In this document: positions 1 to 53,355 of the stretch, piece after piece
Position numbering within the stretch: position 1 is the first letter of the stretch
How the letters are laid out: every line of letters begins with the position of its first letter
Virus record (IMG/VR): IMGVR_UViG_3300044858_000223
Span: 1-53,355 of that record
Source of the DNA: a virus
Lineage: Duplodnaviria > Caudoviricetes
Length of the DNA: 53,355 nucleotides
Strand: one strand, 5' to 3'
Notes under the pieces: model-generated
Databases searched by the model: none
The model's input: only the letters and a program-made list of their open reading frames with translations
What the model was told of the DNA's origin: nothing
Translations under genes and position numbers: made by a program

Positions 1-59
1 GACTGGCCGACCGTGGCAAGATGACTATTACAACTGGTACGTGAAACAGGTGAGTAGTC

Positions 60-371
60 ATGACGCCGGAAGCCAAGGTCAAAGCAAAGGTAAAGAAGAT
101 TCTCAATGAAATGGGTGCGTACTACGAAATGCCGATGGGAACTGGTTTCGGGAACTCTGGCGTTCCCGATTTTCTTATTTGCATAGGAGGGTTGTTCTAT
201 GCTATAGAGTGCAAGGCAAACGGTAATAAGCCTACCGCACTTCAGTTAAAACATATCGATGACATTCGCAAAGCGGGTGGCATCGCATTAGTAGTAGATG
301 AAACAAACGTAGAGAACCTACGCAAGGAGCTAAGTCATGTCGAAGTCAAAGCAAGTATTGGAGTTAACTAA
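60..371 (+). CDS. VRR-NUC domain nuclease (Holliday-junction-resolvase-like)
   Basis: PEAKVK...GVPDFL...AIECKANGNKPTALQ...I..AGG matches the PD-(D/E)XK VRR-NUC pattern. Confidence 0.9.
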   Translation: MTPEAKVKAKVKKILNEMGAYYEMPMGTGFGNSGVPDFLICIGGLFYAIECKANGNKPTALQLKHIDDIRKAGGIALVVDETNVENLRKELSHVEVKASIGVN

Positions 372-888
372 TAAGGGATTAACAGCAGGGGAGATTGCTA
401 AGAAACTAAAAACCTCTGCGGCCTATGTATATTTTGTAAGACACGCAGCCAAAAAGAAGTCGAAGGACAAAGCACAATTTAAAAGTCCACGCTCGCGTCT
501 GGTTAATGATTTGTTTGAGATGCGAAAGGCAATGGATGCGGTGGAGAGCAAGCCGACGAAGTTGCTCGTACAACCCCAGTACGAACACGCAGCCATGAAA
601 TTACTCGCTGCCATCGATCCTGCTACTAATCCCCCGACAGGCAGACCAAAGCACAGAATGCAAGCAACCGAAACCGATCTAGTCAATCATCCCCCGCACT
701 ACACAAAAGGCGGCATCGACTTCCTCGACTACGCCGAGGCCAAGGGGCTGACTGAGAACGCCTATCTATTTAATGTTGTTAAGTACATATCCCGAGCGGG
801 TAAGAAGCTAGGGGTAGATCCTGTGCAGGATCTTGAGAAGGCAGAGTTCTACCTCAAGCGTGAGATTGCGCGGAGGAAGAGTGCGTGA
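337..888 (+). CDS. DUF3310 (SaV / T7 gp1.7-like) protein with an N-terminal HTH-like segment
   Basis: C-terminal DLVNHPPHYTKGGI...NVVKYISRAGKK...DLEKAEFYL; N-terminal GLTAGEIAKKLKTSAAYVY. Confidence 0.85.
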   Translation: MSKSKQVLELTNKGLTAGEIAKKLKTSAAYVYFVRHAAKKKSKDKAQFKSPRSRLVNDLFEMRKAMDAVESKPTKLLVQPQYEHAAMKLLAAIDPATNPPTGRPKHRMQATETDLVNHPPHYTKGGIDFLDYAEAKGLTENAYLFNVVKYISRAGKKLGVDPVQDLEKAEFYLKREIARRKSA

Positions 889-1895
889 CCGAGAAAGACT
901 ACCTGCCACAGTACGCCGCAGAGTTAGTGCATGACTTGAAAGTACAAGAGAAGTATTGGCGCTACTCTGCAAATGCTGCACTTAAACGATGGGGTAAAGA
1001 TAATCCCGTATACAAGGAAGAATTTTCCAAGGCCGAAGCATTTGAGATGACCGCAGATATGGTGCGTAATGCAGTACACATTGTGCTGCCATTGAACGGT
1101 CAAGTGTATGTACCCGCGTCTACTAAAATTTATACACCCGAAGAGTGTGAGTCTGCTCACGCTTTGCCACACGTAATAACCACGTTTGAACACGCAGCAG
1201 ACAAGGATTACTTTACGGTGTCTGACGCTGATGAGTATCCAGACGCTATGGTTACTTTGGCCGTGGATTTCAAACAGAATGGTGACGAACCAGAAAAGTA
1301 TACAAACTCAAAACTGCCTGATAGATACCCAGTTGCAATGATGGGCTTCTATCGTTTTAGTAAGTGTCGTAATACTGGTACTAGGTGGGTATTAAACAAT
1401 CACTATATGACTATGTATACGCCGCTTGTATATACCAATGGAGGTACACAACTTGGACTTAGTTGCGTATTTACAAAGGAAGGCTTATACGACAGTGAAC
1501 ACAAACCAACAGTCGGTTGGGATGTAGCGGATGAAATCCATACTAGTTTAAACGGGCACATGGAAACAGTAATCCGAGCCTGTCATGCCATGCGTGTCGG
1601 TGCTGTGTTGGAGGAGCGTGAGGAGAAGTCCTATACACGCAACAGGACACTCCAGAAGAAGGGCGTTGGCGGGTTTGAGTATCACGTGTTGAGACTGCCA
1701 CATGGCACAGTCAGAGAGACGTTGGGTAGTCGATCCGGTAGCGAGCGCGATGCCCCGAGGTATCACTTCAGAAGGGCGCACCTACGTAACTTGTCCAAGG
1801 GAACTCAGACGTTCGTGCGTTCGTGTTTCGTTGGCAATCGTGAGAAGGGTGAGATTCAGAAAGAATACAAACTAGAGAGCGGGGTAGCAGCATGA
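885..1895 (+). CDS. hypothetical phage protein with a C-terminal PRxHxRRxHxR motif
   Basis: 336 aa ORF coupled by a GTGA overlap; PRYHFRRAHLRNL...FVRSCFVG motif recurs in phage proteins of unknown function. Confidence 0.75.
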   Translation: MTEKDYLPQYAAELVHDLKVQEKYWRYSANAALKRWGKDNPVYKEEFSKAEAFEMTADMVRNAVHIVLPLNGQVYVPASTKIYTPEECESAHALPHVITTFEHAADKDYFTVSDADEYPDAMVTLAVDFKQNGDEPEKYTNSKLPDRYPVAMMGFYRFSKCRNTGTRWVLNNHYMTMYTPLVYTNGGTQLGLSCVFTKEGLYDSEHKPTVGWDVADEIHTSLNGHMETVIRACHAMRVGAVLEEREEKSYTRNRTLQKKGVGGFEYHVLRLPHGTVRETLGSRSGSERDAPRYHFRRAHLRNLSKGTQTFVRSCFVGNREKGEIQKEYKLESGVAA

Positions 1896-2008
1896 TTAGG
1901 TGGATTATGGATTGGTGGAAAAGACGTAAGGCAGACATACACAGGGATTGGGCAAGTGTGCCGAACCCAGAATGGGCAGCGAAGCGAGGCGGGAGGGAGT
2001 ATTGGTGA
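1892..2008 (+). CDS. 38 aa hypothetical protein (below the ORF-track cutoff)
   Basis: MIRWIMDWWKRRKADIHRDWASVPNPEWAAKRGGREYW; ATGA and GTGA overlaps with both neighbours. Confidence 0.65.
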   Translation: MIRWIMDWWKRRKADIHRDWASVPNPEWAAKRGGREYW

Positions 2009-2205
2009 ACAGAGAAGACATTATCCGCATGGCGCAAGAAGCAGGATGGACAAGTTGTGCGAATGACATCTACCCGCCGCTTGAGAAGTTTGCCGCCCTC
2101 GTTGCCGCTGAAGAGCGGGAGGCGTGTGCGAAGGTGTGTGATGGATGGCTGCATGCCAATGGAGATGATTGTGCCGCCGCGATTCGGGCGAGGGGTGAGA
2201 CATGA
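2005..2205 (+). CDS. small hypothetical phage protein (EREACAKVC type)
   Basis: GTG start after GGGAG; MNREDIIRMAQEAG...FAALVAAEEREACAKVC...CAAAIRARG. Confidence 0.75.
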   Translation: MNREDIIRMAQEAGWTSCANDIYPPLEKFAALVAAEEREACAKVCDGWLHANGDDCAAAIRARGET

Positions 2206-3380
2206 GCAGATCATTACAAGACATATATCAAACCGGACTCAAACTTCTTGAAGAGAGCAAGTTTGACGAGGCCATTCCGCACTTTGAGACAATCATCGAA
2301 CTGCGACAACTCTTGGCAGGAGCATATATTCAGCGAGGCCGAGCGCATTGGGAAATGCACCGTTGGGACAAGGCTCTGCCAGACTTTGAAACTTGCTTAC
2401 GTATTGACCCAGAAAACCCTGACGCGCAGTGGACGGCAGGGTTAATCAACTTACAACTGGGCAACTTTGAGCGTGGGTGGGAATTTTACGAAAAGCGTTG
2501 GAGCACTCCGACGTTTAAATCACCGCGTCTCAAGACTCGTTTGCCGTCGTGGGAACCTGATAAGGGATACAAGTCTGTGCTTGTTTGGTGTGAGCAAGGT
2601 ATTGGCGACCAGATTCTTTATGGAAGTCTGTTGCGTTCGCTGAGAGAAAATACCAAGAAAGTCACGGTGATGATGGATGTACGTCTCATCGATCTCTTCC
2701 AACGTGCCAATCCAGACATCAAATTCATCCCACATGACAGCAAGGTAAACAATTCCGAGTACGACTCACAGATTCCTATTGGCAGCATCGGTAGACACTT
2801 CATTAAGCAAGTGTCAGACATCGAAGGCTACCGAGACTTTCATTACCTTCGAGAGAACGAAGATCGCGTTCTTAATGTGATGCAGGAACTTGCCATTGAA
2901 CCTCATGAGTTTGTTGTAGGGCTGTCTTGGGCAAGCACCTCTCCGCACATCGACAAGCACAAGAGTGCCCATTTGAAAGACTTTCTTGGTTTGTGGGACA
3001 TTCCAAACATCAAGATTGTGAACCTGCAATACGGCAAGCCCGACTACGACATTGAACCGTTTGAACAAGAAACAGGCAAAGTAATCCGTCAGACCACGGT
3101 CAGTAACTTCTTTGACCTAGAAGGCGTGGCTGCGATCATGTCGGTGTGCGATGCGGTGGTATCTGTATCAAACGCCAACGTGCATATCGCAGGGGCGTTG
3201 GGTAAGCCGACGTACGTACTGGATGCCAACAAGTTGTGGTATTGGAATCACAAGAACGGACGGAACAGTTTGTTCTATCCGAGTGTCAGGCTGTATCCAC
3301 GGGACAACATGAACGCTCCGTGGGATAAACAAGTTGAAGAACTCATAGAGGATTTGAAGAGCCATGCAAAATACCAATGA
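2202..3380 (+). CDS. TPR-repeat plus GT9-like glycosyltransferase
   Basis: N-terminal TPRs, then EQGIGDQI, GLSW, VNLQYG and DAVVSVSNANVHIAGALGKP. Confidence 0.85.
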   Translation: MSRSLQDIYQTGLKLLEESKFDEAIPHFETIIELRQLLAGAYIQRGRAHWEMHRWDKALPDFETCLRIDPENPDAQWTAGLINLQLGNFERGWEFYEKRWSTPTFKSPRLKTRLPSWEPDKGYKSVLVWCEQGIGDQILYGSLLRSLRENTKKVTVMMDVRLIDLFQRANPDIKFIPHDSKVNNSEYDSQIPIGSIGRHFIKQVSDIEGYRDFHYLRENEDRVLNVMQELAIEPHEFVVGLSWASTSPHIDKHKSAHLKDFLGLWDIPNIKIVNLQYGKPDYDIEPFEQETGKVIRQTTVSNFFDLEGVAAIMSVCDAVVSVSNANVHIAGALGKPTYVLDANKLWYWNHKNGRNSLFYPSVRLYPRDNMNAPWDKQVEELIEDLKSHAKYQ

Positions 3381-3615
3381 CGACGACGTTTCCTACCTAG
3401 ACATCAAGCCCGAGGACTGCGTACCGATCCCTGCACAGGAAGAAGTATGGGCGAAGATTGGAGACAATGGGCAACTTGAAGTTATCCGTTGGGACTTGAT
3501 TGAGAAGTATGCGGCTATGTATGACGCCTCCAACGAGAACCGATCACAAACGCAAGTGTTCTGTAAGTTGTTGAAGTTGGTGCGGGACGATACGAGGAAG
3601 CAGTATGACAAGTAA
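3364..3615 (+). CDS. hypothetical protein
   Basis: 83 aa ORF in tight operon packing. Confidence 0.7.
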   Translation: MQNTNDDDVSYLDIKPEDCVPIPAQEEVWAKIGDNGQLEVIRWDLIEKYAAMYDASNENRSQTQVFCKLLKLVRDDTRKQYDK

Positions 3616-3697
3616 GGAAATAATTCTGGCTGAGATCACGTTGTGCGTTTGCAGTTTCTTGCTTGGCTATGCGGTGGCGATGTGGGTAGGTACATGA
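3605..3697 (+). CDS. 30 aa putative single-pass membrane peptide
   Basis: MTSKEIILAEITLCVCSFLLGYAVAMWVGT; fills the gap and has an ATGA overlap with the next gene. Confidence 0.55.
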   Translation: MTSKEIILAEITLCVCSFLLGYAVAMWVGT

Positions 3698-4365
3698 AAG
3701 TCTTTATCGGGTGGGACAGTCGAGAGGACATCGCGTATCAGGTCTGCCGGGAGTCCCTCGCACGTAACTCTTCCATCGAATTGAACATCAAGCCGATTAA
3801 GCAAAGCGATCTGCGCGAGAAGAACTTGTATTGGCGTGAACATGACCCTCTCTCTTCTACCGAGTTTTCTTTCACCCGATTCCTAACGCCGTATCTTGCA
3901 GGATACGAGGGGTGGGCGTTGTTTATGGACTGCGACTTTCTCTGGCGAGGGGATGTGGCGGGTCTGATGGACTACGCCGATCCGAAGTACAGCGTGATGT
4001 GTGTGCAACACAAGTACAAGCCGAAGGAAGAGACGAAGATGGACGGGGCTGCACAGCACCAATACCCAAGAAAGAATTGGTCAAGCCTGATGCTATTCAA
4101 CTGCGCTCACCCTGACACCCAACAAAACCTAACGCCGAAGACGGTGAACATTGCTACGGGTATGTATCTACATCGGTTCAGATGGACAGCAGACGAGAAC
4201 ATCGGTGCGCTGCCTGTGGCCTACAACTACCTAGAGGGTTGGCACACCAAGCAAGACTGTCCGAACCCCGTCGCTGTTCACATGACGCGAGGTGGACCGT
4301 GGTTCAAGGATTGGCAGCACGTTGAATACGCCGACGAGTGGTTGGCGATCGCAAGGGAGATTTAA
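3694..4365 (+). CDS. GT-A fold glycosyltransferase (GT8-like, similar to the plant CDI type)
   Basis: MKVFIGWDSRE..., STEFSFTRFL, DxD motif (MDCDF), YPRKNWSS, HMTRGGPWF; ATG 3694 preferred as start. Confidence 0.85.
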   Translation: MKVFIGWDSREDIAYQVCRESLARNSSIELNIKPIKQSDLREKNLYWREHDPLSSTEFSFTRFLTPYLAGYEGWALFMDCDFLWRGDVAGLMDYADPKYSVMCVQHKYKPKEETKMDGAAQHQYPRKNWSSLMLFNCAHPDTQQNLTPKTVNIATGMYLHRFRWTADENIGALPVAYNYLEGWHTKQDCPNPVAVHMTRGGPWFKDWQHVEYADEWLAIAREI

Positions 4366-4367
4366 AA

Positions 4368-4961
4368 ATGAGTTTCTATACTTTTTCACCATGTCCTTCA
4401 ACGCAACAATTTTACGTTACATGGGAAAATGGATTTAATAGTGATCAAATTCAAAAAATTATTGAAATTGGCGAGTCATTAGAGTTAACAAATGGAACCG
4501 TAAATTCGCTAAAAGAAGGTAAATCTTTAGACAATGTTAGAAAAGTTAAGGTTTCGTGGATAGAACTAAATAATAATACGGGTTGGCTATACGACAACCT
4601 TGCATATATCGCTAGAAATTTAAATGGTCAATTTTTTAATTTTGATTTATCAGGATTTGTAGAGCACTTTCAGTATACAGTTTATACGTCTGATAATAAT
4701 CATTACGATTGGCACGTAGATCATGGTACTAACGAAAAAATTTCTCCAAGAAAACTTTCTCTTGTTTTGCAATTATCCGATCCTAGCGAGTATGAAGGCG
4801 GCGAATTAGAATTAATGATTAGTTCAGAACCGACAAAAATTAAAAAAGAAAAAGGTTTTATATGTTTATTTCCGTCTTGGACTTTGCACCGGGTAACACC
4901 TGTAACAAAAGGCGTTAGAAAAACTTTGGTCGTTTGGATAGCCGGACCTAAATTTAGATGA
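4368..4961 (+). CDS. 2OG-Fe(II) oxygenase (PKHD / prolyl-hydroxylase-like)
   Basis: HxD (WHVD), RKLS, YEGGEL, FPSWTLHRVTPV, RKTLVVW; visibly AT-rich. Confidence 0.9.
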   Translation: MSFYTFSPCPSTQQFYVTWENGFNSDQIQKIIEIGESLELTNGTVNSLKEGKSLDNVRKVKVSWIELNNNTGWLYDNLAYIARNLNGQFFNFDLSGFVEHFQYTVYTSDNNHYDWHVDHGTNEKISPRKLSLVLQLSDPSEYEGGELELMISSEPTKIKKEKGFICLFPSWTLHRVTPVTKGVRKTLVVWIAGPKFR

Positions 4962-4976
4962 TAAAGAGCAGATCAA

Positions 4977-5387
4977 ATGCGTAAGAGGTTGAGTGTTTAC
5001 ACGAAGCCGTCAAGGTTCAATCTGGTTCTCTCGCTTGATCAGTACAAGTATTTGTTGGAGCGCAAGAGACGCGCCAAGGAACTCGACGAGCGAGTGACGT
5101 ACAAGGATCTAGTTGAGAAGTGGGGCATCAAGCAGCACCACATGGCTAGTGCCGTGTACCGTGGAATTAAACAGTACGACGACTACATGAAGGAGGAAGA
5201 GCGTGTCAGTAACATACGACGACAAATCGCCTCCGGGCGCATGGAAAGAAGAAATGAAAGCCGCGCCGTGGGGGTACGGACAAACACAGCAGCAACAGAT
5301 AGAACGCGCTTTGCAGAATATTCGCAGAGCGGGGCTGTCCGACGAGGCTACAGTGATTTTATTAGAACTGAATACTTTGAAGACTGA
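4977..5387 (+). CDS. hypothetical protein, possibly HTH-like
   Basis: 136 aa ORF; TYKDLVEKWGIKQHHMASAV resembles an HTH; its 3' part overlaps the next ORF. Confidence 0.6.
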   Translation: MRKRLSVYTKPSRFNLVLSLDQYKYLLERKRRAKELDERVTYKDLVEKWGIKQHHMASAVYRGIKQYDDYMKEEERVSNIRRQIASGRMERRNESRAVGVRTNTAATDRTRFAEYSQSGAVRRGYSDFIRTEYFED

Positions 5388-5418
5388 AGTGGAGTTGTTA
5401 CGTGGAAATAGAAGATGA
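5203..5418 (+). CDS. hypothetical protein
   Basis: GTG start with a strong AAGGAGG SD upstream; 71 aa. Confidence 0.65.
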   Translation: MSVTYDDKSPPGAWKEEMKAAPWGYGQTQQQQIERALQNIRRAGLSDEATVILLELNTLKTEVELLRGNRR

Positions 5419-5608
5419 TATCTTAGACCTGATTCGCGCATTACCTAACGAGGTCAATGACGCATCAACTACTACGGAGATGAAGTTTTTGACGGTGGGC
5501 AGCGTGTTGTGGCAGTGCCACCACGAAATCAAATACTTACGGGCTGAAGTGGAGAGGTTGAAACGTGACGGTAGTGGTAAAAAAGGAAAGAAGATGTACG
5601 GAGTGTAA
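5402..5608 (+). CDS. hypothetical protein
   Basis: GGAG SD, GTG start, C-terminal coiled coil. Confidence 0.65.
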   Translation: MEIEDDILDLIRALPNEVNDASTTTEMKFLTVGSVLWQCHHEIKYLRAEVERLKRDGSGKKGKKMYGV

Positions 5609-5750
5609 GCGTCAATTCGCTACGCCGGAATCGTTCCGATCACATCGATACAAGTTTGGCTCTTGCCGATCAGTTGAAGCCCTTGCAGCGGCAGGGTTTA
5701 TTGAGACAGGCAGGGGGTGGATCTACACAAGGGAATTGGGTGGGAAATGA
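5565..5750 (+). CDS. small zinc-finger protein
   Basis: CTEC...F...SFRSHR...C pattern; GGAGAGG SD. Confidence 0.65.
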   Translation: MTVVVKKERRCTECKRQFATPESFRSHRYKFGSCRSVEALAAAGFIETGRGWIYTRELGGK

Positions 5751-6289
5751 TTTACTCAGGTGCGGGGCCATTGCCTCGACATACATATTGTTTTGTACAG
5801 CCGAACACGTTTGGCAATGACAAGTTTGAGCGCGTGGCTTGGTTTGGCCTAGTCAGTCATCCCGGTAGGACGTGGGGTTGTCATGTGATGTTGGAGTGCG
5901 GTGCGGTCTATCGCAACGTGCCTCTGCATCGCCTTGCCCATGATCAAGTAGAGAATCTGTGGAACACGCATCACGCACAGACTTGGGACTGTTACGGACA
6001 TGACTTCAGCGTTGTGGAGTACCCGTTTCTTGAGGCCGTGCCAGTTAAGGTCAGGCTGCGTAATAAGGAAGAATACAATGGCCGGTATATGTTCACGGCC
6101 ATACCCATGCTCGATGGGTTTAGTCTAGAACCAGAACAGTCCAAAGAGTTCTACTTCATCAAACTAGACAACGGCAGGTTCACGGCGCAGCCGACCAATC
6201 ACGTGTTGATATTGGATAAGTCTTTTAATACGGAAGTCGCATGGCCTAGATTGCAGCGGCAGACCGAGACTTGGAGCGTTGATCCATGA
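5747..6289 (+). CDS. conserved hypothetical phage protein
   Basis: ATGA overlap; GAVYRNVPLH, WDCYG and IKLDNGRFTAQPTN motifs. Confidence 0.75.
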   Translation: MIYSGAGPLPRHTYCFVQPNTFGNDKFERVAWFGLVSHPGRTWGCHVMLECGAVYRNVPLHRLAHDQVENLWNTHHAQTWDCYGHDFSVVEYPFLEAVPVKVRLRNKEEYNGRYMFTAIPMLDGFSLEPEQSKEFYFIKLDNGRFTAQPTNHVLILDKSFNTEVAWPRLQRQTETWSVDP

Positions 6290-8154
6290 GTTTTGTCACG
6301 CTCGACTTTGAAACCTATTACGGCACAGGGTTCAGCCTCAAGAACCTGACCACGGAGGAATACATCCGTGGCGAACAGTTTGAAATTATCGGCGTGGCGA
6401 TGAAGATCGACGACGATGAGACGCAGTGGTTCAGTGGTACGCATGAGGAGATCAAGGCTTGGCTGAACCAAGTAGACTGGAGTACATCAGCCCTGCTCTG
6501 TCATAACGCGCAGTTCGATGGCGGGATTCTCTCGTTCATCTTCGATATCACCGCTGCCTACTACTTCGATACTCTCTGCATGGCGCGAGCCATTCACGGT
6601 GTTGATGCCGGTGGATCATTATCTGCGCTTGTCGAAAGGTACTCGTTGGGTAAGAAAGGTACAGAGGTTAGCAACGCGGCCAACAAGCACCGCAAAGACT
6701 TTACGGCTGAAGAACTTGCTCGGTATGCAGGATATTGCATAAACGATGTTGAACTGACCTTTAAGTTGTTCAATGCGATGATGGCTGAGTATTTCCCGCA
6801 AAAAGAACTAGACCTGATCGACATGACGCTGCGGATGTATACGCAGCCTGTCCTTCGTGTGAACCCCACCCTGCTCCGTGACCGGCTTGACGAGATCAAG
6901 CAGGAGAAGAGCACTTTGTTGCGTGGGCTGATGGACATCCTGCAAGTGGGTGACGAGGAAGAGGTGCGCCGGAAACTAGCGAGCAACCCACAGTTTGCTG
7001 CCGTGTTGAAAGATTTGCAGATAGACGTTCCGATGAAGAAATCTTTAACGACAGGTAAGGAGACGTTTGCTCTCGCCAAGAACGACGTTGGATTCATCGA
7101 ACTTCAGAATCACGAAGACCCAGTCGTGCAGCAACTTTGCGCGGTTCGTTTGGGTACTAAGTCCACGATAGAGGAGTCACGCATTGAGCGATTTATTGGT
7201 ATTGGCTCTCGGAATCGTGGTCGGCTTCCTATCCCGCTTAAATATTATGGCGCTCATACAGGTCGTTGGGCGGGTTCGGATGCGGTTAATTTTCAGAATC
7301 TGCCAAGCCGTGATGCCCAGAAGAAAGCACTGAAGAAGTCGGTCGTAGCTCCCGATGGGCACTTGGTTATTAATTGTGACAGTTCACAGATTGAGGCGCG
7401 TGTGCTGGCGTGGCTTGCAGGTCAGGATGATTTGGTCGGGCAGTTCAAGAAAGGCGAGGACGTGTACAGCGTATTCGCCAGCAAGATCTACGAGCGTCCG
7501 ATCAGTAAGAAAGATCCAGTTGAAAGGTTCGTGGGCAAGACCTGCATTCTTGGCCTTGGTTACGGCACAGGCGCTGCCAAACTACGTCATACATTAAAGA
7601 CGCAGCCGCCCGGTGCTGATCTGGACGAAGACACCTGCAAGGGCATAGTCGATCTATATCGGGATACCAACGACAAGATTCCTAAACTTTGGACTGCGGC
7701 CAACAACGCCGTCAAAGACATCCTCCGATGGGACGATGCTGAGATGATGGAGTATTCGTTGGGCGAGCATGACGCACTGCGTGTGAACCGGATTGGTATC
7801 AAACTCCCTAATGATTTGTATATCCGATACCCCGGCCTACACATGAACGAGGACAACAAGATTGCATACAAGTCCCGCAAAGGTGTGGTGACTCTGTGGG
7901 GTGGGTCGGTTGTTGAGAACGTAGTGCAAGCACTAGCCAGAATTATCGTGGGCGAGCAAATGCTCATGATCAAAGAAAGGTATCGTCCAGTGCTGACTGT
8001 GCATGACGCGGCGGTTGTTGTCGTACCAGAAAACGATATCGAAGAAGCACTTGCGTTCATAACACAAGTAATGTCTACTCCTCCCAAGTGGGCGGTTGGG
8101 CTACCAGTAGCGTGTGAGGCGAAGTATGGAAGATCCTACGGAGACTGTAACTGA
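6286..8154 (+). CDS. polA: DNA polymerase family A with 3'-5' exonuclease domain
   Basis: ExoI LDFETY, HNAQFD, HTGRWAG..NFQN, motif A DSSQIEAR, motif B RFVGKTCILGLGYG, motif C TVHD. Confidence 0.97.
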   Translation: MSFVTLDFETYYGTGFSLKNLTTEEYIRGEQFEIIGVAMKIDDDETQWFSGTHEEIKAWLNQVDWSTSALLCHNAQFDGGILSFIFDITAAYYFDTLCMARAIHGVDAGGSLSALVERYSLGKKGTEVSNAANKHRKDFTAEELARYAGYCINDVELTFKLFNAMMAEYFPQKELDLIDMTLRMYTQPVLRVNPTLLRDRLDEIKQEKSTLLRGLMDILQVGDEEEVRRKLASNPQFAAVLKDLQIDVPMKKSLTTGKETFALAKNDVGFIELQNHEDPVVQQLCAVRLGTKSTIEESRIERFIGIGSRNRGRLPIPLKYYGAHTGRWAGSDAVNFQNLPSRDAQKKALKKSVVAPDGHLVINCDSSQIEARVLAWLAGQDDLVGQFKKGEDVYSVFASKIYERPISKKDPVERFVGKTCILGLGYGTGAAKLRHTLKTQPPGADLDEDTCKGIVDLYRDTNDKIPKLWTAANNAVKDILRWDDAEMMEYSLGEHDALRVNRIGIKLPNDLYIRYPGLHMNEDNKIAYKSRKGVVTLWGGSVVENVVQALARIIVGEQMLMIKERYRPVLTVHDAAVVVVPENDIEEALAFITQVMSTPPKWAVGLPVACEAKYGRSYGDCN

Positions 8155-8314
8155 TGAGGACTGGGACATACCCGACCCTCCCACAGAGATTGAGGCACTG
8201 CGTGAAGAGGTGCGCTCTTTACAGATATTCGTGAAGACGCTTTCTCAGAACTACGCAGGGACATGGCGCGAGGTCGCTGCCATACGTAAGAAGTTACAAG
8301 AGTTGGGGTTGTAG
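8126..8314 (+). CDS. hypothetical protein
   Basis: short acidic/coiled-coil ORF linking polymerase and exonuclease; ATG 8126 after GAGG. Confidence 0.6.
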   Translation: MEDPTETVTDEDWDIPDPPTEIEALREEVRSLQIFVKTLSQNYAGTWREVAAIRKKLQELGL

Positions 8315-8967
8315 TGTTTACGTGGTCATATAGTAGTCTGAAGGAATTCACGAACTGTCCGAAGCAGTATTACCACCTAAAGGTAAAGCAGGACTACGTA
8401 AAGAAGGCCACGGAGCAGATGCTCTACGGAACCGAAGTCCACAAGGCTTTGGAAGATTACGTAAGGGATGGAACTCCGTTAGCTAAGAACTACCAGAGAT
8501 TTCAGGGCCCCTTAGATGCGCTGATGGAAATACAAGGTACACGCTATCCCGAACATAAGATGGCGCTGTCCCATGACAAAGTACCGTGCGACTTTGAGGA
8601 TGAAAAAAGATGGGTGCGCGGCGTTGTTGACCTCTTGATTGTTGACGGTGAATCCGCATACATTGTGGATTACAAGACAGGTAGTAATAAGTACGCTGAC
8701 CCGAAACAGTTGAAGTTGATGGCACTGATGGCCTATGCCCACTTTCCTGACATTGTCAGTATCAAAGCAGGGTTGTTGTTCATCACCAAGAATGTGTTCG
8801 TGCCAGAAGAGTACGAACGTAGCGATATCGGCAGATTGTGGGCAGAGTTCACACCGAGTCTTGAGCGGTTAAGATTGGCGTATGAGAATGACTCATGGCC
8901 TCCGATGCCGACAGGTTTGTGCGGATGGTGTCCAGTAAATACTTGCAGGTTCTACCGGGAGAAATGA
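8314..8967 (+). CDS. PD-(D/E)XK exonuclease (RecB/Cas4-like with Fe-S cysteines)
   Basis: WSYSSL...CPKQY, GTEVH, RGVVDL, IVDYKTG, QL, C-terminal CGWCPVNTC. Confidence 0.92.
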   Translation: MFTWSYSSLKEFTNCPKQYYHLKVKQDYVKKATEQMLYGTEVHKALEDYVRDGTPLAKNYQRFQGPLDALMEIQGTRYPEHKMALSHDKVPCDFEDEKRWVRGVVDLLIVDGESAYIVDYKTGSNKYADPKQLKLMALMAYAHFPDIVSIKAGLLFITKNVFVPEEYERSDIGRLWAEFTPSLERLRLAYENDSWPPMPTGLCGWCPVNTCRFYREK

Positions 8968-8968
8968 A

Positions 8969-9250
8969 ATGCCGTACGTGAATAAACCCAGACCGTACAA
9001 GCACGAATATCAGATGCAGAAGAAGCGCGAGGAGCATCCTGATCGCATGGAGCGCCAACGTGCGCGTCGCAAGGTAGACAAGACCGGCGCGGATAAGAAC
9101 GGTAACGGTAAGGCTGATCGTCGTGAAGGCAAAGACATTGCCCACAAGAAAGCGTTATCGAAAGGTGGAACCAACAAAGATGGTTACACAATCCAGTCTG
9201 TAAAAAGGAATCGGTCGTTCCGTCGTAACCCAGACGGTTCGATCAAGTAA
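8969..9250 (+). CDS. small basic HNH-like protein, possibly catalytically degenerate
   Basis: Arg-rich helix RMERQRARRKV followed by GKDIAHKKALSKGGTN...NRS. Confidence 0.75.
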   Translation: MPYVNKPRPYKHEYQMQKKREEHPDRMERQRARRKVDKTGADKNGNGKADRREGKDIAHKKALSKGGTNKDGYTIQSVKRNRSFRRNPDGSIK

Positions 9251-9254
9251 CTCC

Positions 9255-9425
9255 ATAAGGCGTGAGTGTGAGAGTAAGGGTGATAAATCAGGCCCTGCGG
9301 CGGGGACTACCCATCCATGACAACCGCAAACCACGTCAGTTAACGGCAAGCCCAAGCGTATGGATCACACTTCGTACAGCCTCCACCTTGAGCGTTAACC
9401 GTCTGGCCCACGTGACGGGCTTTTT
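9255..9425 (+). ncRNA. candidate structured RNA (multi-helix, pseudoknot, terminator-like 3' end)
   Basis: Pairings read by eye: 9259-64/9332-37, 9277-80/9293-96, 9297-9300/9324-27, 9339-45/9393-99, 9347-50/9387-90, 9358-62/9373-77, loop 9365-70 with 9266-71, 9406-09/9417-20 followed by T5. Confidence 0.55.
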
Positions 9426-9434
9426 GGAGTAAGC

Positions 9435-9605
9435 ATGATTGATGCAGTTTTTTACTGGTGCGTTGACTTCCTAGAGTACTGGGCCGCCCAGCTTGGGATG
9501 ACCTATGAGGAGATCAATGTATACCTCTTCGTCGTTCTTACTCCGGCTATCATAGTCATTCAGTCTTTCCTGATCGCAGCGTTGCTGCTACGTAAATCCA
9601 AGTAG
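9435..9605 (+). CDS. 56 aa membrane protein (below the ORF-track cutoff)
   Basis: GGAG SD at 9426; MIDAVFYWCVDFLEYWAAQLGMTYEEINVYLFVVLTPAIIVIQSFLIAALLLRKSK. Confidence 0.8.
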   Translation: MIDAVFYWCVDFLEYWAAQLGMTYEEINVYLFVVLTPAIIVIQSFLIAALLLRKSK

Positions 9606-9613
9606 GTTTAGTT

Positions 9614-11209
9614 ATGCAGATAGTCGAAGACACAGCGTTAAAGTTCAGTATTCCTGCAAAATTAGCAGACACGATCTACCAGAGCGTTGAGAAGTGCGAA
9701 GTCACAAACGTCTGGGCAGATGCTAAAGAATTGATCCTGTACTGGGGACTTAACGAGGCGCGAATCGCTGCCACCATACTTGATGAGATGCAGCCTAACG
9801 TGACGCTGCCCAAGATCCCATCGCCCATCTTGAAGGACTACGACTGGCCGGGAATCTACAAACCGTTTGAACATCAACGGGATACGGCGTCGTTTTTGTC
9901 ACTACGCCAACGTGCGTTCTGCTTCAACGAGGCAGGGACAGGCAAGACCTCGGCTGCAATCTGGGCGGCTGATTACTTGATGAAGCAGGGACTAATTAAG
10001 AAGGTGCTAGTTATTTGTCCTTTGTCGATCATGTATTCGGCATGGCAAGCAGACATCTTCAGAACTGCAATTCACAGAACGTGCGGTGTCGCACATGGCT
10101 CTGCGTCAAAGCGTAAGAAAGTATTAAGCGAGAACTACGATTTTACGATCATCAACTACGACGGCACAGGCGTGGTTCTGCCAGAACTTCAACAAGCGAA
10201 GTTTGACTTGATCATTGTTGACGAGGCTAACGCATACAAGACCGTCAACACGAAGCGTTGGAAGAACCTTGCTAAGATGATTGAGCCAACCACGTGGCTC
10301 TGGATGATGACTGGCACACCGGCATCGCAGTCACCGTTGGATGCGTTTGGTCTGGCTAAGTTGGTTAGTCCGGGACGAGTTCCGAAGTTTACGACTGCTT
10401 GGCGCGACAAGGTCATGTATCCGGTGAGCCGATTTAAGTGGCTTCCAAAATACACTTATAAGGAAGATGTGTTCTACGCGCTACAACCTGCGGTTAGATA
10501 CACAAAGAAAGAATGTCTGGATCTGCCAGAACTTACTTATCAGACACGTATCGTGCCGCTCACTCCGCAAGTTGCTAAGTATTACAACGAGTTAAAGAAA
10601 CAACTGCTAATAGAAGCAGCCGGAGCGCAGATCTCTGCTGTCAACGCAGCGGCGTCGTTACAGAAACTATTACAGATCAGCGGCGGTGCGGTGTATACGG
10701 ACAAGCAGCAGGTAGTGGAGTTCGACATCAAGCCGCGCTTAAACGCCTTGCAAGAAGTTCTAGATGAAACTACAAATAAGGTTGTAGTATTCGTTCCGTA
10801 CCTGCATACTATCGACGTTCTCACGAAGTTCCTCGACAAGGAAGGCGTGACGAATGCAGTGATTCAAGGCTCGGTTGGCGCGAAGGAACGATCAACAATT
10901 ATTGATCAGTTCCAGAAACTACCTGATCCAAGAGTGTTAGTGATTCAGCCACAGTCTGCGGCACACGGTATTACTTTGACCGCTGCCGATACGATTGTGT
11001 TCTGGTCGCCTGTGATGAGTGTTGAGACATATTTGCAGTGTATTGGACGCATCGAACGTGTAGGCCAGAAGAACGCTATGACGGTGGTTCACCTTCAAGG
11101 TTCTGAGGTTGAGAAGAAGATGTATACGATGCTGCAAGGAAAGGTAGACAGTCATCAAAGGATAGTAGATCTGTACAAACAAGAGTTGGATGAAGTGGAG
11201 GTACAGTGA
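9614..11209 (+). CDS. SNF2-like superfamily 2 helicase
   Basis: Walker A NEAGTGKT, IVDEA, MTGTP, HGITLTAA, motif VI QCIGRIERVGQ. Confidence 0.95.
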   Translation: MQIVEDTALKFSIPAKLADTIYQSVEKCEVTNVWADAKELILYWGLNEARIAATILDEMQPNVTLPKIPSPILKDYDWPGIYKPFEHQRDTASFLSLRQRAFCFNEAGTGKTSAAIWAADYLMKQGLIKKVLVICPLSIMYSAWQADIFRTAIHRTCGVAHGSASKRKKVLSENYDFTIINYDGTGVVLPELQQAKFDLIIVDEANAYKTVNTKRWKNLAKMIEPTTWLWMMTGTPASQSPLDAFGLAKLVSPGRVPKFTTAWRDKVMYPVSRFKWLPKYTYKEDVFYALQPAVRYTKKECLDLPELTYQTRIVPLTPQVAKYYNELKKQLLIEAAGAQISAVNAAASLQKLLQISGGAVYTDKQQVVEFDIKPRLNALQEVLDETTNKVVVFVPYLHTIDVLTKFLDKEGVTNAVIQGSVGAKERSTIIDQFQKLPDPRVLVIQPQSAAHGITLTAADTIVFWSPVMSVETYLQCIGRIERVGQKNAMTVVHLQGSEVEKKMYTMLQGKVDSHQRIVDLYKQELDEVEVQ

Positions 11210-11604
11210 ATACAGAAGAGTTAGTCGAAGCGTATATCAATCTACGTAACGCACGTGAGAAGTTGCTTACGCAGTACGAAGCGGAAGATAAGAAGTTGCA
11301 GGATGAAATGGCTTTGTTAGAAAAGTCATTGCTTGATATCTGCAACACAGTTAACGCTGACAGTATCAAGACCGCGCATGGCACAGTCATGCGTAAATTG
11401 AACGAGCGTTTCTTCTGCCAAGACTGGGACAACTTCTACAAGTATGTTCTAGATAATGAAGCAGTTCAGTTGTTAGAGCGCCGCATTCACCAATCAAATT
11501 TCAGAGAACACTTGAAAGAGATTGAAGGCGATGGTCTCCCGCCGGGGGTCAACGTGATGCGGGAGTATGGTGTATCAGTACGTAAAGCAACCAGTAGGGA
11601 GTAA
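11206..11604 (+). CDS. conserved phage replication-module protein (coiled coil)
   Basis: LVEAYINLR...SIKTAHGTV...DWDNFY..V...LLERRI...PPGVN. Confidence 0.85.
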   Translation: MNTEELVEAYINLRNAREKLLTQYEAEDKKLQDEMALLEKSLLDICNTVNADSIKTAHGTVMRKLNERFFCQDWDNFYKYVLDNEAVQLLERRIHQSNFREHLKEIEGDGLPPGVNVMREYGVSVRKATSRE

Positions 11605-11607
11605 CCC

Positions 11608-12462
11608 ATGAGTAACGATATTATTGCTAGTCTGAAAAGCGAACTTGCGACCATCCCGCGAGGTGTTGATGACGACACCCGTGCAGTAGCAGGGTCAGGT
11701 GGTAACTTCGCCAAGCGCATCTCCATCAAGGGCGGCGTGTTTCGCAAGATGGCAGGTGGTAAAGAAATCGGTGCTATTGAAGATCGGCACATGAACGTGA
11801 TCTTTGTTCGTATGGCTCACACGGCGAGCCGTCAGTATTACTCTGGCGCGTACAAGGAAGGCGAGAAGATCGCCCCTGCCTGTTGGTCAACGGACTCCAA
11901 GGTTCCTGACAAGGAAGTTAAATCCCCACAAGCCGAGGCTTGCGACAAGTGTCCGTGGTCTGTGAAAGGCTCCGGTCAGGGTGGCAGCGGCACTGCCTGC
12001 CGTCTGTCGTGGCGTACTGCTGTTGTTCTTCCGAACGATCCGAGTGGCGATGTCATGCAGTTGGTTCTGCCTGCTACGTCGTGCTTTGGTAAGGAAGACG
12101 GTGGCAAGTGGCCGTTCCGTCCGTACATCCAGAAACTCGCTGACAACGACATCAGCGCGGGTCGCGTTGTGACCAAGATGCAGTTCGACACCAAGTCGCC
12201 TGTACCGAAGTTGCTGTTCTCGCCTGTTGGTGTTGTACCTGAAGCCGACATCGACACGATCATGAAGCAGCGTGAATCTGCGGCAGCAGAAACCGCTATC
12301 AAACTGAGCGTGTTCCAGACGGATGAAGGTCAGGTTAACGGCCCGATTCTTACTGGCCCCGCTGCTCTTGAAGAGCCGAAGTTGCGTGAATCGAAGAAGG
12401 CGAGCGATGCCGCCCCTGCCGGTGACGTGACTGACGTTGTCAAGAAGTGGGCGAAGAAGTAA
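11608..12462 (+). CDS. putative single-stranded DNA-binding protein
   Basis: KRISIKGGVFR, CWS...CDKCPW...ACR cluster, flexible acidic tail ending in W; sits between helicase and primase. Confidence 0.65.
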   Translation: MSNDIIASLKSELATIPRGVDDDTRAVAGSGGNFAKRISIKGGVFRKMAGGKEIGAIEDRHMNVIFVRMAHTASRQYYSGAYKEGEKIAPACWSTDSKVPDKEVKSPQAEACDKCPWSVKGSGQGGSGTACRLSWRTAVVLPNDPSGDVMQLVLPATSCFGKEDGGKWPFRPYIQKLADNDISAGRVVTKMQFDTKSPVPKLLFSPVGVVPEADIDTIMKQRESAAAETAIKLSVFQTDEGQVNGPILTGPAALEEPKLRESKKASDAAPAGDVTDVVKKWAKK

Positions 12463-12471
12463 GGAGTCGTT

Positions 12472-12780
12472 ATGCGGTCTTACGGTCAGAAGTTTCTTCT
12501 GGAACTTAGAGACGCTGATCCTACGCGCTTGGGCGTTCAACTGGGTAGGTTGTGTGTCGATGCCAACCTCCCGGCTTTGTACGTTGCCAAGGTACTGAAG
12601 GTATCGAAGACAACTGTTTACGAATGGTTTCGTGGGCAGTACATCCGAGAGTCCAACCGTAGGACTGTGGAAGCGTTCATCAATCTCGTCGGTAAGGACA
12701 TGGAGGCAGGTACTCTCCCTGCCAAAAGTGCTATTGATGCGAGGATGTACCTCTCAAGCATGGTAGGAGAATCGATTTGA
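12472..12780 (+). CDS. Cro/XRE-like HTH protein
   Basis: ALYVAKVLKVSKTTVYEWFRG; AAGGAG SD. Confidence 0.8.
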   Translation: MRSYGQKFLLELRDADPTRLGVQLGRLCVDANLPALYVAKVLKVSKTTVYEWFRGQYIRESNRRTVEAFINLVGKDMEAGTLPAKSAIDARMYLSSMVGESI

Positions 12781-12804
12781 TCTAACGGTCTCGATTCTTT
12801 GTTT

Positions 12805-12833
12805 GGCGGGGTGGCCGTCGCCCCGCCTTTTTT
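12805..12833 (+). terminator. Rho-independent terminator
   Basis: GGCGGGGTGG-ccg-TCGCCCCGCC followed by TTTTTT. Confidence 0.85.
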
Positions 12834-12847
12834 ATCTGTAGGCGCGT

Positions 12848-15697
12848 ATGCGAAAAGAATTTTACGAGAAAGCATTACCGTCGCAGGGTTTGTACTGTGC
12901 AGCCGGGATCGACCGTGACGGTCGAACCTACCATCGGTTTGCAGAGTCGCTCAGCGAACTGGAAAACTTTGTTAACGAACTGCAAGAAGGTGAACTAAAT
13001 GTATTTGTAGCACTGCACACGTTTAGCCAGCGTAGCCGGAAAGCCGAGTGCGCTGAGTATTGCAGAACCTTCTTTATTGATCTGGACGTTGATCCAGAGA
13101 ACCCGAAGAAGTACGCCAGCAAGGACGAGGCGCTCTCTGCAATAGAAGACTTCTTAAAGGTAACTGAACTGCCTCCACCAGTCCGTGTAGATTCGGGCGG
13201 TGGTGTTCATGCCTATTGGATTCTGGATCAAGACGTACCGAGTGCGGAGTGGAAAACCTACGCATCTAAATTCAAAAAGTTATGTCTTGATCACTTGAAG
13301 ATTGATCCTGCGGTAACGGCAGACTCTGCCCGTATCTTGCGTTGCCCAGACAGCCTTAACTACAAGCGTAATCCCCCTACGCCGACCAAACTTCTGGACA
13401 CGGATTTCCAAGAATGGTCGTACGAAGAATTTAAGAATTACCTTGGACACACCAAGGATGACGTTGAACTAACTATTTTCGACACGCTGCCCAAGGGCTT
13501 GGACGAGGATACCCGCAAGATTGCGCGGCTTGATAACTACGAGACTTCATTCCAAGACATCGCTGAGAAGAGCATTACCGATAACGGCTGTGCCCAGATC
13601 AAGCACATCTTGATTAATGCAGCGACCTTGGAAGAACCCATGTGGTACGCAGGGCTGTCGATTGCACGGCACTGTACCGATTGGGAAACCGCCATCCACC
13701 TGATGTCCGAAGATCACCCGGAGTACAACCATGAAACAACTATTAGAAAGGCTAATCAAGCGTTTGGTAAACCGTTTTCGTGCGACAAGTTCAACGACCT
13801 CAACCCCGGCGGATGCGATGGATGCCCATTCAAAGGACGGATCACGAACCCCCTTGGTCTTGGAAGACGACTCATTGAAGCCCCGACAACCGAAACGATT
13901 AGTGAAGAGGACACAATTCGGGTCGAAACGAATCCCCAAGAAGTTCCGGTCTTTCCCGCATTCCTCAAGCCGTTTGTCCGAGGACAGAACGGAGGAATCT
14001 ACTACCTCCCCCCGCCAGAAATAGATGAGGACGGGCAGAAGGTACAGTCGCCTCCCGTAATGCTTTCGATGTGCGACTTCTTCCCGATTAAGCGCAAGTA
14101 CAGTCCGGGGGCGGGTGAGATATACGTTATACGTGCGGTCATGCCGCATGAAATCCGTGAGTTCGATATGTCGATGGAGGCATTCAACTCACTCGACGCA
14201 TTTAAAAAGGTTCTGGGTAAGGAGGGTATCGCCCCGCCGAACCAGAAACTATGGCCGATGTTGGTGGACTATATGACTAAATGGGCACATTACTTACAGT
14301 CACAGTCTGCTGCTGACTTGATCCGTGGGCAAATGGGTTGGTCTGAGGATAACTCTGCATTCGTCATTGGCTCTGTTGAGTACGACAGGAACGGTATTGA
14401 ACGTAAGTCTGCTACGTCTCCCTTGGTGCGCGGCGTTGCCAAGATGATGGAGCCGCGAGGCAGTTACGAGAAGTGGAAGGAGTGCGCGAACGCTCTTAAC
14501 CGGCCTGAGTTTGAGATGCACGCCTTCGCTGTAGGCATGGCGTTTGGCTCTCCGTTAATGCGGTTCTGCAAGACGAAGGGCATGACGTTCTGCTTTACGG
14601 GTAACACCGGTAGCGCGAAGACAGGCGCGTTGATTGCAGCGGTCAGCGTGTTTGCCTCGCCTATGGACGCAAGCGTGTTCAAGGCCACTGACAACGGCTT
14701 TGTCATGCGTTCCCTTAACTTTAAGAACATCCTGCTAGGCATCGACGAAGTTAAGGATAAAGATCCGAAAGAGTTATCTAACCTTATTCACACCATTTCC
14801 CAAGGCAAGGGAAAGGTACGTATGCAGGCAAGCGTCAATGCAGAACGTGAGCAAGAACTATCGGCAGCACAGATATCTTTATGGACGTCAAACGAATCAA
14901 TGGTTGATAAGTTATACGCAGCAAAGCGAAACCCAACCGGTGAGATGGCTCGTTACATGGAGTACCGGATACCAAGACCGGCCTACTTGGAAGAGAACCC
15001 GAGTTGGGGTGAGCAAGTGTTCGACCCATTTAATAGTAACTACGGATGGGCAGGGCGAGATTTTGCCAAGAATCTGATAGTTACGCCCGATGCAGATATT
15101 GAGTTCCTGATAAAAAAGTGGCGTGAGCGTATCTTTAATTCTAAGTTTGGTAGGAACATTACGTTCCGCTTCTTCGAGAACGCTACCGCTGCCACCTTCG
15201 CAGCACTAGAGTTGGCACGTAACTTTGATATTGTAGAGTACGATCTAGACCGTGTGTTTGATGAAGTCATGCTTCGGTCGATCATGATCCGTGATAAGAC
15301 TGTCAAAGAGCAGTTCGTAGACTACGAGGGTTTGGTAACCGAGTTCTTCAACGAGTACCATCGTGGCATTTTGATCTTCAATGGTGGCGTGAGCACCACG
15401 GAAATTTACGGCCCGTTGAAGGGACGACTTGAGTTGGATACTGGACACTTCTTTATCCCCAAGCAGAGTTTTGATGACTTCTTGATTCAAACCTGCAAGG
15501 TAAGCACCGCTGAGATGCAACAGGTTCTAACTAAAAAGGGTATCTTCCTTGGCATTGAAGAGAAGAAACGTCTGTCTACGGGATGGAAGGGCGGCACTCT
15601 CAATGGCATTAAGTGCTACTCATTTAAGATAGATACATCTAAAGAGCAGATGGAGAAACTGATTGCAGAATCAAAATCAAAGTCTCACGGAGCCTGA
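12848..15697 (+). CDS. primase-helicase (AEP/RepB-type primase, DUF927-like region, P-loop domain)
   Basis: FFIDLDVD, DSGGGVHAYW, RILRCP, SCDKF...CDGCP, Walker A-like GNTGSAKT, GIDE. Confidence 0.9.
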   Translation: MRKEFYEKALPSQGLYCAAGIDRDGRTYHRFAESLSELENFVNELQEGELNVFVALHTFSQRSRKAECAEYCRTFFIDLDVDPENPKKYASKDEALSAIEDFLKVTELPPPVRVDSGGGVHAYWILDQDVPSAEWKTYASKFKKLCLDHLKIDPAVTADSARILRCPDSLNYKRNPPTPTKLLDTDFQEWSYEEFKNYLGHTKDDVELTIFDTLPKGLDEDTRKIARLDNYETSFQDIAEKSITDNGCAQIKHILINAATLEEPMWYAGLSIARHCTDWETAIHLMSEDHPEYNHETTIRKANQAFGKPFSCDKFNDLNPGGCDGCPFKGRITNPLGLGRRLIEAPTTETISEEDTIRVETNPQEVPVFPAFLKPFVRGQNGGIYYLPPPEIDEDGQKVQSPPVMLSMCDFFPIKRKYSPGAGEIYVIRAVMPHEIREFDMSMEAFNSLDAFKKVLGKEGIAPPNQKLWPMLVDYMTKWAHYLQSQSAADLIRGQMGWSEDNSAFVIGSVEYDRNGIERKSATSPLVRGVAKMMEPRGSYEKWKECANALNRPEFEMHAFAVGMAFGSPLMRFCKTKGMTFCFTGNTGSAKTGALIAAVSVFASPMDASVFKATDNGFVMRSLNFKNILLGIDEVKDKDPKELSNLIHTISQGKGKVRMQASVNAEREQELSAAQISLWTSNESMVDKLYAAKRNPTGEMARYMEYRIPRPAYLEENPSWGEQVFDPFNSNYGWAGRDFAKNLIVTPDADIEFLIKKWRERIFNSKFGRNITFRFFENATAATFAALELARNFDIVEYDLDRVFDEVMLRSIMIRDKTVKEQFVDYEGLVTEFFNEYHRGILIFNGGVSTTEIYGPLKGRLELDTGHFFIPKQSFDDFLIQTCKVSTAEMQQVLTKKGIFLGIEEKKRLSTGWKGGTLNGIKCYSFKIDTSKEQMEKLIAESKSKSHGA

Positions 15698-15875
15698 ATG
15701 GATCTTTCCATTTCAAGGCATGGAGGTTGGAGACTCGTTCTTCATCCCCACAGTTAGACCTGCGGCTTTGATTTACATCGTCGACTCTCGCGCCAAGGTT
15801 TATGGTATCAAGGTGAAAGCCTTTACCATGTCCAAGGAAGGACACCTTGGCGTGAGGGTTTGGCGCGTAGCCTAG
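15663..15875 (+). CDS. small conserved phage protein, possibly DNA-binding
   Basis: WIFPFQGMEVGDSFFIP...GVRVWRV family motif. Confidence 0.75.
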   Translation: MQNQNQSLTEPEWIFPFQGMEVGDSFFIPTVRPAALIYIVDSRAKVYGIKVKAFTMSKEGHLGVRVWRVA

Positions 15876-18800
15876 AAGAAAGCGTCCTCGTCTTCTGCGT
15901 TGAGGTCTGTTACATACTCAGACGTTGCGATACGCAGATTTCTTGGCTGATACACGCCCATGATGGCTTCTCTGGCCCTGCGTTCACGTTCTTTGTACGA
16001 CTTGCTAATAGTATCGCCCGTGATTCTGTAAGACGGATTGGATTCGTTAAACTTCCGAATATCTTCAAACGCCTTTTCCATTGCTTCCGGGTTGTCTGCC
16101 TTTCGTGCAGCGTAGAGGTTGGTCAAAAGGGCGACACGACGATTCTTCAACTTCTCACTAACCTGATAGGTCGCACCTCTCTGCGCCTGCGCTACCGCCA
16201 AATCTGCCGGGGCGAAACCCAACACCTGCATCATTGAGTTATACGCATTGACATCCTCGACGATGGGCAACCCGTCTCTTGTCAAAGCACCTTCCGTGGC
16301 AAATCTAAATCCTTTAGCCATGTTACGAATTGGACCGGGCGTGAAAGACTCGAAAGCACGATCAAGATTTCCTTCAGACAAATCTTTAAATCCACGACGC
16401 GCTGATTCAACCAATCCGTAAGTCGGTCCCGCCAAACGCTCTAGGACGTACACGGGCAATCCTACTTCTGCCAATCTCTTTGGATCATCTCGCCACAGAA
16501 GACCGTTGAAACCAGTTCTAGAAGCAATATCCACGTTCAACAACTCGTTAACGGGGCCGTTCAATCCCAACGTGCCTACTGAATCCAACACCATTTGTTC
16601 AAGATCATACGGTTCGTCGTCATCGCCCATTATGAGAGATGCAAGTACTTCGGCAGCGCCAAAGAGGGGCAGACCCTTGATGCCTGCCAACATATACGTA
16701 GAGCCAAAGATGTACAGCAGTTTTTTCTGCGCTAAAGACTTTAGTAACTTTTTCTCCGCCACGTTTGCATTAAATTGAGCAATTTGCGCTGGAGTTGAAC
16801 CTGCCGGAGGAGTTGAATTTATTCTTTCAATAGCCTGATTGAACGAGAAGGCAAGGTTCAAGATCATGTTCAGAGCATGGGTTCTGAACGTAAGAGCGAT
16901 ACGGCCAATGTCCGTCTGGTACAACCGGCTGTTCGTCTCAGGCGTGGTGGCTCCGTTGATATCGTAATTAAGACGAATCGCCTCTTCCGATGCCTTGCCT
17001 GCGCTTACACCCTGCCTGTTTGGATCAAACGCCTGTCCATTCACGTCAATGTTACGAGCCAGCATATAAGCAGCAAGTGCTGACACTTCACGGTTCATAC
17101 GCTCAGAACTACGGAACACGTAACTCATCGCCAAGTTCACCTTGGCACTTAATCCCTCGTAACCCCGAACATTAATGTTTTCCGCTTGAATTAGTTCTTG
17201 TTCAGCAGCAGTTCCTACCACAGATCTAGCCAACAACGTGCGGTAGAAGCGATTAAATTCTTGCCCGTGCGCCGTCTGCGCGTAAGCAGCAGGCATATTG
17301 TTCCCGCCAAACGAGGCTGGCATATCGGCCAAACGCTTGTAATCGAAGCTCAGCCTACCGGTCTGCGGATCGCGGTACGAGTGCTTGAAGAACAACTGAA
17401 TTGCCTGCCCCACGGCACGCGAAGCATTAACAACGCCATATTTAGCAGCGAGCGCAGGCCAAGCCATCATCGGAAGGATAGTCGTATTGATCATGGCTGA
17501 AGAGATGTTCAGCGCAATACTGTAGAGATAATTTATTTTACCAATGGTGTAAACATACGGTGAGTATTGCTGCAACGTCTTGGCAAACGTAATTCTAGAA
17601 TCTAAATCGTTTTCTAATGAATCAATGTAAGAATCATCCAGATCCGGCAGCCCTACATAGGCAGGTGCGCCCTTGTTATTGCGATATGTGGTCAACTGCT
17701 CCTTGATCAATTTCCTGACCTTCTCAAAGGGCATCGTGTACTTGAGATTGTTGATTTGATAAATGATGCTAGGAATACGTTTCTCGTACGCAGCTATAAC
17801 ATCTTCTTCAAAACCAAGGCGTCCGTAGTACATCGCGCCATTAAGCGTAAAAGTTTTACGCGAGCTTATCTCTTGGCGTAGATCATTACCGTAAGCACCC
17901 GGCATGAACTCAATGAACGTATCAAACACCGTTCTTTCAGCGTTTACGATATCAGCATCGGCAACATTTGCCCTTGTCAGGGAATCTCTCACATTCTCAA
18001 GAAGTTCTTTGAGCAGTCCCGGCGGTAGTGAAGAAATACCGTTGTAGTCTCTTTGTTTTACTATGGTATTTCTGTTAGTAAGAACAGTCATGCCTTGAGC
18101 ACGCACCTGCTGCTCTGCATAGTCTCGTCCGGCTTTACTATCAAAAAACTTAACAACTTCGACATTGTTATTGTCTTCATAGTCGAGCCTATATAACCCT
18201 TCACGAGGCAACGGTAAGTAGAACTTCAATCGGTTGTTCTGGAAGTTGGCCTTAATGCCTGCAATGACATTGGCAGGAAGTTTGTTCATCAACTGCGTCA
18301 ATTTGATCTTGAACGCATTTTCACTGTAATTCCTGTAATCGGTGTATATATCAGCAATTAACTGCTGAACATCAGTCGGCAGCGCGTAGAACCGATTGAC
18401 TGCTTCGTGCAGAACTTTCTCATCAGGCGTCAGGGCGCTATATGCCGCGCTATTAGCAGGGATATTACGCATCCGCTGCGAGGCTACGTTCGGGACGAAA
18501 CGCACAAAGTCGCCGTTGGCGTTTACCTGTTCCTCAAGCACAGGAGCCTGAGAAAGGTTAATCAAGTGCGCGACCTTGTTGAACTCATCTACGAACTGAC
18601 TGTTGTTACGCAGGACTCCTCGGTACTTACTTGCCTGCTTGGTGAACTCCACCATCTCTTTCGTAGAGTCGTAGGCTTTTCTCTCTACCAAGTTGTTCAA
18701 AGCGCGGAATGCAGGTGCGTATTTCTCAAATAATTGCATCATGTGATGCAACGAAAAAGTTTGTAGCTTTGCGTTACGCAATGAGTTAGGCACATTACTA

Positions 18801-21800
18801 AGTGCATCAATTACGCCGGTTAGAAGCTCTCTGTTTGCCACTGGCGCATTTTGGGCTTGCCCCATCGCACTGGTCATAATGCGGTTGTACCGCGTTGTCA
18901 TGTACCGGATGTTGTTGTATCGCGGCACAAGGCGCGTCTTTCCGCTGATAACCTTGTTGTGAGCCTGCGCGATGATGTCTTGAATCTCGCGGTTGCTGTA
19001 AGCAACGTCTCGGCCAACCAGTTGGCTCAAGGCACGGGCGAACTTACGAATCAGGGCAGCAACACGGTTAAAGGCAGCGCGATACTGCGAATTGGCAATC
19101 GGGCCACCCTCGGACATCTCGGCAAAGACTTCTTCCGTTGCCAGCGCCCTGCGCTCATCCTGCGTAAACTCGCTCTCTGGGTATACGTTCGGGTTCTCTT
19201 CAAGCCACGCATCGGCATCGGCACGAACACGATTGTTCGTGTTGTAGATATCCAGCATTGTCTGAAGAAGTCTTTCCCCAAACAACTGCTCAAGACCGTA
19301 ATGACCCAGTGATTCGTGGAATACCGTGGCCTTCAAATCAGATGGCAGACGAATGTTATCTGCAATGATGTACACGTCGTTGCCAACGGCAACGCCCATG
19401 CTGTCCTCGTTAGCCTCGGGATCAAGTTCTTGCGGCAGATCAAGGTGCGACTGCACAACAATAAAGTTAGGCGGGTTCTTCCAGCCAGCCGTGAACTTGC
19501 CAATCAACGACCTGACAGTGTCAGCCTTTAATCCCTTCGTCAGGCTTTTGATCTTTTTAAATCGTGTGTACTTTGTTTTACGGAAGTCAAGAGGTTCGTA
19601 AGAGTCATCTCTTTCTTTAACGCTTACTTCATCGTCTACGGTATCTCTAACGTCCGTATCAATATCTTCTTCAAGCCTTGCTTGAGTGGCTTCGCCCAAC
19701 TGTGCTTCAGCCTTAGTAATACTGTCTTCAATACGTTGAAGCGTTTTGTATTCTGTACGCAAGTCAGTATCGCCACGCTGAACAGAATCAAGCACCCCCT
19801 GAATACGTTTGGCGTATTTCTTGAGCTTTCCTGAGTCGCGGGCAAGCGTTATGACATTCTTGGCGTAATCAACTACTTCTTTTCTTGAAACGCGCTTAGG
19901 CACCGCTTTTTTAGGTGTGGGCGCCTCTTCTTCCGTAAACAGTCCAAGCTGAGTTTTAAGCTTAGACATACCGGCTTTAATGTTCTGGACAGCACGTTGA
20001 ACTTGCGGTTTGGTCATGGCGGGCATCGCCTGACGCTTTATGTAATCAAGTTCAAACTTGGCAATTTCTGCCATACGAGAGAACGTGCCAAAGTCTTTAT
20101 TACCTTCTTTGGCTAAGTTTGCACGTGCCTCGCTACGCTGCCCCGTTGATTCATACGCACGGTAAACAGTGTTGCCCTGTGCGTCCTTGTAGCGTAAACC
20201 ATACTCCCCTTTACCAATCTCAGGCTTCAAGGTGGGAGGCAGTTCACGAGGAATAGCGTCCGTTATCTCAGCAGCCTTATCAGCCTCGCGCTGAATACGT
20301 TCAGTCTCGGACTCAACACCTTCGCCGCGCAATTTACCCGTGGCCCGCTGCCGCGCCTCTTCAAGACGTTGCTCAGCAAAGTAACTATCCAGCATGTCAG
20401 GCGGCAAGCCAGTCTCGGCAGGTGCGCCCTCAAGACCAAGTTCTTCAAGACCCGTCTCTGCAACGGCTTCTTGTCTTGCTTCGGGGGCAATAGTCTCACG
20501 AGGAGCAAACCGACCAGATGGTGTGTAATCCTCTTCAACGACGAAGTAACTGCGACCAGCAGTTTTTGCAGCCTTGACGTTGGTTTTCTGTACTACTTGG
20601 CCGCTACCAAGCAACGCACTACGCAATGACTTGGCTTGACTGAGCGGGATACCGAGCGCCGCTTGAAGTTCCGTGGCTGAACCCTTACCAGTCTCGCGGA
20701 TGAAGGCAACGGCACGATCTTTAAGATCGCGGACTTTCTGCCTTTCAGCAAGGTAGCCCTCAAGTTTACGAGGCGGCAAGCCAGTCTCAGTAGGCGCACC
20801 AAACCCTTCAAGGCCAAGACCCTCAAGGTCAGCCTCTAATGTAGGGGATACATCTGCTTCTCGGTCATCAACCCGTTCAGTAACGTCGCCAGTAGCAGCC
20901 AGTCCTGCGCCTCTAGTTGGCGGAGCACCGAGTTCTCCGGCTGGCGGTCCCAATGTAAACAGGTCAGGGCTTCCTCTACCTGCTCCACCGTCAGTCTCTG
21001 TAGTAGTAACTGTTGCGCCTGATACATCGGTAGCCTCCGGCTGAGCGGCAGGTGCGGGAGTAATGACTTTAAACTTACTGCCTTTTCGCTCAAGTAGACC
21101 CTCGTCAACAAACTGCCGCATCAATGCAGCGGCTTGAGGTTGATTAAGTCCCGTGGCTTCAGCAACAGCCTTGATAGTCGGGGTGGTTTGAATAACTTCA
21201 AGCGCAAGCTCGCGCGGAGTAAGCGTGACAGCCGGAGCCTCAAACATATCCGCAGGAATGCCACCCTCCGTGGGCGCACCAAAGCCTTCCATGACTCCTT
21301 CGGTAGCAGCCCGTGCAGCATCGTCTTCACGAGCGTAGGCCAACATATCCTCAGTTAATTCGGCCTCTTCTTCCGGCGTGCGAGACGGAGTAGGGATTAC
21401 TCGTTCTTCTTCGTCTCGCGTAGGAGGTGTGTATAGAGGTGGTTCTTCATCTTCACGCGGTGCAAGTGACTCTGCTTCGGCTGCTTCACGTAAGGTACGG
21501 GCACTGTACTGCTCACGTTGCAACTGTTGGTTCAGACGCTCTTCGGCTTCTCTTTCAATTTCTTGAATAGCCTCGCGCTCAAGACGAGCTTCACGTTGAG
21601 CTTCAGTTTCTTCAGTTGTAACCGGTTCTTCAGAAGTGATAGGCGGAGGTGGAGGAGGCGCAATTTCTTCCTCTTGCCGTGAAACAACCTCTGCTTCTGC
21701 TGCTCTGGCTCTTTCTGCCTGCTCTCCGCGATACGTAGCAGCCCCACCAATCGCGCCAAATCCGCCACCAAGGAGAGCCGCACCAATCGCAGCCTGTTTG

Positions 21801-22624
21801 AACTCTTCCTTGGCCTCATCGTCATCTAGCGGCAGACCTGCCTGCCAACGCTCCAAGGCTTGCTGAGCAATTTCTTGTGGGACTTCAAACGCAACGCCAA
21901 GACCCACGCCCTTAACTACGTTGCCCTTGAGAGAAAGGTTGCCCTTGTTAAAAGCATCAATAAGAACTTGTGCGGCTTTGCTTGATGTCTCGTCTTTGGT
22001 AAGCAAACGCTGAGCGACAGGGAACTTGCTCAAACCCTTTAAAATCAATGCACCGGGGACAACATCAAGTCCTGCTTGTGCCAACGATGCGGCAGCGGCT
22101 TTGCCCAAAGACAACTCAGGTACAACTTCACCCGCTTCAGCAGCGGCTTGTTGTTGCTCAGCCTGACGGCGGAGGTTAGCAATACTGTATTGACTAGCAC
22201 TTGTACCAGCGAAGCCAGCAATACCACCGAGCGGGCCAGCGGCAGCACCGGCTACACCACCTACAATGGGAGCAACGAGCGCACCGAGTGAACCACCAAG
22301 CAGTTCCTTAAAGGCTTCCCAGTTATCACCTTTACCAAATCCGCCAACGGACTTGTACTTGGACTCGGCTTTCTTAAGGAACTCTTGCCTGTTCTCTTCC
22401 GTAGGATTGGCAGCATAAGCCGCTGCTTCATCAGCCAGACCAAGAGAGGTAACAGCATCCTTAAACGAGCCAATAAACCCCGCCTGTTTCTTGGGGGGTT
22501 CAAACATACTCGAAATGCTGCCTTCCACTTCACGGTAAGCACGGGCTAACCGTTTAGCTGCTTCAACGTCTCCGGCTTCATCTGCCTTGCGTAATGCAGC
22601 AGCAATCTGACTAAGCGTAGCCAT
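15872..22624 (-). CDS. giant internal virion/ejection protein (polyvalent-protein-like)
   Basis: 2250 aa last gene of the structural arm; hydrophobic Gly/Ala N-terminal region, two wHTH-like units, HESLGH zincin-like motif, helical C-terminus. Confidence 0.8.
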   Translation of the reverse strand: MATLSQIAAALRKADEAGDVEAAKRLARAYREVEGSISSMFEPPKKQAGFIGSFKDAVTSLGLADEAAAYAANPTEENRQEFLKKAESKYKSVGGFGKGDNWEAFKELLGGSLGALVAPIVGGVAGAAAGPLGGIAGFAGTSASQYSIANLRRQAEQQQAAAEAGEVVPELSLGKAAAASLAQAGLDVVPGALILKGLSKFPVAQRLLTKDETSSKAAQVLIDAFNKGNLSLKGNVVKGVGLGVAFEVPQEIAQQALERWQAGLPLDDDEAKEEFKQAAIGAALLGGGFGAIGGAATYRGEQAERARAAEAEVVSRQEEEIAPPPPPPITSEEPVTTEETEAQREARLEREAIQEIEREAEERLNQQLQREQYSARTLREAAEAESLAPREDEEPPLYTPPTRDEEERVIPTPSRTPEEEAELTEDMLAYAREDDAARAATEGVMEGFGAPTEGGIPADMFEAPAVTLTPRELALEVIQTTPTIKAVAEATGLNQPQAAALMRQFVDEGLLERKGSKFKVITPAPAAQPEATDVSGATVTTTETDGGAGRGSPDLFTLGPPAGELGAPPTRGAGLAATGDVTERVDDREADVSPTLEADLEGLGLEGFGAPTETGLPPRKLEGYLAERQKVRDLKDRAVAFIRETGKGSATELQAALGIPLSQAKSLRSALLGSGQVVQKTNVKAAKTAGRSYFVVEEDYTPSGRFAPRETIAPEARQEAVAETGLEELGLEGAPAETGLPPDMLDSYFAEQRLEEARQRATGKLRGEGVESETERIQREADKAAEITDAIPRELPPTLKPEIGKGEYGLRYKDAQGNTVYRAYESTGQRSEARANLAKEGNKDFGTFSRMAEIAKFELDYIKRQAMPAMTKPQVQRAVQNIKAGMSKLKTQLGLFTEEEAPTPKKAVPKRVSRKEVVDYAKNVITLARDSGKLKKYAKRIQGVLDSVQRGDTDLRTEYKTLQRIEDSITKAEAQLGEATQARLEEDIDTDVRDTVDDEVSVKERDDSYEPLDFRKTKYTRFKKIKSLTKGLKADTVRSLIGKFTAGWKNPPNFIVVQSHLDLPQELDPEANEDSMGVAVGNDVYIIADNIRLPSDLKATVFHESLGHYGLEQLFGERLLQTMLDIYNTNNRVRADADAWLEENPNVYPESEFTQDERRALATEEVFAEMSEGGPIANSQYRAAFNRVAALIRKFARALSQLVGRDVAYSNREIQDIIAQAHNKVISGKTRLVPRYNNIRYMTTRYNRIMTSAMGQAQNAPVANRELLTGVIDALSNVPNSLRNAKLQTFSLHHMMQLFEKYAPAFRALNNLVERKAYDSTKEMVEFTKQASKYRGVLRNNSQFVDEFNKVAHLINLSQAPVLEEQVNANGDFVRFVPNVASQRMRNIPANSAAYSALTPDEKVLHEAVNRFYALPTDVQQLIADIYTDYRNYSENAFKIKLTQLMNKLPANVIAGIKANFQNNRLKFYLPLPREGLYRLDYEDNNNVEVVKFFDSKAGRDYAEQQVRAQGMTVLTNRNTIVKQRDYNGISSLPPGLLKELLENVRDSLTRANVADADIVNAERTVFDTFIEFMPGAYGNDLRQEISSRKTFTLNGAMYYGRLGFEEDVIAAYEKRIPSIIYQINNLKYTMPFEKVRKLIKEQLTTYRNNKGAPAYVGLPDLDDSYIDSLENDLDSRITFAKTLQQYSPYVYTIGKINYLYSIALNISSAMINTTILPMMAWPALAAKYGVVNASRAVGQAIQLFFKHSYRDPQTGRLSFDYKRLADMPASFGGNNMPAAYAQTAHGQEFNRFYRTLLARSVVGTAAEQELIQAENINVRGYEGLSAKVNLAMSYVFRSSERMNREVSALAAYMLARNIDVNGQAFDPNRQGVSAGKASEEAIRLNYDINGATTPETNSRLYQTDIGRIALTFRTHALNMILNLAFSFNQAIERINSTPPAGSTPAQIAQFNANVAEKKLLKSLAQKKLLYIFGSTYMLAGIKGLPLFGAAEVLASLIMGDDDEPYDLEQMVLDSVGTLGLNGPVNELLNVDIASRTGFNGLLWRDDPKRLAEVGLPVYVLERLAGPTYGLVESARRGFKDLSEGNLDRAFESFTPGPIRNMAKGFRFATEGALTRDGLPIVEDVNAYNSMMQVLGFAPADLAVAQAQRGATYQVSEKLKNRRVALLTNLYAARKADNPEAMEKAFEDIRKFNESNPSYRITGDTISKSYKERERRAREAIMGVYQPRNLRIATSEYVTDLNAEDEDAFF

Positions 22625-22626
22625 TT

Positions 22627-24261
22627 TTACTGACCGTACTTAGCCAAATCAATTTGTACTTGATCTCCTACGTCTGCTCCCAAGTTATTCATTATTAAAC
22701 TTCTAAGTTGTTTAGCCTGATCACTATCACCTGTCAAAGCACCGCTCTGAATGAGGTCTGACAACAACTCATCTCTTTTAAGGGCCCTAGCAGCGGCGTA
22801 GCGTTCTCTTTCAGCCGCAATCTGCGCCCCAGTTCTACGATCTTGACCACGCTCACGGCCTTGGAACTCAGCAATCGCCGTCTCGTTTTGAGCGCGAGCA
22901 AGGTTAAGAGAGCGAAGATTGCTCTTGGCTTCTTTCTCCAAAGCGTTCGCATCTCTAATGTTGCCCGCCTTGCGTAATTCATCTGCCTGCTCAAGGGCAA
23001 ACCGATTCTGGGCAATGCTGTCCTTAAGCGCACGGTTCTCTTTAAGTGCGGCCTGATACAACTTGGTGCCCGTGGTTCCACCAATAGCGGCAGCGCCCAA
23101 GAACCCAGTACGCTCACGACCACGACGAGATGCAGCCTCGGCCATAGCAAAGAATCCTTGCGCCGCTGCCATGCGCTTATCACTTGCCAGATCCCTTTCA
23201 CCCTCTGCTTCGCGCTTAGTCAGGTACTCACCACGCTTACGAGCAGATTCGCCAATACCTTGTTTTGCCTGTATTGCATCTATCTCAGCAAGGCGCTGCT
23301 CAAGAGTCTTTTCGGCTTCAGGCTTAAGTTGAGTTTCAATGTCAGACAGTATTTTACGGCCTCGACCAAAGTCGCCGTAATCTCCACCGCCTAACTGGAC
23401 ACCACCGGAAGGACGTTGACCACCTGTAGCAGGAGGCTTAGTTCCTGCACCAGCGGCAGGGGGAGGAGCGGCTTCAAATCCAAGTTTTTGCCTTGCTTCT
23501 GATTGTTTTTGAGCCGTAACTCTTTCCATTGAACTGGGAGCGTATTTTTTACGAAGTTGATCTACTTTATCGCTAAGTCCACGACGTTCAAGAATGTCAG
23601 ACAAAGCCATGATGTCATTGGTTAATGAACTATCTTTTTTAGTTATACGATCACTTAAAAGTTTTTCGTATTTAGAAAGAATAGCTTCATTACTAATTGA
23701 CGAATCATCTGCCAAAGTTTCCGCAGCTTCTCCACCAAGACCCATTATTCCAAAAGGTGACACAGAGTAACCGGGAATTGTTGGGTTACCTGCCATTAGC
23801 GATGGCGGCGTACCGTTAGCCATGTGTATAACGTCCCCACCGCCAGCAAACGCAACGATGCCACCACCGGCAAACTGCGGATACTCCATGCGGCCAGCGT
23901 CGATAGCGCCAAGGCCACGATCCATCGGTTGGGCTTCTTGTTGACCAGCGTAGCTAGTTGGGCCACCAAGACCCCCAAGCCCACCGCTGCGGTCAGTGGT
24001 ATCACGCTGCATCTGCTGCTGTTGATCCAGTATGTTCAACTGATCTTTGATCGTAGGCGGAGTCTGTGGCGGCTTGACCTGTTGCTGTTTCAGTCGTTGA
24101 AACTGATTCAACATTGAGTACAGGTCGGTAAGGGGAGCCACGCCTTGAGTAGCCATACCCTTGACGTACTGGATAGCCTGATCGGGGGGCATACCCTTTT
24201 GGATGGCCTGTTGGAGTGAGGCCATCATCGCTCGACCCGTGCCGCTAACTGGACCGATCAT
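22627..24261 (-). CDS. putative internal virion protein
   Basis: 544 aa, helical; FAGGGIVAFAGGG motif; lies among the ejection genes. Confidence 0.7.
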   Translation of the reverse strand: MIGPVSGTGRAMMASLQQAIQKGMPPDQAIQYVKGMATQGVAPLTDLYSMLNQFQRLKQQQVKPPQTPPTIKDQLNILDQQQQMQRDTTDRSGGLGGLGGPTSYAGQQEAQPMDRGLGAIDAGRMEYPQFAGGGIVAFAGGGDVIHMANGTPPSLMAGNPTIPGYSVSPFGIMGLGGEAAETLADDSSISNEAILSKYEKLLSDRITKKDSSLTNDIMALSDILERRGLSDKVDQLRKKYAPSSMERVTAQKQSEARQKLGFEAAPPPAAGAGTKPPATGGQRPSGGVQLGGGDYGDFGRGRKILSDIETQLKPEAEKTLEQRLAEIDAIQAKQGIGESARKRGEYLTKREAEGERDLASDKRMAAAQGFFAMAEAASRRGRERTGFLGAAAIGGTTGTKLYQAALKENRALKDSIAQNRFALEQADELRKAGNIRDANALEKEAKSNLRSLNLARAQNETAIAEFQGRERGQDRRTGAQIAAERERYAAARALKRDELLSDLIQSGALTGDSDQAKQLRSLIMNNLGADVGDQVQIDLAKYGQ

Positions 24262-24264
24262 GTT

Positions 24265-26157
24265 TTATTTCCCCGTTGTCTGGCCGAAGCCACCGAACAA
24301 GCTACCAAGTCCTAATCCTACGCCAGCAATCTGTCCAAACAAACTACCCGGTGCTTGATACATCGTCTGTGTCTGCCCGGTCGCCGGAAGTCCACGCAGG
24401 ATACCTGACATGAACTCCAACTGTTTGTACGGCTGCTGCTGTTGGTTCATGAAGTCTTGGTACTGTAGGTTAAGCAACTCTTGGCCGAGAGCCTGCTGCT
24501 GACCGCCAGCGCCTAGTTGAGCAGCGTTAATGCCCATCTGTTGCTGATACTGCTGCTGACCCAAGTTACCCAACATTCCCGCCGCAGCCAACTGCTGCTG
24601 AAGACCTTGCATACCAAGACCCGCACCAAACTGACGGGACTGCTCGGCAAGGTTTGCACCGGAGAGGCCGAACTGAGCGCGTTGCTGAGCGTTCTGCTGA
24701 CTGAACTGATTGGCCTGAGCCAACTGCGCCAGAGCCTGCTGCTGAGCCTGAAGTTGTGCAGCCTGATTCATCTGCTGCGCTTGCAAGCCCTGACCCGCAC
24801 CAAACTGCGACTGGTTAATCAGTGCCTGTAGATTAGCCTGCTCTGTGGTGAGACCCGCAGCCTGATTAAGTCTTGCGGCTTCCATTGCCTGCTGAGCATT
24901 GAGTCCTTGAGTCTGAAGAAGCGCGGCCAAGTTCTGCTGACCAGTCGTAAGGCCAGCCTGCTGATTAGCCATTGCAGCCTGCATTTCCTGCTGACGCTGG
25001 AACTCTGCGGCACGCTGTGCGGCTTGTTGGTTAGCCAACTGAGCCTGAAGGGATTGACTCCCCATGAACTGCTGACGCGCTTGTTCGGCAGCGAGGTTCT
25101 GCTGACCAACCGTGAGTCCCATCGCCTGATTAAGACGTTGAGCCTCCAACGACTGACCAGCACCCAACTGCTGAATACCCATCGCAGCCTGAAGGTTCTG
25201 ACGAGCAACGTCTTGAGTAGCCGCTTGGTTAGCCAAAGCCGCCTGCATTGCGGCGGCGCGGTCACGTTCAAACTGGCCCGAAGATTGTTCATAGGCTCGT
25301 TGAAGCCCACCGGCCTCAATATCACCCAACTGCGTAGCAAGATTGCGCTGTGCTTCAGATTGGAGCAAAGCCTCACGAGTACCGCCTCGACCGCCAGTAC
25401 GAGCCGCAGCCGCACTAATGGCGGGAAGCCCTTTCATGTAATCTCGGACAGCCGATTGTTTCTGGCGCTCCACGACGCCCTGCATATAGGGCGACATGTA
25501 TTCAAGCATTGAGCCAAGGCCAAAGCGTTCGGTACCAACGCGCTCAGCCGGACCCATTCGGTATTCACGAAGGTTGGCAGCGCGAACTCGCTCTGCCGGA
25601 CTCATCGCTAACTGATCATATTGATAGGCTTGAGCACGCTCTATGTCATAAGCAGACGGAGCGCCAACTCGTTCAAACCCGGCCATTTGCGGAGCCGTGT
25701 ATTCACGTGCAGCGATGTCCCGTGGCCCTCGCATTTGAAACTGCGTGGAAGGAGCCGCAGTCACATCACGGGACGTAACCCCCATCCGCTGAAACTCAGG
25801 GGACTCATAGAAGTTTTGAGCGGCGGCGGGATCGTATCGACCGAGTCTTTGGGCATCTACACCGGCAAGACCAGCAAGCCCCGTGGCTTGGGTAAGTTGA
25901 TCCGCAGTCTGCATTCCAGCAATGTTTCGGAATGCTTGTTCTTGAAGCGGATTAAACCCTTCAACGCGCTGAATCGGATCCAGTATTGGCTTGCCCTGTG
26001 CATCCAATACCGGCTTGCCTTGAGCATCCAGTCTAGGCCGGGCATAGGGCTGATACCCTTGATCAGAGATTCGCTGAGCGTCTCCTACAAGCTTAAGTAT
26101 CGCTTCCTTAAGGTAACTAGGAATGCTGGTTTGTATTTGTTCAGTAGGTTCGGCCAT
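24265..26157 (-). CDS. putative DNA pilot / ejection-tube protein
   Basis: Gln/Ala-rich 11-residue repeats; GGRGGTREAL, QYQDF...PYKQLEFMSGILRGLP; hydrophobic Gly-rich C-terminus. Confidence 0.75.
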   Translation of the reverse strand: MAEPTEQIQTSIPSYLKEAILKLVGDAQRISDQGYQPYARPRLDAQGKPVLDAQGKPILDPIQRVEGFNPLQEQAFRNIAGMQTADQLTQATGLAGLAGVDAQRLGRYDPAAAQNFYESPEFQRMGVTSRDVTAAPSTQFQMRGPRDIAAREYTAPQMAGFERVGAPSAYDIERAQAYQYDQLAMSPAERVRAANLREYRMGPAERVGTERFGLGSMLEYMSPYMQGVVERQKQSAVRDYMKGLPAISAAAARTGGRGGTREALLQSEAQRNLATQLGDIEAGGLQRAYEQSSGQFERDRAAAMQAALANQAATQDVARQNLQAAMGIQQLGAGQSLEAQRLNQAMGLTVGQQNLAAEQARQQFMGSQSLQAQLANQQAAQRAAEFQRQQEMQAAMANQQAGLTTGQQNLAALLQTQGLNAQQAMEAARLNQAAGLTTEQANLQALINQSQFGAGQGLQAQQMNQAAQLQAQQQALAQLAQANQFSQQNAQQRAQFGLSGANLAEQSRQFGAGLGMQGLQQQLAAAGMLGNLGQQQYQQQMGINAAQLGAGGQQQALGQELLNLQYQDFMNQQQQPYKQLEFMSGILRGLPATGQTQTMYQAPGSLFGQIAGVGLGLGSLFGGFGQTTGK

Positions 26158-26169
26158 GATCGCTCCCGA

Positions 26170-29022
26170 TTAGGCAGGCAGATACTTGTCGGCTTTTACA
26201 GCGGGGGATTGTCTAGTCCTACCCGTGCGAGCCTCACGTATCCGATCCATCATTGCGTAAAGTTTCTTGGCTCCCGCTTTGGTAGAGCCATTACCGAGAT
26301 GCGATACAACATCAGCCGGTACGACGAATTCGCCGTCAGCCAATGCAGCACGTTGTACACCCTTACCGCGAATTACGGCAGGGATGCTGTCAGACATTCC
26401 ATCGCCTTCGCCTTCAAGCAACTTACCGCCAGCCAAGTATTCGGTTGGCATTTCACCGCCGCCTGAGAACCCGAAGTTGTAGTCCTCACCGACAGCAGCG
26501 CCGTACGGATTATTTGGAGTGGGCAACGGCGAACGAGGCATCGTCATGCCACCAGCCTGCATAGCGCGAACTCGACCACCGCCGTACATCGGTCCAACGC
26601 GGGTATCTTGAATAGGCATACCGTCTTCGTCTACCGGATTGCCATCCTCGTCCTCGTAAGTGCCGTCTGATCTTTGGTAATAAGTTCTACCATCGTTACC
26701 AACAACCGTAACTCGGCCTGAACCCGGCGCTCTAAATGCAGGATTACCTCCGGTTGGACGACCACTGCCCCCGGTTCCACCCGGAATACCTACGCCACCA
26801 CTGCCCGGTTTATTGGGCGTAGTTTCACCTGCGGCAGCCGCATCCCTATACATCTGCTGAAGCATTTCTTCAGTAGAGGCTTTCTCTTCGTCAGTCAGAT
26901 CCGGTATCGGCCTACCAGCCTCATCCGTCACTCTCAAACCAAAGAACTTTTTAATCTGATTCTGCGTCTTCTTCGGGAACATCCGATAGGCTGAATACGC
27001 AAGGCCAAGATAAGGATTAATAGATGACAAGCCCATATTAATCAGGGCCTGCGTACCGTAATCCGTCAACTTATCTAGAAGACCCTCATCCCCATCTTCT
27101 TCCTCACCCGTTTTTACAGGCTCATCCTTCTTAGGCTCTTCCTTTTTAGGAGGAGGCGGGGGAGATGGAGGAGGCGTGATCGTAGTTCCCGGCGGCCCCG
27201 GTGGGCTTGGTGGGGGAGCAGGAGGATTCGTGACAGAGGCAATAGGCACGCACGCGCCAACAGCACGATCATACGTGTACCCTGCCTGACAATCAGGATC
27301 AGGTTTATCCGGGGGCGGTTTATTCGGGTCTCCACCCGTGCCGCCACCAATTCCACCCGGCGGGAACGCAATAAACTCCGGATTCTTGGCACGACGATTC
27401 AAATCCGCCACGTAGTCCATAACCGGCTTGGTATTAACCGGGGGTTTGGGCGGAGCATTGATCATGTCCATGTACCGCTGACGCGCCGGATCAAACGGGT
27501 TGTCAGGAGGTAGGATTATAGGCGGAGGACCGACAGGCGGTTCCACGGGGGGAGGCTGCACAAGCGGCGGTCCTTTAGGAGGAGCGACACCTGTGGGAGG
27601 GTTAGACCCAAGCCGGACGTTAGAATTGTCTGCGTTCGGATCAACCGTCGCCGGATCTTTATATCTTGGCGTAGGATCAAAAACTGCACCACCATCCGCA
27701 AACCGTTCTTCTCCTGTGTACGGATCAATCTTCGGCTCATAGCCGCTAACCACTTCACGTGGCTGGGGAGAGTTATTACGGTAATTACTCTGCATCACCG
27801 TAGAGAGCGGATAAGTCTGATTCGGATACGGGAACTGCGGAGTTTGGTGCGGCAGCACACGCTGCTCATTTATGTCCTGACCGGGCACCTGCATCAAACC
27901 GCCGCCAGCGGCGCTAACAACACCCGGAGCCATCGCGTAAGGATTGTACGGAACAAGGCCTTTCTTGGTCTTCTTGTAGTACTTACCCGGAGTTAAGTAT
28001 GAATATTCGCGGCCGTACCCGTACATCGGGTTAAAGTCGCCAGCCATGTACACCAGATCGTCATCAGGGTTACTACCCGGTACTTCAACTTCGGGTGTAA
28101 AGGCATCCGCAAGGCCCATAAACGTGGCTTGTTTGGACAAACTTTGGGCAAAGGGAGACTGGAAGCCGCCGCCCAAGCCTTCACCAAAAGCTTTTCGACT
28201 TTCAGGGGACGTAAATAAATTCTGAGCGCCTTGAAATATCCCTTTGATGCCAGTCGAAGCAATAGGATCACCCGATACCAGATTAGAAGCAATGGCTGCC
28301 CGTCCAGCCCTTAAATCTGCGGGACTCGGAGTTCCTCTGAACGCGCTAGTCGGCTGTACGTAGTTAAGAATTTGATCAGGTGTCGTGGCACCCGAAGCTA
28401 TTGCCTGCCTACCGATAGCCAAGTCGCCAACAGTGGGCGTTCCCTTGAATTTATTAGCAGACGTAAAGAAGTCGATGCCTACTTTCTCAGCGTCCCCAGT
28501 CGGGTTATAGACCGGTTTAGCCCCGACCGTGGCTTTCGCAGCCTCTATAGCTTCATTGGTTTTGACAAGTTCTTCAGGGCTTACTTTTTCAAGCGATGGG
28601 ATTGAAGCTTGTTGCAGCGATTGAGCAAGGTTTGCCCCGCTATAGGCCCCCAAACCAGCCATCAAGCCCTTCTTCAAGTCGCCTTCAATAAGGCTCGTTG
28701 CTCCGCCCACAATCAATGCGGTGCCCAACGCCTGACTACCAAATCCAATAGTCTCAGCAAACTTACCCAGTCCCGGCACGCCCGGCAGGATGGCACCAAT
28801 AATGGTAGGGAGCAGTTTCTTAAGGAACGAGGCTTCGTACAGACCCGTTTCCGGGTTAATCGTCAGGCTACCACCGTGTGCCAAGGCAAGTTTCTGTAAG
28901 CCCTGAACCTCTTCGGGAGCCATGTGAACGAGCACAGAATCTCCGTTCCGACCACGGGAGGCCAGAAGGGAGGCAAGTCCTGCCTCGGGAGGATTCATGT
29001 ATTTCGGGTCGTTGTTATACAT
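26170..29022 (-). CDS. Pro-rich putative internal virion protein
   Basis: N-terminal GRNGDSVLVHM...TINPETGL; Pro-rich centre; C-terminal GDGMSDSIPA...LADGEFVVPADVVS. Confidence 0.75.
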   Translation of the reverse strand: MYNNDPKYMNPPEAGLASLLASRGRNGDSVLVHMAPEEVQGLQKLALAHGGSLTINPETGLYEASFLKKLLPTIIGAILPGVPGLGKFAETIGFGSQALGTALIVGGATSLIEGDLKKGLMAGLGAYSGANLAQSLQQASIPSLEKVSPEELVKTNEAIEAAKATVGAKPVYNPTGDAEKVGIDFFTSANKFKGTPTVGDLAIGRQAIASGATTPDQILNYVQPTSAFRGTPSPADLRAGRAAIASNLVSGDPIASTGIKGIFQGAQNLFTSPESRKAFGEGLGGGFQSPFAQSLSKQATFMGLADAFTPEVEVPGSNPDDDLVYMAGDFNPMYGYGREYSYLTPGKYYKKTKKGLVPYNPYAMAPGVVSAAGGGLMQVPGQDINEQRVLPHQTPQFPYPNQTYPLSTVMQSNYRNNSPQPREVVSGYEPKIDPYTGEERFADGGAVFDPTPRYKDPATVDPNADNSNVRLGSNPPTGVAPPKGPPLVQPPPVEPPVGPPPIILPPDNPFDPARQRYMDMINAPPKPPVNTKPVMDYVADLNRRAKNPEFIAFPPGGIGGGTGGDPNKPPPDKPDPDCQAGYTYDRAVGACVPIASVTNPPAPPPSPPGPPGTTITPPPSPPPPPKKEEPKKDEPVKTGEEEDGDEGLLDKLTDYGTQALINMGLSSINPYLGLAYSAYRMFPKKTQNQIKKFFGLRVTDEAGRPIPDLTDEEKASTEEMLQQMYRDAAAAGETTPNKPGSGGVGIPGGTGGSGRPTGGNPAFRAPGSGRVTVVGNDGRTYYQRSDGTYEDEDGNPVDEDGMPIQDTRVGPMYGGGRVRAMQAGGMTMPRSPLPTPNNPYGAAVGEDYNFGFSGGGEMPTEYLAGGKLLEGEGDGMSDSIPAVIRGKGVQRAALADGEFVVPADVVSHLGNGSTKAGAKKLYAMMDRIREARTGRTRQSPAVKADKYLPA

Positions 29023-29055
29023 ACGCCCCCCGTGGGGTAAATTTGTTTAATAGTA

Positions 29056-29649
29056 TCACTGGTTTGCCTCGTAGATCGACACCCACGAGACCGTCAGGAT
29101 AATCGACGGGATGGCTGGGATGTTCCCGGTAGCGGCTACATACGGAATAACAACGGCTGTATCTGCCGCCTGCCAAGCCAACTCGAAATAGTCGCCTGCT
29201 TCCATCACAAGGACAAAGTTCCAAGCAGCCACGATCTCGTTGTTCGGGCCGTCGATGACAATCTTGGTGGCTGAGTCTGGGAGATTTATCCCGTTGATAC
29301 GAGGCCATATATAAACGGCACTTGCTGAACCACCTGATTTGTCCAACTGTGCCGAGAACTGAAAGTTATAGACCCCAGTCTGATTTACGTAGATTTTGGA
29401 AGCAGGTGTTGACCGAGTAATTTGATACTCTGAAATAACAGAATTAAAACTAAATAGATTGACCGCATCAGCAACCGGATTTAATTGTGTCGTCGTATCA
29501 AAATACGAAGCGTGCGGTAACGGCGAATTAACCTTGTTGGTTATGCGGTTAAAGAAAAGGCGTAAGACGTTACCAAACTGATCTTGGTACCGCTGCTCGT
29601 ATATAGCAGGAGCAATAGGTAGGTTAGGCGGTGTGATGTTATCGGCCAT
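29056..29649 (-). CDS. virion structural/tail protein
   Basis: PPNLPIAP..Y...LRLFF N-terminus plus a beta-rich GVYNFQFSAQ domain. Confidence 0.7.
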   Translation of the reverse strand: MADNITPPNLPIAPAIYEQRYQDQFGNVLRLFFNRITNKVNSPLPHASYFDTTTQLNPVADAVNLFSFNSVISEYQITRSTPASKIYVNQTGVYNFQFSAQLDKSGGSASAVYIWPRINGINLPDSATKIVIDGPNNEIVAAWNFVLVMEAGDYFELAWQAADTAVVIPYVAATGNIPAIPSIILTVSWVSIYEANQ

Positions 29650-31940
29650 TACCGACGACCATCCGGGCGAACATCAATACGCATCATGCCCATCTGCCAC
29701 GCTACACCAAGGGCAGTTGAGTCCAAACGGAACGCCATCTGACGACCACGAACTCTTGTATATACCTGACCCGTATACTGCTGAATCGGGATGACAGATG
29801 TACGAGTTACAGTCGGAGTGTCCGCAGCCGTGTAGTTACTGCCTGAGTTTTGACGGGGTTTAACGGTCAGCGTTACAGTCGGGTTTGCCGTTGTAGACCC
29901 TGTGAAGTTAAGGTCAGGCAAGATACGCCAGACGTACCCAAAATTCTGACCGTCTTGAATGTCAAAGTCAGACGATTCAATAAAGGCTTCAATAGGCAGC
30001 GGCGGGGTTACTGACTGATCATCGTTACCCACTTCGTGCAACATGGCCTGATTTGGCACGTAGTAACTGACCAACGTGTACTGGTCATGAGAAGCCGCCG
30101 TCGTGCTTTCTGCCCCACGAACGCAGCCAGTTAAAGTGTTGTTGCTGCGTCCTGTATACGTAATCTTTTCAGAGTCAATCTGAATAGTTCCAGCAGTCGG
30201 ATACGTAGCACCGTCCGTAAGAGCAATCGTCGTAACAGAAGAATTAATTGCAGTGGCAAGATAGCCGGTCTGAATGCTGAAAGCCGCAATCGGGTAGTTA
30301 CGCTGCGAATGTTCAGACCAGAACGTACGATTGATATTGCCGTAATACCAGATCCGCTCAAGGTAGTTATAGATCACATACCGATCATTAATCTGGCTAT
30401 TGGCTGACGGGTAGAACCACCAAACTTCGTTGAAGCCTTCGTTAGAACCAGCCACAACCTGATCAAGTTGATCGTAGTTAATATCGCTAAAAATGAATTG
30501 GCGCAGGGTGCAAGGCAGTGTTTCAACACGACCAGAGTACATGAAGAACTTATCCCGACCCATCCAGTAAGTGACGTTGTTCACGTTCTGGAATGCATTC
30601 TGAGATGCAATGGATATATCTTGATCAAGCAGAGTGAACGACCACACAAACGGCGGTCCCACGTACTGCATAGAGAAGATGGCCGTATCCGTCCAAATCA
30701 GGATTTCTTGACGGGTATTGGTCGCCGTGCTGATAAACGAACCGTGCGACAGCGTTTGTTCACCTGACTGGTTCGTAACTGCCGGAACCCATTCGTACGC
30801 ATTGCCTTGGTCAGACCAACGTACCAAAAGCGGGTCAAACGCCGTATCAAAGTTAGTTGGGTCGTACGGTGTGGCCCCACAGCAGATAACAAAGTCGTTA
30901 ACCGGCGAGTCGATAATTACGTTGGTTTCGTTTGGAACAAACCGTCCGGCAAAACTAAACGACACCGCCGAAGCAGTTAACGAGCCAGACGTAGAAGCCG
31001 AAAGAGTGACCGAGGTAGTACCATTCCAAGCCGTAGTTACGTAAGTACCAACAGGGATATTGGTGCCAGAAACTACTGATCCGGTAGTAATGCCCGTCGC
31101 ATCCGCAACAAGAATAGTCGAAGCGCCTGAAGCAGCCGTAGCCGTCGTAGACACTTTAATTGTGCTATTGGCCTTCTCTTCCAACGTAACTGCACGGGGC
31201 CACGAGGACGTATTGGTGGTCCAGAAATAAATCTCGCCGCCACGCTCGGCAAACATCAAATCGTTACCGTAGTTGAACATTGACCAGAGCCGCATAGGGA
31301 TACCGGCACCGGTAGCAGAACCCCAACCACCTGAGCCCCAAGGCGGTCCACCCCAGCCGACGCTAGTCGTGTAGACGGCGTTGCCAGCGTCGATATCAAA
31401 CTTGGCTATAACAAGTGACCCGCCACCCGTCGTGGTAGACCCAGCGTTAGCATCGGCATAAAACGTGAACGAATCGGCGTTCGGTACGGATTGAATCTCG
31501 TAGTCGCCACTAATTGTCAGACTGGCAACAGTCGTTGCGCCAGAAAAGTTTACATAAGTGCCGATACCCGATGCGTGTGCCGTGGCAGTAACCGTAATAA
31601 GACGGCTACCAGAAGTAGTCGAAAACGGGTTCTGAGACAGGGTAAGCGAGTTCCCCAGAGGCGTAATATCGTAATACTCGCCGCCAAGTTCTACGTAGAC
31701 TTTCTGGTTGGTGCCTACGCCAAGCAAGTTCTGGCCGACATTAGTCACCCAGTTCCAGAGCATTCGGCAGACACCCTTAAACGTGCTGCCACCTACGTTC
31801 ATACTCTGCCAGCCGCCAATTTTCTCAGCATAGCCGGATCGAAACCGAATCTTATCGCCAGCAAAAAAGCCGCCTTCATTGGCGTAGCTAGTCGATTCAC
31901 GGTTCACGCCGGGGCGTAATTCAAGTTTCTGTAAGGGCAT
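29649..31940 (-). CDS. tail nozzle / stabilisation protein (P22 gp10 / T7 gp12-like)
   Basis: 763 aa beta-rich; LVRWSDQ, EILIWTD, EVWWFYPS, DRYVIYNY; C-terminal RVRGRQ...MRIDVRPDGRR. Confidence 0.8.
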   Translation of the reverse strand: MPLQKLELRPGVNRESTSYANEGGFFAGDKIRFRSGYAEKIGGWQSMNVGGSTFKGVCRMLWNWVTNVGQNLLGVGTNQKVYVELGGEYYDITPLGNSLTLSQNPFSTTSGSRLITVTATAHASGIGTYVNFSGATTVASLTISGDYEIQSVPNADSFTFYADANAGSTTTGGGSLVIAKFDIDAGNAVYTTSVGWGGPPWGSGGWGSATGAGIPMRLWSMFNYGNDLMFAERGGEIYFWTTNTSSWPRAVTLEEKANSTIKVSTTATAASGASTILVADATGITTGSVVSGTNIPVGTYVTTAWNGTTSVTLSASTSGSLTASAVSFSFAGRFVPNETNVIIDSPVNDFVICCGATPYDPTNFDTAFDPLLVRWSDQGNAYEWVPAVTNQSGEQTLSHGSFISTATNTRQEILIWTDTAIFSMQYVGPPFVWSFTLLDQDISIASQNAFQNVNNVTYWMGRDKFFMYSGRVETLPCTLRQFIFSDINYDQLDQVVAGSNEGFNEVWWFYPSANSQINDRYVIYNYLERIWYYGNINRTFWSEHSQRNYPIAAFSIQTGYLATAINSSVTTIALTDGATYPTAGTIQIDSEKITYTGRSNNTLTGCVRGAESTTAASHDQYTLVSYYVPNQAMLHEVGNDDQSVTPPLPIEAFIESSDFDIQDGQNFGYVWRILPDLNFTGSTTANPTVTLTVKPRQNSGSNYTAADTPTVTRTSVIPIQQYTGQVYTRVRGRQMAFRLDSTALGVAWQMGMMRIDVRPDGRR

Positions 31941-32429
31941 CTAGGCAACTCCTGACAGATACAACGCTCGCTCGTCGTTGCGGCGCTTTACCAGACCCGG
32001 CAGTACTCTACCACCCGCCTTCGTCCATTTCAGGAATTCGTCAGCCGCCTCGTCAAAGTCGCCCCGATTGGTCTTCATCCGCAGCGAACTACGCTGCAAA
32101 TTGCCGAGACCCACGTTGAAGGCAAAAGATACGAGAGAATCAAAGACTCCTTGGCGACCAGAAGCAGCAGGGCAAAGTCTAAGAACGCCACGCTCAAACC
32201 TGCGAAGGTCTTGAGCAAGAATAGTATCCACCTCTCCCATACTAAGGATGCGGTCCCAGCCCTCGGGTATCGGTAGATTCTTGCGCTCCTCATACTTCAC
32301 CGCAGCGTGAGTAGGGTCAATTACATGGCCGACGCCGACAGTCCACAAGAGAGCAGGACAGCGGTAAGGTTTATTCCTTACCCCCTCGTGATGTTTGATC
32401 ATGTCGATGGCGGCGGGACTGACCTTCAC
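31941..32429 (-). CDS. endolysin, GH24 lysozyme
   Basis: IKHHEG...YRCPALLWTVGVGH, FAFNVGLG, FLKWTKAGGRVLPGLVKRRNDE. Confidence 0.95.
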   Translation of the reverse strand: MKVSPAAIDMIKHHEGVRNKPYRCPALLWTVGVGHVIDPTHAAVKYEERKNLPIPEGWDRILSMGEVDTILAQDLRRFERGVLRLCPAASGRQGVFDSLVSFAFNVGLGNLQRSSLRMKTNRGDFDEAADEFLKWTKAGGRVLPGLVKRRNDERALYLSGVA

Positions 32430-32432
32430 CGC

Positions 32433-32921
32433 TTACCCCTTTTTCTGGAATGCTTGCGTCCCGAACCAGAAGGCGATAATTGAACTCAGAATTAGCATCT
32501 CGTCGTCCGAGAAGACATTCTCCATTGCAATCGCAAACGGGATGCCGGTGGTGTACGCATACCAAACCCCGGCGACATTCAGTGCCACGAGTTCCAGCAC
32601 GAAGATGTAAGTCACGACCGGACGCACCGAAGCGCGAAGATTGATCATCCATTGGGACGCACCTTTGCCAATCTCGACATCGTGCTGGTAGAGAGCCTGA
32701 CGTTCTTCGGCAGCAGTCTGAGTTTGTATCTGCTCTAACTTGATCTCTTCGACCCGTGCTTGAGCAATTAAGCCACGCTCAGCCAACGCCAACTCCCGCT
32801 CCTTCTGGGCAGCGACGAGGGCAAGTTCATGCTTCTTATCCTGCCGGTCTTGGAAGATCGACAAGATTTTGGGCAGTCCACCTGCGAGGAAGGAAAGAAA
32901 TGTACTGACGAGGGTCATCAT
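32433..32921 (-). CDS. putative holin (GTA 3-TM holin-like)
   Basis: NLRASVRPVVTY...IIAFWFG with hydrophobic helices; directly upstream of the lysozyme. Confidence 0.8.
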   Translation of the reverse strand: MMTLVSTFLSFLAGGLPKILSIFQDRQDKKHELALVAAQKERELALAERGLIAQARVEEIKLEQIQTQTAAEERQALYQHDVEIGKGASQWMINLRASVRPVVTYIFVLELVALNVAGVWYAYTTGIPFAIAMENVFSDDEMLILSSIIAFWFGTQAFQKKG

Positions 32922-32935
32922 GATTCAACCCTCAA

Positions 32936-33253
32936 TTAGATCCAAGGTAACGGTTTATTCTCAATCGGAACGCTTGGTCTATTATTTAAACCACTATTCA
33001 ACATAGTTTCAATTTGAGTCTTATCGACGCCAGCAGCAAAACACCAACCCAATATTTGATCTTCAGTTAAATTTTGAAATTCAGTAAAAGAATCTCCGAT
33101 ACCAAACATCATCTGTCCGTAGCAAGAACCCCAATAAGTAGCGTAAGTGCCATCGTCACTGGCAATACATTTCCACATTACTTTTACAACTACATCTGTA
33201 TGTCCCGCTTCTTGGGGGATAACGTACAAACCTTCAATTTTCCAAGTAAACAT
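32936..33253 (-). CDS. tail-fibre-associated small protein
   Basis: MFTWKI...DVV..V.W...FTEFQNLTEDQILGWC...PLPW; ATG 33253 after GAGG. Confidence 0.75.
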   Translation of the reverse strand: MFTWKIEGLYVIPQEAGHTDVVVKVMWKCIASDDGTYATYWGSCYGQMMFGIGDSFTEFQNLTEDQILGWCFAAGVDKTQIETMLNSGLNNRPSVPIENKPLPWI

Positions 33254-33269
33254 TATTAAACCCTCAAAT

Positions 33270-34127
33270 TTATTGTTCAGGCGCAACAACTATGAGTAGG
33301 CCGGGGCCGCCGGGGGCGTTTGGACTACTACCCTCACCGCCGCCACCGCCGCCACCGCCACCGAAATAATTAGACGAAAGCGGGGAAAACCTAATACCTG
33401 CGCCAGCACCGCCACCGCCGCCATAATTACCCCCGTTACCGCCAGAAGCGTTCGGTACGCTACCTCCGGGATTGTTGCCGGGACCTCCGCCACCGGCACC
33501 GCCTGTACCGACAAGTTTTCCTCCAGAAGCAGTAGAAGTACCGGTAGAACTGCCGCCGCCACCGCCGGGGCCACCAAGCGAAAACGGACTTGCGTCACCG
33601 CCACCGCCGCCGCCAGCGCCACCGCCGCATCCGGCACTACTAGGACTGCCGGGGCCTCCGTAACCGCCCTCAAGAAATCGATCTCCGCCGGGAGCGCCGC
33701 CGCCACCAGAGTGACTTCCGTAAGTCCCTGCTGCTGCACCAGCACCGCCGGGAGCACCAAATTCATTATTACTATTACTACCAGTACTTCCCCCTGCGAG
33801 AGTGAAAATAGTAGTTCCGCTTCTCGTTATGCTGGTCGTCCCGCCCGCACCACCAACTGAATAGTTAAGTGTTTCACCCGGAGTAACAGTAAGACTGTAT
33901 CCAGTTAGCTGACTGGCACCGCCACCGCCACCGCCACCGCCACTCTGATACGCAGCGCCGCCAACTGAATATCCGCCGGGACCTCCGCCACCGCAGCCCC
34001 AAACTTTGATGTATGTATATCCAGAAGGCACAGTAAAGGTGCCGCTAGTTGGTCCTCCAGTTGCCAGTAGCTGTACTTCAGGACTTTTGCCCTTTGCGGA
34101 CAAAATTAGCATTTGAACGCCGCTCAT
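33270..34127 (-). CDS. glycine-rich tail fibre / receptor-binding protein
   Basis: SGTFTVPSG...VWGCGGGG and poly-Gly tracts ending GGPGLLIVV. Confidence 0.8.
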   Translation of the reverse strand: MSGVQMLILSAKGKSPEVQLLATGGPTSGTFTVPSGYTYIKVWGCGGGGPGGYSVGGAAYQSGGGGGGGGASQLTGYSLTVTPGETLNYSVGGAGGTTSITRSGTTIFTLAGGSTGSNSNNEFGAPGGAGAAAGTYGSHSGGGGAPGGDRFLEGGYGGPGSPSSAGCGGGAGGGGGGDASPFSLGGPGGGGGSSTGTSTASGGKLVGTGGAGGGGPGNNPGGSVPNASGGNGGNYGGGGGAGAGIRFSPLSSNYFGGGGGGGGGEGSSPNAPGGPGLLIVVAPEQ

Positions 34128-34131
34128 TGTA

Positions 34132-35130
34132 TTAACTCAGATTTCCGCTAATGACACACAATGAAGGATTAATAAACAAAACTGTGGCAATACCGCGAGT
34201 AGCCAACGTCAAACTAGCGCGGTCGGCATTAGTGCCAGCTTGATATGCCGTTGTAATCGGGCAATTGATGCTGATATTGCCAGTCGTATCGTTGTAGATA
34301 GACACAGCGTTTCCGGCTACAAACGTATCATTCGGCACCGTAATACTGCCGCCAGAACCAACCGTAACAAACTCACCAATATCTGTAATGGCAAGCGTGT
34401 AGGCAGAAGTTTTAGCGGCACCTGCTGACGGGATGTTACGAAGATTTCCAACGCCGTCAGACGAAGTAGTAAACGTGCCGGTCGTGCCCGTAACAGTCGT
34501 GATGTTGGCACTTGCGCCTTGGAACTGCGTAGTAGCCTGAGCGCCCATGTTTGTGGCGCTGATCGTCGTACCCGTAACAGTTGTAATGTTGGCGCTTGCA
34601 CCTTGGAACTGAGTCGTCGATTGCGAACCCATGTTCGTGGCACTAAACGTAGTACCAGTCGCAGTCGTGATACTGGCTGACGTTGCATTCAACGTCGTAA
34701 CCGTAATGCTGCTTGGTACAGCCGTTAGATACGTCGTTGCTTCAACAACATCCGTACCGTTCGACACCAAGATAACTTTCTGCCCTGCCGTGACCGATAC
34801 ACCGGTCTGCCCAGTTACCTTCACCGTCACAGCACCCGAAGCGTTGTTGTAGATGAAGTACAGTTTCTTGTTGGCAGGAACTTCAAGTACCGTGCTGGCA
34901 CCGCCGGTTCCCGTCAGTTCAATAAACATGTTACGGGCAACGCCCGAAGAACCGTTCGGGATAGTGATGGTGGTTGTGGCACCTGTTGATACGGCTTGGG
35001 TGACGTAACCAGAGATAGCCTGCTCAATGAGCGTGCCAAGGTTCGTGTTAGTGGTGTTACCCCACGTACCGGCCTGATCGCCTGTGCCGATCAGTTCAAT
35101 AGCAAGGTTGGTGCTGAATGTGCTAGACAT
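34132..35130 (-). CDS. tail fibre protein
   Basis: MSSTFSTNLAIELIGTGDQAGTWGNTTNTNL attachment domain; Thr-rich repeats. Confidence 0.8.
   Translation of the reverse strand: MSSTFSTNLAIELIGTGDQAGTWGNTTNTNLGTLIEQAISGYVTQAVSTGATTTITIPNGSSGVARNMFIELTGTGGASTVLEVPANKKLYFIYNNASGAVTVKVTGQTGVSVTAGQKVILVSNGTDVVEATTYLTAVPSSITVTTLNATSASITTATGTTFSATNMGSQSTTQFQGASANITTVTGTTISATNMGAQATTQFQGASANITTVTGTTGTFTTSSDGVGNLRNIPSAGAAKTSAYTLAITDIGEFVTVGSGGSITVPNDTFVAGNAVSIYNDTTGNISINCPITTAYQAGTNADRASLTLATRGIATVLFINPSLCVISGNLS
34480..34680 (-). repeat. 84 bp (28 aa) tandem repeat, about 2.4 copies
   Basis: SAxITTxTGTTxSATNMGxQxTTQFQGA; CCTTGGAACTG recurs at 34517 and 34601. Confidence 0.85.
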
Positions 35131-35141
35131 TTTTAATTACC

Positions 35142-36029
35142 TCACGCGGCGATTTGTATCCAGTTCGCATTCTGGTTAGTGTTAATCAATCCCCATACAT
35201 TTACTGCGGGTGACTGCGATCCAATATTACCTGTCGCGGATACCCCAGTTACGATATATCTAGACTCAATCGTTACAGTGCCAGTCTGTCCTGTAGCCTC
35301 TACTCCCGTAACAGGATACTTGGAGAACTGTTCTGCGATGCCAAGTTCGCTAGTACCCGTAACGCCTGTTACCGAGAAAATACAATCAAGAACAAATGAA
35401 ACAGTGCCTATTTCGCCTGTGCCCTGTACACCGTCTTCGATGACAACAGCGGTGGCAACGATAACCTCGTCACCAAGTTCGCCAGTCGCCTCAAGCCCCG
35501 TAACAAGTTGAGTATGCCCAGAAATAACAAAAATAGTGCCTAGTTGTGTTGTACCAGCAAGCCCTGTAACAGACAAAATCTGCTCAGTAGATAGCGATAC
35601 AGTTCCCAATTCACCGGTAGCAGATACACCGTTTACCGGATAAACCGAGAATACTTCTACAGCACCAAGTTCAGTCGTTCCTACTACGCCGTCTTCAATA
35701 ACAATAGCGTCAGCAACAACAACTTCATCACTCAGAATGGCTTGGGCTTCAACGCCAACAGCAAGCACATCCGCATTGGCAATAACGACAACTGAACCAA
35801 GTTCACTCGTTGCTGATACGCCAGTAACTGAAAGTACTTGGTCATGAGAGACAAAAACCGTCCCTAGCTCACTCGTTCCAGTGAAGCGGTAGTAGGTTTC
35901 GCCCCAGCCTTCTTCGCCCCAGCCACTTGTTGAAGAACCAAAGCCACCAAGGACAATGGTTACATCAGTGACTGATCCCCAGCCTAGCTCACCCCAGCCA
36001 CGTAAACCCCAACCAATCGGGTCTGGCAC
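35142..36029 (-). CDS. repetitive beta-rich virion protein
   Basis: GWGxxGWG N-terminal motifs; repeated VTGVxATGELGTV units. Confidence 0.75.
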   Translation of the reverse strand: MPDPIGWGLRGWGELGWGSVTDVTIVLGGFGSSTSGWGEEGWGETYYRFTGTSELGTVFVSHDQVLSVTGVSATSELGSVVVIANADVLAVGVEAQAILSDEVVVADAIVIEDGVVGTTELGAVEVFSVYPVNGVSATGELGTVSLSTEQILSVTGLAGTTQLGTIFVISGHTQLVTGLEATGELGDEVIVATAVVIEDGVQGTGEIGTVSFVLDCIFSVTGVTGTSELGIAEQFSKYPVTGVEATGQTGTVTIESRYIVTGVSATGNIGSQSPAVNVWGLINTNQNANWIQIAA

Positions 36030-36042
36030 GGGAGTTCTCTAG

Positions 36043-36498
36043 TTAGGCGATACGAATAATGGCGGTCGAAGCAGCGGCAGCCGGGAACTGGATGGTGAAG
36101 TTACCAGCCGTCGAGGTCTTATCACCGCCGAACGCCAGAACCGCAACAGCCTTGTTACCCTGAGTCGCGTTATAGATCAGAGCGCCGTTTGCCGTGATCG
36201 TGGCCGAAACCCACGTGGTATCGTCGAAGTCCAAGAACGCCGTTGTACCGGTCGAAGTCGGAACCTGCGATACCGTGAGCGTGTTACCGCCCGCCGTGTA
36301 GTTCGTGCCAGACGACGAAACTTCATCAGAAGTTGAATATGCCGTGGTAGCGGCACCCAACGTAGCAGACGAAGTAAACAACGCAATCTTGAACACATCA
36401 GGAGCCGCAGAAGCGCGGATCACCGCCGAGCCGAACGCATGAATGCCGTTAAGGATTTCAACCTTAAACGACGTTGCCATTGCTTGTGTAATAGCCAT
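36043..36498 (-). CDS. virion structural protein
   Basis: MAITQAMATSFKVEIL...FKIALFTS...GALIYN...FGGDKTST...FTIQFP...AIIRIA. Confidence 0.8.
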   Translation of the reverse strand: MAITQAMATSFKVEILNGIHAFGSAVIRASAAPDVFKIALFTSSATLGAATTAYSTSDEVSSSGTNYTAGGNTLTVSQVPTSTGTTAFLDFDDTTWVSATITANGALIYNATQGNKAVAVLAFGGDKTSTAGNFTIQFPAAAASTAIIRIA

Positions 36499-36785
36499 CA
36501 GTCTTCTCCAATAAGTTTCGCTAAATCGTGATGCCCGTTTTGCGAGAGCTTTGCACGAATAGTCTTACGTTCAGACTCTTGCGCCTCTCGTAGGTATTTG
36601 ACCAGAGTTAATCTGATCTGCTCTTTGTACTCCCGAGCCTGCTGAGCAATCTCAGGAGCCGCCGAATCGCTAATATAAACGAACTTGTCTACCGCACGGT
36701 CGGCAATTTCTTCTGCCGTATACCCACGGTTATCGGTCGTGAAAATTTTCACAACACCCAAATCAACAACAGACATATTACTCAT
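36498..36785 (-). CDS. hypothetical protein
   Basis: TTDNRGYTAEEIA motif; operon packing. Confidence 0.75.
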   Translation of the reverse strand: MSNMSVVDLGVVKIFTTDNRGYTAEEIADRAVDKFVYISDSAAPEIAQQAREYKEQIRLTLVKYLREAQESERKTIRAKLSQNGHHDLAKLIGED

Positions 36786-37420
36786 GTCACTGCAATCCTA
36801 GCTTGGCCTGAACGATATGCGTCCTGACGATCCAAGCCATCGCCAAGGCGTTTGAGAAGCGCCAATGCTTCCTGATACTTCTGCTCGTAGTACTGCATCA
36901 TGTCCTGCTCACCCTTCAGGTACGTATAGGCTTCGCGCAGCGAGCCATACAACAGGACAGTTTCAAAGTTATCCCCAAGCCATGATGTACCGTAGTTCAC
37001 GATAGACACGGGATAGTAGTAATAATGCAGTTCCGCCGTATACGCGACATCCGGGGTAGGCCCAAGCAACATAGTCGCATCGTCAAAGATGGCGTAATAC
37101 TGGGGCTTGCCCGTGCTGTTCGGAGGCGGATACGCCGCACGGATAAAGTTCACATCTTTATTAATTAAGTACTCGTACTCGCCAGTCACCGGGTCAATCA
37201 CGGCCAACGAGAACGTCGATAGCCAATCATCTGGCAACTGAAAGTACGGGAACGTGTTGGTCATCGTCCCGGTCACATTCTTACGAATGGCCGGGATCTG
37301 AACGGAGTTATAAATCCGCTCTTCAGCTAACTGCACAAAAGTCGGGATATTAGCCACAAAGCTCTGCTCCGTGGACTCACAGTAATCCTGAATCAGTGTA
37401 GAAAGCTGACTGTAATTCAC
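36782..37420 (-). CDS. head-tail adaptor protein
   Basis: MNYSQL...IPTFVQLAEERI...GKPQYYA...LGPTPD...LLYGSL.EAY. Confidence 0.8.
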   Translation of the reverse strand: MNYSQLSTLIQDYCESTEQSFVANIPTFVQLAEERIYNSVQIPAIRKNVTGTMTNTFPYFQLPDDWLSTFSLAVIDPVTGEYEYLINKDVNFIRAAYPPPNSTGKPQYYAIFDDATMLLGPTPDVAYTAELHYYYYPVSIVNYGTSWLGDNFETVLLYGSLREAYTYLKGEQDMMQYYEQKYQEALALLKRLGDGLDRQDAYRSGQARIAVT

Positions 37421-37614
37421 GGAGACCAGCCCGACCGATACTTCATGTTGGTGTCAAGGTTGATCTGCGACACGAACTTCTTACCCTTGGTCGCAGCACC
37501 AGCACCCTTCATATCCATGTGGGTGACGCCCTTGTTCACATCCTTCTCTGGGTAGCCATTACGCCCCGTGGAGTCGGTGTTCGGCCTGATTTTGCCGGGA
37601 TTCAGTTCTTTCAT
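37417..37614 (-). CDS. small basic protein
   Basis: 65 aa; MKGAGAATKG motif. Confidence 0.7.
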   Translation of the reverse strand: MKELNPGKIRPNTDSTGRNGYPEKDVNKGVTHMDMKGAGAATKGKKFVSQINLDTNMKYRSGWSP

Positions 37615-37619
37615 AGCAA

Positions 37620-37802
37620 TTACCTCGGGCCCGAAGAGCCACGCATCGGCTTGCGCTGGTTCATCACCTTCGCCATGCCACGACCGTACTTCTTCATGTC
37701 GCTGTTGGTCTTACCACCAGCACGCATACCCTTGACGCGATTCGGGCCGTGAGCCTTGCTCGCCGGGAGTTCAGCGTGTTTTTCCAAATCTGACTTAGCC
37801 AT
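37620..37802 (-). CDS. small basic protein
   Basis: 60 aa; MRAGGKTN..MKKYGRGMAK. Confidence 0.7.
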   Translation of the reverse strand: MAKSDLEKHAELPASKAHGPNRVKGMRAGGKTNSDMKKYGRGMAKVMNQRKPMRGSSGPR

Positions 37803-37811
37803 CTCAATCTC

Positions 37812-38189
37812 CTAGGTCGTTACGACCGTTACAGTTCCAACCAAACCTGCCGGAGCAAGGTCGTTTGGAGTCAATCCTGCATCGTCGGCTCTAGCTCCAC
37901 CTACCGGAGCCCAGCCCCATTGTATCTGACGACTGCCATTTGCACCGTCATTACCCACCGCAAAGTAGCTTGTATCCGGTCTTGGGTTCCGCAGTGCCTG
38001 CGGGTCGTCCACGGGATATAAACCAAGTGATAACTGCGGCTGATCCGGCTCCCAGCACTCCGGACATACCAAGATGTTTACGTTCTTGGTTTTGATCACT
38101 ATAGACTTCAACTGGCGCAGCTTGTACTGAAAGCCACACCGGTCGCACATAGCGATAGAGTGCTTGCCACTTGCAAACCTGTTCGGCAT
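37812..38189 (-). CDS. zinc-ribbon virion-module protein
   Basis: FASGK...CDRCGF...VCPECWEPDQPQL...DPQALRNPRPD. Confidence 0.8.
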   Translation of the reverse strand: MPNRFASGKHSIAMCDRCGFQYKLRQLKSIVIKTKNVNILVCPECWEPDQPQLSLGLYPVDDPQALRNPRPDTSYFAVGNDGANGSRQIQWGWAPVGGARADDAGLTPNDLAPAGLVGTVTVVTT

Positions 38190-38914
38190 TAGTAACCACC
38201 CAAGAAGCTCTCGCGTGGGACAAACCGAACCGCCGCCTTCTCACGGTCCTCGCCAGCGGCCAAATCCCAAGCCTCGTCATACTGGGCTTTCAGAACTTGC
38301 GTGCGCTCCAGAGCACCCGGAATCTTCATCGACATCAGATACGCCAGACCCGCCACCATACAGGGCAGGAAACGATAGGGAATATCTTGTCCATTCGGTC
38401 CCGTACCGGGGTCGAGCATACGACGCAGGCGGGTATAGACCAGCGTCCAAGTCGTGCTGTTATCCGGCTTCGGCCATACAGTGTATTGAGGATACTGCAC
38501 TACGCCAGCCGCGCTCGTCGCACCCGTACGGCGATTAATCCAAATCTGAATCGGGCGACCCGTCGCGTTCTTATTGGGAATCGACAGGTAGGTACTGGAC
38601 GAAATACGCGAGATGTTGATGTCCTGCTGGTTCGTGCCAGAACCCGTGCGGATTACGTGGTCAAGCAGGTCCACCGTATCTACTGGTAGATCGTATGTAC
38701 CTTGATTATAGGTCAGTACCTGCTGACCCTCCTCAAGCGTCCAGAGGTTAATACCTCGGTTCGCCCAGTCCATCAGGAGTAGAGCAAGACTGCGCTTAGC
38801 CGTACGGAAGTCGTAGCCCGTACGCAGTTCAGCACCGCAACGCTCGAAAGCCTCTTCGATAATCGTACTGAGGTCGAGGTTGAAGTCTGTAGTGGCGCTA
38901 GTTCTATCTACCAT
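38189..38914 (-). CDS. head-to-tail connector / tail tubular protein A-like
   Basis: IIEEAFERCG...WANRGINLW...IPNK...GRP...RFLPCMVAGLAY. Confidence 0.8.
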   Translation of the reverse strand: MVDRTSATTDFNLDLSTIIEEAFERCGAELRTGYDFRTAKRSLALLLMDWANRGINLWTLEEGQQVLTYNQGTYDLPVDTVDLLDHVIRTGSGTNQQDINISRISSSTYLSIPNKNATGRPIQIWINRRTGATSAAGVVQYPQYTVWPKPDNSTTWTLVYTRLRRMLDPGTGPNGQDIPYRFLPCMVAGLAYLMSMKIPGALERTQVLKAQYDEAWDLAAGEDREKAAVRFVPRESFLGGY

Positions 38915-39327
38915 TACTTCCTCGCTGTGACGACATCATCACCCTTGGTGACGGTCACGTGATCGCCCTCAACATCGACCCGCATCGGCATCTCTTTACG
39001 ATCCAATCGGTCAAGTTTAGCGATGAGATCCTTTATAACCTCAAACTCAGGCTTTACCTCTACCTTCTCATTTGCCCCGGCGATGTTATTCAGCATCGAA
39101 ATCAAGGCGGTCAGAGAGGCTCCGAGCAAGCCCATCACAGCAGCGATTTTCTCATTATCCAACTGAAGGCTAGAAACAACGCCAATCACCACGATCAACG
39201 TGATGTAGAAAAGGCCGTACTTACCAATAGATTTACCGGCAACTTCTTTAGCGGGCGACGATCCCTCAATACGCTTAGCTTCCGCCATAGCGTCTAATCG
39301 GGCTTTGAGAAAATCTCCTAGCGTCAC
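38914..39327 (-). CDS. two-TM membrane protein
   Basis: two hydrophobic helices (YGLFYITLIVVIGVV; IAAVMGLLGASLTALISML). Confidence 0.7.
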   Translation of the reverse strand: MTLGDFLKARLDAMAEAKRIEGSSPAKEVAGKSIGKYGLFYITLIVVIGVVSSLQLDNEKIAAVMGLLGASLTALISMLNNIAGANEKVEVKPEFEVIKDLIAKLDRLDRKEMPMRVDVEGDHVTVTKGDDVVTARK

Positions 39328-39500
39328 TTCTTCAGACCCTTCAAGGTTTGAGCAAGTCTAGCACGTTGGCCCATCTTACCGGGCTTCTTAGCAGCCGCAG
39401 CAAGTTTCTTGGCCGGGATCTTTTCGCCAGCCTTAACCCCCAAAGACGCACGAAGCGCACCGGGCTTCTTGATCGCTTTTTGAATCCATTTCTCAGACAT
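39324..39500 (-). CDS. 58 aa Lys/Ala-rich basic protein (below the ORF-track cutoff)
   Basis: MSEKWIQKAIKKPGALRASLGVKAGEKIPAKKLAAAAKKPGKMGQRARLAQTLKGLKK; GTGA overlap with the next gene. Confidence 0.85.
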   Translation of the reverse strand: MSEKWIQKAIKKPGALRASLGVKAGEKIPAKKLAAAAKKPGKMGQRARLAQTLKGLKK

Positions 39501-39509
39501 CTAATTCCC

Positions 39510-39989
39510 CTAAAAATAATTTACGTTTATTGTAAATCTGTACTTTTTATCAGTGCATTGAACACTACGGTGTTTTACTAATGGAGCAAACAACAAAATA
39601 CGATTCTCTACTGACTCGATTTTTGTCCCATCCTCCATTTCAGTATAACCATTATTAGTGTTTACATAATAAACCGCGCCTTTATGTGGGTAATCGTTAT
39701 CAACGTGCCAGCCATTTTCTACTTGTCTACCAACATTTAAATATAAATTCCCTTTAACTCTGATACAGGCTTTAACAGAAATTTTATTGAGTATAGGTAC
39801 TATGCTTGTATAGAGCCCACTCATTGGTTGGTGGTCATTGTAAAAAATATGCGTAAAGTAAAACCCATCATCTACGTCTTTTTGTGAAACAGAATCGTTG
39901 TAATACCAAGGAATACCTCTCACCATTAAAGATTTAATCTGCTCAAATTCATTTTCTGGCAAAAAATTATCTATAACTTCAAGATCCAT
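39510..39989 (-). CDS. 2OG-Fe(II) oxygenase
   Basis: VIDNFL, WHVD, YYVNTNNGYT, ENRILLF...KHRS, RFTINVNY; visibly AT-rich. Confidence 0.85.
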   Translation of the reverse strand: MDLEVIDNFLPENEFEQIKSLMVRGIPWYYNDSVSQKDVDDGFYFTHIFYNDHQPMSGLYTSIVPILNKISVKACIRVKGNLYLNVGRQVENGWHVDNDYPHKGAVYYVNTNNGYTEMEDGTKIESVENRILLFAPLVKHRSVQCTDKKYRFTINVNYF

Positions 39990-39994
39990 AGAAA

Positions 39995-40240
39995 TTACAT
40001 ACCACGTTTTCTGTACGGTTTTACTTTTTCTTTAACGGCTTTCGGCTGCGGGACGAACTGCTTGCCTTGGGACTTACCTTTTCGTTTGGCGGCAGTGGTT
40101 CGGGCGTACTCAGCAGGGCTGAGAGCCTTGATCGCAGCCTCTGGAAGATACCTTTCGCCCGTGTCAGAAGATCGTTTACCACTCTTCGTTCTCCATTTCT
40201 GGTCGCCCCAAGCCTTTAAGGACTGCTGCGGGGACTTCAT
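39995..40240 (-). CDS. small basic protein (DUF5872-like)
   Basis: QQSLKAW..QKWRTKSGK.S..TGERYLPE.AIK.LS..EYA.TT.AKR. Confidence 0.8.
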   Translation of the reverse strand: MKSPQQSLKAWGDQKWRTKSGKRSSDTGERYLPEAAIKALSPAEYARTTAAKRKGKSQGKQFVPQPKAVKEKVKPYRKRGM

Positions 40241-40518
40241 TTGTTGCGCTCTTCCATCAACTTGACCCGCACCTGCAAGTCATGGATGTCTTCCATCAGA
40301 TCGTCCTTGAGTTCCTGTCGCTTGGCCGCGCTCAACGGGCTGTCGGTCGGTACACCGTCTTCGGTAATAAGGATCGGAACCTTCGACTCAATAGCAATCA
40401 AGCGGTTCTGAAACGAGGTAATCTCGCCCAGCAGCCAAGCCACAGCAGCAAGCAAGACCGGGAACAACATGTCCACGACCTTCTCCATGCTAAAGCTAGA
40501 CTTACCCTCGGTATCCAC
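40237..40518 (-). CDS. single-TM protein
   Basis: LFPVLLAAVAWLL followed by a coiled coil. Confidence 0.65.
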   Translation of the reverse strand: MDTEGKSSFSMEKVVDMLFPVLLAAVAWLLGEITSFQNRLIAIESKVPILITEDGVPTDSPLSAAKRQELKDDLMEDIHDLQVRVKLMEERNK

Positions 40519-40801
40519 CGCCCTTCTCCTTGTACCGCTTGGCTAACAACTGCGCCTTACGCGCTGACCACTGCCCTGCACCGGTGCCCTGCGTTGCCGA
40601 AGCCTTGATCGACTCAAACAACTTCTTACGCATACTCGGCTTGGTGTAGTTGCCAGCCTGATTGACCTTGCTCTTGGCTTCGCCGCCCTTGGCATGGCGG
40701 ATTGGCTCACCAGTACCCTCAACGGGTTTATTGTCCCCACGGCGCTTTGCACGGGGGACTTTCTTCGGGCTAATAGCACCCATTCCGCGAGAAGCCATCA
40801 T
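40502..40801 (-). CDS. small basic protein
   Basis: MASRGMGAI; HAKGG; NYTKP.MRK.LF..IKA...GQWSARKAQLLA..YK.KGGGY. Confidence 0.8.
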   Translation of the reverse strand: MMASRGMGAISPKKVPRAKRRGDNKPVEGTGEPIRHAKGGEAKSKVNQAGNYTKPSMRKKLFESIKASATQGTGAGQWSARKAQLLAKRYKEKGGGYRG

Positions 40802-41799
40802 CGTACGAACCTCCCACGGCCACGGCCTTTCTGAGCAATGCCGTAGCCGCGAACACGTTCTTCTTTAACGCGACCACCACGGCGCATGGCAATCTCTACT
40901 GGACGGCCATCTTCGCCAATAAAAGCATTACCGATTCGGCTAGGAAGTTTGTTCAAAGCGGCTTTCAAGCCTTCTTTGATACCTTCTTTCTCACGAACCT
41001 TTTTGTAATCTTCTATGGCTTCTTTGGCTACAGCCTTGGCTACACCAGACTTGCCTTCTTTCTTTTCTATGTCTTTGTATCGCTTAATTTCAGGCGCACG
41101 CACTGAGTTATAAAAGTCATAAATGTCGCTGACTTTTGTTCTACCCTTGTCTTCTCGAAGATTGGCTCTGCCTACAGTCTGTGGCATGGCTTGTTCTTTC
41201 GAGAATTGCTCTACTTTATTGATAAGCAATTCGTTGGGGTAATCGTCGTAAGTGATGTAACTACGACCAGCTTTTTTGGCTTTATCGGCAGCGGACTTCA
41301 ACTGAGCAAGTTCTTCCTCAGTAAAGTTCTTCTCCGTAATTGGACGCTCACTGCCTGCCAACGTCGTTAAGAACGTGCGCTGCTGAGCCGGAACCCCCGC
41401 TGCACGCATTCCACGCTCTACAAGGCTCAAAGCTCCTTCACCAAGACGCCGACCAAATGACTCTTCCTGTTTCGGAGTAAGAGGCTTAGTAACGGTTTTA
41501 ACTTCTGCCTTGGGAGCAGGCTTAACGGCGGGTTTAGCGGTAACCGGTTTAGGCTTCGGAAGCTCTGCTTCGGTCTTGGGCTTCTTAGTTGAAGTCGTGT
41601 ACTTCTCACCGCGCCAAGTAAAGGTCTTGCCTTCGCCAAGCTCTTTACGCTTGGCTTTAAACGCTTCGCTGAACGACATATCGTCAATCGTGCGATTCTG
41701 CGGCGCACGACGGGCATAACTGGCCGAGTCAGGGCTAAATACGCCTAGCCCCTCTTCCTCGACCAAGTCCCCTTCAGCGAAACGTCTACGGCGCTTCAT
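40798..41799 (-). CDS. basic virion-module protein
   Basis: SFSEAFKAKRKELGEGKTFTWRGEKYTT module; C-terminal MRRGG...RGYGIAQKGRGRG. Confidence 0.75.
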   Translation of the reverse strand: MKRRRRFAEGDLVEEEGLGVFSPDSASYARRAPQNRTIDDMSFSEAFKAKRKELGEGKTFTWRGEKYTTSTKKPKTEAELPKPKPVTAKPAVKPAPKAEVKTVTKPLTPKQEESFGRRLGEGALSLVERGMRAAGVPAQQRTFLTTLAGSERPITEKNFTEEELAQLKSAADKAKKAGRSYITYDDYPNELLINKVEQFSKEQAMPQTVGRANLREDKGRTKVSDIYDFYNSVRAPEIKRYKDIEKKEGKSGVAKAVAKEAIEDYKKVREKEGIKEGLKAALNKLPSRIGNAFIGEDGRPVEIAMRRGGRVKEERVRGYGIAQKGRGRGRFVR

Positions 41800-41801
41800 G
41801 G

Positions 41802-42059
41802 TTACACCATTTTACCGCGAGTCTTACCCTTAATAGCGATGCCATCAGCACGCTTGGAAGCAGAACTACGTGACTTCACTTTGCCGCCTTTCTTTAGGCC
41901 GATAGTGTCGGCCTCGGGGCTCTTCTGGAAGTTCTCGTAAGCATCGCGCATTTTCTTAGCCATGTTCTGATCTTTAACAGCCTGCATAGCAGCAGCCTGC
42001 TTCTGACCACGAGGGCTAGTAGGCCCAAGGGCTACGCGTGTTTTTGGACCGCTGCTCAT
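41802..42059 (-). CDS. small basic protein
   Basis: LKKGGKV..SASKRADGIAIKGKTRGKMV. Confidence 0.75.
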   Translation of the reverse strand: MSSGPKTRVALGPTSPRGQKQAAAMQAVKDQNMAKKMRDAYENFQKSPEADTIGLKKGGKVKSRSSASKRADGIAIKGKTRGKMV

Positions 42060-42394
42060 GAACAGGCTCCTCCCATACGCATCTTGACCATCTTGCCCTT
42101 GGTCTTGCCCTTGCTGGCAATGCCGTCAGCGCGGCTTGAAGCAGAACCACCGTTGGACATCTTTTTGACACCCTTCTTCATGCCCGCTTCTTTCTCTTCG
42201 TGACGGATCATGGACTTCGGAGCGCCTTTCTTTTTCATAAAGGCCACTTCCTTTTTCATCATTTCTTTCGACTCGGCTCTACCGCCCTTCTTCATGCCAG
42301 ATGTAGCCATCATTGCACGACCGGCACGATCAGCCATGTCCCCACGCATAGGCATTGCACGACCCATGCGATCTTTCATATTTCGGTTCATCAT
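42056..42394 (-). CDS. small Met/Lys-rich basic protein
   Basis: MKKGG, MSNGGSASSRADGIASKGKTKGKMV, MRMGG. Confidence 0.75.
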   Translation of the reverse strand: MMNRNMKDRMGRAMPMRGDMADRAGRAMMATSGMKKGGRAESKEMMKKEVAFMKKKGAPKSMIRHEEKEAGMKKGVKKMSNGGSASSRADGIASKGKTKGKMVKMRMGGACS

Positions 42395-42411
42395 TTCAGT
42401 TCGCTCCTAAA

Positions 42412-42648
42412 TTATTTAGCGGACTTAATCAGTTGGTCGATTTTCTGATCCAACTTCTCAAGCCGGTCGATTAGTTGCCGCATATCTTCTCGGACTTCGG
42501 CGCGGGTGATGTGATCACGCGCTACTTCTTCCCGAGTTTTATTTAGCAAAATGCCGAGTCTTTGTAGCTCGGCAAACTTTTCCTTAACCACAAAACCTAA
42601 AACCGCCACGATTCCCGTCAGAACCATGTTCCAAACAAGCATTTCCAT
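42412..42648 (-). CDS. single-TM coiled-coil protein
   Basis: N-terminal hydrophobic helix; ILLNKTREEVARD...LEKLDQKID. Confidence 0.75.
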   Translation of the reverse strand: MEMLVWNMVLTGIVAVLGFVVKEKFAELQRLGILLNKTREEVARDHITRAEVREDMRQLIDRLEKLDQKIDQLIKSAK

Positions 42649-42651
42649 GAC

Positions 42652-42906
42652 TCAGCACTTCCATGCACGTAGAGACTTGTTGATACGGGAATTGGGGTCA
42701 TTCGCAGTCTTGGCGCTCGTCAGTTTCTTCTTCATCCCAGACATCCGGGCACAGAAGGATTTCTTACGAGGACCGCCTTCGGGCTGCGGAGCCTTGAGTC
42801 CCGGCTTGCCGGGGTTTGCCCGGTTGTAGGAAGCCCTGCCTTTAGCATTTAAACCGCCAGCGGGGTTTTTGCCTTCCTTACGTTGCCAAGCCGGTGACTT
42901 AGCCAT
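42652..42906 (-). CDS. small basic protein (DUF6321-like)
   Basis: AWQRKEGKNPAGGLNAKGRASYN...RKKSFCARMSGMK...DPNSRINKSLRAWKC. Confidence 0.85.
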   Translation of the reverse strand: MAKSPAWQRKEGKNPAGGLNAKGRASYNRANPGKPGLKAPQPEGGPRKKSFCARMSGMKKKLTSAKTANDPNSRINKSLRAWKC

Positions 42907-43204
42907 AAATGACCATCGTCGAGATTACGGCTGACGGGACGATGTAGATGCTCGTTTGGAAGAGCAGTCCTTCACCCGGCATCAGGATGTAATCCGGTGC
43001 GGTAGAACTTGCCTTGGTATTGACCGCGATTTTGACCGGGCCGCTTACGCCACCGTCACGAAAAGTCACTGTACCCGCACCCGAATCGGGAACGATGTAG
43101 ATCGCCTTCACGCGAGAGCGGCCAATAACGAGGCTATTTTGATCCAGCAGGTCGCCAGCATTTGTGGCGACCTTACTAGCTAAGACATCTGTTTGCATAC
43201 CCAT
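42899..43204 (-). CDS. small beta-rich virion protein
   Basis: MQTDV...RVKAIY...FRDGG...MPGEGLLF. Confidence 0.75.
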   Translation of the reverse strand: MGMQTDVLASKVATNAGDLLDQNSLVIGRSRVKAIYIVPDSGAGTVTFRDGGVSGPVKIAVNTKASSTAPDYILMPGEGLLFQTSIYIVPSAVISTMVIYG

Positions 43205-43228
43205 TCTCCGTCTCCTGTAATGGATGAA

Positions 43229-43244
43229 GGGGGCTTACGCCCCC
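43229..43244 (-). promoter_or_regulatory. GC hairpin with GNRA loop and no U-tract (mRNA stabilising or processing element)
   Basis: minus strand GGGGGC-GTAA-GCCCCC between two genes. Confidence 0.5.
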
Positions 43245-43253
43245 CACGAAATC

Positions 43254-43445
43254 TTACGGAGTCAGGCTGCTGTACAGAGCGATGTACTTAGTGGTTCCGC
43301 CGATGCTCACCGGGATGTAACCGGCTTGAGCCGAAACCGAACCCGTGGCAACGCCAGCGGTGATGACGGTCGTACCAATTACGAGCGTGCTGGACTGGAA
43401 GCCGTTTTGCGAAACAACCGGGCCGGAAAAAGTAGTAGTAGCCAT
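43254..43445 (-). CDS. small virion protein
   Basis: MATTTFSGPVVSQNGF N-terminus; GAGGAT SD. Confidence 0.8.
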   Translation of the reverse strand: MATTTFSGPVVSQNGFQSSTLVIGTTVITAGVATGSVSAQAGYIPVSIGGTTKYIALYSSLTP

Positions 43446-43449
43446 TTCA

Positions 43450-43530
43450 AATCCTCACATGCGAGTTGGTTTATCAGTCTGCATGTCGTCAGTCGGGTCT
43501 GTCTGATAAACCTGTTAATCCCGATGAACG
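43450..43530 (-). ncRNA. candidate cis-regulatory double-pseudoknot RNA leader
   Basis: three interleaved complementary pairs: 43520-24/43493-97, 43503-12/43468-77 (10 bp perfect), 43481-86/43457-62; the last abuts the SD at 43451-56. Confidence 0.65.
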
Positions 43531-43543
43531 ACTATATAGCATC

Positions 43544-43583
43544 AAAAAAGAGGGGCTACAAGCATTGCTACTTGTAACCCCCC
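43544..43583 (-). terminator. Rho-independent terminator after the major capsid gene
   Basis: minus strand GGGGGTTACAAG-tagcaatg-CTTGTAGCCCC-TCTTTTTT. Confidence 0.85.
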
Positions 43584-43608
43584 AATCTCTCTCAGGTCGC
43601 CATCAAAC

Positions 43609-44517
43609 TTAGGACGCGCCCGGCGAACCGAACATGCCCAGCGGGTCCGACCAACCGAACGAGTAACGCTCGCGGCTCTTATACCGCACGTTGCCGGTGT
43701 CGAAATCGCCGTCCATGCTGTTTTGCAGCGGGGTGCGAACGAAGTGCTTCATGCCGTTCGGAACGTCGGTCGTCAAGAACCAAGCGTTCGTGTCGGTCAA
43801 GAAGTGGTTCACGGTGTAGCCACCGGGGATCGAACCCATCGCCTTGAGAGCGTTGATGTCGTTGTCAGCGGTCGCAACACGGAGTTCCGTGTCGAGGAGG
43901 CGCTTGGCAGTGAACATCAAAGCCGGGGGAACGATGAGCTTACCGGGCTTCGCCGCGATCAAGAGACCACGTTCGTCGGTCCAACCAGCGATCTGAATGA
44001 CAGCAGCTTCCAACGAGGTTTCGTTGAGATCCGATGCCGTCAGACGGTTGCTGTTGGTGCCACCCGAAACAAGCGGATGCGAGGCCGAGAACAACGGCTG
44101 ACCGTCACCGCCCGTGTAGGACGAGGAGAAGCCATTGTTAAGGACCGAGGCCGCCTTGACCTGCTTCGTGTACGCCATAGCGCGAGCGAGCGCCTTGGTA
44201 TATCGCTTGGAGAGCGAGTCGTACAGGTTGTCTTCAACCGCTTCTTCCGTGATGGAGAAGCCGAGAGCGATGGTCTCGTGGTTGTAACGAGCCGTCCAAG
44301 CTTCCTGCGCGTTGTCGTACGCAATGGCGGCACCCTCGGCCTTGACCGGGGCAGCGGAGAATCCGCTCAGCTTCGTCTCTTCTTCAAAAGAACGCTCGGA
44401 GGTCTCAGTCTCGTAGATCTCCTTGTGCTCTTCACCATAGGTCTTGTACTCAAGGCCGAACAGGGCGTTCAAACCCGGAAGGAGCTCTTTGAGTAATTGT
44501 GCGCGTGAAATAGCCAT
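43609..44517 (-). CDS. major capsid protein (Mu gpT-like family)
   Basis: MAISRAQLLKELLPGLNALFGLEY...TEEAVEDNLY...DERGL...RYKSRERYSFGWSDP; strong codon bias; terminator downstream. Confidence 0.93.
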   Translation of the reverse strand: MAISRAQLLKELLPGLNALFGLEYKTYGEEHKEIYETETSERSFEEETKLSGFSAAPVKAEGAAIAYDNAQEAWTARYNHETIALGFSITEEAVEDNLYDSLSKRYTKALARAMAYTKQVKAASVLNNGFSSSYTGGDGQPLFSASHPLVSGGTNSNRLTASDLNETSLEAAVIQIAGWTDERGLLIAAKPGKLIVPPALMFTAKRLLDTELRVATADNDINALKAMGSIPGGYTVNHFLTDTNAWFLTTDVPNGMKHFVRTPLQNSMDGDFDTGNVRYKSRERYSFGWSDPLGMFGSPGAS

Positions 44518-44533
44518 GTCTTAGAACTCCCTA

Positions 44534-45193
44534 TTACAGACCGGTCGGGTTGTTGTAAGCGTGACCACCTTCGATGACACCCGAGTTCACGTACGGAGCG
44601 TTGAACTTCACGATGACTTCTGGGTAGTACACGGTACCGCTTACGTCGAACGCCGTGTCCGGCACAACGTCAATGATACGCATCGGCAGCGACAGCGTAG
44701 TGCTGGCAGACGACACGAGGACACCCTGCTGGGAATCGTTCGTCGTCGTATTCAGCGTGTTCGCCACCAAAGCCACGTTCAGACCAACGTCCGAGTAGGT
44801 GAAGCCGGTCGAGGTGGAAACCACCGTCGAGGACGACACACCAGCCACTTGGAACAGGGTGTTCGGATCTTCCACCACGTACGCAGTAATGTACGTGCCA
44901 GACTTCACCGAGGTGCCCGAAATCCAAGCCTGCGAGTAGGTCGGCTGACCCGTCACAGAGGACACAAACGAACAGCCCAAAAACACACCCGCGAAACCGC
45001 GAGTGGGAGCCGTGCTTTCTTCGGTCGTCACAGCCACCGTGCCGTCATTCACGAACTTCAGCGGGTCACCGTAACCAATGCTCGACGCATTGGAAGCGAT
45101 TCGGCGCTGACGGGTCGCTCCGGCAAACGGCAGTCCACCGATCAGGTTGATCGGCTTCAAGCCATACGGCTTGCTAACAGTAGGATAAGCCAT
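44534..45193 (-). CDS. capsid-associated (decoration/cement-like) protein
   Basis: PYGLKP...GVFLGC...DPNTLFQV; immediately upstream of the capsid gene, similar codon bias. Confidence 0.7.
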   Translation of the reverse strand: MAYPTVSKPYGLKPINLIGGLPFAGATRQRRIASNASSIGYGDPLKFVNDGTVAVTTEESTAPTRGFAGVFLGCSFVSSVTGQPTYSQAWISGTSVKSGTYITAYVVEDPNTLFQVAGVSSSTVVSTSTGFTYSDVGLNVALVANTLNTTTNDSQQGVLVSSASTTLSLPMRIIDVVPDTAFDVSGTVYYPEVIVKFNAPYVNSGVIEGGHAYNNPTGL

Positions 45194-45210
45194 TTGTTAC
45201 TCCAAAAAAG

Positions 45211-45660
45211 TTATTTACCTTTACCGAACGAGACCGTGGTCTTCTTCTCACTGAAGAGGGGCATACGTTCATCGTTCAGCCTCATAAAGTTGTTATCTAC
45301 GGACTGGAGTTGAGCCTTTGCTTGCTGGGCGTAATAGTCATCACGCTGCTTCATTAGCTCTTCCGGTGCCTTACACAACAACAATCCACCGATCTCCACA
45401 TTCCCTTTAAATTTGGAATTTGGGTCGGTCATGTGCATTAACTCCGGATGGTCTTCTGCCTTTACAGGCTCCCAACCTTCACGGAATTTTGCGGAGGTAT
45501 TCGATGGGTCTGCGGTACCCATGATACTAGTCCGGATATATCGGAACACCCACCCTGCTTGCGGATTTGGGGCCGGAAGCGTCTGAGGGGGAGTCCAAGT
45601 CTTTGTGCGCTGCGCTGATTCCCGATTTTCGAGTTCGCGTGCGAGTCTATTTTCAGCCAT
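45211..45660 (-). CDS. conserved head-module protein
   Basis: WTPPQTLP.P....FRYIR...REGWEPVKA...GGLLLCKAP. Confidence 0.8.
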   Translation of the reverse strand: MAENRLARELENRESAQRTKTWTPPQTLPAPNPQAGWVFRYIRTSIMGTADPSNTSAKFREGWEPVKAEDHPELMHMTDPNSKFKGNVEIGGLLLCKAPEELMKQRDDYYAQQAKAQLQSVDNNFMRLNDERMPLFSEKKTTVSFGKGK

Positions 45661-45661
45661 T

Positions 45662-46612
45662 TTAGTTAGTCTCCAATTTCATAAGTTCACGGGCATACTG
45701 CTCATTACTCAGACCAAGCTTCTTAGCGAGCATGACCTGTGTCGGCGTCAGACGAATCTGACGTGGCGCGGATGACCGCGTGACCGGAGCCACTACATTG
45801 GCTGGTTTTGTGCGAGCAGGCTTTTCGGCCTCTCTCGTTTGAGGTTGTTCTTCCTCGAAATAATCGGGGAATCGCTTCCTCATCGTCGCGTTAACTCGGT
45901 CGTAATAATCGTCGCTACGCGGATCGACTCCAGACCGGACCAATTTTTCATGCAGTCCCAAAGCGAGGGCGGTCATCTCCTCGTCTGTACCGAACCAAGC
46001 ATTTTTCTCTTTCCACGCCTCGGCTTTTGGGTCCGCGACGGGTTGAGGTGCTTGCGGCACTTGATACTGTTGTGTTGGTTGTACTACTGATTCCTCTTCT
46101 TGTAAAGAGGGTCGGAAATTCTCGTACTGCTTAACCTTGAGCTTAGCGTCGGTCAGCAGTTCTTGAGCATCAGCAATAAGACCGGGATCTCCGGATTCAT
46201 ATGCCTGCTTAAGTTTATCTTTAGCCACCGCTAATTCATTAGAAGCTGACTTAGTGACCTCTTGGATATAAGCCTTTTCGCCATTACCAAGACGGCTCTT
46301 AAGCTGCTTAATTTCTTGCTCACGAATCTGAGCAAACCGCAGAGCTTCTTCTCGCTCACGGAAAGCACGCTCTTTTTCACGACGCTCGTCGTGCCAGACC
46401 TTTTTCATCTGAGAGAGACGCTTCTTAACCTTGTCGGAATATTCCTCAAGGTCGTCCTTATCCAACTCGTCAACTACCTCTTTAGGTAGCGGAGTCCGGC
46501 CCCGGTCTTCAGCCGGGGTATCGTCTTCAATCTCAATATTAAATTCTGGTTCCGGGGCGGCTTCGGCTTTTGCCTCTACCTCGTCCGGAAATTTGTACTC
46601 TTCATTAGCCAT
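45662..46612 (-). CDS. capsid scaffolding protein
   Basis: acidic coiled coil; DPKAEAW..KNAWFG; C-terminal LTPTQV.LAKKLGLS.EQYA. Confidence 0.75.
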   Translation of the reverse strand: MANEEYKFPDEVEAKAEAAPEPEFNIEIEDDTPAEDRGRTPLPKEVVDELDKDDLEEYSDKVKKRLSQMKKVWHDERREKERAFREREEALRFAQIREQEIKQLKSRLGNGEKAYIQEVTKSASNELAVAKDKLKQAYESGDPGLIADAQELLTDAKLKVKQYENFRPSLQEEESVVQPTQQYQVPQAPQPVADPKAEAWKEKNAWFGTDEEMTALALGLHEKLVRSGVDPRSDDYYDRVNATMRKRFPDYFEEEQPQTREAEKPARTKPANVVAPVTRSSAPRQIRLTPTQVMLAKKLGLSNEQYARELMKLETN

Positions 46613-46622
46613 AAATCACTCC

Positions 46623-47000
46623 TTATGCGCGACGGATTCCACGGGGGTCATCGACCACCGCTTCTACCGTGTCGTCGTTGATGATGCGGAACTCTCGACC
46701 GTGGATGACCACGCGAGTGCCTGTGTACGGACGGGTGAGAACAAAATCACCTTCTTTGCACCACGGCCCAGTGGGGAACCTAGCCTCGTCCTTGTAGCAA
46801 AGATCGCCCAGCTTGATGACGAACAGAACTACAGTGGTCTGCTCTTCAACGCGCTTGGTGTCGTCGGCCTTAATAATGCCTCCCTCAAACTCTTCCTCCA
46901 CGTGCGGTAAAGCACAAAGGATTCGATATCCTCGGGGTTCGGGCAGTAGGCTTGCTTTCTTGGCTTCTTCCTGTGTTCTCTCAACATTGATATTACTCAT
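46623..47000 (-). CDS. groES: GroES-like co-chaperonin
   Basis: PEPRGYRIL...GGII...WCKEGDFV...YTGTR...EFRIINDDTVEAVV; ATG 47000 in an ATGA overlap. Confidence 0.9.
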   Translation of the reverse strand: MSNINVERTQEEAKKASLLPEPRGYRILCALPHVEEEFEGGIIKADDTKRVEEQTTVVLFVIKLGDLCYKDEARFPTGPWCKEGDFVLTRPYTGTRVVIHGREFRIINDDTVEAVVDDPRGIRRA

Positions 47001-47185
47001 GATTCCTCTATACGCTTTGCAAGGTCTTTGATGTATCCCACTGCGAGGTCGAGACCCTGTAACGCCCCGCATAGGCGTTTGTATTCGCCTTCGTCCAATT
47101 TGCCTTGGATGAGGTTTTCTACAATTAATGTGCGCTCATCCTTGAGTTTTGATTCAAGGTATTCCAGAGCGTTTGAATAACTCAT
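46997..47185 (-). CDS. small conserved head-module protein
   Basis: 62 aa helical ORF, EYKRLCGALQGL; GAGGAG SD. Confidence 0.8.
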   Translation of the reverse strand: MSYSNALEYLESKLKDERTLIVENLIQGKLDEGEYKRLCGALQGLDLAVGYIKDLAKRIEES

Positions 47186-47188
47186 TCA

Positions 47189-49729
47189 TTACTCCTCAAG
47201 TGCAGGCGGTGTAGCCTGTTTTCTCATTTCTGATTCATCACGCGCCTTGCCTATCTCTAGGCCAAGACGTACGCCTTCGATCTGCTGTTTGGCAGAAATA
47301 GCGGCTTTGTCTTTCTGGATGTCCACGCCGAGACGCGCTGCCTCAAGCTGCTGACGACCAGAAATCTCTGCTTTGCGAAGCTCCAACTCGTCGGCCTTGG
47401 TAGCGGCATCTATCAGATCTTTCTGCTGTTTGCGTGCAACCTCGGCCTGCTGAATCTGAGCCTCCATCTGCAACTGCTGCGCTTTGGTCTGCGCCTGAAG
47501 TTGTTTGATCTGCAAGTCCATCATCTGCATCTGAACGAGCGGATCTTGCTGCTGCTGCGCGGCCTGCTGCATCTGAGCCTCGGCCTGATCCTTCTGCAAC
47601 ACACGTGCGGCAGCGGCTGCTGCCAACTGCGACAACTGCGCCTCGAACTCAGGCGGCAGGTCGTATTCTTCTCGGTCGTCTTGCGGAAGCGGGGGCAACG
47701 CTGCGCCCAACTGCTTCTCGATCTCGCGGCGATACTGGAACGCCGTATGCTCCATGATGTGTGCCTGAAGCGCGGCTGTGATCTGCTGCGCCATCGGGTT
47801 CTGCCCAATCTGTGCAGCAATCTTCGGATCTTGTCCCAAGGCCATGTGCACAGCGATGTGCGCTTCGTGATCCTGATACATGAAGGCTTTGACAGGTTTA
47901 CCCGTCATCACGTCCATGTTCTCAGTGATCGGATCACGCGGCTTGGCATCGCCCGCCAACGGCACAATACGATCCGCATTCTTCACACCCAACGTCTCAA
48001 TCATCTGACGATGCAGATACGGAAGATCGTAAAGCTGCGGCGCAGTTTGTGAGAGTTGCAGGACGGCTTGGTACTGCACCACCTTCTGCGACATGGTGGA
48101 TGCGTTCGGATCACTGACCGGGATGACATCAACATCATCATAGTCAGCCTTCTTCGCTTTGCGATCGCCGACTTCCGGCTCGTACGCATAATCTTCCGGC
48201 GTGTTGTCACGGATGATTCCAGCAAGGAGTTTGAACTCCTGCTTCATCGCGTAGTACACGCGAGCCTGCACCGCCGTCATCACCTTCAGAACGCGCTCAA
48301 GCACAGCGAGTGTCGTGCCAACCGGAGCCTGCGAAGACATATCGGAAATTTTTAGATCCGACACCGCAGCGAAGCGGCGTCCTTCCTCCACGATACGATC
48401 CATCAATACAGACAGAGTCTGTGACGGCTCCTTGTACGGCAGGGGGAGAATGTTGTCGCGGATAGCGCCAGAGGGAATGTCTACGTCTCGGAACTCACCC
48501 GGAGCGATTGGAGTATCGTCTCCTTTAATTCTAAGTCCTCTAGACTTGAGTCCTCCGGGGAGATTACTGAGAGTTCCCGCGTCAACGAGTTGGCGAAGGA
48601 GCGACGTTGCAGCCTTACTATGTCCCCCGATAAGGTGAATAAGGCCGAAGTAGTAAAATCCAAATCCGGGTATGTATCCGTAGTGGACGAAGTGCTGTCG
48701 CTTTTCTTTAAGCTTATCGTCCTCTCTCCAGTTCCTGCGGATGGCGAGGATTGTTCCCGTTCCTTTCTCAATCGTGACGACGTACGGAAGAGCGATTCCC
48801 GTCTCGTTGTTATCTTTGTCGACATCTGGATACCCCGGAAGCTCAATATTCACGTGCATTTCGAGGAGTTGGAAACGGTCGTCCATTGACGCACTGAAGC
48901 CTTGATCTTCAGCCTTCTGCTTCTCCACCTCGTCCATCACACGCATCGGCTCACCGAGATCTACATCCCGATAGAACCCTGCGTACTGAAGTTTGCGAAC
49001 CTCATTCTTCGTCTTACGCATACGGTGCGTAACACGCTCAGCCGTGTCCAAATTCGCCGCGCCATAAGGCACGATGATGTCTTCGGCGGGAATATAGACT
49101 GCAATCTGCCGACCCAAGGACGGGTCGAAGTACACCTTCTTAAAGGCGTTACCTGCCAAGGCGAGGCTGAGCAACATACGCTCATGCTCCGGGCGATACT
49201 CCTTCATCACCTCGGTCAGTTGGTAATTCATGTCATCAGCGACACGAATAGAAGAGTCACGCTTCTCAGGTGTCTCCTTACCAATGATCTTGGTCTTGAC
49301 CGGACCCATTGCAGGGAAGGTCTCCATGATCGTCTCGGACTGGAACTTAACCGCCGACTCCATCAGCAAAGGATGAAACACACCACAGGCACCGGGCCAC
49401 GGTTCTGTCCGATCCTCATAGCGGATGCCAAGGATCTTCAAACCTTTGACGTAGGTATCCAGCCAATCTTTGCGGCTTGAGAGATCTTGCTCGTAGTTGC
49501 CAATGAGTTCAGAGGCGAGGCTTTGTAACTCGCCTTCACCCATGAAGTCAGCGAGGTTGGCATCGAAGTCCTCTGCACGAGGCTCATCTTTAACCATCTC
49601 AATGACCATGCCATCGATACCGATAGCCATGCTCTCCGGGTCTTCGACCATGATCTCAATCGCAGGCTCTTCAGCCGCGAGAGCTTCCAATCCCAGAGGG
49701 GCTTCATATAAACTTTTATCGACGGCCAT
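47189..49729 (-). CDS. portal protein
   Basis: 846 aa after TerL; EPWPGACGVFHP, DDMNYQLT, AFKKVYFD, LRQLVDAGTLSNLP; Gln-rich C-terminal barrel. Confidence 0.92.
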   Translation of the reverse strand: MAVDKSLYEAPLGLEALAAEEPAIEIMVEDPESMAIGIDGMVIEMVKDEPRAEDFDANLADFMGEGELQSLASELIGNYEQDLSSRKDWLDTYVKGLKILGIRYEDRTEPWPGACGVFHPLLMESAVKFQSETIMETFPAMGPVKTKIIGKETPEKRDSSIRVADDMNYQLTEVMKEYRPEHERMLLSLALAGNAFKKVYFDPSLGRQIAVYIPAEDIIVPYGAANLDTAERVTHRMRKTKNEVRKLQYAGFYRDVDLGEPMRVMDEVEKQKAEDQGFSASMDDRFQLLEMHVNIELPGYPDVDKDNNETGIALPYVVTIEKGTGTILAIRRNWREDDKLKEKRQHFVHYGYIPGFGFYYFGLIHLIGGHSKAATSLLRQLVDAGTLSNLPGGLKSRGLRIKGDDTPIAPGEFRDVDIPSGAIRDNILPLPYKEPSQTLSVLMDRIVEEGRRFAAVSDLKISDMSSQAPVGTTLAVLERVLKVMTAVQARVYYAMKQEFKLLAGIIRDNTPEDYAYEPEVGDRKAKKADYDDVDVIPVSDPNASTMSQKVVQYQAVLQLSQTAPQLYDLPYLHRQMIETLGVKNADRIVPLAGDAKPRDPITENMDVMTGKPVKAFMYQDHEAHIAVHMALGQDPKIAAQIGQNPMAQQITAALQAHIMEHTAFQYRREIEKQLGAALPPLPQDDREEYDLPPEFEAQLSQLAAAAAARVLQKDQAEAQMQQAAQQQQDPLVQMQMMDLQIKQLQAQTKAQQLQMEAQIQQAEVARKQQKDLIDAATKADELELRKAEISGRQQLEAARLGVDIQKDKAAISAKQQIEGVRLGLEIGKARDESEMRKQATPPALEE

Positions 49730-49739
49730 CTAAATTCTC

Positions 49740-51251
49740 CTAGTAATAGCCTTCGCGCTTGTGGCTCTTAAACCACTTAGTTGGTTCTGGCTCGTCGGAT
49801 GGGAGCCTAATGAACCCGCCTTGCCTGAATCGGAGGAGGGCTAGGGTGGTGGCGTCCACCAAGTCATCGTGGGTGCCGGATGGGAAATCATTGCATTCCT
49901 CCACGACTTCCCAAGCCCAACGTCGATCAGGCACCCAGACTATACCGGAAGAGAACAGATCGGATACTGCATTTACACGCGATATCTTGTCCTGTCCTTT
50001 ACCCGGAGTGAACTCGGATATGGGCACACCCATACGTCGCATCTCCTGATAGAGAGCCGCGCCGTTGGATTTCTTCTCAACAATAAAAGTGTCTGGGTCC
50101 CACTCTTTGTACTGCTCAAGGACTAACTCCTTAAGCTCTGGGAACTCCAATCGCTCACGAATACTGTTGAGAAGAATAATGTTGTAGTTCTTGACCTCTT
50201 CATTAAAGAAGACACCCCATGTAAGGAGGGCGTTGTAGTCTGACCGGTTGGATTTCTCCTGCGCGGTGTCGAGCGACATAATGATGTGTTCGCACGGGGG
50301 CGGGTTCTCAGCCTCCCATGTCTGCCACCACTCACGTTTGATGAGTGCGCCTTCCTCGGACGTGGGCTGTTGCATGTACTGGGCTTGCCAATACCGCACG
50401 TCCATACTGGCTTTTTTAGCCAGCAACTCATTAATGTCCCAGAACTCAGGCCAGAGGGGTTTCTCATTAAGAATCGCGGGAAATTCCACGACTTCCCACT
50501 GATCTGCCTCTTCCTCGCGGGTCATGTGATCCACGATCTTCCCGGTCAGATCCTGCTTACTCCAGCGCGTCATCACCACGATGATCGCGCCACCCGGCAT
50601 CAGTCGTTGTACAGGGCCTGATTGGAACCATTCCCACGCCGGTTCAAATACGTCTGCGCGGCCTTGCTTAGCCTCTTGCTCGGAATGAGGATCGTCAATA
50701 ATAAAGAGATCAGCACCACGGCCAGCCAAAGCGCCGCCAACACCGATAGCAAAATACTCGCCATTAAAGTTAGTACCCCAACGGCTAGCACTTTTAGAGT
50801 CTGCTTGAAGTTCGACATTAGGAAAGATGTCACGGTAATTCTCCGCCCCCACTAAATTACGCACACGTCTGCCGAAATTAACGGCGAGGTCGGCGGTGTG
50901 AGACGCCATAATGACCTTTTTATGCGGGTATTTGCCCAGAAACCACGCTGGTGCTAGGTAGCTGATCATCTCGCTCTTACCGTGACGGGGAGCGATGTTC
51001 ACGATTACACGCTTTTTCTTGCCTGCCGCAATTTCCTCAAAGATTCTGGCTAATTTGCGGTGGTGAGGGCCTACCTTGTAGCCCGGATACACATGATTGA
51101 TGAAATCTAAGAACGAATCCTTACCTAATTTCTGCGTTATCTGGTTCTGATACTGTTTTAGTAGCTCCGCCACACGCCGTTTGTCCTTATCCGGCATATT
51201 GGGCAGCGCCAACTTCAATTTTTGCAGCGATTCAGGCGTTATCTGCTGCAT
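49740..51251 (-). CDS. terL: terminase large subunit
   Basis: Walker A APRHGKS, IIDDP, VMTRW, nuclease SLDTA..SDY and HDDLVD. Confidence 0.97.
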   Translation of the reverse strand: MQQITPESLQKLKLALPNMPDKDKRRVAELLKQYQNQITQKLGKDSFLDFINHVYPGYKVGPHHRKLARIFEEIAAGKKKRVIVNIAPRHGKSEMISYLAPAWFLGKYPHKKVIMASHTADLAVNFGRRVRNLVGAENYRDIFPNVELQADSKSASRWGTNFNGEYFAIGVGGALAGRGADLFIIDDPHSEQEAKQGRADVFEPAWEWFQSGPVQRLMPGGAIIVVMTRWSKQDLTGKIVDHMTREEEADQWEVVEFPAILNEKPLWPEFWDINELLAKKASMDVRYWQAQYMQQPTSEEGALIKREWWQTWEAENPPPCEHIIMSLDTAQEKSNRSDYNALLTWGVFFNEEVKNYNIILLNSIRERLEFPELKELVLEQYKEWDPDTFIVEKKSNGAALYQEMRRMGVPISEFTPGKGQDKISRVNAVSDLFSSGIVWVPDRRWAWEVVEECNDFPSGTHDDLVDATTLALLRFRQGGFIRLPSDEPEPTKWFKSHKREGYY

Positions 51252-51798
51252 TTTCGCCTTCTATAACCTTGTATTCGACGTTTTCCAGCACGTTAATGAC
51301 CTGAATAAGCTCTTTTTCGACCTCTTCGATGGGCTTAATAATGTGTGTGGTCTCTGTACGCTTCTTAAATGCGTCCACACCGTCTACTTCGCCAAGCTTT
51401 GTGAGGGCTTGCACACGAATTTTGGCATCGGCTGTCGTTTCAATCTCAGAAACAAGCCTGTTAATCACGTAATTTTTGTATTCAGAAAGGTCATCTACGA
51501 GCGAACAGTTGCTTTGCTGCACCATACCGGCCAGCCACGCCATTGTTTCGTTCGGATACTTACTAAATTCAATCCGCTTCTTGGGATCTTCGATCATCTG
51601 ACGAGCCAACTTCTCGGCTTCGTCCTTGTCCTGCTCAGTTGGGACAAGGGGTATACCTGTTAAATCTGAGATCAACTTTATGGTGCGGGCCCGCATCTGG
51701 ATCTCTGCCTCGGCAGACAATTCAGGCAAGGCTTCAGCCGCGTTAGCGGGCAGCGGGATGTTCTCGTCGATCTCTGGAACAAGCACCGTATCAGTCAT
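51232..51798 (-). CDS. putative terminase small subunit
   Basis: first gene of the late arm, overlaps the TerL start, helical; the call is positional. Confidence 0.6.
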   Translation of the reverse strand: MTDTVLVPEIDENIPLPANAAEALPELSAEAEIQMRARTIKLISDLTGIPLVPTEQDKDEAEKLARQMIEDPKKRIEFSKYPNETMAWLAGMVQQSNCSLVDDLSEYKNYVINRLVSEIETTADAKIRVQALTKLGEVDGVDAFKKRTETTHIIKPIEEVEKELIQVINVLENVEYKVIEGENAADNA

Positions 51799-52114
51799 GG
51801 GTGTGGATAGTACAAAATAAATATATAAAAAAACAGCATGGTACCAAATGAGATACCGGGGGGGTTCTGTATACGAGGGGGTGGGGTCTGCCTAGCCGAG
51901 TTTTGTAAATGTAGTGGGGATTTGTGAGAGTTCGAGTGTATTACGCCGCTACGCAGGAGGTAAACGCAGCGCGGAGGGTGGGGGTACGGTGGGGTGACGA
52001 CGTCAACGATTTGCACATTGTGTGGGCTTGAGTTCGATTTTGCTAAACCCTAGACGACGTAATGGACTTGAGGTTACGCCGCCCAAAAATCCGCTGCGTC
52101 TGCTTGCCGTTGAC

Positions 52115-52143
52115 TGGACAAAGTATAACAGAAGTGGTATAAT
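52115..52143 (+). promoter_or_regulatory. sigma70-type early promoter
   Basis: TGGACA-17 bp-TATAAT with an extended -10 TG (TGgTATAAT). Confidence 0.85.
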
Positions 52144-52172
52144 AGAATCGTCGGCGGGGTGTTCTCGCTGAC

Positions 52173-52189
52173 TCCTGACAATGTCAGGA
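52173..52189. promoter_or_regulatory. 17 bp palindrome, operator-like
   Basis: TCCTGACA-A-TGTCAGGA between the promoter and the SD. Confidence 0.75.
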
Positions 52190-52218
52190 ATACATCATCT
52201 AGTGGAGTTATACATATC

Positions 52219-53046
52219 ATGGCTAAGTCAAACAAAGTTGCTGTCGCGGTCTCGAAGTCGGTCAACCCGTCAATGGCTGCCGATATTCTCGCCAAGGCTG
52301 AGGCGGTCGCGGTCAAGGCTATCGACGTTCAGATTTCTACGTCGGTCGACACCGAGTCGTTTCAGTCTGATTTCGCGGCGCTCTGCCTCGCGGCGGGTGT
52401 TCCGGTGATCAAGCGCGACGGGGTCGAGCGGTTCGATCGTGAGTCCGAAATCGGTAAGGCGTTGCACGCGGTGCTCAAGACCATGGCTACCGATTCGGCC
52501 AAGACTCGCGCGCACTATTCGGTCGAGGTGCACAAGGTGGGCGACGACGACAAGTATCTGCCGGTTCGCGTGTGGTCTCGCCTGGCTAAAAAGTGGACAC
52601 CGGTCGAGTCTGCTTTGCCTGTGAATCACACTTTCACGGCGGCATTCGCGCTAGGCGTCGATCTCAAGACTCTCGCGTCGGTTGCTGAAAAGCCGAACGG
52701 TGTCAAGGCTTGGATGCGCGGCACGGCGGTTGGTGAGCGGCCGGATGGCAAGGGTCAGGGTATGCGCGACTGGATCAACAATGATGTTGATCAGGCGTTG
52801 TCTCGCGGTTGGAAAGCCGATGCGTCGGGTCGTGCGGGTGGTGCGAAACAGGATTTCGCCGATCTGCTCAACGGTCTGCACAAGGCGGGAACCAAGAAGC
52901 GCGCGCGATATGCCAAGGACAACGGCGACGATTCGGTGGTGTCTGAGGGTCAATGGACGGCACTTTGTTCCATCATGTTGGAGGCGGCGTTTGATCCTGC
53001 TCTGGCCGATGAAATCATCGCGGCGGCTGATCGGGCGGGTTCCTGA
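52219..53046 (+). CDS. first early gene, hypothetical 275 aa protein
   Basis: ATG 52219 after GGAG and downstream of the promoter; strong codon bias; no recognisable motif. Confidence 0.8.
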   Translation: MAKSNKVAVAVSKSVNPSMAADILAKAEAVAVKAIDVQISTSVDTESFQSDFAALCLAAGVPVIKRDGVERFDRESEIGKALHAVLKTMATDSAKTRAHYSVEVHKVGDDDKYLPVRVWSRLAKKWTPVESALPVNHTFTAAFALGVDLKTLASVAEKPNGVKAWMRGTAVGERPDGKGQGMRDWINNDVDQALSRGWKADASGRAGGAKQDFADLLNGLHKAGTKKRARYAKDNGDDSVVSEGQWTALCSIMLEAAFDPALADEIIAAADRAGS

Positions 53047-53057
53047 CACTGTCAGGA
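53041..53057. promoter_or_regulatory. 17 bp palindrome, second perfect copy
   Basis: TCCTGACA-C-TGTCAGGA overlapping the stop codon. Confidence 0.75.
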
Positions 53058-53063
53058 CTACGG

Positions 53064-53090
53064 GGGGCGGCGCGAGCCGCCCCTCTCTTA
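53064..53090 (+). terminator. GC hairpin, weak terminator or stabiliser
   Basis: GGGGCGGC-GCGA-GCCGCCCC followed by TCTCTTA. Confidence 0.6.
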
Positions 53091-53108
53091 TCACGGAGGC
53101 ATCGTCTA

Positions 53109-53294
53109 ATGATTGTTTACAAAGTGTTCCACACTCGCATGGGCGACCATGGCGGCATGGTCGAGTTCTGCTCGGAGTTCGATTCGTTTTGCCAAGCGTT
53201 CTACTGGGCAAAGGAGTTGACCAAATTGGAGTTACCGACTCGGTGGGAATTCGATTTTATCGATGCGCCCAAGCAACACGAGTTTCATTTCTAA
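53109..53294 (+). CDS. hypothetical early protein
   Basis: GGAGG SD, 61 aa. Confidence 0.7.
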   Translation: MIVYKVFHTRMGDHGGMVEFCSEFDSFCQAFYWAKELTKLELPTRWEFDFIDAPKQHEFHF

Positions 53295-53299
53295 ACCAC

Positions 53300-53334
53300 A
53301 GCCCCGTCAGGCTCATGCTTGGCGGGGCTTTTTT
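53300..53334 (+). terminator. Rho-independent terminator
   Basis: AGCCCCGTCAGG-ctcatg-CTTGGCGGGGC-TTTTTT. Confidence 0.85.
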
Positions 53335-53355
53335 GCGTCTGCGCTCCGCGAAGCC

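Follow-up and report, generated by a model that had tools for sequence, protein, structure and literature searches.

Structured 5′ leaders are known regulators. In the E. coli alpha operon, ribosomal protein S4 binds a double-pseudoknot leader (Rfam Alpha_RBS), gp32 of phage T4 acts on the pseudoknot in its own leader, and SAM-II and preQ1-II/III are small translational riboswitches whose 3′ strand includes the Shine-Dalgarno (SD) sequence. HK022 put and EAR are cis-acting antitermination RNAs. HDV-like ribozymes cut at their own 5′ edge, and small ribozymes are common near phage structural genes. Pseudoknots of the K-type (kissing-hairpin, ABACBC) occur, for example, in enterovirus 3′ UTRs, and the xrRNAs of flaviviruses and plant viruses draw the 5′ end of the RNA into a pseudoknotted core.

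Here we describe an RNA element of ~75 nt on the minus strand of a 53,355-nt stretch of Caudoviricetes DNA (IMG/VR record IMGVR_UViG_3300044858_000223; hereafter the window). The element forms the leader of a short gene, termed gene X (Table 1), and its helices a-c span 43524-43457, inside the range 43450-43530 singled out in a preliminary description of this sequence. Like the Alpha_RBS and T4 gene 32 leaders, it places a pseudoknot of the 5′ leader at or over the ribosome-binding site; unlike them, it matches no model, has another topology, begins its fold at the predicted 5′ end of the transcript and perhaps lacks a partner protein. With put and EAR it shares the position of a promoter-proximal structured RNA (~70-120 nt) heading a long operon, and EAR is pseudoknotted as well. 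However, no SD is attached to put or EAR, put is a pair of plain stem-loops, and the window shows no evident need for antitermination downstream of the element. The drawing of the 5′ end into a pseudoknotted core, which could mechanically resist a 5′-to-3′ enzyme, recalls the xrRNAs; in contrast to these, the element sits in a bacterial context and shows no sequence or model similarity to them.

Table 1 Features of the element and its surroundings in the window.
Feature	Positions	Strand	Remarks
Intrinsic terminator of the capsid gene	43550..43583	-	15-pair stem, then UUUUUU (43549-43544)
Extended -10-like box TGCTATATA	43533..43541	-	hexamer TATATA at 43538-43533, 8 nt before helix a
Helix a, 5′ strand UCGGG	43520..43524	-	pairs with a′ CCCGA (43497-43493)
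Joiner J1 AUUAACA	43513..43519	-	between the 5′ strands of helices a and b
Helix b, 5′ strand GGUUUAUCAG	43503..43512	-	pairs with b′ (43477-43468)
Helix d, 5′ strand CAG	43499..43501	-	pairs with CUG (43492-43490)
Loop of hairpin d, six bases	43493..43498	-	variable A 43498 plus a′ CCCGA
Helix d, 3′ strand CUG	43490..43492	-	followed by A 43489, C 43488, G 43487
Helix c, 5′ strand ACAUGC	43481..43486	-	pairs with c′ GCAUGU (43462-43457)
AGA after the 5′ strand of helix c	43478..43480	-	last A (43478) invariant
Helix b, 3′ strand CUGAUAAACC	43468..43477	-	partner of GGUUUAUCAG
Helix e, 5′ strand CUC	43463..43465	-	pairs with GAG (43456-43454)
c′ GCAUGU	43457..43462	-	forms the whole six-base loop of hairpin e
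Shine-Dalgarno GAGGA	43452..43456	-	bases 43456-43454 are the 3′ strand of helix e
Gene X	43254..43445	-	63 aa, starts MATTTFSGPV
G+C-rich tetraloop hairpin after gene X	43229..43245	-	followed by UUCAUCC, no proper U run

The preliminary description had proposed three complementary pairs in the order a-b-a′-c-b′-c′. All three are present on the minus strand where it placed them, every pair in helices a, b and c of the window is Watson-Crick, and the order follows from the sequence; covariation adds two short helices, d and e, and the pseudoknot is in fact triply crossed. Three segments formerly taken for plain joiners turn out to be paired in part: CAG 43501-43499 within ACAGA pairs with CUG 43492-43490 within CUGACG (helix d), and CUC 43465-43463 within AACUC pairs with GAG 43456-43454 (helix e). 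With all five helices the strand order reads a-b-d-a′-d′-c-b′-e-c′-e′, a fold in which five helices cross three times and two hairpin loops of six bases each bind one strand. Hairpin d sits inside the 10-bp helix b, and its loop holds a′, the partner of the 5′-terminal strand a; strand c likewise lies inside helix b, and its partner c′ is the loop of hairpin e, just outside helix b. Five covarying helices are thereby packed into ~75 nt, one captured strand being the 5′ end of the message and the hairpin stem that presents the other including half of the ribosome-binding site. Full pairing of a six-base hairpin loop with a partner is known from the TAR-TAR* kissing complex.

We know of no described RNA with this strand order, and a literature search turned up none. 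The preliminary description could not assign the element to a named family, nor did covariance searches with Rfam 15 (4227 models): the whole window gave no match at gathering scores; the interval 43200-43800 gave four matches at E ≤ 10, of 12.7-15.8 bits against cut-offs of 40-96; and the loci of twelve relatives (52,182 bases) gave two at E ≤ 0.1, neither on the element. Helices a, b and c share the strand order A-B-A′-C-B′-C′ with K-type pseudoknots, from which the element differs in that its loop-loop helix has 10 bp and extra 3-bp hairpins, d and e, frame a′ and c′. HDV-like ribozymes resemble it in their nested double pseudoknot, their size and a first helix at the 5′ edge. Their order P1-P2-P3-P3′-P1′-P4-P2′ is nonetheless not that of the element, where a′ lies inside the loop of the third helix (d) whereas the HDV-like P1′ follows the P3 hairpin, and no HDV-type Rfam model matches. 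We rejected a hammerhead. The hammerhead core has an invariant CUGANGA; CUGACGA in the window is helix strand d′ plus ACGA, its first three bases vary (d′ in relatives is CAG, CGG, CCG, UGG, GAG, GGG, CCU, AGG or CUA), and no hammerhead model of Rfam matches. We could match the fold to nothing described, and the element is small enough for crystallography, NMR or scaffolded cryo-EM. A 2023 survey of structured RNAs in IMG/VR lists 10,006 unnamed candidates (Comput Struct Biotechnol J, PMC10690425); its passages on capsid genes and pseudoknots concern candidates upstream of the major capsid protein, not a leader of gene X. The element may be among the unnamed candidates, given the same source collection and its abundance.

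Pairing of a, b and c in one sequence alone is within chance; comparison makes the pairs real. A brute-force search for the arrangement a-b-a′-c-b′-c′ (G-U allowed) found at least 21 pairs in 5 of 82 mononucleotide shuffles of 300-nt stretches, and on the window itself it preferred a false, terminator-based arrangement of 24 pairs. The minimum-energy fold recovers only helix b and the upstream terminator (z = -2.43).

Each helix was checked by an alignment or test in which it had not been fitted. Alignment A4 (73 rows, 69 distinct) was built with a covariance model, R1, fitted to helices a and c only, and alignment A5 (75 rows, 70 distinct) with a model fitted to helices b, d and e only; b, d and e were then read on A4, c on A5, and a free of any alignment. 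These model-based alignments were used in place of MAFFT, which on its own misplaced helix a where J1 differs by one base and c′ in one class. Among relatives J1 is mostly 4-9 nt long, variable, and A/U- or C-rich.

On A4, two-sided changes occurred in 21 of 21 pairs of helices a, b and c, and 89.4% of their cells were paired, as compared to 21-38% with partners slid by 1-3 columns; the covariation score of 0.542 (≤0.10 for slid partners) was reached by none of 500 shuffles. Helix b, outside model R1, was 80-94.5% paired on A4, with both sides changing in all ten pairs, and 95-97% on A5. The preliminary description had named missing covariation in helices a and c as what would refute it, and both helices covary. 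For c, 99.0% of cells on A5 were paired, with two-sided changes in 6/6 pairs. For a, a complement was sought in the 12-nt stretch beginning 3 nt before the model match: 68 of 70 distinct sequences held a perfect 5/5 complement of their own a′, while cross-type trials among the 12 a′ types reached 5/5 in 2 of 770. The lower value of helix a on A4 and A5 (only ~88%) arises because the first base of a is dropped in the class with a 7-nt J1.

Helix d was 94.6% paired on A4, its middle pair being AU 31, UA 23, CG 5 and GC 1 times, and relatives carry ten different versions of it, all Watson-Crick. Helix e, with the types CUU/AAG, CUC/GAG and GUG/CAC, was 84.7% paired on A4 and 91.8% on A5; a mutual-information scan flagged the flanking columns. 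Of the five, e has the weakest support. The proposed pairs rank highest in an unbiased mutual-information scan. Between the helices, A 43502 is nearly invariant, A 43489 is invariant (62 rows) and C 43488 is C in 59/62. A conserved small ORF across the element is excluded, as joiner lengths differ by 1-2 nt among relatives.

The capsid gene ends in an intrinsic terminator that lies outside the element and sets its upstream boundary. It is the only terminator-like site on the minus strand in 42800-44800; the element itself does not behave as one in the terminator scan, which flags 43583-43550 alone, and leads instead into an SD and AUG. Given the extended -10-like box, transcription would start at about 43526-43525, ~0-3 nt from helix a. 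Upstream of 72 related elements, TATATT/TATAAA-type boxes recur, scored 8-10 nt from helix a in 51 of them; the end of the -10 box is mostly 7-10 nt from helix a, the promoter is of the sigma-70 type, and a TTGACA-like -35 (at least 5/6) stands at 16-18 nt spacing in 19/72. The element fills the whole leader between this predicted promoter and the start of gene X, whose AUG at 43445 lies downstream of the SD (43456-43452) and, among relatives, 1-11 nt past the model match. One locus, L279, has a hairpin without a U run 5 nt upstream of the element and no recognisable promoter, and L203, L259, L262 and L011 are similar; at such loci the element may be internal to a longer transcript.

In the late region, the minus strand holds only two intergenic extended -10 candidates, 52130 and 43541. 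A transcript from the element must span 43445 to about 15872, ~27 kb of late genes, and no strong terminator was found downstream of the element on the minus strand in 33500-43445. That the element follows the capsid gene, as first described, is correct for the window and fails as a defining trait: in some relatives, GIY-YIG or endonuclease VII (homing-endonuclease) genes are inserted after the capsid gene, and the element stays with gene X and the promoter.

Gene X follows the element in every locus with a readable start. Its relatives measure about 57-236 aa and share an N-terminal motif of ~10 residues ahead of a variable remainder. Depositors annotated homologues as ‘cement protein’ (DSL-LC04) and ‘minor capsid protein’ (Pag-Yong1), labels that make gene X a candidate head protein of cement or decoration type; the main text of the DSL-LC04 paper contains no discussion of a ‘cement protein’. 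Sequence searches with gene X found no PDB relative, and it falls in no named Atlas cluster. Cement proteins can be required in the same number as capsid proteins: phage GP4 is reported to carry 540 copies of each.

The last helix had been described as touching the ribosome-binding site. The contact is there, and ‘touching’ understates it: the fold contains the first three SD bases. In the main leader classes e′ supplies the 5′ half of the SD; in two minor classes it is c′ that overlaps the SD or coincides with it, and in the GUG/CAC class the SD lies 2-5 nt further on, outside the fold. Downstream of gene X, many relatives have GGGGCUUCGGCCCC at the place of the window's G+C-rich hairpin; most of these hairpins are without a good U run, and in several relatives the hairpin is missing.

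We tentatively read the element as a cis-acting 5′ leader whose single fold joins the 5′ end of the mRNA to the ribosome site, setting message survival and translation, an explanation that falls a little short of an even chance. The element would account for the entire untranslated leader of a late phage message that encodes a head protein of the cement or decoration type. Since the two nested halves, b+d+e and a+c, share no bases and have similar computed energies in the window (-14.1 and -11.3 kcal/mol), their joint formation is the simplest reading, and all five helices would then exist at once. The 5′ end, base-paired ~0-3 nt from the presumed start, would hinder pyrophosphate removal, RNase E entry and 5′ exonuclease. 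The ribosome site would sit on the rim of a rigid knot and extend partly into it, and the rate of 30S binding would be set by the stability of that knot rather than by chance pairing with neighbouring sequence. The message would then live long and yield a fixed, tuned output of a protein required in amounts like those of the capsid protein.

Stems at the 5′ terminus, a few nucleotides from the end, stabilise E. coli mRNAs. The whole-leader position, the placement of a helix at the 5′ end and the inclusion of half the SD in helix e would fit a role in translation or stability, and the G+C-rich hairpin right after gene X would leave the message of many relatives structured at both ends. If the element blocks decay as a 5′ knot or serves as a module that sets translation, it would offer a compact, host-independent part for expression control and a new case of phages balancing their head-protein amounts.

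A simple hairpin at the 5′ end would be protection enough, and it does not account for so elaborate a fold or for the invariant unpaired bases A 43502, A 43489, C 43488 and A 43478, which point to a specific partner or chemistry; likewise, an exact 18-base core kept at 35-42% capsid identity is more conservation than a generic stabiliser should need. The element might therefore represent a new class of compact, triply crossed pseudoknot that acts by its own chemistry or through universal host machinery, not a phage protein: a ribozyme cutting at the 5′ edge, an xrRNA-like ‘cap’, or a binder of the ribosome or RNA polymerase. The retained core and the invariant junction bases would fit such an activity, which we consider unlikely; a catalytic or ligand-binding element would be a new RNA class.

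A protein-bound translational operator, on which surplus head protein or a host protein locks e and c′ over the ribosome site and represses gene X, is distinctly doubtful. The leader is structured at or over the ribosome-binding site (e′ lies in the SD, and c′ overlaps it in two minority classes), invariant unpaired bases mark the helix junctions, the context suggests a gene X product needed in fixed ratio to capsid protein, and S4 and gp32 set the precedent. Against this, leader classes and gene X classes are mixed among relatives and gene X keeps just its ~10 N-terminal residues over that range of lengths, which makes it unlikely that the RNA and the gene X protein co-evolve as a pair; neither gene X nor the gene after it yielded an RNA-binding domain.

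Processive antitermination of the put or Bacillus EAR kind would have the nascent knot bind RNA polymerase for read-through of the post-gene-X hairpin and the ~27 kb beyond. The element does stand at the very start of the transcript from 43445 to about 15872, with 52130 as the only other -10 candidate, many relatives carry a terminator-like G+C hairpin after gene X, and a core kept across distant capsids fits a universal partner such as RNA polymerase. The chance is nevertheless small: the fold is welded to an SD and start codon that an antiterminator does not need, the hairpins to be read through mostly lack a good U run or are absent, and the only strong minus-strand terminator of the window lies upstream of the element.

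Equally improbable is a two-state switch in which b+d+e and a+c are alternative folds, toggling for example during transcription. Their similar energies would allow it, and covariation cannot separate simultaneous from alternating helices; yet two sets without a common base do not force exclusion, and the display of a′ and c′ in the loops of d and e is a layout for capture, not competition.

A ribozyme or processing signal that cuts, or has a cut made, at or near the element's own 5′ edge, parting the capsid message with its terminal hairpin from the gene X message and leaving a protected 5′ end, is very unlikely. The compact multi-pseudoknot with few invariant unpaired bases, the conservation of its core whatever the capsid divergence, and L279, with its U-less hairpin 5 nt upstream and no promoter, speak for it. 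The search with Rfam 15 matched no ribozyme model, however, the strand order is unlike that of HDV-like ribozymes, the hammerhead-like CUGACGA is not conserved, and in most loci a promoter directly upstream leaves nothing to cut off. Least probable of all is a riboswitch whose small molecule would stabilise the knot at the helix junctions so that e and c′ keep the ribosome site shut (or open), since, for all its SAM-II- or preQ1-II/III-like size and pseudoknot style, its invariant junction bases and the involvement of the SD, no Rfam riboswitch family matches, the gene under control encodes a structural head protein and has no link to metabolism, and one leader class has its SD outside the fold.

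With respect to distribution, the element is kept in well over a hundred related environmental phage sequences, with one copy per genome and on the sense strand throughout. A search by capsid protein returned at least 601 related stretches and a search by the 18-base core pattern at least 120 IMG/VR stretches. In 71 of 81 loci of capsid relatives the covariance model found a single copy, which invariably lay on the capsid strand, and a second model found the element in all 80 IMG/VR loci retrieved by core pattern (80/80). The phages in which the exact core accompanies capsid proteins just 35-42% identical to that of the window are L203, L279 and L259. A blastn search of the element against 50,697 phage records gave chance-level matches alone (E = 4). 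Model R1 with filters off detected it in DSL-LC04, a metagenome-assembled phage, at 44.6 bits, and not in Pag-Yong1, Alcaligenes phage QDWS535 or Roseobacter phage CRP-902; directly after the Pag-Yong1 capsid stop there is a weak match of 6.4 bits.

The 18-base pattern also occurs in 120 stretches of bacterial genome contigs, where matches are mostly chance: R1 recognised real elements in 7 of the 80 examined. All seven lie on metagenome-bin contigs. One contig of relatives from the RNA-labelled run X5 ends at 43517, 7 nt inside the element; this is an assembled contig and is not counted as evidence. Many of the IMG/VR records that carry the element come from freshwater and lake samples.

Sequence comparison confirmed that the pseudoknotted RNA leader behind the major capsid gene is a real and abundant element without a catalogued family, and extended its three helices to five. 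All three complementary pairings read in the preliminary description (helices a, b and c, in the order a-b-a'-c-b'-c', where a' denotes the 3' strand of a) are in the window, every pair being Watson-Crick. Taken as a single sequence, the element shows no significance beyond chance. When this arrangement was sought by brute force, at least 21 pairs turned up in 5 of 82 shuffles of 300 nt, and within the window the search preferred a false arrangement on the terminator over the element; the minimum-energy fold of the region recovered only b of the three helices.

An IMG/VR search with the capsid protein returned at least 601 related stretches, of which the best 80 were taken. The a-b-a'-c-b'-c' layout is common to many relatives in the DNA after their capsid stops, with differing helix sequences. 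A covariance model of relatives, as proposed in the preliminary description, could be built: R1, from 17 sequences with a and c alone marked as paired, gave a single match in the window and likewise at 71 of 81 loci, on the capsid strand every time (an extra weak match in L052, E = 0.24, was taken as chance). The window's genome carries one copy. Among the ten R1-negative loci, five had less than 700 nt of DNA past the capsid gene; R1 found no element in 1.4–3 kb past the capsid gene in L008, L032, L058, L062 and phage Pag-Yong1. A second sample came from an IMG/VR scan for an 18-base core pattern (at least 120 stretches); all 80 stretches fetched were matched by a model of the nested helices b, d and e (R2), built from A4, the R1 alignment.

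A4 has 69 distinct rows and was fitted to a and c alone. On it, each of the 21 pairs in helices a, b and c changed on both sides, 89.4% of cells were paired versus 21–38% with partners slid, and the covariation score was 0.542 versus at most 0.10. None of 500 shuffles reached the observed cells paired, cells changed on both sides or covariation score; the observed pair count and pair-type count were reached by 5 and 2 shuffles, respectively. Because b lies outside R1, its 80–94.5% pairing on A4 is an independent result. Helix c, not part of R2, was 99.0% paired on the R2 alignment (A5, 70 distinct rows), its six pairs all changing on both sides in 15–33 rows each. Where joiner J1 has an additional base, the first base of a is lost from both alignments, and a was therefore tested free of alignment: in a 12-nt stretch starting 3 nt before the model match, 68 of 70 distinct sequences were complementary to their own a' at all five bases, and only 2 of 770 comparisons across the twelve a' types were equally good. 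Covariation in a and c, on which the preliminary description had made its fold depend, is present in A4, A5 and the alignment-free test.

The three-helix topology proved incomplete once the joiners were read. Three bases flanking a' on either side are complementary in every class and form helix d (CAG/CUG, CUG/CAG, CGG/CCG, CCG/CGG, UAG/CUA, CCA/UGG, AGG/CCU, CUC/GAG, CCC/GGG, CCU/AGG). It was 94.6% paired on A4, an alignment fitted without it (middle pair AU 31, UA 23, CG 5, GC 1), and 99.5% on A5. A mutual-information scan with average-product correction ranked the proposed pairs top and also flagged two columns flanking c', part of a 3-bp helix e (CUU/AAG, CUC/GAG or GUG/CAC). This helix was 84.7% paired on A4, again not fitted to it, and 91.8% on A5; among parsed sequences it is complete in most, partial in about a dozen and missing in about six, and is the least secure of the five. 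In the two common forms the 3' strand of e makes up the beginning of the Shine-Dalgarno sequence (SD), whose conservation therefore accounts for part of the signal; selection of e as a helix is best supported by the GUG/CAC class, with its SD further downstream.

The strands follow one another as a - J1 - b - A - d - N - a' - d' - AC(G/U) - c - (A)GA - b' - J5 - e - c' - e'(SD) - AUG, J5 being a further joiner. Helix d is nested within b and e lies outside it; the loop of d, inside b, pairs with strand a from outside it, whereas the partner of the loop of e, outside b, is strand c from inside. The fold would follow a rough two-fold logic, with two small hairpins of six-base loops each capturing one single strand. 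Full pairing of six-base loops is known from kissing complexes. Several unpaired bases are nearly invariant: the A that follows b, the AC that follows d' and the final A ahead of b'. The window's nested half (b, d, e) has a computed energy of -14.1 kcal/mol and the other (a, c) of -11.3, with no shared bases.

Features of the element and its surroundings in the window
Feature	Position	Strand	Remark
Terminase		minus	Pfam matches
846-aa ORF		minus	place of annotated portal gene in related phage Pag-Yong1; no Pfam match in window
GroES-like protein		minus	head-gene block
Scaffold-like protein		minus	head-gene block
Major capsid protein	44517-43609	minus	302 aa
Intrinsic terminator	43583-43550	minus	strong, with UUUUUU; after capsid stop
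Promoter-like box	43541-43533	minus	TGCTATATA; eight bases before element
Helix a	43524-43520 with 43497-43493	minus	all Watson-Crick
Helix b	43512-43503 with 43477-43468	minus	all Watson-Crick
Helix c	43486-43481 with 43462-43457	minus	all Watson-Crick
GAGGA	43456-43452	minus	next after c'
AUG of gene X	43445	minus	
Hairpin GGGGGGC-GUAA-GCCCCC, then UUCAUCC	43229-43245	minus	between gene X and next gene
Small genes, SU10-type adaptors, large tail genes		minus	same block

The preliminary description could name no family, and covariance-model searches against Rfam 15 assigned none: the whole window gave no match, the local region around the element nothing near threshold, and twelve diverse relatives no match on the element. 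Full-text literature on phage leaders, pseudoknots, structured RNAs and late-gene antitermination yielded no description of it. It may already be present, as an unnamed candidate, among the 10,006 structured RNAs predicted from IMG/VR in a 2023 catalogue (PMC10690425), whose passages on capsid and pseudoknot make no mention of it. Resemblance to the hammerhead heptamer is an accident of d', HDV-like ribozymes differ in strand order, a terminator scan ruled out a terminator, and a small ORF was rejected because joiner lengths differ by 1–2 nt.

The window's record (53,355 bases, estimated 84% complete in IMG/VR) has its head-gene block on the minus strand. By capsid DNA, its closest named relatives are Planktothrix/Synechococcus phages of the Pag-Yong1 group (72% identity), followed by lake phage DSL-LC04 (66%). 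A 2250-aa ORF (15872-22624, minus strand) may encode a large virion or ejection protein; its single Pfam match, an IclR-type helix-turn-helix, has a whole-protein E of 7.5e-6, its one stretch alone falling below pass.

After the capsid stop follow the terminator, the TGCTATATA box and the element. Related loci carry sigma-70-type promoters upstream of helix a, many reading TTGACA, 17 nt, then TATATT or TATAAA; the promoter adjoining the capsid terminator has an extended -10 in place of a -35. By simple scoring, 51 of 72 loci had a -10 box ending 8–10 nt ahead of helix a, the remainder being mostly register ambiguities of that scoring, and a -35 matching at 5 or more of 6 positions was present in 19 of 72. 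Usual promoter spacing would place the transcript start 0–3 nt before helix a. Capsid terminator and next promoter overlap (43533-43583, minus strand), the extended -10 box directly following the U run, so that transcription would halt and resume within ~25 nt; the overlap recurs in many relatives, e.g. ...CCCCTTTTCTTTTGGTGTATATTG... No promoter was found at L279, where a hairpin without U run lies 5 nt upstream of the element, and no clear promoter box precedes it in L203, L259, L262 and L011. The RNA runs available, all in the form of contigs, yielded nothing on transcript ends. An RNA-library contig (run X5, record 26; 619 bases) ends at window 43517, 7 nt into the element and close to the predicted start; as the lone contig of a relative it carries no weight as evidence.

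The gene led by the element (gene X; 43254-43445, minus strand, 63 aa in the window) starts 1–11 nt past the model match in relatives. All copies begin M-[A/G/S]-x-[S/T]-T-x-x-G-P-[V/W/I/L] or with the variant MALSTTQSIW, and lengths range from ~57 to 236 aa, with ~10 N-terminal residues kept and unrelated remainders. Its product resembles a modular protein of the head surface in which a constant anchor carries an outer part that can be exchanged. DSL-LC04 carries a homologue annotated 'cement protein', Pag-Yong1 one annotated 'minor capsid protein'; neither a PDB sequence search nor Atlas clusters nor the main text of the DSL-LC04 paper gave independent support for these labels. Many relatives have a G+C-rich tetraloop hairpin behind gene X, its U run usually poor (loop GUAA in the window, GGGGCUUCGGCCCC in many relatives), then an SD and a conserved 'M-x-MQTDV' gene; the hairpin might serve as a leaky terminator, stabilise the 3' end or mark a site of processing.

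At least 20 relatives carry inserted genes between capsid terminator and element. Element and promoter stay with gene X despite these insertions, and the element therefore belongs to gene X, not to the capsid gene; the earlier placement 'after the capsid gene' holds for position in the window, not for linkage. Leader sequence classes are mixed with gene X classes, and the identical 18-base core follows capsid genes only 35–42% identical to the window's (L203, L279, L259). Free-standing homing-endonuclease genes lie between capsid stop and element in L006, L008, L010, L032, L056, L059, L078 and others. Among eight inserted genes scanned, GIY-YIG domains occurred in five (E 1e-5 or better; two with NUMOD3; a weak LEM-3-type GIY-YIG match in one more) and endonuclease VII in one, and two had no domain match. 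The element's highly conserved DNA could be the target site of these enzymes.

Any function of the element can only be inferred. We tentatively favour, at somewhat less than an even chance, a cis-acting leader that would couple 5'-end protection with controlled ribosome access for a head protein whose required quantity is large and fixed, because the element would fill the whole leader of the gene X message, pair the first message bases into its core, protecting the 5' end, and enclose half the SD within its final stem, controlling ribosome access. Its main weakness is a fold more elaborate and conserved than this job needs, which keeps rivals alive. An operator locked by a bound protein is the foremost of these, though unlikely; a switch between two states is less probable again, as is, to the same degree, processive antitermination at the head of the ~27-kb late transcript. 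Self-cleavage or directed processing we regard as more doubtful still, and a riboswitch as the least plausible.

In Pag-Yong1 (L081 3904-4010), the model search did not find the element in the leader of the homologous gene. This leader contains CCCGACUGACGG, resembling a'-d'-ACG of the window, and a hairpin loop (CCGUCUCC) complementary to its own SD region (GGAGACGG); these features may belong to a pseudoknot of another kind, or a degenerate one, in the equivalent position. The 142-nt leader of the marine Roseobacter phage CRP-902 (L325 2620-2761) has no R1 match and carries a terminator and repeated GACAG/CUGUC motifs; gene order is the same, and gene X begins MATSTFSGPI. In the variant at L203 (1173-1243, minus strand of the locus), behind a capsid gene sharing just 35% identity with that of the window, GGGCA/UGCCC takes the place of helix a in a shifted register and J1 measures 15 nt.
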